This document shows positions 1-64,000 of a stretch of 64,000 bases of DNA, one piece after another (positions within the stretch are counted from its first letter, which is position 1; every line of letters begins with the position of its first letter). Source of the DNA: Pristiophorus japonicus (Eukaryota); contig NC_091999.1 of the NCBI RefSeq assembly GCF_044704955.1, positions 35,030,001-35,094,000 of the forward strand, given 5' to 3'. The notes beneath the pieces are model-generated. The model worked only from the letters and a program-made list of their open reading frames with translations, searched no databases and was not told where the DNA came from. A program made the position numbers and the translations under genes.

Positions 1-2199
1 AGAGTCCAAGTTTCGACAGGAGTTACTCCTATTGTTTTGGAGTATCGAATAAATCACAATTGTCCACGTTTAGTTTGTTCCACTTTCAGTCAGTTAGTTC
101 AGTTTCTTTTTCCAGCCACTTACGCCCATTTTGGCCAGTTAAGCAAGTTTAGACAGCGAACAGTTACTCCAAACTAACTTAGGCCTGAGTCAGTGCTCCT
201 TTTTGTACGCTCAGAAAAACCTTGCGAACACTTTAGAAATCAGGCGCCGGTAGCCAGAAATAGTGGGCGGCGGAGGGGTTGTGGAGGGATGGGAAGTTGG
301 AGGATTTTCCAAAACAGTAAGCACTTCACTTGTGAAAATCCAGAAGCATTATCAATAATAAATGGTCAATAACTCAATCAATAAATAAAATTTAAATATA
401 AATTAAAAATCAATCAATAAATAAAAAATTAAACGTTGCCACCTCACCTACTGCAGCACCTAACCGTTCCGGAACACTGCGAGCCCTCCAGCAGCACACA
501 CAGCCCTGCCTGTCCGATTACATTTTCAAGGTTGAAGAGTTCGGGCGGGGCCCCGCCGTGGAAGAGTTCGGGCAGGGCCCGCTGCCAGGGAAGAGTTCGG
601 GAGGGGCGCTCCACCAGGGAGATGGATGCGTGGGGCCCGCCGAAGAGATAGGGAAGGACGAGACCCTGGAGAGATTTGAACAAGAGAATGCGTATTTTAA
701 AGGCTGATGCCACCAGCCATCTCGGCCAGCACAGAATGTAACTCACTACCAAGAGGAAGGATGTTACTTCAACTACGAATGCATAATGCGGGGAAATCAA
801 TATCTATCCCTTTAACTAACAGCGACATGGAAAGAGGGAAATGAATGACCTTGAAACACCTGATTAACTTGGCACTGAAGTGTCTGAAACTCATAATAGG
901 AACTCCAGGAAAACAAAATACTGACAAATGTTAAATTGTTTTGTTAACAAAAGAAATCTCGATTTAAATTTTAAAAGATAAATTCTTTAACAGGGATTCA
1001 TATGGACTCACCTGACAGGCTGACTCAGGATCCACCCCTCAAGCACCACGATTGTTTGTAGAACACGCTGCTCTCTGGGCCCACCGACCCCTGACCTCTC
1101 TTCCTGTTGGTTCCCAGGGCAATCAATCACCACTCGACAACATTATGCTGCCACATTAAGTTGAGAGGCTCGGAGAAAGAAATAAAACAAGGCTGTGAAC
1201 CTGAGTTAAGAAATAAAATTAGAAAAGCATGATTAAATAAACAAGGAGAGACAATATAAACTGAAGGGTACAATCCGAAAGGGGTGCATGAAGATTGAGA
1301 TTTGCGGGTATATGTGCACAAATCGCTGAAGGTGGCAGGACAGGTTGAGAAAGCAATTAAAAAAGCTTACAGTATCCTGGGCACCACAGAGTACAAAAGC
1401 AAGGAGATTATGATGAACCTTTGTAAAACACTGGTACGGTCTCAACTGGAGCATTGTGTCCAATTCTGGGCACCGCAGATTTGGATGTGATGGCCTTAGA
1501 GAGGGTGCAGAAAAGATTGACAAGAATGATTCACGAGATGAGGGACTTTGGTTACGTGGATTGACTGGAGAAGCTGGGGTTGTTCTCCTTGGAGCAGATA
1601 AGGTTGAGAGGAGAATTGATAGAAGTGTTCAAAATCATGATGGGTCCGGATATAGTAGATAGAGAGATACTGTTCCCACTGGCAGAAGGGTAGAGAATCA
1701 GAGGAGATGGATTTAAGGTGAATGGCAAAAGAACCAATGGTGACATCACAAAATCTATTTTACACAGCGAGTGGTTAGGATCCGGAATGCATGGCCTGAA
1801 AGGGTGGTGAAGACACTGTCAATCACATCTTTCAAAAAATAAATCTGGATAAGTATCTGAAAAAAATCATTTGCAGGGCCGGGGGAGAGGGTGGGCAGTT
1901 GGATTAACTGGGACCCGGCAGGGGTGACGGGCTGAATGGCCTTCAGTGCTGTAACCATTCTGTGATTGTGTGAGCAGGACCACTCTGTTGCCTGACTCAG
2001 TCGAAAGCCGTCCTGATTGTGAGCGCCTCTGTTAAGCCTACCCTGCACCTTCACTGCTGCAAGGAAAACCACCCCAGGTGCTGCAGCCATCAACTTATTG
2101 AATGGCGGCAGGCTCGAGGGGCCAAAGCGCCGAATCATCTCCTATTTCTGATGTTCTCATGTATTCATGTCACTGGTCCCCATCCTGCATCTGCCCTGC

Positions 2200-3450
2200 A
2201 GCGGGACAATGGAAAGTATTGTGACGTCGAGGAAGCCCCGCCCCTGCTGCTCCCTGCTCCCCGTGGCGGGCGGACCCGTGCTGCCCAAAGATGGCGGTCG
2301 AACTCCCGGCAACCCCCGACAGTAACCAAGGCCCGTCCCCGCCCGAAGGTGCCGCTCCCGCCGACTCGGCGGCCAAATCTCACCGCCCGTGCATGTCCGT
2401 GAGTATGTGAGTCCTCAGCGAGGCTGGGCGCACTGCCTGGGCTGCTCATCCATCCTCCGCGGGGCGGGGGGGGGCAAAACGTCGTCCGTCCACAGCTAAT
2501 CTCCCACAGTTGACTGGCCCCGAGCCTGTGCAGAACTCCGCCTCACCTCACCTGGACCCCGAGCTCAAAGGCTGCGAGGAGAGCCCACCCACAAACCCCG
2601 CAACCGCCCGCCCGCAACACTCAGCTCTGGCTGGGTTCATTTCTACACTCACTGGTTCCTCTCCCCTGAAGGTATTGACTCTGGCTGGGTTCAGCTCGAC
2701 ACTCACTGGTTCCCCTCCGCTGAAGGTGCTGACTCTGGCTGGGTTTAGATCTACACTCACTGGTTCCCTTCCCCTGAAGGTACTGACTCTGGCTGGGTTC
2801 AGTTCTACACTCACTGGTTCCCCTCCCCTGAAGGTACTGACTGTGGCTGGGTTCAGTTCTACACTCACAGGGTCCCCTCCACTGAAGGTACTGACTTTGG
2901 CTGCGTTCAGTTCTACACACACTGGTTCCCCTCCCCTGAAGGTACTGACTCTGGCTGGGTTTAGTTCGACATTCACTGGTTCTCCTCCCCTGAAGGTACT
3001 GACTCCAGCTGGGTTCAGTTCCAGACATTGACATCATTCACGTTGTTCCTGCACCGAGATGGCCGCGCATGCGCTGTGCTACTCACTGAATCAAGATTTT
3101 GGGGCGCTGAACCTGCCTTCCTGCACGAAGATGGCCGCCGTCAGCCTGGGCCTGTGACCAGTAGAAAGCCCCGAAGCTGCAACCGCCGATATTCCGGTTA
3201 TTATTCCGGGCTTGCGGCGAGCACCGGTTTTTTATCAAGCCTCCACGACTCCCTGCTGGTCGATTACTCCCCTCCGCCCCGCCGATATGGACACTTCCCA
3301 TGAACCTCTCAAAAACATGTCTCCTCCGCCATTTAAAGCACTGCGCATGCACCAAACACTGCCTGGGCCCACGCCTGCGCACTGAGCTCCTGTAGTCTGG
3401 GTGCGGCACATTCTCCCCGGCGGGGCATGCTGGGTACAGAGGACCATGAT
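2200..3450. promoter_or_regulatory. CpG island with housekeeping-promoter motifs
   Basis: CpG-dense; TGACGTC (2222), GC boxes, AAGATGGCGG (2288) and AAGATGGCCGCC (~3128) YY1-like sites, GCGCATGCGC (3065) NRF1 site. Confidence 0.65.
2621..3020. repeat. 54-bp minisatellite, about 7 copies
   Basis: actctggctgggttcagttctacactcactggttcccctcccctgaaggtactg (18-aa periodicity in the ORF track). Confidence 0.95.
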
Positions 3451-3759
3451 AAATAGGAGCAGGAGTGGGCCAGATACTGCACGGTTATATGCAGTGTAAA
3501 GCTGCCTCTACACTGTCCCATCTAACACTGCCAGGATATGTACTGCACCGGTTAGATACGGAGTAAAGCTCCCTCGACACTGTCCCATTAAACACTCCCA
3601 GTGCAGGTACAGCATGGATTACATACAGAGTGAAGTTCCGTCTACACTGTCCCATCAAACACTGCCAGGGCATGTACAGTATCATTTACATGCAGGGTAA
3701 ACGTCTCTCTTAACAGCCAATCCAAAAATGCACAGGACAGGCACAACACAGATTAGGAA

Positions 3760-5368
3760 CACATCATCATCATCACAGGCAGTCCGTCAAAATCGAGGAA
3801 AACTTGCTTATACTCGAAAGGTGAGTTCTTACGTGACTAAACAGTCCAGTACGGGAATTACAGCCTCTGTCACAGGTGGGACAGAAGTCGTTGAACGAAA
3901 GGATGGGTGGGAGTGGTTTGCCGCATGCTCCTCCACTTGGTTTCTGCATGCTCTCGGCAATGAGACTTGAGGTGCTCAGAGCCCTCCCGGATGCACTTAC
4001 TCAACTTAGGGTGAACGTTTGTCAGGGACTCCCAGGTATCGGGGGGTTGCTGAATTTTATCAAGGGGGCTTGAGGGTGTTGTTGAAAGGTTTCCTCTGCC
4101 CATTGTAGGCTCGCTTGCCGTGTAGGAGTTCCGAGAAGAGCCTTGATTTGGGAGTCTTGTGTCAGGCATGTGAACAATGTGTCGAGCCAGGGTATCCCTG
4201 GAGATTGAGCATGCAGTGTCCACCGGTAGACTCGTGGCCTTCCATGAGAGGTGAGCACCAGAGAGACTGGAGTGCATCATTCCAGAGGGAACAGAATTGT
4301 AATTTTAATTCATTTGATTTGATTTGACAAAAGTTACCTTTATGTTGAATTGTTAATTTGTATTTTTGGTTCCCTAAAAAAAAACGAGGGGGCACTTTAA
4401 TGTAAGTTTCTGGAGTGTGAACCCCCTCCACCCTTTAATCATGGGGAACTTGATTATTGTTCTACTTAAAATAGTTGTGAACAATGTGGCCCACCCAATG
4501 AAGCTGGTCGAGTGTGGTCAGTGCTTCGATGCTGGGGATGTTGGCCTGATCGAGGAAACACCAGGACTGGTTTGATGAGAATGACCAGGAGATGCAAGAG
4601 CTAATTAATCGCAAGCACAAGGTATTTCTGAACCGAAAACAACAACCCAACTCGGGAGCAGTAAAGCAGCATTACAGACAGCTTAAGGCGGAGGTCCAAG
4701 AAAAAAACTGTGAGCGAAAGCATAGATGGTGGCTGGAGAAATCACAGGAGTTTCAGCAGCTGGCTGACAGTCACGATGTGCGAGGATTCTTCATCGCAGT
4801 CAAGGCCACCTATGGCCCAAGCACCCAAGGCACCGCCCCACTGCTGGCCAAGAATGGGGAAACACTCATCAAGGACACTGTGGCAGTCAGGACCCGCTGG
4901 AAGGAGCACTTCGAAGATGTCCATAACCGAGACTCTGCCTTTGACTCGAGTGTCCTCGACTCCATCCAGCAGCATGCTACCCGCCACCATCTCAGAAAAA
5001 CCTCAGCCCTGCACGAGATAGAAAATGCCATCCGCCAGCTCAAGAACACCAAGGCAATGGGAGCGGATGGAATCCCCGCTGAGGCACTAAAGTATGGTGG
5101 AGAGGCAATATTGGCATGCATGCATGACCTCATCTCTCTCATCTGGAAGGAGGAGAGCAGGCCTGGAGATCTCAGAGATGCAGTAATCATGACCATCTTT
5201 AAGAATGGAGACAAGTCCGACTGTGGCAATTACAGATGAGTCTCCCTGTTACCAGCCACTGGGAAAGTCATCACTAGAATCCTCCTCAACCGTCTTCCCC
5301 TGTGGCTGAGGAGCTCCTCCTGAAGTCACAATGTGGATTTCGTCCTCTACGGAGTACAACGGACATGG
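3760..5368 (-). mobile_element. RTE-clade LINE with (GAT)n tail and inverted 5' portion
   Basis: Tail (cat)n at 3760; minus-strand 3' ORF (HIVHMPDTRLP; IPSIEALTTLDQLHWVGH); plus-strand segment ~4558-5368 (WFDENDQ...GADGIPAE...DCGNYR). Confidence 0.85.
4182..4475 (+). mobile_element. 3' end of an L1/Tx1-like LINE nested in the RTE element
   Basis: Flanked by the 13-bp direct repeat TGTGAACAATGTG (4169-4181, 4476-4488); VSLEIEHAVSTG-like ORF2 C-terminus followed by a T-rich 3'UTR. Clade assigned from recalled similarity only. Confidence 0.6.
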
Positions 5369-5439
5369 AGTAGATATAGATCAAAGCTCCCTCTACACTG
5401 TCCCATCAGACATTCCCAGGGCAAGTACAACATGGGTTA

Positions 5440-8400
5440 TGTTATGTATGCAACCCAATGTAACCAGCAATCTACTGCGATCAGAGGGCATATCTGTTGG
5501 AGTCCCAAGGGATCCCAGCATCCATTGGGAACACTGTATATTAGCAGGCCTCCCATGCTGTACGTGCACTCTGGAGTTAGAAAAAAAAGACCAAGATCAC
5601 ATTTACTCATGTCTACAGTACTCATTCACATTAATTTATTCTGGACATAACAATTGGCGACGAGATAATGAACCATCATGTGAAAATGCAGAGAACTGTT
5701 GATATCCTGGAAAAATTCTCAGAAGGGGACGATTGGGAGGTCTTCATGCAGCGACTCGACTAATACTTCATGGCCATCGAGCTGGCAGGGAATGTGAACG
5801 CTGCCAAACAAAGGGCGATCCTCCTCACTCTCTGCGGGGCAACAACCTATGGCTCATGAAGAATTTTCTTGCTCCGGTGAAACCAACAACCAAATCGTAT
5901 GAAGAACTGTGTCGGCTGGTCCAGGAGCACCGAAATCCGAAGGAGAGCATTCTGATGGCAAGGTATCGGTTTTACACATGTCAACGGTCTCAAGGCCAGG
6001 AAGTGGTGAGCTACGTCGGCGAAATAACGCACCTTGCAGGACATTGCGAATTTGATGGATGCCTGGAGTAAATGCTAAGAGATTTTTTGTGCTTAGCATT
6101 GGGCATTAGGATATCCTTCGCAAACTATTGACTGTTGAAACACTGCACCTGAGCAAAGGCATAATGATAACCTAGGCATTTATATCCACCAGCGATAACA
6201 CCAAACAAATTTCGCAACAATCAGATGTTTCGGCAAGTATTGTACACAAAGTAACATCGTTTTCAGGCAGGAATGCATATGGCAGAATGTACACGCCTGC
6301 AGCTGCATGATCTCAGATGACTCAGAATCTGCCATCAAGCGTTAATGCGAGGCAGTTAACAGCTTGTTGGCACTGCGGAGCTGATCATCGAGCCCATCAA
6401 TGCAGCTTCAAACACTATGCGTGCAAAAGCTGTGAAACAATGGGACACCTCCAGCGAATGTGCAGATGAGCTGCAAACACTGCAAAGCACCACATTGCAG
6501 TGGAAGACCGATCCATGGTGGATCAAACTGAATTAGAGACTCAAACCGAGGAGGCAGAAGTGTACGGGGTACACACCTTCACCACGAAATGTCCACCGAT
6601 CATATTAAATGTTGAACTGAACTGAATTCCAGTATCCATAGAATTGGACATGGGTACGAGTCAGTCCATTATGAGAAAAGAGCCTTCGACAGGCCCAAGC
6701 TGAGCCCCATCACACCAAGCTGAAAACTTACATGAAAGAGCTGATCCCTGTAATTAACAGCACCTTATTAAAAGTCTGTTATGATGGAACAGTACATGAA
6801 CTACCACTAAGGATAGTGTCAGGAGATGCCCCCACATTGTTCGGCAGCAGCTGGCTGCGAAAAATACGCTGGAACTGGGATGACATCCGAGCGCTTTCAT
6901 CCATCGATGACGCCTCATGTGCCCAGGTTCTGAGCAAGATTCCATCATTGTTTGAGCCAGGGATCGGAAGTTGCTTGAGGGGAAAGGTGCAGATCCACTT
7001 GATTCCCGGTACATGACCAATCCATCACAAGGCACGGGGAGTGACATATATGATGCGAGAGAAAGTGGAGATCGAGTGAGACAGACTGCAATGGGAGGAC
7101 ATCATCGCACTGGTGGAGTTCAACGAATGGGCCAGTCAGATTGCTCTGGTTTTCAAGGGCAATGTCACGGTCAGAATAGGCGGGGACTATAAATTAACGA
7201 TTAACCATTTTTTGCTGCAGGACCAGTACCAGCAACCCAAGGCAAACAAACTATTTGCGACACTGGCAGGAGGAAAGATATTTACCAAATTGGATCTGAC
7301 CTCGGCCTACATGACACAGGAGCTGGCGGAATCTTAAAAAAAAGACCTCACCTGCATCAACACGCACAAAGGTGTGTTCATCGACATTAGATGCCCATTT
7401 GGAATTCGATCGACCGCGGCTATTTTTCAAAGGGACATGGAGAATCTGCTACATTCGGTTCTGCACATCGTGGTTTTCAGGATGATATACTGATCACAGG
7501 TTGGGACACCATCGAGCACTTGCAGACCGTGGAAGAGGTTCTAAGTCAGCGAGATCATGTGGGACTCAGGTTGAAACGCTCGCAGTGTGTTTTCCTGGCG
7601 CCAAAGGTCGAGTTCTTAGGGAGAAGAATTGTGGCAGATGGCATCAGACTCACTGACGCCAAGATGGAGGCCATGAAAAACGCGCCGAGACCACAGAATG
7701 TGACGGAGCTGTGGTCGTTCCTGGGGCTCCTCAATTATTTTGGTAATTTCCTACCCGGGTTAAGCACCTTGCTAGAACCTCTACACATGTGGCTGCGCAA
7801 AGGAGATTATTAGGCACGGGGGAAATCAAAAGATACTGCTTTTGAGAAAGCCCGAAATCTGTTATATTCCAACAAACTGGTTGTCCTGTATGATCCATGT
7901 AAACGTTTAGTGCTAGCTTGCGATGCATCTTTGTACAGGGCCGGGCGTGTGTTACAATTAGCAACCGAATTGGGAACATTGCAACCGGTCGCCTATGCGA
8001 CCAGGAGTTTGTCCAAGGCCGAAAGGACCTACAGCATGATTGAAAAAGTAGCTCTGGCATGCGTTTACGAGGTGAAAAAATGCACCAGTATCTGTTTGGG
8101 CTTTAGTTCGAGTTAGAAACTCACCATAAGCCGCTCATATCGCTATTCACAGAGAGCAAATGTATTAAAACCAATGCTTCTGCTCGCATTCAAAGATGGG
8201 CGCTCACGCTGTATGCATATAAGTATGTAATTAACCACTGGTCAGGCACAGAGAACAGCGCTGATGCCCTCAGTCGGCTACTTTTCCCACCACCGGGATG
8301 GAAATGGCGCAGCCTGCAGACTTGCTCTTGATGATGGATGCAATTGAAAATGAAAAGTCACCCGTTACAGCCGCCAGATCAGGTCCAGGACAAGCCAGGA

Positions 8401-9910
8401 TCCTTTACTGTCCCTTGTAAAAAGTGTATCCTCCATGGGAGCTGGTCCAGCGTCCCAGCGGAGATGCATGAAGAGATCAAGCTGTTCCAGCAGAGTAAAG
8501 ACGAAATGTCCAGACAGACGGACTGTCTTTTGTGGGGTAATCACGTGGTTTTGCCCAAGAAAGGCAGGGAAATGTTCAAACGCGACCTATACTGTGCCCA
8601 CCAAGGCATAGTAATGATGAAAGCTATAGCCAGACACGATGTGTGGTGGCCCAATATAGACTCAGATTTGGAGTCTTGTGTGCGCCAATGCACCACTTGC
8701 TCGCATCTGAGCAGTCCACCCAGGGCACCCAAGTTTGTGGTCATGGCCCTCCAAACCGTGGTCTAGGATTCACGTTAAATTTGCTGGCCCATTTCTAGGC
8801 AAAATGTTCTTCGTTCTTGTGGATGTTTATTCTAACTGGATTGAGTGTGTAATAATGTCTGTAAGCACGTCCACTGCCATCCTCGAAAACCTACCAGCCA
8901 CGCACGGCCTGCCTGATGTCCTTGTCAGCGACAAAGGGCCATGCTTCACCAGCGCTGAATTCAAGGAATTCATGACACGCAATGGGATCAGGCACATCAC
9001 ATCTGCCCCGTTCAAGCCCGCATCCAATGGCCAGACAGAACGTGCAGTCCAAACCATCAAGCAAAGCTTGAAACACATGTCAAAAGGCTGCCTGCAGACC
9101 CATCTGTCCCGAGTCCTGCTCAGCCACTGCATCAGACACCATGCTCTCACCGGGGTTCCCCAGCTGAGCTGCTCCTGAAAAGGGTGCTCAAAACAAGGCT
9201 TTCTCTCGTTCACCCTGATCTCCATGATCAAGTCGAGGGCAGGAGGCATCAACAAAGCATGTTCTGTGGTCTCACAAATTTGTAACGCAATATTGATGTC
9301 AATGACCCTGTATTTGTACTCAACTATGGACATGGTCCCAAATAGCTTGCTGGCACTGTCATAACCAAAGAAGGGAGGAGGGTGTTTCAGGTCAAACTCG
9401 CAAATGGAATAACTTGCAGAAAGCATTTGGACCAAACTAAACTGCGATTCACAGACAGCCACAAGCAACCAAATTTGGCCCTCCGAAGCACACACAAGTT
9501 GCAACCAACATCATTGCAGACCACGAAGCTGAACTCATCATCCCCAGCAGCCCAGCAAGGTCAGCTGCGCAGCAGCCCAGCGAAGAATCAACCAACTCAC
9601 CTGCATCTGCATTTGTACTGAGATGATCGGCTCAGGAGCAAAAAGCCCCAGATCGTCTCAACTTGCAAATAAGTGTCCTATTGACTTTTGGAGGGAGTGA
9701 TATTATGTATGCAACCCTATGTAACCAGAATTCTACCACCACCACAGGGCGTATCTGTTGGAGTCCCAAGAGATCCCAGCGTCCCTTGGGAGCACTGTAT
9801 ATAAGCAGACCTTCCATGTTGTACGTGCACTCTGAAGTTAGAATAAAGACACAGGTCACACTTACTCACATCGACAGTACTCAATCATATTACTTTTTCT
9901 GGACTTAACA
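5440..9910 (+). mobile_element. Full-length decayed Ty3/Gypsy (Mag-like) LTR retrotransposon
   Basis: ~210-bp LTRs at 5440-5652 and 9701-9910; 5-bp TSD GGTTA (5435-5439, 9911-9915); PBS TGGCGACGAG (complementary to the tRNA-Ser(GCT) 3' end); PPT before the 3' LTR; gag, PR, RT (FQDDILI), RNaseH (LACDAS) and integrase (GQTERAVQT) fragments with stops and frameshifts. Confidence 0.95.
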
Positions 9911-10146
9911 GGTTAAATATAGAATAAAGCTCCCTCTATACTGTGACACCAAACGTTTCCAGTGCAAGTACAGCACAGGGTAGACACAGATTACATCTGC
10001 CTCTAACTTGTCCCAGCCATTCCAGGGCAGATACAGATCTGTTAGATGTCGAGAAAATCTCCCTCTATACTGTTCCAGCGGATATTCGCAGTACAGGTGC
10101 AGCACGGGTGAGATACAGAGTAAAGCTCCCTCTACACTGTACCACT

Positions 10147-13100
10147 ATAATAAAAAGGCAAGCATGAAAGCTCGGTGCCTCAATGCGAGGAGTATTCGGA
10201 ATCCAAAAGAGGGCTCTGAGCTAGTTAGATTGGGGGAGAGCTCAGATGAACAGGACCCCAATAAATAATGCAAAAGGCAGGAGGCAACAGAGCAGTGCAG
10301 CACGCGGGTCAGTGTAAACCACAAGGTGATAGGAAGGGACAATATGTATAAATATAAAGGGGCTGCAGGATGGGTCAAAACTAAAAATTATGGTTCAAAA
10401 ACTAGCATTAAATCACTCTACCTAAACGCACGCAGCATTCGAAATAAAGTAAATGATTTGACGGCACAAATCATTACAAATGGGTATGATTTGGTGGCCA
10501 TTACAGAAACGTGGTTGCAGGGGTCTGCAAGACTGGGAATTAAACATACAGGGGTATCTGACAATTCGGAAAGATAGACAAGAAGTGAAAGGAGATGGGG
10601 TAGCTCTATTAATAAAGGATGATATCAGGGCAGTTTTGAGAGATTAGAGATAACTGGTGTGCGTAGTTTATAGGCCCCCAAATAATAACTTCACGGCGGG
10701 GCGGACAATAATCAAGGGAACAATGGAGGCATGTGAAAAAGGAAAGTTGTAATCATGGAGATTTTAACCTACATTTCGATTGGTCAAATCAAATCGGACA
10801 GGGTAGCCTTCAGGAGGAATTAATAGCATGCATACGGGATTGCTCCTTAGTACAGTATGTTACAAAATCTGCAAGGGAGAAAGCAATCTTAGATCTGGCC
10901 CTGTGTAATGAGCCAGGAATAATAAACGATCTCCTCGTAAAAGATCCTCTCGGAATGAGTGAGCACAGTATGGTTGAATTTGTAATACAGATTGAGGGTG
11001 AGGAAGTAGTGTCTCAAACAAGCGTACAATGCTTAAACAAAGGGGACCACAGTGAGATGAGGGCAGAGATGGCTAAAGTCGACTGGAAACACAGCTAAAC
11101 GGTGGCACAATTGAGAAACAGTGGAGGACTTTTAAAGAGCTCTTTCATAGTGCTCAGCAAAAGTATATTCCAGTGAAAAAGAAGGGTGGAAAGAGAAGGG
11201 ATAACCAGCGGTGGATAACCAAGGAAATAAAGGAGAGTATCAAATTAAAATCCAATGCCTATAAGTTGGCCAAGGTTAGTGGGAAACCAGAAGATTGGGA
11301 AAAGTTTAAACGACAGCAAAGAATGACAAAGAAAGCAATAAAGAATGGAAAGATAGATTACGACAGTAAACTTGCACAAAACATAAAAATGGAAAAAAAA
11401 AGGTTTTACCGATATATAAAACGGAAAAGAGTGACTAAAGTAAATGTTCGTCCCTTAGAAGATGAGAAGGGGGATTTAATGGTGGGAAATGTGGAAATGG
11501 CTGAGACCTTCAACAATTATTTTGCTTCGGTTTTCACAGTGGAAGACAGAAAAACAATGCCAAAAATTGCTGGTCACGGGAATGTGGGAAGGGAGGCCTT
11601 TGAGATAATCTCTATCACTAAGAGGGTAGTGCTCGACAGGGTAATGGAACTCAAGGTAGACAAGTCCCCTGGTCCTGATGAAATGCATCCCAGGGTATTA
11701 AAAGAGATGGCGGAAGTTATAGCAGATGCATTTGTTATAATCTACCAAAATTCTCTGGGCTCTGGGGAGGTACCAGCCGATTGGAAAGCAGCTAATATAA
11801 CGCCTCTGTTTAAGAAAGGGGGCAGACAAAAGGCAGTTAACGAAAGGCCGGTTAGTTTAACATCTGTCGTGGGGAAAATGCTTGAAGCTATCATTAAGGA
11901 AGAAATAGCGGGACATCTAGATAGAAATAGTGCAATCAAGCAGACGCAACATGGATTCATGAAGGGGAAATCATGTTTAACTAATCTACTGGAATTCATT
12001 GAGGATATAACGAGCATGGTGGATAGAGGTGTACCGATGGATGTGGTGTATTTAGATTTCCAAAAGGCATTCGATAAGGTGCCACACAAAAGGTTACTGC
12101 AGAAGATAGAGGTAGACAGAGTCAGAGAAAATGTATTAGCATGGATCAAGAATTGGCCGGCGAGCAGAAAGCAGAGAGTTGGGATACATGGGTCCTTTTC
12201 TGGTTGGAAATCGGTGGTTAGCGATGTGCCACATGGATCGGTGCTGGGACCACAACTGTTTACAATATACATACATGACCTGGAAGAGGGGACAGAGTGT
12301 AGTGCAACAACATTTGCAGATGACACAAAGATTAGTGGAAAAGCGGGTTGTGTAGACGACAAAGAGAGGCTGCAAAGAGATTTAGATAGGTTAAGCGAAT
12401 GGGCTAAGGTTTTGCAGATGGAATACAATGTCGGAAAATGTGAGGTCATTCTTCTTGGGAAAAAAACAGGAGAAGGGAATATTATTTGAATGGGAAGAAA
12501 TTACAACATGCTACGGTGCAGAGGAACCTGGGGGTCCTTGTGCATGAATCCCATAAAGTGAGATTGCAGGTGCAGCAGGTAATCAGGAAGGCGAATGGAA
12601 TGTTGGCCTTCATTGCGAGAGGGATGGAGTACAAAAGCAGGGAGGTCCTGCTGCAGCTGTACAGGGTATTGGTGAGGCCGCACCTGGAGTACTGCGTGCA
12701 GTTTTGGTCACCTTACTTAAGGAAGGATACACTAGCTTTGGAGGGGGTACCGAAACGATTCACTCGGCTGATTCCGGAGATGAGGGTGTTATCTTATGAT
12801 GATAGATTGAGCAGACTGGGTCTTTTCTCGTTGGGGACCAGAAGGATGAGGGTTGATCTTATAGAAACATTTAAAATAATGAAAGGGATAGACAAGATAG
12901 AAGCAGTGAGGTTGTTTCCACTGGTCGGGGAGACGAGACCTAGGGGGCACAGCCTCAAAATACGGGGGAGCCAATTTGAAACCGATTTGAGAAGGAATTT
13001 CTTCTCCCAGAGAATTGTGAATCTGTGGAATTCTCTGCCCAAGGAAACAGTTGAGGCAAGCTCATTGAATATATTCAAATCACAGATAGATAGATAATTA

Positions 13101-13250
13101 ACTAATAAGGTAATTAAGGATTATGGGGAGCTGGCGGGTAAGTGGAGCTGAGTACACGGCCAGATCAGCCGTGATCTTGTTAAATGGCGGAGCATGCTCG
13201 AGGGGCTCGATGGCCTACTCCTGTTCCTAATTCTTATGTTCTTATGTTCT
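10147..13250 (+). mobile_element. CR1 LINE (5'-truncated, disrupted ORF2)
   Basis: EN and RT motifs in ORFs 10326-13097; tail (TTCTTATG)n at ~13230-13250. Confidence 0.95.
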
Positions 13251-13340
13251 TATCAAACACTCCCAGGACAGATACAGCGTGGGTTGGAGACAGAGATAAG
13301 TTTCCTCTTCACTGTCTCATTAACCATTCCCTGGGCAGGT

Positions 13341-13998
13341 ACAACCAAGCTCATGGTCTACAGGGCTGTAGTAATACCCGCCCTCCTGTATGTCTCAGAG
13401 GCATGGACAATGTACAGTAGACACTTTTTCTCATTGGAGATATATCACCAACAATGTCTCCGCAAAATCCTACAAATCACCTGGCAGTACAGGCACACCA
13501 ACATTAGCTTCCTAGACCAGGCTAACAGCCCCAGCATTGAAGCACTGACCACACTCGATTAGCTCCGCTACGCAGACCACATAGTTCGCATGCCAGACAC
13601 GAGATTCCCAAAGCAAGTCCTCTATGCGGAACTTCTTCACGGAAAATGAGCCAAAGGTGGGCAGCGGAAACGTTACAAGAACACCCTCAAAGCCTCCCTG
13701 ATAAAATGCGAGATCCCCACTGACTTCTGGGAGTCCCTGGCCAAAGACCACCCTTAGTGGAGGAAGTACATCCGGGAGTCTCATCGCCAAGCGCATGCAG
13801 AAAACATGTGTAGGCAGTGGAAAGAGCGTGCTGCAAACTAGTCCCACTCACCCCTTCCTTCAACGACTATCTGTCCCACCTGTGGCAGAGTCTGTGGCTC
13901 TCGTATTAGACTGTTCAGTCACCAAATTAATCACTTCAGGTGTGGAAGCAAATCTTCCTCGATTCAAAGGGACTGCCTATGATGATGATGATGATGAT
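13341..13998 (+). mobile_element. RTE LINE 3' fragment with (GAT)n tail
   Basis: TKLMVYRAVVIPALLY..EAWT..CLRKILQI; gatgatgat tail at 13978-13998. Confidence 0.88.
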
Positions 13999-14004
13999 TT
14001 CACA

Positions 14005-14545
14005 GGTTAGATGCAGAGTAAAGCTCCCTCTACAATGTCTCACCAGACATTCCCAGGCAGATGCAGCTTTGGTTATTGAAGGTTAAATCTCCCTCTCGCC
14101 TGTCCCAAACACTCCCAGGGTAGGTACAACATTGGTTAGATACAGAATTCAACTCCCGCTGCACTGTCCCATCAAACACTCGCACAATAGGCGCAGCAGG
14201 GGTTAGTCAGACAGTAAAGCTCCCCATAGACTGATCCATCAAACACTCCCATCGCAGTTACGGCATGGGTTAAATATAGAGTACAACTCCTGCAACACTG
14301 ACCCATCAAATACTCCCAGCGCAGGTATAGCACGGGTTACATACAATGTAAAGCTCCCTGACACTATCCATCAAACACACCCAGGGGAGAAACAACACGG
14401 GTTAGATACTGAGTAAAGCTCACCCTGCATTCTCCTGTTAAACACTCCGTGGAAAGATGCAGCACGGAGTAGATAGAGAGAAAAACTTGCTCTCCACTAT
14501 CCAATCAATAACTGCTAGGGCAGGTACAGCACGGGTTAGACAGAA
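14005..14545. repeat. ~62-bp satellite (also at 3470-3755, 5370-5439, 9911-10145, 13251-13340 and 53430-54810)
   Basis: Unit like gggttagatacagagtaaagctccctctacactgtcccatcaaacactcccagggcaggtacagca. Confidence 0.9.
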
Positions 14546-14559
14546 AGGTATAGGCTGGG

Positions 14560-15135
14560 CTTTCCAGAACTTGGGGCCTTGGCAACACAAGGCACAGCCA
14601 CCAAAGCCATCAATGGTTGAACAATTATAATCAGGGATGCTCAGGAAGACAGATATCTCATGGGTGGGCGGTGTGGTGCTGGTTGGGGCTGGAGGAGTTT
14701 ACAGAGCTCGGGAGGGGCGAGGCTATGAAGAGTTTTGAAAATGCATTAGAATGTTGAAATCAAGGCGTTGCTGAACCAGAATCCAATGTAGTTCAGCGAG
14801 CAGAGGGCTGATGTGTGAGTTGGACTTGGTGAGAGTTCGGACATGGGCAACCGAATTTTGGATCAACACTAATTTATGCAGGTGAGAATGTGGCAGGAAT
14901 GCGTTGGAATAGTTAAGTCCAGAAGAAACAAAGGCAGGGATGAGGGGTCAGCAGCGGGTGAGCTGAGGCAACGGCGATGTTACAGAGGCGGAAATATGCA
15001 TTCTTAATTATGCTGTGGATATGTGGTCAAACACATACTTCAGGGTTAAGTATGGCACCAAGTTTACAAACAGTCCGGTTCAGGCACAGACACAAGTTGG
15101 GGAGAGGGATTGAGTCAGTGGCTAGAGAGCTGCGT
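14560..15135 (-). mobile_element. L2-clade LINE fragment
   Basis: Reverse complement resembles the L2 RT 3' region (..FKTLHSLAPP..). Confidence 0.55.
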
Positions 15136-17129
15136 TTGTGGAAATGACAATTACAAATATCAGAATATTTAACAGGCTATCACGTGCAAAATGTGTGGAT
15201 GCATTTTAAAATTCAATCGGTTCCAAAACCAGGTTACAGAAAGCAACGGATTTCAAATCTTATGCAAGGCAGTTCAATAAAGGGGCGGTTCAAAGGATTT
15301 CAGCTGAGTTTAAAGTAAGACTCTGCAATTAAGTCTACTAAAACTACAACTCGTGTACTCAAACGGAACAAGTTTGGAGTTTGATATAATAGAAGGTGAA
15401 CTAGCTGAGGAGTGATGTAAGTGAGATTAAGAAAAAGCACTAAAATGGAACAGTCGGTAACAGAACATCAATTAGTCTCCTCTGATCATGGAGCAATCAA
15501 ATATTCGACACACTGTGTTTGAAACGAAGAGAATTTGTTCAACATTTATACAAGATATTAATCTCCAGCCCATATATAGGGGTTATTAAGATAATCAGAA
15601 ACAAACAAGAGCTGCCAGAATGAACATGGTTCAGTTCCCAAAGCAATCCCAGTTAATCCAGTTCTGTTTACAAATGCAGTTTTTCTCCTCAGACCATTTA
15701 AAACAAAGATGAGAAGGAATTTCTTCTCTCAGAGGGTTGTAATCTATGGCATTCTCTGCCCCAGCGAGCTGTGGAGGCTGGGTCATTGAATTTAATTAAG
15801 GCTGAGGTAGACAGGTTTAACAGAGGTGCTGAAACTTAGGAAGGCGTTAGATTGAGTCAGCGAACAGAATGGTTCTGCTCACACAATCAGAGAATGGTTA
15901 CAGCACGGAAGGCCATTCGGCTCGTCGAGCTTTTGCCGGCTCCTAGCTAGTCCCATTGCCCGCCCTTTACCCCCGGTCGGCAAATGTTTTCTTTCAGATA
16001 CTTATCCAATTGGCTTTTGAAAGCTGTGATTGAGTTTGCCTCCACCAACCAGGCCGTGCTTTCCAGATCCTAAAGACTCACTGCATAAAATAGATTTTCT
16101 TTCATTGTCTTTGGTTCTTCTGCTCATCCACTTTAAATCCGTCTCCTCTGGTTCTCGACCCCTCCACCAATGCGAACAGTATCTCTCTATCTACTCTGTC
16201 CGTACCCCTCATGATTTTGAACACCTCGATCAACTCTCCTCGCAAACTTCTCTGCTCCAACGAGAACAACCCAAGCTTCTCCAGTCAATCCACGTAACTG
16301 AAGCCCCTCATCTCGTGAATCATTCTTGTCAATCTTTTCTGCACCCTCTCTCAGGCCATCACATCCTAATCTGCGGTGCCCAGAATTGGAAACAATGCTC
16401 CAGTTGAGAGCCAACCAGTGTTTTACAAAGGTTCATCATAACATCCTTGCTTTTGTACTCTGTGATGCCCAGGATCCTGCAAGCTTTTTTAACTGCTTTC
16501 CCAACCTGTTCTGCCATCTTCAGCGATTTGTCCACATATACCCGCAGATCACCCTGTTCATACATACTCTTTAGGATTGTATCCTTTAGTTTATATTGTC
16601 TCTCCTTGTTCATTTAATCATGCTTTTCTAATTTTATTTCTCAACTCAGATTCACGGCCTCATTTTATTTCTTCCTCCGAGCCCCTCAACTTAATGTGGC
16701 AGTGTCATGTTGGCGAGTGGTGATTGATTGCCCTGGGAACCAACAGGAAGAGAGGCCAGAGTCCGGAGGGTCCAGGGAGCAACATATTCTGCAACCAATC
16801 ACGGTGCTTGAGGGGTGGATCCTGAGTCGGCCTATCGCGTGAGTATCTGTCAACAGACACTTCAGTGCCAAGTGGACCAGGTATTTAAAGATCATTTATT
16901 CCCTCTTTCCATGTCGCTGTTAGTTAATGGACAGAGATTGATTTCCTCTCATTATGCATTTGTAGTAGTAAACATAACATCCTTCCTGTTGGTAGTGCTT
17001 TAAATTCTGTGCTGGGCGAGATGGCTGGTGGCATCAACCTTTAAAATACACATTCTCGTGTTCAAATCTCTCCAGGGTCTCACCCTTCCCTATCTCTGTA
17101 ACCTTCTCCAGCACACCAATCCTCTTAAT

Positions 17130-18645
17130 AGTTTGTTTTCTTTGGAACAGAGGAGGCTGAGCTCAGACGTTAATGAGGTATATAAAATAATGAGGGGCCT
17201 AGATGGAATGGATAGGAAGGACCTATTTCCATTCGCAGAGGGGTCAGCAACCAGCTGAACCTTTTAGTCAGTATGTAGCAAGCCCAGCAAGAGAGGGGGA
17301 AGTTCTGTACTTAGTATTAGGGAGTTAAGCTGGGCAGGTGGAAGGGGTATCAGTGGGAGAGCATTGGTGCTATTGATCGTAATTCTCTTAGATTTAGCGT
17401 AGTTATGGAAAAGGACAAAGATAGACCAGGAAAATAGACTGGTAACAGCTACTTGAAATGGTGAGATATTGGGAAATGTTGCTGTTCAGAGGGACCTTGG
17501 TGTCCTTGTACACGAATAAATGAAAGTTAACATGCAGGCACAGCAAGCAATTAAGAAAAGAAATGGTATGTCGGCCTTTAGTACAAGAGTAGTTGAGGAT
17601 AATAGTAAACATAAGAACAGGAAAATAAGAAATAGGAACTGGAGTAGGCCATACGGCCCCTCGAGCCTGCTCCGCCATTCAAGAGATCATGGCTGATCTG
17701 ATCATAGACTCAGCTCCACTTACCCGCCCGCTCTCCATAACCCCTTATCCCCTTATCATTGAAAGAAATTATTTCTGTCTCAAATTTATTTAATGTCCCA
17801 GCTTCCACAGCTCTCTCAGGCAGCGAGTTCGACAGATTTACAATCCTCCGAGAGAAGAAATTGATCCTCTTCTGTTTTAAATGGGCGGCCCCTTCTTCTA
17901 AGATCATGCCCTCTTGTTCGACTCATCCCCCATCAGTGGAAACATCAGCTCTGCATCCAACTTGTCAAGGCCCCTCATAATCTTATACGTTTCGATAAGA
18001 TCACTTCTCATTCTTCTGAATTCCAATGAGTAGAGGCCCAAACTACTCAACCTTTCCTCATAAGTCAACCTGCTGATCCCTTGTATCAACCTAGTGAACC
18101 TTCTCTGAACTGCCTCCAAAGCAATTATATCCTTTCGTAAATATGGAAACCAACACTGCATGCAGTATTCCAGGTGTGGCCTCACCAAAACCTTATATAG
18201 CTGCAGCAAGACTTCCCCGCTTTTATACTCCATCTCCTTTGCAAAATAGGTCAAAATACCATTGGCACTCCTGATCACTTGCTATACCTGCATACTATCC
18301 ATTAGTGTTTCATGCACAAGTAACCCCAGGGCCTGCTCTATTGCGGCACATTGCAATATTTCTCCATTTAAATAATAACTTGCTCCTCGACATCTTACTG
18401 CAATTATATAGGGCCCTCGTCAGACTACACCTGGAGTATTGTGTACAGTTTTGATTGCTTACGTAAGGAAGGATGTACTTACCATTGAGGATGGCAACGA
18501 AGGTTCGCCAGACTGATTCCTGGGATGGAGGGATTGTCCTGTGAGGAGAGATTGAGTAGACGAGGCCTATATTCTGTACAGGTTAGAAGAATGAGAGGTG
18601 ATCTCTATTTAAAACATACACAATTCTTAAAGGGCTTGTCAGTGT
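17130..18645. mobile_element. Cluster of CR1 3' fragments in both orientations (minus-strand copy ~17610-18385 with its tail)
   Basis: LVRPHLEYCMQ..VQRRFTRLI..RRMRSDLIETYK ORF at 17904-18278; CR1 3'UTR. Confidence 0.85.
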
Positions 18646-18649
18646 AGGT

Positions 18650-19100
18650 CAGGGGTGTCAAACATACGGCCCGCGGGCCGGACATGGTCCTGCAAGCCCC
18701 TTCCTCCGGCCGCCACATGTTTTAATTTATATGACTCCTACCCACCGACCCCCCACCCCCGCCCCGATCTTTCACTTGCTGACTGAAACACAACCTGAAT
18801 TTGTCAGCCATCATAGAACAGGAGGAGGGCGGCGGAGGCACGGGGAAGGACAGTCGGTGTCCACGGGGAGCAATTCTGGGACAACGAGGGCACTCACATA
18901 GACTTTCAATGGGAGATAAGTTTTGAGTGAGGCAGTGAGTGGATAAATACCAAGAGAGAGGGTGAGGAGTGTCGCTGGAACTCCAGGTGATGTAACAGGT
19001 GATGGGTATTAGTGCAGGGTAGGTAGTGTGGGGGTTGTGTTCCTGCACATCTCCCCCCTCCTCGGCCCAGTGAGGCGCTGATTTTAAAATTCTCAGCTTC
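18650..19100 (+). mobile_element. hAT/Charlie-like DNA transposon left end
   Basis: CAGGGGTGTCAAAC terminus followed by the GGCCCGCGGGCC subterminal palindrome; no right end found, so extent is uncertain. Confidence 0.5.
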
Positions 19101-19124
19101 CTGTTCACATCCCTCGATGGCCCC

Positions 19125-19510
19125 GCCGCTCCCTATCTCTGTAACCTCCTCCAGCCCCTGCACACTCCCTATCTCTGTAACCACCTCCAGACCCTACACC
19201 CCTCCCTATCTCTGTTACCTCCTCCAGCCCCTACACCCCTCCCTATCACTGTGACCTCCTCCAGCCCTACAGCCCTCCCTATCTCTGTCACCTCCTCCAG
19301 CCCTACAGCCCTCCCTATCTCTGTAACCTCCTCCAGCCCTACACCCATCCCTATATCTCTAACCTCCTTGAGCCACTACACCTCTCCATATCTTTGTAAC
19401 CTCCTCCAGCCCTACACCCTTCCCTATCTCTGTACCCTCCTCCAGCCCGACACCCCTCCCTATCTCTCTAACCTCGTCGAGCCCCCCACCTCTCCCTTTC
19501 TCTCTAACAT
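19125..19510. repeat. ~36-bp pyrimidine-rich minisatellite seeded from an L2 fragment
   Basis: ctccctatctctgtaacctcctccagccctacacc about 10 times, directly following FKILSFLFTSLDGPAA-like L2 sequence. Confidence 0.9.
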
Positions 19511-21490
19511 TGTTAGGGTTAACTTCAACCCACCACAAGGATTCTGTTAGCCTTAAAGTAAATGCAAATTTTATTAATACAAGCCGGCAGGGAAGCTATT
19601 CTTGAAGGAACGCTCGAACTAGAGCCAGAGACATCTTACTTTATACAGTTTCAGATGATAGCATTCAGTAATTACGAAAGTTACATTTAATACATGCTGA
19701 TTGATTAATACATGATTGATTGGTACAGCGCCTCCTCCAATCTGGCTTCTATATGCCTTAATTGGCAATTCCAAATACATGTTGTGATGATTCTTTTTAT
19801 TTAACTCTTATTTTGTTATACAATTGAAATTCTATGTTATTTGTGTCCGTGCCCAGCTCCCAAGGCCTTTGGTCTATGAATTGGAACATCTGCTCCTCTG
19901 TGGAAGGCATCCCACACATGCTTCCCACAGTCTGAAAAACAGGCTGTGGTTTCCAATTTAAAAACCTGTTAATTCCATTTTAAAATATCGCAATTATTAT
20001 TATTAATTGAAATTACAATTTGTAATCTGCCCTTTTAGTCCCTCCTGTTGATCCATGATTATTTCTAAATAATCTGCTGACCATATATATGTTCTGAGCC
20101 ATCTGCTCGAAATGATGATATCAAGTCCATATCCCTGGGATCAATTGTCGTTCCATCTTTTGCGGAGTCTTTACATACTGCCCCAGACCATTTCCCTGGG
20201 ATATTGGCACGCCACTCATCTTTCTTTTTGTACAGACAGTGCATAAGCTCTGGGGTCTAGGTTGTTTCCCTAACGCGTTCCAAAGTCACTCGCCTCCCTA
20301 TCATGCCTACATTACATAATTAACAAAGCTGTTTGCTTTTCGGCTAGAACCACGTGGTTGTATATCTCTCTGATCTTACACATCAGATATAGTTGGATCA
20401 CGATACATATCCCTTCCACGACCATTACTACCTCAATTAAATGCCACATCGATTTGAGGACTGCGTAGGCTTCAGGTGACCAGACCTTAAAAATATCCCA
20501 CCATGAACAACAATCTTCCTTTCCTTGCCTTATCCTGTCCTGATTCCTATGTCTCCCGCCTCGGTTTCGTTTATCAGGCGATAGGATTGGGACACTCACG
20601 ACTCAGATCATGTGTTCATGCCGTCTTTTTGTTTGATTAACCCTCTTTGGTTTAAGCAAAGGCTTTCTGCATTCTTGGTTACGGGCCTTGGCCAAACTCT
20701 TCTTCCTGTATCTCTTGTATCTGCCTGCACAATCTCCCAGGAGCATCAACACCACTATCAGCAGCACTAGGACTAACACATGGGATATAATTCTAATCCC
20801 TATCTTGTAACTTTGCTCGGGTAAGCCTTGCCTATCTTTGCACTTGTTACATAACATCACCAACCAACTCAAGGCTATTACTATCTTTACTGACACTTGG
20901 GTAAGGGAAAGGATCCTTATCCAGGGATGTATAATCTCATGTACCAAGGCGGGTTTTTCAAGTTTTCCTTTATTTCACTGTCCAGATCTTTTGCTTTATC
21001 CTTCAGCTCTTGATATCTTTTAATGTTATTTCTTGAGCTCAGTTAAATCTTCAAATAACAGGGGAATTGCTCTTCCATGTAAACATCAATATCTTGCTCA
21101 ATCTCATCGCTTATATTTCATGTCATTGTCTTCCTGGCATGTCATGTTTGCTCTTCTCACTGCCACCGACATTCCTGGAGTAACATAAGATCCCAGGCTA
21201 GTTATCACACAATATTCTCCTCGCACTTCAGAGGTGTAATGTGTGGGTTTGGTTCGGGCAGGGTTTATTCCAATGACACATCCTTTCGTAGTATTGTCAA
21301 ACCCGCAGCTATCCTTGCTACCGTTTCCCACTGGGTGAGGGCCTATAGTTAGGCTTCCTTCTCTCCAGCACACGGATAAAGATATTCCCCTTATATTTCC
21401 ATTCTTTTTGATCTCGTACTGGTCCATCGCGGATGTACTCTTCCCCTTGTATTATGTTTGTTTCCCCTCACATCCTCCTGTAACAGCATA
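19511..21490 (-). mobile_element. Truncated endogenous retrovirus-like element: env remnant, accessory ORFs, PPT, 3' LTR
   Basis: LTR ~20026-19511 ending CA, with TATAAA (~19645) and AATAAA (~19575); purine tract AGGAGGGACTAAAAGGGCAGA; upstream Cys-rich ectodomain, heptad repeat and hydrophobic TM segments. Confidence 0.7.
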
Positions 21491-22752
21491 CACCCTTGTC
21501 ATTCCTTTCAAAAAGGGCCACATTACAGCAAAAGTCTCAAGGGACAAAGTTGTTAAAAAGACAAGCCTGAAGTCTCTGTGCCTCAATGCGAGGAGTATTC
21601 GTAATAAGGTGGACGAATTAACTGCACAGGCAGCAATTAATAAATATGATATAATTTGCACCACGTTGACATGGCTGTCCTAAGGCTCTGTCCCCTGGTT
21701 CTGGACTTCCCCAAATCGGGACAAGCTACCTGCATCTAACCTGTCCCGTCCCGTCAGAATCTTTATGTTTCTATGAAATCCCCTCTCATCCTTCTAAGCT
21801 CCAATGTATAAAAATCCAGTTGATCCAGTCTCTCCTCACATGACAGTCCAGCCATCCCGGGAATCAGTCTGGTGAACCTTCGCTGCACTCCCTCAATAGC
21901 AAGAACGTCGTTCCTCACATTAGGAGATCAAAACAGAACACAATATTCCAAGTGAGGCCTCACCAAGGCCCTGTACAACTACAGGAAGAATCTGTTGAAT
22001 CTGCATTTTACTGTAACTCTATGACATTCTGAACCGATAAAGAAATGGAATCGTGAAATGTATCTGTGTCTTTCAGTCTCTGCCTCACTCTCTATCTCTG
22101 TCTCTTTAGAGATCTGTGCATGTGTTTGCGTGTTTGAGTCTTTGTCTCCCTCACTCTGCCTCTCTCTGACTCACTCTGTCTCTCCCTGTTTTTCTGTTTG
22201 TCTCGGTCTCTCAATCTGCCTGTGTCTTTCTCACAGTGTCCAGTTCTGTTCCAATGGGATTCTCTCAGTCTCTCTGTCTGACTGTCTCTATCTTTCCCAT
22301 CATCACTGTCTGTCTATGTCTATGCCTGTCTGTCTCTCTTTGCCTGTCTCTGTTCGACCCTGTCTCTAACCTGTTGAGTATTTCCATCATTTTCTGTTTT
22401 TATCTCTCTCTCTCTCTCGATCTTATCTCTCATTATTTCTCTCTCTCTCTCTTTGTCGCTCTCTTTGTCCATAGCTTTGTCTTTGTCTCTGGCTTTCCAT
22501 TACTATTTGCCTCCCTCTCTTTATGGAGCACACACACACACATCTCTGTGTATGTGTCTGTTTGAGTCTTTGTCTCACTCAGTCTGCCTATCCCTCTTGG
22601 TCTCACACTTGCTCTCTATATCTCTAGCTCGCTGTCTGTCTCTCCCTGTTTCTGTTTTTGTGTCTGTCTCTCAATGTGTCTGTCTCTTTCTCATGGTGTC
22701 AAGTTCTTTTCACAGCTCAATTCCTGCTGACTCAAAATCCACACCCGTCAGT

Positions 22753-22797
22753 ACCTCGTTAATATAGTCGTGAGTATCCCCACCTGTCAGGCGGGAG
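22753..22797 (+). pseudogene. tRNA-Asp(GTC) pseudogene, 3' third deleted
   Basis: ACCTCGTTAATATAGTCGTGAGTATCCCCACCTGTCAGGCGGGAG; deletion apparently between two GGGAG repeats. Confidence 0.8.
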
Positions 22798-23015
22798 GAA
22801 GCATTTTCGAAATGTAGAATTGTACTTATGTTATTCGGTATAGATTCATATTAAAAGTTCAAATGCAACATAGAAGAGTAAAAATACAGCAAGAGGATAT
22901 TGGCTCTTCCAGATTTTTAGGAATCGGAGACTTTTTCAGGACTCTGTGATGTTCTGATGCAGAGAGATGAATGATTGAGTTTTGTCTGAGTAACATTTAA
23001 AAACGTGCCAACGCA

Positions 23016-23097
23016 GTAGTCGTGGCCGAGTGGTTAAGGAGATTGACTCGATATCCATTGGCGTTTACCCGCGCAGGTTCGAATCCTGCCAACTACG
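23016..23097 (+). tRNA. tRNA-Ser-like gene (anticodon CGA), probably a pseudogene
   Basis: GTAGTCGTGGCCGAGTGGTTAAGG...GGTTCGAATCCTGCCAACTACG; A/B boxes intact, several stem mismatches; downstream T-run. Confidence 0.8.
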
Positions 23098-23834
23098 AAT
23101 CTCAAAATTTTTCATTCCATTTCAAACTTTAACCAGATCCCTGCAAAACGGTTGGGTGGAATAACGTCCCACACCTTTCAACACTGAAATTTTTTTCTCA
23201 TTTTGATTAATCTGCAATATTCACGATACATACGGATAGAAAAACGCAAATATCAGCTAAATTAGCGACAGTGATTCAGCCTGTCTATCCCTCTATATGT
23301 CTAAGGCACTCTGTGTATGCCCATTGGTGCATCTATATTTTTGGTTATGTATGCGTCTCTGTCTCTGTGTCTGTCTATCTGTGTATATGTCACTGTGTAT
23401 GCGCAACTGTCTGTGGATATCATCACCATGAATTTGGTATGTCCTGGAAGTTTTAAAAAAGATTTGGGGAAAATAATACGGTTGTGACATTTGATATCGG
23501 CTTTGCTACAGCGACAGCATTTTCGACTTCAAGTCCCACTCCTGAGACTTGAGCTTATAATCTTGGTTGACACTCAAGTGCAGTACTTGCGGAATTTTGC
23601 ATTGTTGAAGCTGTTGACTTTCGGATGAAATGTTAAATTGAAGCTCCGTCTGCTCTCTCGGGTGAATGTGAAAGTTCCCACAGCATTATTCGAAAAAGAG
23701 TAATGAGTTGTCCCCGTGTCACTTTTATATGAATATTCTGAAATGCTCACTGAAAACCTGTGTGTATGCGTGTGTCTGTGAGGGTGGAGCTCAAGCCCAG
23801 ATTCTCACAGAGACAGAATGTGATGGTTCACAAG

Positions 23835-23917
23835 TGCAGAATGGCCGAGTGTATAAGTCGTTGCATTTAAGATCAAATGGGTTTATACCCACGTAGATTC
23901 GAACCCCACTTCTAGTA
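23835..23917 (+). pseudogene. tRNA-Leu(TAA) pseudogene
   Basis: GAATGGCCGAGT...TTAAGATC...TTCGAACCCCACTTCTAGTA; many stem mismatches. Confidence 0.8.
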
Positions 23918-24102
23918 ACTCTTGAATTTAACACCGATTTTCTCCCATCCTGCTCAGTGATGCCCGAATGCCTTCTGTTGAAACTGTAACTCTGTCACAC
24001 TCTCAACTGACCAAGAAATGGAATTGTGAAGTGCCTCTCACTCTCTGTCTTTAGAGCGCTCTATATATCTTTACGTGTTTGAGTCTCTGACTCACTGTGT
24101 CT

Positions 24103-27100
24103 GAGGATCAACAAGCTGAATTCAGGGAGCTTGGAGTTAAATTAAAAAGTAGGACTTCATAGGTCACAAACTCAGCATTGCTGCCAGTGCCACCTGCTAG
24201 TCGAAGCAGGAATCACAGGAGAGCTCAGATGAATGTGTGGTGCAGATGGGAGGGATTCAAGTTCCTGGGACTTTGGAGCCGGTTCTGTGGGAGGTGGGAC
24301 CAGAACGAAACCAGACGGTCTGCACCTGGGCAGGACCAGAACCAAATTTCAAGGGGGAGTGTTTGCTCGAGTTTCTGGGGAGGGTTTACAGTAATATGGC
24401 AGGGCGACGGGAGACAGAGGGAAGTAGAATGGGCGCAGAAGTGAAAGAATAAAAGTAAAGTTGGAGGGCAGAGAAACCCACGGCAAATATCAAATAGGGC
24501 CACTTTACAGCAAAATTCTAAAGGGTCCAAGTGTGTTAAAATAACAAGCCTGGAGGCTCTGTGCCTCATTGCGAGGAGTATTCGTAATAAGGTGGACGAA
24601 TTAACTGCACAAGCAGCAATTACTGAATATGAAATAATTGGCATCACGGAGACATGGCTCCAGGGTGACCAAGGCTGGTAATTCAACATTCAGGAAGCAT
24701 AGACAGAAATGAAAAGGTGATCGGGTAGTGTTGCTGGTTAAAGAGGAAATTAAGGCAATAGTAAGGAACGAAATTAGCTTGGATGATGTGGAATATGAAT
24801 AGGTGGAGCTGCGGAATACCAAAGGGAAGAAAACGCAAGAGGAGTTGTGTACAGATCATCAGAGAGTAGTAGTGAGGTTGGGGACAGCATCAAACAAGAA
24901 ATTAGGGATGCGTGCCATAAAGATACAGCAGTTATCAAGGGCGACTTTACTTTACATGTAAATTGGGCTAACCAAAAAGGTAGCAATACGGTGCAGGAGG
25001 ACTTCCTCGAGCGTATTAGGGATGGTTTTCTCACTCAATATAGCGAGGGACCATCTAGAGGGCTGGCCATCCTAGACTGGGTGATGTGTAATGAGAAAGG
25101 ACTAATTAGCAATCTTGTTGTGCGAGGCCCCTTGGGGAAGAGTGACCATAATAAGGTAGAATTCTTTATTAAGGTGGCGAGTGACACAGTTAAATCAGAG
25201 ACTAGGGTCTTGAACTTAAGGAAAGGTAACTTCGATGGTATGTGACGTGAATTTGCTAGAATAGACTGGTGAATGATATTTAAAGGGTTGAATTTGGATT
25301 GGCAATGGCAAACATTTAAAGATCACATGGATGAACTTCAACAATTATATTTCCCTGTCTGGAGTAAAAATAAAACGGTGAATGTGGCTCAACCGTGGCT
25401 AACAAAGGAAATTAAGGATAGTGTTAAATCCAGGGAAGAGGCATATAAATTGTCCAGAAAAAGCCGCAACCTGAGGACTGGAAGAAATTTACAATTCAGC
25501 TGAGGAGGACAAAGGGTTTAATTAGCAGGGGGGAAATAGATTATGAGAGGAAGCTTGCTGGGGACCTAATAAAGTTCTATAGATATGTGAAGACAAAAAG
25601 ATTAGAGAAGACAAACGTAGGTCCCTTGCAATCAGATTCAGGTGAATTTATAATGGGGAAGAAGGAAATTGTAGAGCAGTTGAACAATAACTTTGGTTGT
25701 GTCTTCACGAAGGAAGGAACGCATAACCTTCCAGAAATACTAGGGCACCGAGGATCTAGCGAGAAGGAGGAACTGAAGGAAATCCTTATTAGTCAGGTAA
25801 TTGTGTTCGGGAAATTGATGGGATTGAAGGCCGATTAATCCCCGGGGCCTGATAGTCTGCATTGGAAAGTACTTAAGGAAGTGGCCCTAGAAATAGCGGA
25901 TGCATTGGTGATCATTTTCGAACAGTCTATGGACTCTAGATCAGTTCGTATGAACTGAAGGGTAACTAATGTAAAACCACATTTTTGAAAAAGGAGGGAG
26001 ATTGAAAACGGATAATTATAGACCGGTTAGCCTGACATCAGTAGTGGGGAAAATGTAGGAATCAATTATTAAAGATGAATTTGCAGCGCATTTGGAAAGC
26101 AGTGACAGGATTGGTCAAAGCTGCATGAATTTATGAAAGGAAAATCAAGCTCGACAAATCTTCTGAAATTATTTGAGGATGTAGCTAGTATAGTGTACAA
26201 GGGGAACCATTGGATGTGGTGTATTTGGACTTTCAAAAGGCTTTCAACAAGGTCGCACACACCTATTGGTGTGCAAGGTTAAAGCACATGGTATTGGGGG
26301 TAATGTACTGACGTGGATAGAGAACTGGTTGGCAGACAGGAAGCAGAGAGTCGGAATAAACGGGTCCTTTTCAGAAAAGCAGGCAGTGACTAGTGGGGTG
26401 CCACAGGGCTCAGTGCTGGTATCCCAGCAATTTACATTATACATTAATGATTTAGATGAAGGAATTGAGTGTAATATCTTCAAGTTTGCAGATGATGCCA
26501 ACAGGGTGGCGATGTGAGCTGTGAGGAGGACGCTAAGAGGCTGCAGACTGACTTGAACCGGTTAGGTGAGTTGGCAAATGCATGGAAGATGCAGAATAAT
26601 GTGGATAAATGTGAGGTTATCCACTTTAGTGGCAAAAACACGAAGGCAGAATATTGTCTGTATGGGAACAGATTAGGAAAGGGGAGGTGCAACGAGACCT
26701 GGGCGTCATGGTACATCAGTCATTGAAAGCTGACATGCAGTTACAGCAGGCAGTGAAGAAGGCAAAAGGAATGTTCACCTTCATAGCTAGGGGATTTGAG
26801 TATCGGAGCAGGGAGGCCATACTGCAGTTGTACAGGGCCTTTGTGAGACCTCACCTGGAATATTGTGTTCAGTTTTGGTCTCGTAATCTGAGGAAGGACT
26901 TTCATGCTATTAAGTGAGTGCAGCGAAGGTTCACCAGACTGATTCCCGGGATGACAGGACTGACATATGAGGAGAGACTGGATCTACAGTGGCTTGTAGT
27001 CACTGGAGTTTAGAAGCATGAGAGGGGATCTCATAGAAACATGAACAATTCTGACGGGACTTAACAGGTTAGATGCAGCAAGAAAATTCCCGATGTTGGG

Positions 27101-27411
27101 GAAGTCCAGAATTAGGGGACACAGTCTAATGATAAGGGGCAGGTCATTTAGGACCGAGATGAGGAGAAACATCTTCACCCAGAGAGTTGTTGACCTCTAG
27201 AATTACCTACCGCAGAGAGTTGTTGATGCCAGTTCATTGGATATGTTGAAGAGGGAGTTAGATATTGCCGATATGGCCAAAGGCATCAAGAGGTATGGAG
27301 AGAAAGCAGGAAAGTGTTACTGAGGTGAATGATCAGCCATGATCTTATTGAATGGTGGTGCAGACTCGAAAGCCCGAATGGCCTACTCCTGCACCTATTT
27401 TCTATGTTTCT
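24103..27411 (+). mobile_element. CR1 LINE inserted into the tDNA repeat
   Basis: ORF1 3' end, EN and RT remnants, TTTCTATG tail; both flanks continue the CT-rich spacer. Confidence 0.93.
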
Positions 27412-27995
27412 CTGTTTGTCTCTGTCTCTCATTCTTTTTCTTTCTTTCGGTGTCAAAGTTCTGCTCCAATGGGATTCTCTCAGTCTCTTTGTCTATTTGG
27501 CTCTCTCTTTCCCATCATCCCTCTCTGTCTGACTGTCTCTCTCTTTCCCATCGTCTCTTTCTATTTGTCTATGTCTGTGCCTGTCTGCCTTTCTTTTCCT
27601 GTCTCTGTTCGTACCTGTCTCTAACCTGCTGAGTATTTCCATAATTTTCTCTTTTTTCTCTATCTCTCTTTCTATCTGTCTCTCTCTCTATCTGGCTGTC
27701 TCTGTGTCTCTCTTTGTCCCTGTCTTCATCTCTGTATTGCCTTCACTCTTTCCCTCTCTCTCTTTATAGAGCATGCACATATCTCTGTGTATGTGTGTGC
27801 TTGAGTTATTTTCTCACTGTGTCTGTCTCTCCCTCTCAGTCTCACACTTTATCTGTCTCTTTGTCTCTATCTCGCTGTCTGTCTCTCCCTGTTTCTCTGT
27901 TTGTCTCTGTCTCTCAGTGTTTCTGTCGACTTCTCATGGTGTCCAGTTCTGTTCACAGCTCGATTCCTGCTGTCTAAAAAGCTGCACCTGTCAGT

Positions 27996-28067
27996 ACCTC
28001 TTTAGTACAATGGTGAATATCACCGCCTGACACGCGGGAGACCAGAGTTGAATTTCCCGATGGGGAG
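27996..28067 (+). pseudogene. tRNA-Asp pseudogene (anticodon drifted to GAC)
   Basis: Full 72-nt alignment to vertebrate tRNA-Asp(GTC), with a damaged T-loop. Confidence 0.8.
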
Positions 28068-28284
28068 AAGGCTTTTTCAAAATGTAGAATTTTACTTTTG
28101 TTTCTTGGTATAGATTCATGTTAAAAAGTTCGAGAGCAATATAGAAGTGTAAAAATACTGAAAAAGGAGATTGCCTTCCAGATTTTTTAGCAAACGGAAA
28201 CTTATTCAGGATTCTGTGGCCGGCTGCTGCACAGAGATAGATGACTGAGTTTTATCTGAGTAAAATTTAAAATGCAGCAAACCA

Positions 28285-28367
28285 GCAGTCGTAGCCGACT
28301 GGTTAAGGTGATGAGCTCGATAATCTATTCGGGTTTCCCCGCAGAGGTTCGAAACCTACTGATTGCA
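28285..28367 (+). pseudogene. tRNA-Ser pseudogene
   Basis: GCAGTCGTAGCCGACTGGTTAAGG...GGTTCGAAACCT; paralog of the 23016 copy. Confidence 0.8.
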
Positions 28368-29132
28368 ATTCTTGGCATTTTTCATTCCATTTCACAATTT
28401 AACCAGGTCTCTGCAAAACACATACCGAAATAGGTGGAATAATATCCCACACCTATAAAGACTGACATTTATTTATCATTTCTATTAATCTGCAATATTG
28501 ACGATACATAAGGATAGAAAAACGCAAAAATCAGCCAAAGTAGCGACAGTGATACAGCCTGCTTCTCCCTCTATATATCTGAGGCATCGGTGCATGTCCG
28601 TTGGTGCGTATATATTTTTGGTTATGTGTTTGTCTGTGTCTCTGTGTCTGTCTATCTCTATATATGTCTCTGTGTATGTGCAACTGTCTGTGGAAATCAT
28701 CACCATGAATTTGGTATGTCCTGGAACTTATTAAAAAGACTTAGCGAAAAATAATACGATTGTGAACTTTGGTATCGGCTTTGGTTCAGTGGCAGCATTC
28801 TCGACTGAATCAGGAGTTTGTGTGTTCAAGTCGCAATGCTGAGACTGGAGCATATACATTTTGGCTAACACCCAACTGCAGCACTTGGGGAATTTTGCAT
28901 TTTGAAGCTGTTGACTTTCGGATGAAATGTTAAATTGAAGCTCCGTCTGCACCCTCGGCTTGATGGAAAAGTTCCCAGAGCATTACTCGAAAAAGAAAAG
29001 GAGAGTTGCCACCTTGTCATTATTACTAAAAATGTTCGGAAATGCTCCCTGAAACCCACGTGTGTGTGTTTGTCTATGGGGGTGGAGTTGAAGCCTAGAT
29101 TCTCCGAGAGACAGAGTCGAACTGATGACAGG

Positions 29133-29215
29133 ACCCGGATGGCCGAGTGGTTAAATCGTTGGCCTTAAAATTCCGTGGCTTTTTCCCGCGTGGGGTCGTA
29201 TACCATTCCTTAATA
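29133..29215 (+). pseudogene. tRNA-Leu(TAA) pseudogene
   Basis: ACCCGGATGGCCGAGTGGTTAAATCGTTGGCCTTAAAAT...; B box destroyed. Confidence 0.75.
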
Positions 29216-30429
29216 AAACAGAGATTTTTCCCATCCTGCTCAGTTACACCCGATTTTCATGTGTTGCAGTTGCATTTTTCTGTAACTCTGTGAAACTCTG
29301 AGCAGATAATGAAATGAATTGTGAAATGTATCTGTTTCGCTGTATTTGTATCTGTCTATGCCTCTCTCTCTCTCTTTAGAGAGATGTGTATGTATTTCTG
29401 TGTTTGAGTCTTTGTCTCTCTCAGTCCGCCTCTCTCTGATTCACTCTGTCTATCCCTATTTTTCTGTTTGTCTCTGTCTCTCAATCTGTATTCTTCTCAC
29501 GGTGTCCAGTTCTGTTCGAAAGGGATTCTCTCAGACTCTCTGTCTGACTGTCTCTCTCTTTCCCAGAATCTCTGTCTGCCCATGTCTTTGCCTGTCTCTG
29601 TTCGTCCTTGTCTCTAACCTGATGAGTATTTCCATAATTTTCTGTTTTTGTCTACTTGTTTCTCTCTCTATCTGTCTTTCTCTCTGTTTGTCTCCCTCTT
29701 TTTCTCTCTCTTTGTCCCTGGCTTTTTCTTGTCATTCGATCACTATTTCCCTCCCTCTCTTTATGTAGCACGCAAACACATTTCTGTGTATGTATGTATT
29801 TGAGGCTTTGTCTCATTCAGTCTGACCCTCCCTCTCAGTCTCAAACGTTCTGTCTCTCTTTGTCTCTATCTCGCTGTCTGTCACTCCCTGTTTCCATGTT
29901 TGTCTCTGTTTCTCAATGTGTCTGTTTCTTTCTCACGGTGTCCAGTTCTGTTCCAATGGGATTCTCTTAGTCTCTCTGTCTGACTGACTCACTCTTTCCC
30001 ATCATCTCTGTCTGTCTATGTCTCTGCCTGTCTGTCTCTCTTTGCCTGTCGCTGGTAGTTCCTGTCTCTAACCTATTTCCATAATGTTCTGTTTATATCT
30101 TTGTCTCTCTCTCTCTCTACCTGCCGCTCTCTCTCTATCTGTCTCTCTCCTTGTTACTGTCTTTATCACTGTCTTTCTCTCAATCTTTCCCTCTCTCTCT
30201 TTATGGATCACACACACACACACACATCTCTGTATATGTCTGCGTTTGAGTCTTTTTCTCAAGCTGTCTGCCTCTCATTCTCAGTCTCACACTTTCCGTC
30301 TCTTGTTGTCTCTATCTCGTTGCCTGTCTCTCCTTGTTTGTCGGTTTGTCTCTGTCCCTCAATGTGCCTGTCTACTTCTCATGGTGTCCATTTCTGTTCA
30401 CAGCTCGATTCCTGCTCTGATAGAATTCA

Positions 30430-30502
30430 TATTTGTTAATTTCGTGGTCAGTATCCCTGCTTGTCAAGCGTGAGATGTGGGGTTCAATGCCCCGATAGGA
30501 TG
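30430..30502 (+). pseudogene. tRNA-Asp pseudogene
   Basis: GTGGTCAGTATCCCTGCTTGTCAAGCG...GGGGTTCAATGCCCCGA at the homologous unit position. Confidence 0.7.
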
Positions 30503-30707
30503 AAACTTTTTCAAAATGTTGAATATTACTTCTGTTTCCTGGTATAGATTAATGTTAAAAAGTTGAAGAGCAATTTCGAACACGAAAAATACAGCAAGAG
30601 GGGATTGCCTCTTCCAGATCTTTCACAAACGGAGACTGTTTCAGGATTCTGTGGCCGTCAGTTGCACAGAGTTTTATCTGAGTAACATTTAACAAGCCAG
30701 TTAGCTA

Positions 30708-30790
30708 GTAGCCATGGCCGAGATGTTAAGGCAATAGACGAGATAATCCATTGGGTTTTCATCACGAAGGATCGAACCTTGCCGACTATG
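30708..30790 (+). pseudogene. tRNA-Ser pseudogene
   Basis: GTAGCCATGGCCGAGATGTTAAGG...TCGAACCTTGCCGACTATG. Confidence 0.75.
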
Positions 30791-31545
30791 GTTCTAAGCA
30801 TTTTTCATTCCATTTCACAATTTAACCAGGTCTTTGCAAAACTGATCCTGTGATAGATGGAATAATGTGCCACACCTTTCAACACTGACACATTTTTACT
30901 CATTGTTATTAATCTGCAATATTCACGATACATACGGATAGAAAAACGCAAAAGTCAGCCAAATTTGCGACATTGCTTCAGCCTGTCTTTCCCTCGAAAT
31001 GTCTAAGGCACTCTGTGCATGTCCGTTGGTGCGTGTATATTTTTGGTTGTGTGTGTGTCTCTCTCTCTGTCTGTCTATCTGTATGTATGTCTCTGCGTAT
31101 GTGCAACTGTCTGTGGAAATCATCACCATGAATTTGGTATGTGCTTGAACATTTTTTAAAAACTTGCGGAAAATAATAGGGTTGTGAACTTTGGTATCGG
31201 CTTTGGTTCAGTGGCAGCATTCTCGACTGAATCTGGAGTTTGTGTGTTCAAGTCGCACTCCTGAGACTTGAGCATATAATCTTTGCTGATTTTCAATTGC
31301 AGTACTTGGGGAATTTTGCATTCTCGAAGCTGTTGACTTTCGGATGAAATGTTAAATTGAAGCTCCGTCTGCAACCTCGGGTGGATGTGAACGTTCCCAG
31401 AGCATTACTCGAAAAAGAATAGGAGAGCTGCCCCCGTGTCACTATTACTAAAAATGTTCGTAAATGCGCACTGAAACCCTTTGTGTCCGTGAGGGTGGGG
31501 TTCCACCCCAGATTCTAACAGAGACAGAATCCGAATGCTGACAGG

Positions 31546-31628
31546 ACCAGGATTGCCGAGTGCTTAAGGCATTGGATTTAAAATGTAATTGATTTAAACC
31601 CGCGTGGGTTCGAACTCAACTCCTTAAT
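31546..31628 (+). pseudogene. tRNA-Leu(TAA) pseudogene
   Basis: ACCAGGATTGCCGAGTGCTTAAGGCATTGGATTTAAAAT...CGCGTGGGTTCGAAC. Confidence 0.78.
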
Positions 31629-32221
31629 TTAACACAGATTTCCTCCCATCCTGTTCAGTGGTACCCGATTTTCACCTGTTGAATCAGCATTTTTCTATGA
31701 CACTCTGAGCCGATTGTGAAATGTATCTGCGTCGCTCAGTCTCTGCCTCTTTCTCTCTTCAGAGAACTGTTTGTGTGTTTGAGTCTCTGACTCACTCTGT
31801 TTGTCTCTGTCTCTTTCTCACTCTGTCCAGTTCTGTTCCAATGGGATTCTCTCAGACTCTCTGTCTGACTGGCTCTTTGCCATGATCTGCCTGTCCATGT
31901 CGCTGTTATTCCCTGTCTCTAACCTGATGAGTATTTTCATCATTTTCTGTTTTTGTCTCTATGCCTCTCTCTCTATCTCTCTTTCTCTCTGTCTGTCTCC
32001 GTCTTTGTCTCTATCTTTGTCCCTGTGTTTTTCTCTGTCATTCCATCACCATTTGCCTCCCTCTCTTTCTGGAGCACGCAAACACATCTCTGTGTATGTC
32101 TCATTCAGTCTGAACCCCCCTCTCAGTCTCACACTTTATGTCTCTCGTTGTCTCTATCTCGCTCTCTGTCTCTCCCTGTTTGTCGGTTTGTCTCTGTCTC
32201 TCAATGTGTCTGTCGACTTCC

Positions 32222-32750
32222 CCTAATCTGAGGAAGGACGTCCTTGCTATTGAGGGAGTACAGTGAAGGTTCACCAGCTTGATTCCCGGGATGGCAGGAC
32301 TGAGATATGAGGAGAGACTGGATCAACTTGGCTGGTATCCACTGGAGTTTAGAAGAATGAGAGGCGCTCCCATAGAAATATATAAAATTCTGAAGAGATT
32401 GGACAGGTTAGAGGCGGGTAGAATGTTCCCATTGCTGGTGAGTTCGAGAACCATGGGTCACAGTCTAAGAATAAGTTGTAAGGCATTTAGGACCGAGATG
32501 AGGAGAAACTTCTTCACTCAGAGAGAGGTTAACCTGTGGCATTCTCTACCACAGAAAGTTCTTGAGGCCAGTTCGTTAGTTATATTCAAAAGGGAGTTAG
32601 ATATGGCCCTTACGGCTAAAGGGATCAAGGGGTATGGAGAGAAAGCAGGAAAGGGGTACTGAGGTTGAATGTTCAGCCATGATCTTATTGAATGATGCTG
32701 CAGGCTCGAAGCACCGAATGGCCAATCCTGCAAATATTTTTTTTGTTTCT
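32222..32750 (+). mobile_element. CR1 3' fragment replacing the Asp-Ser part of repeat unit 4
   Basis: IPGMAGLRYEERL...RRNFFTQR ORF at 32279-32662 plus tail. Confidence 0.88.
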
Positions 32751-33278
32751 ATGTTGATGCGTGTATATTTTTGGTTATTGTGTGTGTGTCTGTGTATGTT
32801 TACCTGTATGTATGTCTCTGTGTATGTGCAGTTGTCTATGGAAATCATCACCATGAATTTGGTGCGTCCTGGAAATTTTAAAAAGCTTGGGGAAAATAAT
32901 ACGGTTGTGATCTTTGGTATCGGCTTTCTTTCAGTGGCTCCATTCTCGACTGAATCAGGAGGTTGTGTGTTTCAGTCGCACTCTGAGACTTGAGCACGTC
33001 ATCTTGGCTGACACTCAAATGCAGTACCTGGGGAATTTTGGATTGTTGAAGCAGTTGACTTTCGGATGAAATGTTAAATTGAAGCTTCATCTCCACCCTC
33101 GGGTGGATGTGAAAGGTCCCAGAGCCTTACTCGAAAAAGAATAGGAGAGTTGCGCCCGTGTCAATATTAGGAAAAATGTTCGAAAATGCTCCCTGAAAAC
33201 CTATGTGTCTGTGTGTGTCTGTGGGGGTGGAGTTCAAGCACAGATTAATACAGAGACAGAATCCAATCTCTGACGGGA

Positions 33279-34495
33279 CATAGACATAGAAAATAGGTGC
33301 AGGAGTAGGCCATTCGGCCCTTCCAGCCTGCACCGCCATTCAATGAGTTCATGACTGAACATGCAACTTCAGTACCCCATTCCTGCTTTCTCGCCATACC
33401 CCTTGATCCACCTAGTAGCAAGGACTTCATCTAACTCCTTTTTGAATATATTTAGTGAATTGGCCTCAAATACTTTCTGTGGTAGATAATTCCACAGGTT
33501 CACCACTCTCTGGGTGAAGAAGTTCCTCCTCATCTCGGTACTAAATGGCTTGCCCCTTATCCTGAGACTGTGTCACCTGGTTCTGGACTTTCCCAACATT
33601 GGGAGCATTCTTCCTGCATCTAACCTGTCTAACTCCGTCAGAATTTCAAACGTTTCTATGAGGTCCCCTCTCATTCTTCTGAACTCCAGTGAATACAAGC
33701 CCAGTTGACCCAGTTTTTCTTGATAGGTCAGTCCCGCCATCCCGGGAATTAATCTGGTGAACCTTCGCTGCACTCCCTCAATAGCAAGAATGTCCTTCCT
33801 CAGGTTAGTAGAACAAAACTGTACACAATACTCGTGGTGTGGCCTCACCAAGACCCTGTACAACTGTAGCAACACCTCCCTGCCCCTGTACTGAAATCCC
33901 CTCGCTATGAAGGCCAACATGCCCTTTGCTTTCTTAATTGCCTGCTGTACCTGCATGCCAATCTTCAATGACTGATGTACCATGATACCCAGGTATCGTT
34001 GCACCTCCCCTTTTCCTAATCTGTCTCCATTCAGATTGTAGTCTGTCTCTCTGTTTTTACCACCAAAGTGGATAACCTCACATTTATCCACATTATACTT
34101 CATCTGCCATGCATTTGCCCATTCATCCAACCTATCCAAGTCACTCTGCAGCCTCATAGCATCCTCCTCGCAGCTCACACTGCTACCCAACTTCGTGTAA
34201 TCCGCAAATTTGGAGATACTACATTTAATCCTCTCATCCAAATCATTAATGTACAATGTAAACAGCTGGGGCCCCAGCAAAGAATCTTGCGGTACCCCAC
34301 TAGTCACTGCATGCCATTCTGAAAAGTCCCCATTTAATCCTACTCGTTGCTTCCTGACTGACAACCAGTTCTCAATCCATGTCAGCATAGTACCCCCAAT
34401 CCCATGTGCTTTAATTTTGCACATATAATCTCTTGCGTGGGATTCCTGTTTGATGCCCTCCCCAACATCACTACTACTGTTTGGAGGTCAGTACA
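33279..34495 (-). mobile_element. CR1 3' fragment
   Basis: 283-aa RT ORF at 34424-33573; tail at 33279. Confidence 0.92.
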
Positions 34496-36194
34496 TTTGC
34501 GTTATACCTACATCAGCAAGTTACATACATAAGCAATTCACTACCTTCATCATAATTCTGAGCCCCTATGTGCAACCTTATAATTTATCCTTTACAGGGG
34601 TCGATGCAAAGCCTCCCTCAGTGCTCTCTATGAGTCCTCTAATTGTTTGGTGAGACGGTTATCCACTCTGCTTAGATCTTCGTTTTAAATCTGAAGATTT
34701 CCTAATTTTTCCATTGCAGTGCCTACGTGAATTGCATTGATACTCAGCTGTTGCATTACTCAGTAGCTAATGCAAATTGACTCTGCAAAATCTCAGTTTT
34801 CTGTTTACTGTCTGAATCTATTTTTTGCAAATCTTCATTCTTAGCCGAATTTTGTTTTTCCAATCCGATATTTTATCCTCTAATTCTTTCTTGACCTTTG
34901 ATTCATGTTCTGCGAAGTATGAAGGTGCATAGGTAACTAGACTCAGCGCCTTACCAAGCTTCTTTTTCTTAGCTTTAATCTGTTCATCAGTAAAAGTGAC
35001 CGTATCCTTAAGCGACACATTCGGGTTTTCCCCTAGGCAATCTACCAACAGTGTCTGCACTTGCGTATCGTCACATCTTTTTTCTAACTTTTTCTGATAC
35101 ACTTCCCAAAGACACTCCTCTGGCAATTTAAAATTAATTATTTTAATTAAGCTTCCTTATCGAAAATAATAGTCATTATCGGTTGATGTAAATTAACCCA
35201 CCATAAGGTTTGATTGGTGATCAAACTATCTGCCTTGCGTCTGCTGTTTATACACAACAACCTGATTTTAAATGGAGAGAAAAAATTACAAGAGTCCCCA
35301 ATTAAATTGGAAAAGAATATATTGTATTTTGTTTTAAATATCTCTTTCTTTTGTCCCTTCGTGGTTGCCAGATGTAGTTTTTAAATACTGACCAGCTTTT
35401 TGCCGCTTGCTAACTATAGCAATTCAACTATTCTCAGGGTTTATCTTTAATTCAAACTCGGAGACTTTGTTCAAATCATAACAAATGCTTTTACTACAGG
35501 TATAATGGATAAAAAAACAGAGCTTTATAAAGTTAATTATGTTCTGTTACAAAAAGTAATACTTAACAAATTATAGTCACAGCCTACTTCTCGATAGTGA
35601 CCTCTCGAGATGACTGTGGTGCCGACTCCTTATCTCCTGTTCTCTTGATTCGCACTGCATTCTGAGTAGAATAGCTGTTAATTTATACCATTTTTGTCCC
35701 ATTCAAATGCTATGAAAATCTGCTGCTGTTTCACCCTTACAATAGATCATATTGTCTACTGCCTTTGACCTTTAATGTTATATCTATCTCCCCTCCATCT
35801 CTGCGGCAGGAATCACTTCTCTGAGAACAGTTATACGGACCATGTCACACAGAATGCATTACAGAGCTTGGCTTTAAAAAATTATGATAAGAACTGGTAC
35901 ATGCTGCATACCTTTATCTGATTGATTAATAATTTTGGCCTCCATCCTTCTAGTTCTAAATTAAGTTCTATCAGCAGTTACAAAAATGGATAACATAATA
36001 ATGGCTCAGTTTAGCATGATGCTTTGCTTCTCAGCCTTTGGTCACTTTAAAACGCTTTTTAAGCTATACGGCCATTTTCTATCATTTATAAACTAATTTT
36101 CGAGACTTTTACTGGAAATTACAAACATAAAAATTATTCATTAATTAAAGACGTGTAAAATAAGCTTCTTAACTCTAACTTCGAACATCTGTCA
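34495..36194 (-). mobile_element. Truncated LTR element 5' end: LTR, tRNA-Arg PBS, gag-like coiled-coil ORF remnant
   Basis: LTR ends ...ACTACA at 35373; after 2 nt comes TGGCAACCACGAAGGGAC (35370-35353), complementary to the tRNA-Arg(TCG) 3' end + CCA; K/E-rich ORF at 35126-34818; LTR start approximate. Confidence 0.75.
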
Positions 36195-36509
36195 ATAGGA
36201 GGTATATTAGATTAGGCAGCAACTCCATCCATTCCCAAACTAACTTCCAAGCCCCTTCAGTAGCGCCGATGAATCTTCTCTCCCGCCAACGCTAAGTGTC
36301 ATTCTACTGCAGGAGGCTTCAGGCCTAGACCGCATGGGTTTAAAGAAAGAGCAGCGCGGCAACAGAAGGAACACGGGGGAAGATACTCGGGTGTGACCAC
36401 AAACCGTGGGAGGTATTTTTTGGTCGGGGGGCTCCGAATGAAAGTTCAGACGGTAAAGGACAGTGTACACAAAGTTCAGCGAAACAGGGAGCGAATATCA
36501 CTGGTAGAA

Positions 36510-36850
36510 CCCTGCGTGATCATCAGTGAGTTCAGGGAGATGGTATCAGAGGGAATGGACTAGAGCAGGGAGACAGAATCCCTGGGATGATGACCAATGA
36601 GTTAAGGGAGATGGTAACAGAGCGAATGCAGTTGAGCAGCGAGGCAGGATCCCCGGGGTGATGATCAGTGAGTTCGTGGAGATGGTATCAGGGGGAAAGG
36701 AGCAGAGAAGGCAGACAGGATCCCCAGTTGATTATCAGTGAGTTCAGGGAGATGGTATCAGAGGGAATGGAGCAGTGCAGCGAGACAGGATCCCTGGGGT
36801 GATGATCACTGAGTTTGGGGTGATGGTATCAGAGGGAATGGAGCAGAGTA
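36510..36850. repeat. ~61-bp minisatellite, about 5.5 copies
   Basis: gatcagtgagttcagggagatggtatcagagggaatggagcagagcag..gacaggatccc repeated. Confidence 0.9.
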
Positions 36851-38620
36851 GAACATAAGAACATAAGAACATAAGAAATAGGAACAGGAGTAGACACTAC
36901 GGTCCCTCGAGCCTGCTCCATCTTTCAATAGGATCAGTGCTGATCTGTTCATGGATTCAGCTCCATTTTCCTCCCCGCTGCCCATAACCCCTTATCCCCT
37001 TATCGTTTAAGAAACCGTCTATTTCTGCCTTAAATTTAGTCAATGTCCCAGCTTCCAGAACTCTCTGAGGCAGCGATTTCCACAGATTTACAACCCTCTG
37101 AGAGAAGAGATTTCTGCTCATCTCTGTTTTAAATGGGCGGCCCCTGATTCTAAGATCATGCCCTCTAGTTCAGTGGAAACATGCTCGTTAAATCCATCCT
37201 GACAAGCCCCCTTAGATTATACTCTTCGATAAGATCACCTCTCATTCTTCTGAATTCCAATGAGTGGAGGCCCAACCTACTCGACCGTTCCTCATAACTC
37301 ACCCCCCTCATTCCCGGAATCAACCTAGTGAATCTTCTCTGAACTGCTTCCAAAGCAAATATATCCTTTCGTAAATATGGAAATCAAAACGTCACGTCGT
37401 ATTCCAGGTTTGGCCTCACCAATATCTTATATAGCATTAGCAAGACATCCCTGCTTTTATAGTCCATCCCCTTTGCAATAAAAGTCAAGATACCATTGGC
37501 CTTCCTGATCACTTGCTCTACCTGCATACTCTCCTTTTGTGTTTCATGCACAAATACCCCACGTCCTGCTGTGCTGCGGCATTTTACAATTTTTCTCCAT
37601 TTAAATAATAACGTGCTCTTCGATTTTTTTCTGCAAAAGTGCATGACCTCACACTTTCTAACATTATACTCCATCTGACAAATTTTGACCCACTCACTTA
37701 GCCTGTCTACGTCCTTTTGCAGATTTTTTGTGTCCTCCTCATACATTGCTTTTCCTCCCATCTTTGTATCGTCATCAAACTTGAATATGTTTCACTCAGT
37801 CCCTTCTTCCAAGTCGTTAATATAGATAGTAAATAGTTGGGGTCACAGCACTGATCCCTGCGGCGCCCCACTAGTTACTGGTTGCCAATGAGAGAATTAC
37901 CCATTTATCCCTACTCTCTGTTTATGTTCGTTAGCCACTTTTCTATCCATGCTACTATATTACCCCCAACCCCGTGAACGTTTATCTTGTGCATTAACCG
38001 TTTATGTCGCACCTTGTCAAATGCCTCCATAAGTCCAAATACACCACTTCCACTGTTTCTGGTTTATCTACCCTGTTCGTTACATCCTCAAAGAACTCCA
38101 TCAAATTTGTCAAACCTGACTTCCACTTCATAAGTCCATGCTGATTCTGCCAGACCGTATTTTGCTTTTCAAAATGTCCTGCTACAGCTTCTTTAATAAT
38201 GTACTCCAACATTTTCCCAACCACAGATTTTAGTCTAACTGATCTATAGTTTTCTGCTTTTTGTCTACTTCCTTTTTTAAATAGGCACATTACATTTGCA
38301 ATTTCCAAATCTCCTGGGATCTCCCCAGAATCCAGAGAATTTTGGTAAATTAAAACCAATACATCCACAATCCCTATCAATACATCTTTTAAGACCCGAG
38401 GATGCAATCCCTCATGTCTAGGGGATTTATCCGCCTTTATTCCCATTATCTTACTGAGTACCATCGCCTTAGTGATTGTGATTGTGTTAAGTTCCACCCG
38501 TCCTATTGGCCCTTTACTATCCACTGTCGGAATATTGCTAGCGTCCTCGACTGTAAAGACTAATACGAAATATTGTTCAGAGTTTCTGCTATCTCCATGT
38601 TCCCCATTACTAATTCCAGT
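36851..38620 (-). mobile_element. CR1 LINE fragment
   Basis: (AACATAAG)n tail at 36851; RT ORF remnants at 37165-38524. Confidence 0.92.
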
Positions 38621-39139
38621 AGGGCTAACTGCATTCTGGAAACAGGAGACAGAGTGCCAGTGTTAATGGGTGTTGCTGAGATTAGAGCAGGATTGCAGGT
38701 GGTTATTTTGCTCCTCGTTCTGTTTAAAACGTTTGGACTCGGGAGTCATTTAAAGAGGACAGTCCAAAACCAAAATTCATTGTACAAATGCTCTCCCCGA
38801 GAGGAGGGCTCCACTCGCATACTTAGCCTGGTCAAAACTAAAATGGTATTAGATCAGAATTGGATTTTCCCCGGCGATCACACACTCTGCCCCCACCTAG
38901 CACACCGGCGGAGAGGGCTCCATAATACCCATGGGCACCGTGCCGTGCCGGATCTTATCTGCCTGAAATACTGTCTAAAAGCTGTTCTACTGGAAAATTG
39001 AGAGAGTCGCGGTGTATAACAGAAAAAGGTCGAGAGAGCGTGTGTATGTCTGAAAACCACCGGGCTCTGGGAATGATTCCCCAAGGTTGTGCACGGTGTT
39101 TGTGTCAGATTTCGAACCAGTGATATCCCTGCCCTGCGA

Positions 39140-39712
39140 CTTTTGCTGGGACACTGTAGAGGGAGTTTTACTCTATATCTAACCCGTGCTGTACCTGCCC
39201 TGGGAGAGTTTGATTCGTCAGGTTAGAGGGAGCTTTACACTGTATCTAACCCGTGCTGTCCCTGCCCTGGGAGAGTTTTATGGGTCAGTGTAGAGGGAGC
39301 TTTACTCTGTATCTAAACCATGCTGTCCCTGCCCTGGGAGAGTTTGATGGGTCAGTGTAGAGGGAGCTTTACACTGTATCTAACCCGTGCTGTCCCTGCC
39401 CTGGGAGAGTTTGATGGATCAGTGTAGAGGGAGCTTTACTCTGTATCTAACCCATGCTTTCCCTGCCCTGGGAGAGTTTGATGGGTCAGTGTAGAGGGAG
39501 CATTACTCTATATCTAACCGTGCTCTCCCTGCACTTGGAATGTTTGATGGGTCGGTGTAGAGGGAGCTGTACTCTGTATCTAATGCGTGCTTTACCTGCC
39601 CTGTGAGTATTTGATTGGACAGTGTATAGGGGCATTTACCTTATATCAATCCCATGCTGTACCTGCCCTAGGAGATTTGTATGGGACACTGTAGAGGGAA
39701 ACTTACTCTGTC
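39140..39712. repeat. Same ~62-bp satellite in the opposite orientation, about 9 copies
   Basis: tgatgggtcagtgtagagggagctttactctgtatctaacccgtgctgtccctgccctgggagagtt repeated. Confidence 0.95.
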
Positions 39713-40159
39713 GTGTACTGAAATGTGACAAGCTGTGATGGAGCAGAGTCCTGCTCTTTGATAGAACCTGCCATGTGACTGCGACAGACCATAATATTCG
39801 AGGAGGCTGCATGGTGCATCTGGTCGCTGTGCAGTAATTGCGCCTCTGGGACCGGATACAACAAGGCAGCGGTAGAGGTGTCTTTACTCCAGGGACACTG
39901 GGTGGCGCAGTGGGTCTTTCACCAATGAGACTTGGTTTCAATCACAACCCAGACAGGACGGGTGAAACATTCCTGTCAGGTAAACAAAACACAGTGTGAC
40001 AGGGAAAATGGAGCCATGGAGAAATAAACAGAGAAAATTCCAAGTTAGTTTATTTGTGATTCCAGATTTATTAACAATGTCATAGAAAACAATTTACAGG
40101 GAAGTTTAAAAAAGTGAACACAAAGTGAATACAACTGAGCAGAACATTGAGAACCGAAC

Positions 40160-40560
40160 TCAGATGGATTGGGCCTGTACTCTCTTGGGTTTAGAATAAT
40201 GAGAGGTGATCGGATTGAAACATAAGATTCTGAGAGCGATTGACAGGATAAATGCTGAAGCGTTGTTTCTCCCTGGCTGGAGAGTCCAGAACTAGGGAGG
40301 CACTGTCTAAAGATAAAGGATCGGCCAGTTAAGACAGAGACGAGGAGGAATTCCTCTACTCAGAGGGTTCTGAACCTTTGGAATTCTCTGCCCCAGAGGG
40401 CTGTGGATGCTGAGTCTCTAAATATATTCAAGACACAAATAGATAGATTTTTGGCTCAAGCAAAACTAGGGATAATTATCAGCCCTGAATGTATTGAATT
40501 GCGCAGAAAACTCGAGGGGCCATTAGGTCTACTCCTGCTCCTATTTCTTATGTTCTTATG
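40160..40560 (+). mobile_element. CR1 3' fragment downstream of TM2
   Basis: CR1 RT end, 3'UTR and TTCTTATG tail. Confidence 0.8.
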
Positions 40561-40908
40561 TCGGAGCTGCCAGCTATCTGTACTGTTGTGACAGACACCA
40601 GAGGGAGAGAAAACAGGGGTTCAGCATAAAGGGAATGGAAAAATTGTGAATAAAAATGAGTAAAGTTACTTATTTGCACACGAAATATTCAAGGCACGGT
40701 GAAATCCCGAGATACAGTTACATTACAGCCACAATTATCGTACATATTTCAAACTCAAAGACGGAAATCCCAGTTATATATTTCTCAGCTACTGATTCGG
40801 ATCTAGTAACTTGAGGCATTTTACTCTGAGAATCACCAAGAGGACATAGTTTATTTTTAGTGACACAGAGATGATAAACAGATGAAGAAAATCCACGGCG
40901 GCCGAAAG

Positions 40909-40924
40909 TCAGACCATCACTTGA
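40909..40924 (-). CDS. IGHM: IgM TM2 exon (altered junction)
   Basis: Polypyrimidine tract + ttacag, then TCAAGTGATGGTCTGA; resembles GTC-AAG-TGA (VK*) lacking its first G; candidate AATAAA at 40855-40850 and 40072-40067. Confidence 0.75.
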
Positions 40925-41040
40925 CTGTAATAGAGAGATAAAAGAATGAAGCTGAGGTTTAGTGCTCTAGGGCATTTATCTCAGGATTTGTCAAACGGCT
41001 TCCGTCAGATGGAAGTATGAGCGGATTGAATCTTCCCAAC

Positions 41041-41167
41041 TTCACCAGAGTGATGGCAGTGCTGTAGGAAATGCTCAGGAAGAACAGGATGATGAATGTG
41101 GAAGCGGTTGTCCAGATTTTGTCGCTCTCGTCCTCGTACTCTTCACTCCAGATGTGGTCTGAGGAAT
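41041..41167 (-). CDS. IGHM: IgM TM1 exon
   Basis: Acceptor ccgtag; DSSDHIWSEEYEDESDKIWTTASTFIILFFLSISYSTAITLV with CART motif; the only available GT donor (41040) is shifted by one base. Confidence 0.93.
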
Positions 41168-41859
41168 CTACGGGGATGTAGGGGAGGAAATATATTCAGA
41201 TCGTTTTTAATGCGGGATGTCATACTATTAATTTATTTCCTCTTTTCTTTCCCGTAAGGTATTAGTTTATACTCTAATTTAACTTTGAATGTATACCTTG
41301 TGTTAAGTTAATCACTCTCAGCAACCTCTCTCTGTGCCTCACTCCACAGTCGCTCTTCCTTTATGATCCTCTTTTCGTCCGTTTTGGAAAATATGATAGT
41401 TTTTCTTCAATCTCAGAGGCTAATTGATTTTGGATGACTTCGTTACGATTGATCATTCCAGAATAATATGATGAAATATCGAGTGAGGATTACAGCTGGA
41501 TCGCTATTGCGTTTCGGTAGGTTAAGGTAGTTAATTATTTGGAGCCTGCCAAAGGGGCTATTTAAGAGATCAGTTGTGAGTTTTTACCTTGTTTATTTAT
41601 TTGTTAAGACAATGCTCTGTCCATAATTAACATATCGGTTTGCAAGAACTATATTGATCCAGTGTATGTGTAAGGATAGAATAGTGAAATGTGAGATATT
41701 ATGGTATCAGGTATTATTTATTCTGGCCAAGCATTGGTACTTTGTCCGGCCAAAAACTGCATTTTAATTGACATTCGTCTATAGCCGGACGTTTTTGTTT
41801 GTGCTCTTTACTGTTTATGTGAGTGCATGACTATCTCTTGTTCTGGATTAGTTCATGTT

Positions 41860-44800
41860 TCTGTGTCTCTGTGAGGGTGTTACTGTGTGTGTTTATGTAA
41901 TTGTGTGCGTGCTTTTCTCTCTGTGTGTACGTTTATGTGTAAAAGTGTGTGTGTGTGTGTGTTTATGTGTAACTGTGTTTGTTGATGTGTAAGTTTGTGC
42001 ACGTGTGCAGTTGTAAGATTGAGTATGCGTGTGTAAATCTTTGTGTTATTTTGTGTAAGTGGGCCTGTGTCTATATGGAAGCGTGTGTTTATCTGTAATT
42101 ATGAGTGTGCGATTTGGTGTAGTTGGGTGCAGGTAAGTTTATGTATAAGCACGTCCATGTCTAAGGGTTTGTGTATTGATGTTTGTGTGTGTATGTTTGT
42201 GTGCAAGTGTATTCACGTGTGTGCATTTGTGTAAGTGTATGTGTATCCTTGTGTATATGTATGTAAGTTCATGTGTGTGTTTGTCTGTAAGTGTAAGTGT
42301 GTGATTATGTCTGAGTGTTCGTTTATGTTTAGGTGTAAGTGTGTGCGTGTTTACATGTAACAGTGGGTTTGCAGGTAAGTTTGTGTGTGTGTGTTTTATG
42401 TTAGTGTGTGTGTGGATTGATGTGTGTGCTTATGTGTGTGTAAGTGTGTGTAAGTGTGTTTTTGTAAGTGAGTGTTTGGATTGATGTATGTGGAAGTGTG
42501 TGTTTGTAAGTGGGTGTTTGGATTGACGTGTGTGAAAATGTGTGTGTGTAAGTGTGTATAAGTGTGCTTTTTGTAAGTGTGTTTGGATTGATGTTTGTGT
42601 TTATGTGTGTTTAAGTGTGTGTACGTGTGTTTTGTGTAAGTGCATGTGTGGATTCATGTGTGCGTTTATGTGTTTGTAAATGTGTTTTGTGTAAGTGTGT
42701 ATAAGTGTTTGCACGTGTGTTTTGTGTAAGTGTGTGTGTGGATTGACGTGTGTGTTTATGTGTGTGTAAGTGTGTGTGTGTGTGTGTTTTGGGTAAGTGC
42801 GTGTGTGGATTGATGTGTATGTTTATGTGTGTGTAAGTGTGTTTTGCGTAAGTGCGTGTGTGGATTGATGTGTATGTTTATGTGTGAGTAAGTGTGTTTT
42901 GTGTAAGTGCGTGTGTGGATTGATGTGTGTGTTAATGTGTGTGTAAGTGTGTGTACCTGTGTTTTGTGTAAGTGTATGTGTGGATTGATGTGTCTGTGTA
43001 TGTGTGTGAAAGTGTGTTTTGTGTAAGTGCGTGTATAGATTGATGTGTCTATTTATGTGTGTGCAAGTGTGCTTTTTGTAAGTGTGTTTGGATTGGTATG
43101 TGTGTGTTTATGTGTGTGTAAGTGTGTTCCGTGTAAGTGTGTGTAAGTGTGCTTTGTGTAATTGTGTGTTTGGATTGATGTGTGTGTGTAAGTGTGTGTA
43201 AGTTTATTTTGTGTAAGTATATGTGTGGATTGATGTGAAGTAATTATGGGTGTGTAAGTGCGTGTCAGTATGTTTTGTGAAATGTGTGTGTGGATTGAAG
43301 TGTGTCTTTATGTGTGTGTAACTGTGTTTTGTGTAGTGTGTGTTTGGATTATTGTCTATTATTGCTAATGTTCGAAGTTTCAGAGAGTATCAATAACTGG
43401 ATTTTACAATGATGGTTTTCATTATATTCTAGTTATGTGTAATATTGTGTGTCAGAGTGTTAACGTATGTCTTTATATATAAGTCTATGTGTGTTTATGT
43501 GTAATTGTGCACTTACACAAAAACACAAACACTTACACAAAATCATCAACACACTTCCATGTGAACACACACAACCTCACTTTCATATTTATTCTCCCGA
43601 CTCTGTAAATGTGTTCTGTTTGAGGAATAATGTGACGTCAGCCGAAAGAATGCAACAATTCAACCGATGGGCCTCAGAAACATCAGGGACACTGTGAGAA
43701 ACCCGCAGAGGATTAATTCACCAGTTTAGATATGGCCCGTTAGAATTCAACATGTTCGTTTACAATTAACAGGGACAATTTCACCCCAACACTATTTAAA
43801 AATATTACGTGGAATAAATAGTTATTTCAGAATAGAATACTCATGTGGCAAGTTTAAAATCTTTACACCATGGGTTAGAATCTCACATTGTACACAGTGT
43901 GTTTATGTGTGTGTAAATGTGATTTTTGTAAGTGTGTATAAGTGTTTGTAAGTGTGTGTAAGTGTTTGCACCTGTGTTTTGTGTAAGTGTGTGTGTGGAT
44001 TGACGTGTGTGTTTATGTGTGTGTGCGTGTGTGGATTGATGTGTATGTTTGTGTGTGTAAGTGTGTTTTGTGTAAGTGCGTGTGTGGATTGATATGTGTA
44101 TTTATGTGTGCGTAAGTGTGTTTTGTGTAAGTGTGTCTGTGGATTGATGTGAGTATTTATGTGTGTGTAAGTGTGTTTGGTGTAAGTACGTGTGTGGATT
44201 GATGTGTGTGTTTATGTGTGTGAAAGTATCTTTTTTGTAATTGCGTGTATGGATTGATGTGTGTATTTATGTGTGTGTAAGTATATGCAAGTTTGGTTTT
44301 TGTAAGTGTGTGTTTGGATTGGTGTGTGTGTATTTATGTGTGTGTAAGTGTGTTTGGTGTAAGTGTGTGTGTGGATTGATGTGTGTGTTTATGTGTGTGA
44401 AAGTATGTTTTATGTAAGTGTGTGTATGGATTGATGTGTGTATTTATGTGTGTGTAAGTATATGCAAGTGTGGTTTTTGTAAGTGTGTGTTTGGATTGGT
44501 GTCTGTGTGTTTATGTGTGTGTAAGTGTGTTTGGTGTAAGTGTGTGTGTGGATTGATGTGTGTGTTTATGTGTGTGAAAGTATGTTTTATGTAAGTGCGT
44601 GTATGGATTGATGTGTGTATGTATGTGTGTGTAAGTGTGTGCAAGTGTGCATTTTGTAAGTGTGTGTTTGGATTGGTGTGTGTGTTTATGCGTGTGTAAG
44701 TGTGTTTTGTGTAAGTGTGCTTTGTGTAAGTGTGTGTGTGGATTGACGTGTGTTTTTATGTGTGTAAGTGTGTGTAACTGTGTTTTGTGTAGTGTGTGTT

Positions 44801-45360
44801 TGGATTGATATCTATTATTGCTACTGTTCGAAGTTTCAGAGAGTATCAATAACTGGATTTTACAAAGATGGTTTTCATTATATTCTAGTTATGTATAATA
44901 TTATGTGTCAGAGTGTTAATGTATGTCTTTATATGTAAGTCTATGTGTGTTTATGTGTAATTGTGCACTTACACAAAAACACACACACTTACACAAAGTC
45001 ATCAACATACTTCCATGTGAACACACACAAACTCACTTTCACATTTATTCTCCCTGGCTCTGTGTAAATGTGTTCTGTTTGAGGAATAATGTGACGTCAG
45101 CTGAAAGAATGCAACGATTCAACCGATGGGCCTCAGAAACATCAGGGACACAACTGTGAGAAACCCGCAGTGGATTCAATCACCAGTTTAGATATGGCCC
45201 ATTAGAATTCAACATGTTTGTTTACAATTAACAGGGACTGCTGCACCCCCAACCCTATTTAAAAATATTACGTGGAATAAATAGTTATTTCAGAATATAA
45301 TACTCATGTGGCAAATTTAAAATATTTAGACCATGGTTTAGAATCTCACATTGTACTGAT
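41860..45360. repeat. TG-rich degenerate satellite with a ~1.45-kb tandem duplication in the CH4-TM1 intron
   Basis: (gtgtaagtgt..ggattgat)n arrays; the unique block 43345-43895 is repeated at 44800-45355. Confidence 0.9.
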
Positions 45361-46158
45361 GCCAACTTAGTCCATATAAAATAGGGTGGTTCACTTCCCA
45401 TGTCCCTGCAGGGGGCGCAGTGGTGATTACATGAATTACACATTGCCCTTTCCCCTCTCGCTGGTGGATGTGATAGGTCCAGTAAGCTAATAATTACCCT
45501 TTACTCTCTCTCAGCTGGGGGAGTGGGGAGCGACAGTAGATTACCAATTACCCATCACAATCTCTGCTGGGGGAGTGCCTGATACAGTGGGTTAACTATT
45601 GCCCATTTCCCTATCTCTGGTGGAGGAGGGAGTGTACAGTGGGTTAACAATTGCTGTACCTCTCACTCGCTGTTGGGGGAATGGTATTAAAGTGGCCCAA
45701 CAATTACCGTCCCCCCCCCCTCTCTCTAGTTAGGGAAGTGGTTCTAAAGTTGGTTAACAATTACCCTTTCCCCTCTCTCTGGTGGGGAGTGGAGGTACAG
45801 TTCGTGTTCGTGTGTGGCACTCACTTCAGTTCCCCGTGGCTGCAATATGAAACTGACTTCAATTCTGAATTTGCGGTAGACAACCCGAGAAATAGGGACA
45901 CCGAGATATAAATGTGCTGCCTTTATTTATCGGAAATAGGAAAGGTAGGAAGTTTGTGAAGTTACTTTCATGAATCCTGTAAAGATAGAGCTTCACGCTG
46001 TCTCTAGCCCATGGTGTTTCTGCACTGGGAGCTCTGGCTGTACAAGCCTTGGACCAGAGAACAGCAAACCCCCTACTTCGCCCTCACATTGGCCAAAATA
46101 GGAAACACAATTAATTTTGCGGCAGTGTGTTTAGCTCACTGTTGGAAGGAGAACACTT

Positions 46159-46164
46159 TTTATT
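46159..46164 (-). terminator. Secretory mu polyadenylation signal AATAAA
   Basis: AATAAA ~40 nt after the secretory stop codon. Confidence 0.8.
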
Positions 46165-46202
46165 GGTTTCTATTTAAGAACTGAAAGGCAATCGAGAGAT
46201 TG

Positions 46203-46594
46203 TCATTGACAAGAATTGACGGTGTCCATCAGAACAAGGGAAATATTCACAAAACTGGGTTTACCGCTGGATTTATTGACGATTCTGTTGGTGATCTTCA
46301 AGGGGATCGCTTCATGTCCCACCACACAGGAGTAAGAAGCGCCGCTGGCCCACTCCTCGGCTGCAATGGATAGCAGGCTGTACATGAAGAAGGAGCTGCT
46401 GCCGTTCTCCGCCATCACCTCGGTGTTCTTGTAGTTGCCGGAATCCACCGGCTTGTCATTGACGGTCCATTTGACGAAGATCTCTCGGGGGGAGAAACCT
46501 CTCACTAAGCAGGTGAGGCTGACCAACCTCGGAGCGGAGACTTCTTCTACCGAGGGCAGGAGGACAGTCACGGCCGGTTCCCGCCGATCTTTCG
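46203..46594 (-). CDS. IGHM: IgM CH4 exon plus secretory tailpiece
   Basis: [14 protein letters not shown]...[18 protein letters not shown]...[11 protein letters not shown]...[20 protein letters not shown]; internal G|GTAAA donor at 46264 for the membrane form; tailpiece NIS sequon and penultimate Cys intact. Confidence 0.97.
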
Positions 46595-47507
46595 CTGTAG
46601 AACAGTTAGAATAAAGGTCAATGAACTGGACAGCTCCAGAGACAATGGGGGTGAACTTTAACCTAATGGAGCGGGCGGATTGTGGTCGTGGAGGTGGCTA
46701 AATTGGTAAAAATCGATATCCCGACCTCAACGCGCCCACTCCCGGTTGTAATATTATAGTTGAGTAAAATATTTAAATGAGAATGGAATCTTCAATTTTA
46801 ACCACCATTTGGTGTTTAACAGTCGCTGGTCCAGTTTGACACACTGTGTAAATCCCTGCAGTTACGGCGAGGCGGGGACTGCTGCACCCAGGTGGTAATT
46901 GCCCTTACACCTACCGCTGGATCCAGGGTCCCTGCCTAACCCACCCCCCGCGATCCGAGACCTCCTCACTCGGCTTCCAATCCTCCCGTTCTCCCGGGTG
47001 GCCTGTGAGACCACCGCCCACAACTCGCCTTCCTTATTTAAATTTAGCCAATTTCAGGTGGTTAGATGTGAGAGAAATGGACACTGCGTTGAATTTTAAC
47101 GCTTTTCCTTTTCCCCTCTGGGGCCTTTCTGGTTTTTCATCCCGCAGCAGAGGGAACACAATTTTTCTCTCTGAAATCTTGAAGGATTGGTCTGGAAAAT
47201 TACATAGAATTTACTGCACAGAATGAGGAGATTTGGCCAACTGGTCTATGCCGGTGTGTATGTTCCACACAAGCCACCTCCTAGCTCACTTAATTTAATC
47301 CTAATAACATACCCTTCTATTCCTTTCTCACTCATGGACTTATCCACTTTCCCCTAAAATACATAATGTCAGGTCACAGAGTGCAGAGTTCGTGGAATTA
47401 CCAAACTGAATGATCAAAGTAGCCCATTAAACATTTTATATAATGATTGGGTCTTGCACATGCCTTAGTCACAGTATCTCACTTATTGCAACAATCGCCC
47501 CGCTCAC

Positions 47508-47816
47508 CCTTTTCCTTGTGGATGGAATCTCTGATCGGAGTCGGCATATCCTGATGGCTCACCACGCAGTAGAACTTATCCCCACTCAGCCAGTCTTGTG
47601 TCGAGATGTTTAAGTTGCTGATCACGCTGTTGGGATCCTCTCCCGGTTGGACGGCAATCTCTGATTTCAAAGCCTCCTTTTCTCGGGTCCAGGACACGGT
47701 GAGCCCATAAGGAGCGTCAGACACGACGCAGGTTAAGGTCACCGTCGCCTCCAGTAAGACCTGTTCCAGTGACGGTGGGCGAAGAGTGATTTTTGAATCA
47801 CTGCATGGGACATCCA
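47508..47816 (-). CDS. IGHM: IgM CH3 exon
   Basis: 309-nt phase-1 exon: [32 protein letters not shown]...[19 protein letters not shown]; GTGAGC donor. Confidence 0.96.
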
Positions 47817-48519
47817 CTGCGAAACAGGAATGAAAGTCAGGAAAAGCTGCAGCTTCAGAATCAGGACACCAATATTTAGCCTTAACTCTTTCAAGGGGAA
47901 TATATCACATTTGAGGTATCAACCTCCCGCTGTTGCTTTAACACCGTTATTGGAAGGACAATTAACTGGCAACGATTCCAGGAGATCTGTAACATTTCCT
48001 GTGCATTTGCAGCCAGAGACACCTGTAACGGGCTGTGAAGCAAATACCCGGAGTAAAATGGGAATTCTTTGGGGCGCAATTATGTTAGGCATTGAATAGC
48101 GCTCTTCCTGAAATCCCTTGCTCCTTTACACCCGTCTATAGATACTTGCACCCAAATTCATCTCTGCTGGTTATAATAGCTGAAGCCCGAATAGCCCGAG
48201 GTTCAAGAGGTCGACACCAGCATTATACTGGTTCAAAACCAGTGTCAAATTAATTTCAAGATTTATGGGACAACAGGAAACAATGTTAAGTTTCTGGTAT
48301 CTTGCTGCGTTTTTTGTTGCGGTGAAATTGTGCAGTAACCAGTCACAGCCCACGTCTGAGGAGAAGTGCAAGGTCGGGAGAATGGAGTTCCAAGGAATCT
48401 TTATGGTGGGGCATCATTTGTAATGGTGTGAAGTAGTTTTTTAAATTTCTGTAAGTACTGAATATTTATCATGTCTGGTGAGAGAAAGTCAGAGTGAAAT
48501 ATGACCTCAGGGCATTAAT

Positions 48520-49020
48520 AGCAGCATAGGAACAGTAGGTGGCCATTCAGCCTATCCATCCTATCCCGCCATCCAGTTAGATCATGGCTGATCAACACTC
48601 AACACCATCTTCCCGCCTTGATAACCTTGCCTGACAAAAATCTATCAATCTCAATTTTCAACTTTTCAATTGAAAGCAAGCATCAGCAGCTTTTGCGGAG
48701 GGAAATCCCGACTTGCACTATTCTTCCTGTGAGAAAAGTCTTTGTGACATCACCTCTGCAAGGCCTAACTCTAATGTTAAGGTTCTGCTACTTGTTCTGG
48801 ACTCTCCCATCAAACTAAATAAATGTTTCTATATCTACTCGATCAATTCCATTGATCAACTTAAACACCTCAATTGGATCATCTCTTAACGTTCTATACT
48901 CGTCTCCAGATCATTTTACATTATAGGCCCGGTTTAATTCGGGTAAACGTGCAGTTTAGCGCATCCACGTATATCCTTCCTGAGGTGCGGAGCGCAGAAC
49001 TGGGCTCAGTGCTCTGAATA
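48520..49020 (-). mobile_element. Old CR1 3' fragment in the CH2-CH3 intron
   Basis: CR1 3'UTR hairpin region and RT end on the minus strand. Confidence 0.65.
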
Positions 49021-49189
49021 GGGTAGATGCTCATTCTAGCAGGGTTCCTGGACAGTTGGCAGGAAAGGGGTCCAGACTCCTACTGCCACTCCGTATATGA
49101 TCAGCCAACTCAGAATAAACCTGTGACTAAGGACACTTCACTCACTGCCTGACATCAGAGCAAGGGGAAAACTTCTTTGGCGAGGTTAA

Positions 49190-49640
49190 TAAAGCCTGAG
49201 CAATGAGGAATCCTGAACCAGAAGATAGTGGATTGAATTCACACTCCAGATACTTGATCACAAAATGTAAGCTGAGTCTCCCAGTGCAGTACTGGGAGCA
49301 TGGCGCAATGTCGGAGGTGCCGTCAGTTGGATCAGGTGTTAAACCGTGGATCCATCTGGCCTCTCAGGTGGAGGTAAAAGATACCTTGGCATTATTTCAA
49401 TGAAAAGCAGAGGAGTTCTCCCTGGTAGCCTGGGAATATTTATCCCTCAAGAAATATCACTCAACAAAAAAAAATGGTCATTATCACACTGTTGTTTTTG
49501 GGAGCTTGCTGTGCACTAAATGACTGCCGAACTTTGTACATTACAACTATGACAACATTTCACAACTTAATTCATTGGCTGGCAAGCGCTTTGGTTCAGT
49601 CTGTGGTCGCTGATGGCGCTGTATAAAGGCAAGTTTGTAT
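49190..49640 (+). mobile_element. Deu-domain SINE (SacSINE/AmnSINE-like); related copies lie in each tDNA unit (~23495-23725, 28775-29020, 31195-31440, 32920-33160)
   Basis: GGAGGTGCCGTC..GGAT..TTAAACCG..TAAAAGAT.CC.TGGCA.TATT core resembles the Deu domain (recalled consensus); tRNA-like heads in the array copies. Confidence 0.65.
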
Positions 49641-49768
49641 CGCAAGAATACACAGACTGCATGATTGGAAATTTGGAACAGTCCTCTGCTTTTTACTAAT
49701 TCCAATGAAACACCAGACTAGGTCAGCGCTCAGAATGGTCTGGAACCTCCCGGGATTGTGCCTCTTAC

Positions 49769-50086
49769 CCTGAGATCTGCTGAAGTTACGGCTTTGCGTG
49801 ACCCCTTCATGAGTGACTTGGCAGGTGTAGACCGAGCCGGTGAACCATTCCTCGGCGGGGACTGTCAGCCGACTGGCCGTCGAGAAGTTCCCGTTCACCT
49901 CAAAGACGGGAGAGGTGACGAAGCCCGAATCCAGGAGTTGTCCACTCTTCAGCCAATTCACGGTCAGTGACTTTGGCCGGAAATCGATGATTGAACACAC
50001 GGCGCTTGCATATCTGCTGGTGGTGATTTGTTCAGTGGAACTCAGCGTGAGGAGAACAGTTGGAGGACCGATGTCCGGTTCAGGAT
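49769..50086 (-). CDS. IGHM: IgM CH2 exon
   Basis: 318-nt phase-1 exon: [13 protein letters not shown]...[18 protein letters not shown]...[13 protein letters not shown]...RSQ; GTAAGA donor. Confidence 0.96.
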
Positions 50087-50204
50087 CTTCAAAAAAAAAC
50101 ATATTACTGACATTGCTTGTAAAATAAATGATTAAGAAATGCAAAGTGTCCTTATATTTTAACAGGTTCTTTGCTATCAGACTAACACTAACCAGGCATT
50201 TACA

Positions 50205-50655
50205 GAGAGCAGAACTGTGCACAGTATTCTCAGTGTAATATGCAGACCAGAACTGTGCATAATATTCTAAGTGCGATATGAGGTCCAGAACCATGCACAG
50301 TATTCTAAGCATGATATGGAGACCACAACTTTATGCCGTATTCTAAGTATGAGATCGAAACCAGAACTTTAAAGAATATTCTAACTGTGATATGGAGACC
50401 GGAACTGTGCATAATATTCTTAGTATGATATGGAGACCAGAACTTTAGACACTAATCTAAGTATGAGATGGAAACCAGAATTGTGACCAATATTCTAAAT
50501 GTGATAAGGAGACTAGAACTGTGCTCAGTATTCTAAGTATTATGTGGAAATCATAACTGTACACAATACTCTAAGTGTGATTTGGAGACGAGAACTGTAC
50601 ACAGCATTCTAAGTATGATAGGGAGAGCAGAACTGTACACAGTACTCTAGGTGTT
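50205..50655. repeat. 38-bp minisatellite, about 12 copies, in the CH1-CH2 intron
   Basis: agaactgtgcacagtattctaagtatgatatggagacc; agaac recurs at 50211, 50249, 50287... Confidence 0.9.
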
Positions 50656-50732
50656 GTCTTACCAAATTGCTATACAAGTTGAGCATAATTTGTCATCTTA
50701 TCATTGTTTGCCCTGTAACCCACATCACTAAC

Positions 50733-51032
50733 CTGGCATTGTGATGGCCCAGACCGACACACCACGTCGAACCTCACAGAAGATTGTGCTACTCCCCACA
50801 TCTGACTTGGTGATGGTTAACTGGCTGCTCTGGGTGTAGATTCCTTTCTTGTTGAACACTGACGGGTAGGTCTTCAATGCAGTGGTGATGGGATCTTTAT
50901 CTTTCTTCCAGGAAAGGCTGGTGATGTCGGGGGAGTAGTCCATCGCCAAACAGCCGTATGTGATGGAGCCATCGGTGCTGGGTTGTTCACAGGAGGAGAG
51001 CAGGGCGTAGAGATTGGGGGGAAACGGTGTTA
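50733..51032 (-). CDS. IGHM: IgM CH1 exon
   Basis: AG/GT-bounded 300-nt phase-1 exon: [17 protein letters not shown]...[19 protein letters not shown]...TYPSV...IFCEVRRG; early Cys for light-chain linkage retained. Confidence 0.96.
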
Positions 51033-51589
51033 CTGAGAAAGAATGGCCCATTGAACAAGTTAGACTCTGTAATCCATGCTTATAAAAGAAAGAAACAACT
51101 CGAAATTTGACTGCAGAATAAACTAATTCCACCATTTTCCCATCAAAGACTACACGGGCATTTGAGCTTCTGTCAGTTCCTTTATAAGCACCTGTCGATG
51201 CCCTGGTCAGGAACACACCTTTCTATCCCCGAGCTCTATCACATTACACAACAAGAACCTTTACACAACTCGCCAATAAAGAATCCTTCATTGGTTCATA
51301 CAATAGAAGAACAGAGGCATGTTCCTGCTATTTCGGCCTGCATTTATTTCTCAATCAGCACCATTTCTGGTCCTTTATATAATTGCAGTTTGGGGAAGTT
51401 CGCTCTGTGCACATTGCCTGCAGTGTATCCCAACAAAACAATAGTGACTGCACTTCAAAGTAACAGCGGAATTCCTGCTTCGGACGTTAGCAAAAAACCC
51501 TCTAAATTTGCCTACCACATAATTCAACAGATAGCATTTCCATAGTCTAGTTTCTAAGATTCAAGCTGGAGATGAATCGCGATTGAGTC

Positions 51590-52710
51590 GAATTTCTCCC
51601 TTATTTCCTCAGCATTTGAGGAAGAGCGATGTCACTCAGTGCAATGTGATCTGGACTCTATCCCATCCTGTTGAATGCATGCCTCTTGAGTTTCCTCCTC
51701 CATCCCTTTCAATTAATAATCCGAATAAAATACCATTCCAAAATCCGGTTAATTGGAAGTTTCTCCTTAAATGGCCCATTTCAGTTCCCATTGCTGTTCT
51801 TGTTATATAACAACGACCTGGACTTGGATATCGGGAATACAATTTCGAAGTTCGAAGATGAGGCAAAACCTGGCAACGTAGCCTATAGTGAGCATGAAAG
51901 CAGCAGACTCCATGAGGAGACAGATGGACCAGTGAAATGGGCCGGGACATGGCAATTGCAATTTAATGCGAATCATTGAGAAGCGATGCACATTGGGTGG
52001 AAGATGGAGAGGCAGTGTAATCTAAATAGTATTGTTTTGAGTGGATGCACGAACAGAGAGTCGTAGATGTACATATTTACAAATCTTTGAACGGGGCAGG
52101 GCAAACTGGTAAGACAGTTATGAAAGATTATGGGATACTTGACTTTCTAAATGGGGAAAAGACTACAAAAACAAGGCGGTTATGCTAAACATACAGATCA
52201 CGTGTTAGGCCTCAGCTGGAGTATTGTGCACAATTCTGGAACAACAATGTAGGAAGGATGTCAAGCCCTTGGGGAGTCTAGAGGGGCGGCTTTTACCAGG
52301 ATTATGCCAGGGATGCGGACTTCAGTTATGTGGAGAGATTGGAAAAGCAGGGATGTTCTCCTTAGAACAGAGGTTAAGAAGAAACGTAAGAGAGATATTC
52401 AACATTATGATAGTTTTTGATAGAGCAAGTAGGGAGAAACTGCTTCCGCTGGAAAGTAGGTGGGTAACCAAAGGTCACAGATTTAAAATAATTGGCAAAA
52501 GATCAAAAGGGAAAATTGGGGCAATTGTTTCACACAGAGGGTTGGTAATTTCAGGAATGCTCCAAGCAGATCCTCCTGTATGTCCGGAGGACACATGTGC
52601 ACGTTTACAAGGAAAACCCTGGGGAGTTGGATTAAATTGGACAGCTCTTTCAGAGCCGGCACAGGCACGATGCTTGAATGGCCTTTTCAGTGCTGTGAGA
52701 TGCTATCATT
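51590..52710 (+). mobile_element. Old CR1 fragment in the J-CH1 intron
   Basis: YNNDLD..ISKFEDEAK; RPQLEYCAQFW remnants. Confidence 0.8.
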
Positions 52711-55700
52711 CTACACGAGTCAGTGTGAATAGTGCTTCTAGATTTAATGGAAGGAAACGCTTCATATTTTGGACACCTCTACCAGATCAATTTTTATTGT
52801 TCGTTATAATGAAAGAGGATATTTAAAATAAAGGGATCTTATAAATCTGACGCAAATTAGTCAATCGCATGCTGTTATAAAGGCTTAAAGTTCATTGCGA
52901 ATGATGACTTATTGCAGGTTGACTCTATATCTTTAAATGTTTCACAGAATTGCAGCTCAGTGACTGTGCACCTTGTGTTGTGACCCAGGCCAATAGCTGC
53001 ATCTCTCATAGTTTGTCCCTACCTTTAACCTGCTCAAGATGAATTGAACAACATAATGTTTCTAAACACGAGGTCCTCATGACTGTTATTTGAAGCGGGA
53101 GTCTCGATATCCTCCATTTAAATTGTGAAAATAACTTACAGCCTCCCAACAGATCAGAACAGCCGCTGCTATCTGGAGCGTTATTCACTTCCTGAAACGG
53201 TTTGTTCTGAAAGTGAGCTGAGGATCAGGCCAATCGTGTTCAATAGAAATCTGATGCTCAGAATGTTCAAACATGAATAACTCATTAAAAATTTGGCATT
53301 TTTTCAGAAAGAATATAAACATCAATGAATGTGCGTTGTTTAATCTGGGCAATCGGACGATTTATTGTTTATATCTGGCACGAGTAGTTTATCTGCTATT
53401 TGTTAGTGGCACATAACGGTGCCTTGAACATTGCCTGACCAAGCACTCTCAGGTCAGATACAGCACGATACAAGAGCAAAGCTCCCGCTATGCTGTCGTG
53501 TGGGTCAGGCCAGGTATAGCAAGGGTTACACACAGAGTAATATGTTATCTGTACTATCCCGTCAAACATTCCCAGCTCAAGTACTGCAGAGATGTGCTAC
53601 GAAATGTCTCCCCATAAAATGCATTATCAAATTGACCGATTATACTCAGTACAATTATCACACGTACAAAGAAAAGCTTCCCATACACTGCCCCTTTAAA
53701 GCACACCAGCTCACCTATAGCTCTGATTAAATAGAAGATCAATCTATATTGAAGGACCCAATTAAGCTCCACGTCCTTGTAAATAAAAGGTTAAATGTTG
53801 ATTAAAGCTATCTCTGCAATGTCCCATCAAGCAATGCCAGATAAGGTAAAGTATGGGTTAGTTGCAGAGTAAAGCTCCTTCATCACTGTCATATCAAACA
53901 CTCCCAGTGTAGGTACGGCACGAGTTAGATAAACAGTAGATTTCCCTCCACACTGCCAATTAAACACATTCAGGACAGGTCCAGTAAGGCTTGGATAAAA
54001 AATAAAGCTTCCTCTACAATGTCCCATCAAACACTCCCAATACAGGTACAGTGTAAAGCTCCCTCTAGAATGTCCCATTAAACATTCCCAGGGCAGGTAC
54101 AGCGTGGGTAGATACAGACTAAATCTCCCTCTACAGTGTCCCATCAAACAGTCCCAGTGCAGGTACAAAATTGCCAAAATAAATTGGAGCATCCATCTGA
54201 TCAGACGAGGCACTGCTTTCCTGAAACTGTTTGTTCTGAAAGTAAACTTAGGATCAGACCAATCTCATTCAATAATTAACTGATGCTCAACTGTATAACC
54301 ATTACTAATTCAATATCGTATTAGTTAGATGCAGATTGAGGTTTCTTCAATTTGTTTTCGAAAATCACTCGAATCAGATACAGGACAGATTCGATAGAGT
54401 AAATCTCCGTCTTCACTGGTCTGTCTGGCGCTGTAAGGTCATGTAAAGCAAAGGATGAATGCATATTAAACTGCACTACCCTGTAATACGGGTCAAACAT
54501 AGCAAGGTTTAGATTCCGAGTAAAATTATTTCTGCACTGTGCCATCAATCCACACAGGGCAGATACAGCATCGGTCAAGATACAGAGTTGAGCTCCCTCT
54601 ACATTGTCCCATCAAACACGCCCAGAACAGGTACAGCATGGGTCAGCACAGAGTAACACTCCCTCTACATTGTCCCATCAAACACTCCCAGGGCACGTAC
54701 AGCATGGGCTAGATACAGAGTAAAGCTCCTTCTGCACTGTCCCATCAAACACTTCCAGCGTAGGTACAACCGGGTTAGAAACTGATTAAAGCTTCTTCTA
54801 CTTTCCCCCCGTGGTGTTTCGGAACTGCTCCTTCTGACTGTCAAAAGCTGGGTTACTGATCTCATTTCAGCGGCGACTCCTCAACCTTAAAGTCAATCTT
54901 TTACGTTTCTCACATATACCAGTTTCTTAAATAACTGAGTTAAATGACACTCCCCGCAATACACGATCACAATCCAGAAGTTTTGCAACCCGTCAGGAGG
55001 ACTTATGATTCTCACACAGTGAGCAGGCGCACAGGAACAGAACTGACACAAACGGTGCAACAACGGTGCTCCAGTGAGAGAGACCAGTTCTATCTGTTAA
55101 TTTCAATGAAGCTGTTTGATTTCTAATTTATTTCTTGTCAATTTCCAACCACCTCAACTCTGCAGATTTTTTGAAATTAAACTGATCTTTATTTGAGAAA
55201 CTATTCAACATCCAGCCATTCCTCCCTCTCGGTCGACTATCTTGTAAACCGTGTAAAAATTAATTTCCCTGAAAATAAGTATCTGGAAATAATTCTCATT
55301 CCATGGAAAGTGCTGCGCGTTAAACGGGACTAGCTAACAGGGTAAGAATGTCACAATCCAGAGACATATACATTGAAACCTGATCACCCACTGATTTGAC
55401 ATATTTGCAATAGTAAATATAACCTGTAAAATCATCGAGGCAAAATCAACTAAAATATTAAGCGATAGCTTATCGAACTCAGCACAGCCGAGTTATACAT
55501 GCATTATCTTCTAAATTAATTTAGGAATTAATTAAACATTCTCTCCAACCCTTGTGTTAGTGTAATAACTGTAATGTTGACCAGTATGCAATGCAATTGC
55601 AAGAGATCATTTATGTTTAATGAATTAGAACGAATATTACATTTTAAGTTTGTGTTCATGTTAGCTGATTATTGGAAATACTCTGAGTACCTGTCTGGCA

Positions 55701-58332
55701 CTTCCTCCTCAGAAGCACACGTACCTGGAACTTTTGAAATTAACTTAATGTGCTTGAATTTCAGTCTTACTGATACAATTAATGAATAATAATTTAAAAA
55801 TCTTTTCTGCCTGGCAACTTGTGATATATTAAGGTTTACTTAACTTACCATAACAATTCATCAACAGTAAAATATTAAGCAGCATATTAATACATAAATA
55901 CAATCAGAAAAATAAATTATTTTTACTTAACTCAAATCACATTTGACTAATTGACGATAATTACGCAGTTCTACTTCTGTCCCGTTCTCTACCGATACAT
56001 TTTTAAATTCTACATATTCTGACATAACAAAAACTGCGTCTATTTTCAGAGTACATTGCACATGATGGATTGAGGAGTGGACTATTTTAAATAGTTCACT
56101 GTCCGGCCCGGGTCACAAGTCCGATGTGCTGTAAACCACGTGTTTACTAAACTGGACTCTCGAGCTGAAATATTCTCCACAATCTTAACTTCCCAAAAAT
56201 GGTTTTCTTAATTAAAACCAGTTTGCAGTCAGTAGCAGAACTTCTGCTATTTAATAACACAGACAATCATTTACAGTTCACTCCCATTATTCACACAATG
56301 CCCCCAAATTAATTATTAAATACATTCTGCTATTTCTTGAAACTAATTTCCAGAATGGTTAGTGTAAAACTGTAGGATAACAAATCATTCAGGCCATCTG
56401 CGACACTGAACCTGAATGAGCAAATGGAGGAGAGACTTTGTTCATCAATTTAATATTAATAATAATTAACATAATTCTCAGATATGACCTGTGCTTTGTC
56501 TACCGTTCTATCCCTTATATAGCACCGCTTTGGGAGAAAGGAAGTTGTGTTAAATTCTAAACAAGATGAACATTTTTTAAGTAAATTAATCTGCTTGAAT
56601 TTCAATGGATTATTTGCCTATCTCCAGCCTATGCAGTCTTGAATTTGAATATAATCACATGAATAATTCTTTGACTGCCGGTGACGCCTGACTCACAGCC
56701 TCTGATCTTGCAAACTGTTTAAGATTAGTTTAGTGATAATTCTATCGGTATCAAACAAAACACAATAGTGATTCAATAACAAATTTCGGTTGCACAGTAA
56801 GAATTTCATATTAAATTGACAAAATGCAATTTACAACACGGCTTTGAGTTATAATTAAAGACACTGCCAATCATCTCTGTAAACAGGAGGTAAAAAGTAA
56901 CTGAACTCCCGACTCAAACTGAACACACGGTGGAATCAATATGTTGTCAGTGAACTAATTGCAGGCATAATTAATAATTGTATCCAGCCTCTAAAAGTTT
57001 CTGCTCCTCTTAATGGAGCCCAGTGTACAGCAGGATTTTGGAAGGCAAATAATATTAAGAAAATTATATTGATATTATAACATATTTTAATAACATTGGA
57101 AGATATTATCGCATTATAATATTATAATCGGTTTGTTAATCGTAATTTATTTCAGCTACAACCTGAATAATTGCTAATTATATAGCTGGTAATTACAGTT
57201 ACGTTTCACTCAGTAAATATCAGCATCGTAAACATAAATTTATAGTTGAATATATAATTATCACCAATAATTGTTATGTTAAAATATATTTCAATGATTT
57301 CTGATTCCTAAAACCTTCCTGTTCTCTGCCTACAATCTGCTTTCAAACAGTTTCAAACACATATCTTGTTTGTATTCGATCAGGAACCTGCTGCTGCCCG
57401 CTGTCACCGATATTAAACATTGTAGAAACGCCAAATAGTTTCACAAATTTTTGGTATTCTGAATAACACCGGCACAAACTCTCCTCAGCAGATCAATACG
57501 AAATCACATCACTGAGGGGCGGACAGAACCTTTCATGAACAGATCCTTCATTCTCTAAACCATTTCAGCAGAATTAAATGTATCATTGCAAAAAGTCTCT
57601 TTACAGAATCACCGAAGCCGCCTAAAACTAATATAACTAATGATTGAATTCAACTGAAATATAAAATAATGACAGCAGAATTGTGATTTGATGGATCATG
57701 TAAAATACATTAATGTTAATATTATAGCATATTTTAATAATAATGGGTGATATTACTACATCATTATAATGTTAGTAATATTAATTTAAATCAGGTCCAT
57801 CTGGAAATGTGTTAATTTTTCAGTCCTTAATTACAGCAACACTTCACGTATTGAATCTGTGCATTCGGGAACATTCGGTCAGTAGATGACAAATGTAATT
57901 TTCACTAAAATCTTTAAATTCCTTAAGAATATATATTGAGCGCTAAGATTTATGTTATGTGTTTAAAATGTTCTTTCAAAAATATTTAAACACAATGTTT
58001 GTATTCGATCAGAAAAATTGCAGCAATCATAGCTCACCGAGATTAAACATTGCAGAAGTGTCAAACAGTGTAACAACTTTAAAGCATTTAACGTAACTCA
58101 AGCACAGAAACTCGTTAGCAGATAAACACCAAATCACTTCAACAACAACTTATGTGGAGAAACAGTTGAATTCTATAATCACTTTGTAGCAGAATTACAT
58201 AAAACATTGAAAAATCTCAATAGAGAACCCACCGAACCCAAGTTTCAGTGAACGAAATAAGTATTAAAATAAAGAGAAATGTAAAATAAAGGCACAAATA
58301 CAACAGTTGCAGAATGTATGAATGTTCTTTAC

Positions 58333-58397
58333 CTGCAATCACCGTCACCATGGTCCCTGGTCCCCAGTAGCCCATGGCGTCCTTATTCCCGTGGTCC
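58333..58397 (-). CDS. IGHJ: Fused D-J segment (DHGNKDAMGYWGPGTMVTVIA), apparently germline-joined
   Basis: 65 nt from heptamer to phase-1 GTAAAG donor (58332); WGxG J motif; open in the J frame; no separate J 22/23-RSS seen. Confidence 0.88.
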
Positions 58398-58425
58398 CAC
58401 AGTGATAGGAACCCGTACAAATATT
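58398..58425 (+). promoter_or_regulatory. 12-spacer RSS 5' of the D/J segment (D1-type position)
   Basis: CACAGTG (58398-58404) + 12-nt spacer ATAGGAACCCGT + ACAAATATT (58417-58425); faces the V 23-RSS in deletional orientation. Confidence 0.9.
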
Positions 58426-58830
58426 GCATTCAGTCCCTGCTCAGTACTGATTCTCAACATTCATTCGAAATACACATGCACTTCAAATACAAATTCGCTT
58501 CTTATCAAGTTTAGAATTTAGCCAACAGTTTGTAGAACAAATAGAAGGAGAACACAGTTCTCACCAGCTCCCTGCAGGTATCAGGTACAGTGAATCGAGC
58601 ATCATGTCCAGCTGGGCAATTGTTGACACTGTTAACATTAAACAGGAGCACAACAGAAACCTCCCTCTGTACATTGGTTACAGTGTTATATTTTCACCAT
58701 TGAATTATCAGTGTCTTAGTTTTGTAAGAAGCGGTTTGTGGTCTGGTTTTGAACAATGCCGTTATCACTGCATTTGACACAATTACTGACCGTCAGGTTA
58801 TGATGGACGTTATTGAATTCCCCCTCGATC

Positions 58831-58869
58831 TGTTCTTGTATGGGTCCAGCCCTGGTTCCTCTCGCTGTG
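58831..58869 (-). promoter_or_regulatory. VH 23-spacer recombination signal sequence
   Basis: Heptamer CACAGCG (58869-58863), 23-nt spacer, nonamer ACAAGAACA (58839-58831), immediately after YYCAR-CAC. Confidence 0.93.
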
Positions 58870-59174
58870 GTGCCTTGCACAGTAATAGATGGCGGTGTCT
58901 TCGCTCCGCAGTTTCTTCATGTCCAACGCGAAGATGTTGCTTGAAGTATCTTTGGACACAGTAAATCGGCCCTCAGTCCCCGGGGTGTAATGCTTGTCCG
59001 ATGAACTGTAATATCTAATCAGCCACTCCAGCCCCTGTCCGGGAACGTGGCGGACCCAGTACATGTAGCTGCCACCAAGATCTAAGCCGCTGGTTTTACA
59101 GGTCAGTCTCAGGGAGCCCCCGGGAATCCTGGTCTCTGCCTCGGGCTGAGTCAACACCATATCCGACTGGACAC
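58870..59174 (-). CDS. IGHV: Immunoglobulin VH exon, open and unrearranged
   Basis: Acceptor tttctacag; [12 protein letters not shown]...LTCKTSG...[12 protein letters not shown]...RFTVSKD...[10 protein letters not shown] with canonical Cys/Trp/YYC; no stops. Confidence 0.97.
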
Positions 59175-59299
59175 CTGTAGAAATAATCAAAAACCCCGAG
59201 GATCAATCCTGGTGAAACGATTCCTAATTCTGTAACATTCCAGAGAGACTAACACTGAGACAGGAACAATGAAAGACTTGGACAATAAAAACTACTCAC

Positions 59300-59345
59300 G
59301 GGAAAAGAAAGCCAGCAACAGACTGAGAGAAATAGCCGACCTCAT
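59300..59345 (-). CDS. IGHV: IgM heavy chain leader exon (MRSAISLSLLLAFFS-R)
   Basis: ATG at 59345; hydrophobic signal peptide; phase-1 GTGAGT donor at 59299; splices in frame to the V exon (R-VQS). Confidence 0.93.
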
Positions 59346-59437
59346 CCTCCTGGCAATGTGTGGTGAATGGTTTCGGCAAGAACTCACTGGGCAAACGCAC
59401 TCCCAGACTGTTGTATTGCGGTCCCAGTGACCGGCAG

Positions 59438-59520
59438 TTAAATACCCGGGAGGTGGGGGCGAGGTTACAGGCGCCGCCCGCTGATTCCCTGATAGAGGCG
59501 GATTCTGGGTCCACGTCACT
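59438..59520 (-). promoter_or_regulatory. VH promoter: TATA-like TATTTAA and CRE-like AGTGACGTGG
   Basis: TATTTAA at 59444-59438 (~95 nt upstream of ATG); AGTGACGTGG at 59520-59511; no ATGCAAAT octamer seen, consistent with shark VH promoters. Confidence 0.6.
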
Positions 59521-59769
59521 CCTTCCACATCACCAACAGAATGGACTCACATCTGGACTGTAAATAAAATCAATTTATTTCCTCACTGCTTCACAGGGTC
59601 GTGAATCTCTGAGATTGAAATACATTATCAGGTTCTAAAGACACGGCCAGTTTGTGTTTCTCCATCTCCTGCTATATATCCATGCATCTGTACCAATAAA
59701 GTATCCCCTATAATCTGAATTGTTATCACTCTATGTAACCGAGTGCGGGAGATGGGTATAAAAGATGGG

Positions 59770-59950
59770 TATAAAAGGCTCAGCAGTCCGGGGAGCGTCG
59801 GGAGACGCGGGAGTCGAGAGAGGCAGCGGCCTATAAAAGGCTCAGCAGTCCGGGGAGCGTCGAGAGACGCGGGAGTCGAGAGAGGCAGCGGCCTATAAAA
59901 GGCTCAGCAGTCCGGGGAGCGTCGAGAGAGGCGGGAGTCGAGAGAGGCGT
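59770..59950 (+). repeat. ~62-bp tandem repeats (about 3 copies) in the CR1 5'UTR, each with TATAAAA
   Basis: ataaaaggctcagcagtccggggagcgtcg recurs at ~59771, 59833 and 59895. Confidence 0.9.
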
Positions 59951-60128
59951 ACTTGTGCAGCTCCAGCTGAGAGAAGTCAAAAAAGAAGTAGAAAGAAATC
60001 AAAAGGTGACGTCACAGCCAACGTGGTAAGTGATTGGCTGCTGATTGGTGAGTAGTTTTTCTTTTTCTTTTTAGTCAGTAACTTTTAACATTGTTGTCGG
60101 CAATTTAAGTGTATCTAAGGGTTAAGTC

Positions 60129-61076
60129 ATGGCAGGACAGCTCGGTCACGTGATATGCTCCTCCTGTACCATGTGGGAACACGGGGACAACACCAGTGTC
60201 CCTGACGACTACATGTGCGGAAAGTGTGTCCACCTCCGGCTACTGACGGTCCGCGTTGCGGAGTTGGAGCTGAAGGTGGATTCACTCTGGAGCATCCACG
60301 ATGCTGAGAATGACGTGAGTATCACGTGTAGCGAGTTGGTCTTACCGCAGGAGAAGGGTCCACAGCCAGCGAGGGAATGGAAGACCAGCAGGAAGAGTAG
60401 TGCAAGGAAGGTAGTGCAGGGGTCCCCTGTGGTCATCCCACTGCAAAACAGATACACTGCTTTGAGTGCTGTTGAGGGGGATGACTCATCAGGAGCGGGC
60501 AGCAGCAGCCAAGTTCATGGCACCGTGGCTGGCTCTGTTGCACAGGAGGGCAGGAAAAAGAGTGGGCGAGTGATAGTGATAGGGGATTCAATTGTAAGGG
60601 GAATAGATAGGCGTTTCTGCGGTCGCAACCGAGACTCCAGGATGGTATGTTGCCTCCCTGGTGCAAGGGTCAAGGATGTCTCGGAGCGGGTGCAGGACAT
60701 TCTAAAAAGGGAGGGAGAACAGCCAGTTGTCGTGGTGCACGTTGGTACCAAAGACACAGGTAAAAAAAGGGATGAGTTCCTACGAAATGAACTTAAGAAG
60801 CTAGGAGCTAAATTAAAAAGTAGGACCTCAAAAGTAGTAATCTCGGGATTGCTACCAGTGCCACGTGCTAGTCAGAGTAGGAATCGCAGGATAGCTCAGA
60901 TGAATACGTGGCTTGAGCAATGGTGCAGCAGGGAGGGATTCAAATTCCTGGGGCATTGGAACCGGTTCTGGGGGAGGTGGGACCAGGACAAACCGGACGG
61001 TCTGCACCTGGCCAGAATCGGAACCAATGTCCTCGGGGGAGTGTTTGCTAGTGCTGTTGGGGAGGAGTTCAACTAA
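60129..61076 (+). CDS. CR1 ORF1p (Cys-rich zinc finger, coiled coil, SGNH/GDSL esterase)
   Basis: 315-aa ORF with CxxC...CxxC, LELKV heptads, IGDSIVRG, HVGTKD and DGLHL motifs. Confidence 0.9.
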   Translation: MAGQLGHVICSSCTMWEHGDNTSVPDDYMCGKCVHLRLLTVRVAELELKVDSLWSIHDAENDVSITCSELVLPQEKGPQPAREWKTSRKSSARKVVQGSPVVIPLQNRYTALSAVEGDDSSGAGSSSQVHGTVAGSVAQEGRKKSGRVIVIGDSIVRGIDRRFCGRNRDSRMVCCLPGARVKDVSERVQDILKREGEQPVVVVHVGTKDTGKKRDEFLRNELKKLGAKLKSRTSKVVISGLLPVPRASQSRNRRIAQMNTWLEQWCSREGFKFLGHWNRFWGRWDQDKPDGLHLARIGTNVLGGVFASAVGEEFN

Positions 61077-64000
61077 TATGGCAGGGGGATGGGAACCAAT
61101 GCAGGGAAATAGAGGGAAACAAAAAGGAGGCAAAAACATATGACAGAAAGGAGATGAGGAAAAGTGGAGGGCAGAGAAACCCAAGGCAAAGAACAAAAAG
61201 GGCCATTGTACAGCAAAATTCTAAAAGGACAGAGGGTGTTAAAAAAACAAGCCTAAAGGCTTTGTGTCCTAATGCAAGGAGTATCCGCAATAAGGTGGAT
61301 GAATTAACTGTGCAAATAGATGTTAACAAATATGATGTGATTGGGATTACGGAGACGTGGCTCCAGGATGATCAGGGCTGGGAACTCAACATCCAGGGGT
61401 ATTCAACATTCAGGAAGGATAGAATAAAAGAAAAAGGAGGTGGGGTAGCATTGCTGGTTAAGGAGGAGATTAAGGCAATAGGTAGGAAGGACATTAGCTT
61501 GGATGATGTGGAATCTATATGTGTAGAGCTGCAGAACACTAAAGGGCAAAAAACGTTAGTGGGAGTTGTGTACAGACCTCCAAACAGTAGTAGTGATGTT
61601 GCGGAGGCATCAAACATGAAATTAGGGGTGCGTGCAATAAAGGTGCAGCAGTTATAATGGGTGACTTTAATATGCACATAGATTGGGCTAACCAAACTGG
61701 AAGCAATACGGTGGAGAAGGATTTTCTGGAGTGCATAAGGGATGTTTTTTTAGACCAATATGTCGAAGAGCCAACTAGGGGGGAGGCCATCTTAGACTGG
61801 GTGTTATGTAATGAGAGAGGGTTAATTAGCAATCTCGTTGTGCGAGGCCCCTTGGGGAAGAGTGACCATAATATGGTGGAATTCTGCATTGGGATGGAGA
61901 ATAAAACAGTTAATTCAGAGACCATGGGTCCAGAACTTAAAGAAGGCTAACTTTGAAGGTATGAGGCGTGAATTGGCTGGGATGGATTGGCGAATGATAC
62001 TTAAGGGGTTGACTGTGGATGGGCAATGGCAGACATTTAGAGACCGCATGGATGAACTACAACAATTGTACATTCCTGTCTGGCATAAAAATAAAAAAGG
62101 GAAGGTGGCTCAACCGTGGCTATCAAGGGAAATCAGGGATAGTATTAAAGCCAAGGAAGTGGCATACAAATTGGCCAGAAATAGCAGCGAATCTGGGGAC
62201 TGGGAGAAATTTAGAACTCAGCAGAGGAGGACAAAGGGTTTGATTAGGGCAGGGAAAATGGAGTATGAGAAGAAGCTTGCAGGGAACATTAAGACGGATT
62301 GCAAAAGATTCTATAGATATGTAAAGAGAAAAAGGTTCATAAAGACAAACGTAGGTCCCCTACAGTCAGAATCAGGGGAAGTCATAACGGGGAACAAAGA
62401 AATGGCGGACCAATTGAACAAGTACTTTGGTTCGGTATTCACGAAGGAGGACACGAACAACCTTCCGGTTATAAAAGGGGTCGGGGAGTGTAGTAAGGAG
62501 GAGGATCTGAGGGAAATCCTTATTAGCCGTCAAATTGTGTTGGGGAAATTGATGGGATGGAAGGCCGATAAATCCCCAGGGCCTGATGGACTGCATCCCA
62601 GAGTACTTAAGGAGGTGGCCTTGGAAATAGTGGATGCGTTGACAGTCATTTTCCAACATTCCATTGACTCTGGATCAGTTCCTATGGAGTGGAGGGTAGC
62701 CAATGTAACCCCACTTTTTAAAAAAGGAAGGAAAGAGAAAAAAGGGAATTATAGACCGGTCAGTCTGACATCGGTAGTGGGTAAAATGATGGAATCAATT
62801 ATTAAGGATGTCACAGCAGTGCATTTGGAAAGAGGTGACATAATAGGTCCAAGTCAGCATGGATTTGTGAAAGGGAAATCATGCTTGACAAATCTTCTGG
62901 AATTTTTTGAGGATGTTTCCAGTAGAGTGGATAAGGGAGAACCAGTTGATGTGGTATATTTGGACTTTCAGAAGGCGTTCGACAAGGTCCCACACAAGAG
63001 ATTGATGCGCAAAGTTAGAGCACATGGGATTGGGGGTAGTGTACTGACATGGATTGAGAACTGGTTGTCAGACAGGAAACAAAGAGTCGGAGTAAATGGG
63101 TACTTTTCAGAATGGCAGGCAGTGACTAGTGGGGGAACGCAAGGTTCTGTGCTGGGGCCCCAGCTGTTTACACTGTACATTAATGATTTAGATGAGGGGA
63201 TTAAATGTAGTATCTCCAAATTTGCGGATGACACTGAGTTGGATGGCAGTGTGAGCTGCGAGGAGGATGCTGTGAGGCTGGAGAGCGACTTGGATATGTT
63301 AGGTGAGTGGGCAAATGCATGGCAGATGAAGTATAATGTGGATAAATGTGAGGTTATCCACTTTGGTGGTAAAAACAGAGAGACAGACTATTATCTGAAG
63401 GGTGACAGATTAGGAAAAGGGGAGGTGCAAAGGACCTGGGTGTCATGGTACATCAGTCATTGAAGGTTGGCATGCAGGTGCAGCAGGCGGTTAAGAAAGC
63501 AAATGGCATGTTGGCCTTCATAGCAAGGGGATTTGAGTACAGGGGCAGGGAGGTGTTGCTACAGTTGTACAGGGCATTGGTGAGGCCACACCTGGAGTAT
63601 TGTGTACAGTTTTGGTCTCCTAACCTGAGAAAGGACATTCTTGCTATTGAGGGAGTGCAGCGACGGTTCACCAAACTGATTCCCGGGATGGCGGGACTGA
63701 CCTATCAAGAAAGACTGGATCAACTGGGCTTGTATTCACTGGAGTTCAGAAGAATGAGAGGGGACCTCATAGAAACATTTAAAATTCTGACGGGGTTAGA
63801 CAGTTTAGATGCAGGAAGAATGTTCCCAATGTTGGGGAAGTCCATAACCAGAGGTCACAGTCTAAGGATAAGGGGTACGCCATTTAGGACCGAGATGCGG
63901 AGGAACTTCTTCACCCAGAGAGTGGTGAACCTGTGGAATTCTCTACCACAGAAAGTTATTGAGGCCAATTCACTAAATATATTCAAAAAGGAGATCGATG

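Follow-up and report, generated by a model that had tools for sequence, protein, structure and literature searches.

Heavy-chain genes of cartilaginous fishes are organized in clusters with the order V-D1-D2-J, and many of these clusters are joined in the germline as VD-J, VD-DJ, or VDJ (PMC5192425, PMC4279169, PMC3308330, PMC7916673). The germline-joined immunoglobulin genes of sharks have been attributed to recombination in germ cells (PMC2193156). In the miniloci of the nurse shark, approximately 400 bp lie between the segments, and the distance to Cmu1 is 6.3–6.8 kb (PMC2435157). A V-DDJ configuration has been described as a somatic intermediate in the thymocytes and B cells of the nurse shark (Malecek et al. 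2008, PMC2435157).

The locus described here is a shark-type (cartilaginous-fish) IgM minilocus, which is located on the minus strand of a 64-kb window (the whole stretch of DNA that was analyzed) and is complete. With a probability of roughly 80%, we consider this minilocus to be partly joined in the germline, with a D segment, or D1 and a trimmed D2, fused to JH and with V left free. The germline-joined clusters of the horned shark, skates, and nurse shark (IgM1gj), with their VD-J, VD-DJ, or VDJ forms, resemble it in having an inherited fusion, RSSs that are paired as 12/23, and a CDR3 that is partly hard-wired (PMC5192425, PMC4279169, PMC2193156). V is among the joined segments in the germline-joined clusters covered by reviews, whereas V is free in this locus and only the 3' elements are fused. 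Likewise, germline joins between D2 and J are known only within VD-DJ, whereas the join observed here is accompanied by an open V.

The somatic V-DDJ of the nurse shark has the same configuration as this locus, namely a V that is still open and a DDJ that bears a 5' 12-RSS, with a single intersegment remaining, and its existence indicates that RAG readily makes such a product (PMC2435157). It is formed somatically in thymocytes or B cells, whereas the cluster described here was found at germline depth in whole-genome reads. The DJH of mammalian pro-B cells is likewise a DJ with a 5' 12-RSS that awaits a VH 23-RSS with one deletion left; it is somatic and transient, and many Vs can join it, whereas the DJ in this locus is inherited and faces only one V, at a distance of 472 bp. 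In the light-chain V-J clusters of cartilaginous fishes, assembly likewise takes a single 12/23 deletion, which connects the one V of a cluster to its one J-bearing element, but the elements in this locus are a heavy-chain V, J, and Cmu, and its J-bearing exon contains fixed residues derived from D. A full-text search for a germline V-DDJ, V-DJ, or DJ-joined cluster retrieved somatic V-DDJ only; primary descriptions lay outside this search, and an earlier report is possible.

Organization of the IgM minilocus

The leader exon (59300–59345, minus strand) was identified by reading splice sites and open reading frames. It encodes MRSAISLSLLLAFFS plus 1 nt, is followed by a GTGAGT donor and a short intron leading to VH, and is almost the same as the leader of Heterodontus HV01. 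The VH exon (58870–59174, minus strand) was predicted to be open, and it indeed contains no stop codon and matches the Pfam V-set domain with an E value of 1e-15. Its last residues are TGTGCAAGGCAC, with YYCARH at the end, and its protein sequence is 72% identical to IgM VH of Chiloscyllium, Heterodontus, and Scyliorhinus, the best named matches being galeomorph sharks.

An RSS scan located the V 23-RSS directly after YYCARH (58831–58869, minus strand), and it consists of the heptamer CACAGCG, a spacer of 23 nt, and the nonamer ACAAGAACA. A leader and a VH with a 3' RSS of the 22–23-nt spacer class, both features of membership in this type of cluster, are present in the locus. The 23-RSS had been described as good; its heptamer (58863–58869) is imperfect, with C in place of the consensus T at the sixth position. 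The reads contain a paralogous V, seen in a contig with a loose end at 58877, that has a CACAGTG heptamer and a closely similar spacer. CACAGCG is a possible weakening mutation of the sole V RSS in the cluster.

The constant region comprises four open exons on the minus strand, all of phase 1-1 and all recognized as C1-set domains. Cmu1 (50733–51032) is in frame with the J donor and lies 7.3 kb downstream of J, and it is followed by Cmu2 (49769–50086), Cmu3 (47508–47816), and Cmu4 with a secretory tailpiece (46203–46594; E value of 1e-21). Residues 4–121 of Cmu4, tailpiece included, were aligned with PDB chains named immunoglobulin heavy constant mu, and the best named matches (76–84%) came from galeomorph sharks. 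An internal donor for the membrane form is located just after 46265. The locus shows a further feature of membership in having a single JH with a splice donor and, several kb 3' of it, four Cmu exons of which the last carries the mu tailpiece. The intersegment of 405 bp between V and the J-bearing exon and the 7.3 kb to Cmu1 match the spacings of the nurse-shark miniloci (PMC2435157).

The TM1 and TM2 exons (40917–41167, minus strand) were assigned by reading open reading frames and splice sites, and they have an unusual junction. The open reading frame of TM1, from 41167, is intact (IWTTASTF...TLVK, ...IWTTASTFIILFFLSISYSTAITLVK). TM1 ends with ...AITLVK (AAG) and is followed by TTGGGA, which contains no GT donor, and TM2 starts with TCAAGTGA after its acceptor; the usual KVK cytoplasmic end thus cannot be made by canonical splicing. 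Two alternative donors in TM1, CTG|GTGAAG and GTGAA|GTTGGG, would yield other tails.

Several repeats accompany these exons. A diverged tandem repeat of approximately 630–650 bp (57057–58141; 72–75% identity), which contains no copy of J, lies immediately downstream of the J exon, in the J-Cmu1 intron, and a 38-bp tandem repeat with 11.7 copies (50205–50649) is found in the Cmu1–Cmu2 intron. Between Cmu4 and TM1, TG-rich tandem arrays with units of 55–65 bp extend over approximately 2.3 kb (42489–44809); their GC skew is 0.35–0.57, and they are CA-rich on the gene strand. Upstream of the leader, a LINE-type retroelement (59770–63463, plus strand) with an ORF1-like frame of 315 aa and RT-bearing frames of up to 541 aa is directed away from the IgM gene. 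Its start is 425 bp upstream of the leader ATG, and it is preceded by a 62-bp tandem repeat (2.9 copies, 98% identity). Positions 1–40000 of the window are occupied mostly by retroelement fragments, with RT frames at 11173–13097, 33573–34424, and 37994–38524 and integrase-like frames at 7391–9178, and satellite-like arrays with a 67-bp unit are found at 3475–3701, 14106–14421, 39115–39711, and 54518–54801. One V-end motif and one J motif were counted in the window, and the rest of it showed no additional V, J, or C exon.

The fused DJ exon and the V-to-DJ interval

A 12-RSS facing V was detected in the RSS scan at 58398–58425 (minus strand), with the nonamer AATATTTGT, a 12-nt spacer, and a perfect CACTGTG heptamer. 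The original prediction of a perfect heptamer with a 12-nt spacer approximately 470 bp past V, abutting a 65-nt segment in frame to the J splice donor, was confirmed in each of these details. The DJ exon (58333–58397, minus strand) directly abuts this RSS and, in the frame of J and with no stop, reads DHGNKDAMGYWGPGTMVTVIA up to a phase-1 GT donor at 58332–58331, the J motif WGPGTMVTV standing immediately before the donor. The open reading frame containing the exon (58220–58429) was used as a protein query; one candidate shared words with it, and none scored.

RSS-like motifs of this quality were found 15 times in the window, compared to 5.4 expected from Markov-simulated sequence. Such motifs prove little by themselves, but the exact placement and orientation of the two RSSs, at the end of V and at the start of the J-bearing exon, are beyond chance. 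The V 23-RSS and the DJ 12-RSS stand in deletional orientation and are compatible with the 12/23 rule.

The V-to-DJ intersegment (58426–58830, minus strand) is 405 nt long and contains no D and no RSS. In the canonical layout, two free Ds with flanking RSSs would be expected between V and J, and none was present at 58426–58830. The scan for further RSSs between the two described above, conducted in both orientations with up to 6 mismatches allowed, yielded nothing better than 6 mismatches, compared to 3 for each of the real RSSs. The D of a VD-joined paralog was not matched at any position of the window when up to 3 mismatches were allowed, and no internal repeat hinting at a decayed D was detected in the gap. 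RSS scanning, D matching, and the repeat search therefore all failed to recover a remnant D1 in the V-DJ gap, in agreement with the earlier claim that no free D with paired RSSs exists there. As no free Ds are located between V and J, the cluster is a joined variant.

Germline status of the join

The join was examined in whole-genome short reads assembled as Logan contigs (2.6–3.8 Gb of contigs per run). Parts of the window are covered by four DNA runs from a single sample of unstated tissue in a single study, with X2 and X3 being one and the same data set. The sample is possibly from the same specimen as the assembly source. The depth of unique flanks in these runs was 42–63.

A 278-nt contig, found in X2/X3 and in X4, spans 58255–58532 and holds the complete 65-nt exon with its 12-RSS, together with some J-Cmu intron sequence on one side and 130 bp of flank upstream. 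It was covered at a depth of 38–51, compared to 42–57 for the unique flank at 57900–58057, which corresponds to a single copy. The contig differs from the window at three positions (58319, 58328, and 58436), none of which falls in the DJ exon or the RSS, and its 12-RSS is identical to that of the window. The same join is therefore present on a second copy that is approximately 1% diverged, which may come from the other haplotype, from another individual, or from a very close paralog. Whichever of these applies, an identical join on a diverged copy indicates that the join is inherited. Across the rest of the V-to-DJ interval, short-read contigs overlap one another and are in agreement with the assembly, with no single molecule spanning V to DJ.

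These data bear on the possibility that the layout is not an inherited state but a somatic V-DDJ intermediate from a lymphocyte or the product of an assembly collapse, either of which had been named in advance as fatal to the prediction. Nurse-shark lymphocytes do form V-DDJ as a somatic intermediate, prominently so at Group 5 genes (PMC2435157). However, a lymphocyte clone would make up a minute fraction of the depth, whereas the junction contig was recovered at full single-copy depth in two independent short-read runs, and the copy that it represents differs from the assembly at three flanking sites. For a collapse, no homology able to drive one was found. The single-copy depth together with the three flanking differences establishes the join as inherited, neither somatic nor a collapse, and we regard the somatic or artifactual explanation as hardly credible. 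The segments are contiguous in whole-genome reads at single-copy depth, as is characteristic of a germline-joined gene.

Composition of the junction

The segments that contribute to the 65-nt exon were delimited by comparison with paralogous sequences in the reads, for which the references for D and J are 30-letter loose ends of single contigs and not full paralogous clusters. One paralogous contig tracks J from the intron to 58380 and then continues on the minus strand as ...AGTATTTGACACAACGTGTCT-CACTGTG-TT-ACGCCATGGGCTACTGG. It represents an unjoined JH of 50 nt, with the heptamer 2 nt from ACGCC, and upstream of 58380, it shares nothing with the DJ exon. As the paralogous J reads CACTGTG-TT-ACGCC, the J part of the exon starts at 58380. 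It extends from 58333 to 58380 on the minus strand (up to the GT at 58332), reads AMGYWGPGTMVTVIA, and was recognized by its homology to the paralogous unjoined J and by its J motif. The homology breaks exactly at the coding end of J, where 2 nt have been trimmed, and this is the mark of a coding join.

A second contig follows a V to TGTGCAAGG and continues with AAGGACTACGGGAGTGGGT-CACGGTG, representing a VD-joined paralog in which D still has its RSS heptamer. The 17 nt of the exon that lie between the 12-RSS and the J part (58381–58397, minus strand) match this D at 12 of 17 positions, a value reached by 53 of 20000 composition-preserving shuffles (p of approximately 0.003), and at 11 of 13 positions over GGAC(C/T)ACGGGA(A/G)T. 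The first 13 of these nucleotides are D-like, and the last 4 may be N/P nucleotides or a remnant of D2. The exon is thus best partitioned into a D-like 13-mer whose end next to the RSS is necessarily intact, the 4 unassigned nt AAGG, and J lacking 2 nt. End trimming, extra nucleotides, and a homology break at the coding ends, all expected of a germline-joined gene, are seen here on short loose ends of single contigs. The original prediction had proposed an alignment to paralogous clusters for this partition; on the loose ends of the read contigs, the D-like 13 nt, AAGG, and J were separated, and N nucleotides and D2 were not separable.

If no D-J join existed, the 65-nt exon would be a normal long JH of the species with its own 12-RSS, and a nonamer-like motif at 12-nt spacing on the paralogous J in the reads is in favor of this. 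The paralogous J is, however, short (50 nt), its heptamer stands 2 nt from ACGCC, and the sequence upstream of it is unrelated. It follows from the break at 58380 that the extra 17 nt are not part of J, and they resemble the D that adjoins V in another cluster. A normal long JH is accordingly an improbable explanation of the exon. It had been stated beforehand that the prediction would fall if every JH in the species were this long and carried a 12-RSS: the length of the paralogous J speaks for the join, and the spacer, with the nonamer-like AGTATTTGA at 12 nt, leaves that part of the statement standing.

As to the number of Ds, the fusion to J may comprise either one D, or D1 and a heavily trimmed D2, and only 4 nt separate the D-like 13-mer from J. 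The canonical layout in the horned shark is V with a 23-RSS, D1 with 12- and 22-RSSs, D2 with two 12-RSSs, and J with a 22–23-RSS. Since this layout forbids a D1-to-J join, D2 would be needed, and it would have been trimmed to 4 nt or fewer. The prediction that RAG joined D1(-D2)-J in a germ cell agrees with the fusion of D to J in the germline, to which the read depth, the homology break, and the match to D all point; its two-D part corresponds to these 4 nt only.

The RSS of the paralogous unjoined J offers another route. The nonamer-like AGTATTTGA is located exactly 12 nt 5' of its heptamer and is identical at 7 of 9 positions to the nonamer of the 12-RSS in this locus, whereas the spacers share 2 of 12 positions, and the 21 nt of paralog flank that are visible end short of the position of a nonamer at 22–23 nt. 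The normal JH RSS of the species may itself have a 12-nt spacer, in a TCR-delta-like manner. With a functional 12-RSS on JH, some clusters may have the form V23 / 12-D-22 / 12-J, for which one D-J event would be enough. A 12-nt spacer on JH would change which Ds were consumed and not the D-J fusion itself.

Predicted assembly and integrity of the cluster

We propose that a coding join of the V(D)J type fused D, or D1 and a trimmed D2, to JH in the germ line of an ancestor. The fused exon would have kept only the 5' 12-RSS of D, and VH with its 23-RSS would have stayed unjoined, one normal intersegment (405 bp) upstream. To assemble this heavy chain, a lymphocyte would need only one RAG-mediated 12/23 deletion of 472 bp from V to DJ. 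The germline would dictate approximately 10 residues of CDR3 (DHGNKDAMGY), leaving the V-D border as the only source of junctional diversity. Any transcript of the joined gene would carry the inherited 3' stretch ...DHGNKDAMGYWGPG. The last codon of V is complete and the DJ exon requires two additional bases, so a blunt join would be out of frame and run into TAA. About one-third of the joins would be in frame, giving a CDR3 of approximately 13–14 residues, of which approximately 10 would be inherited.

This reading of the locus as the source of a semi-invariant antibody assembled in one step is tentative and is weakened by several features of the locus. The join could be real and of germline origin in a cluster that is a decaying relic making no antibody, in which case the semi-invariant heavy chain would exist as no protein. 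The V heptamer is CACAGCG, compared to CACAGTG in the paralog; TM1 has no GT after ...VK and TM2 starts with TCAAGTGA, so that the KVK end lacks its usual encoding; the 750 bp 5' of the ATG contain no octamer, even with one mismatch allowed; and the LINE lies 425 bp 5' of the leader ATG. All of these favor decay. The leader, V, DJ, and the four Cmu exons are nevertheless open with matching splice phases, and the copy with 1% divergence in its flanks carries an unchanged DJ exon and RSS. We consider a relic to be a serious prospect, with a likelihood somewhat below one-half.

Implications for shark antibody genes

Beyond this locus, the V-DJ layout may define a family of IgM clusters that assemble in one step, like light chains, with a largely fixed CDR3; alternatively, a TCR-delta-like architecture (V23 / 12-D-23 / 12-J) may have taken the place of the two-D layout for some of the IgM repertoire. 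The TCR-delta-like reading is hinted at by the nonamer that possibly stands at 12-nt spacing on the paralogous unjoined J. Either generalization is unlikely at present.

The partly joined minilocus adds one more permutation to a peculiarity of shark antibody genes that is already in textbooks, and it is not a new mechanism. D1-D2 and D2-J joins are each known in the germline, and only their combination with an open V seems to be unlisted; the advance over current knowledge is incremental and not conceptual. Germline-joined antibody genes are standing evidence that the V(D)J recombinase acts in shark germ cells and reshapes antigen-receptor loci over evolutionary time. A join confined to the 3' elements suggests that germline events follow the same unordered pathway as shark lymphocytes, in which V-DDJ is known. 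In its RSS logic, the resulting heavy-chain locus resembles a light chain or the mammalian DJ intermediate, and if it is expressed, it would provide antibodies with a mostly inherited CDR3.
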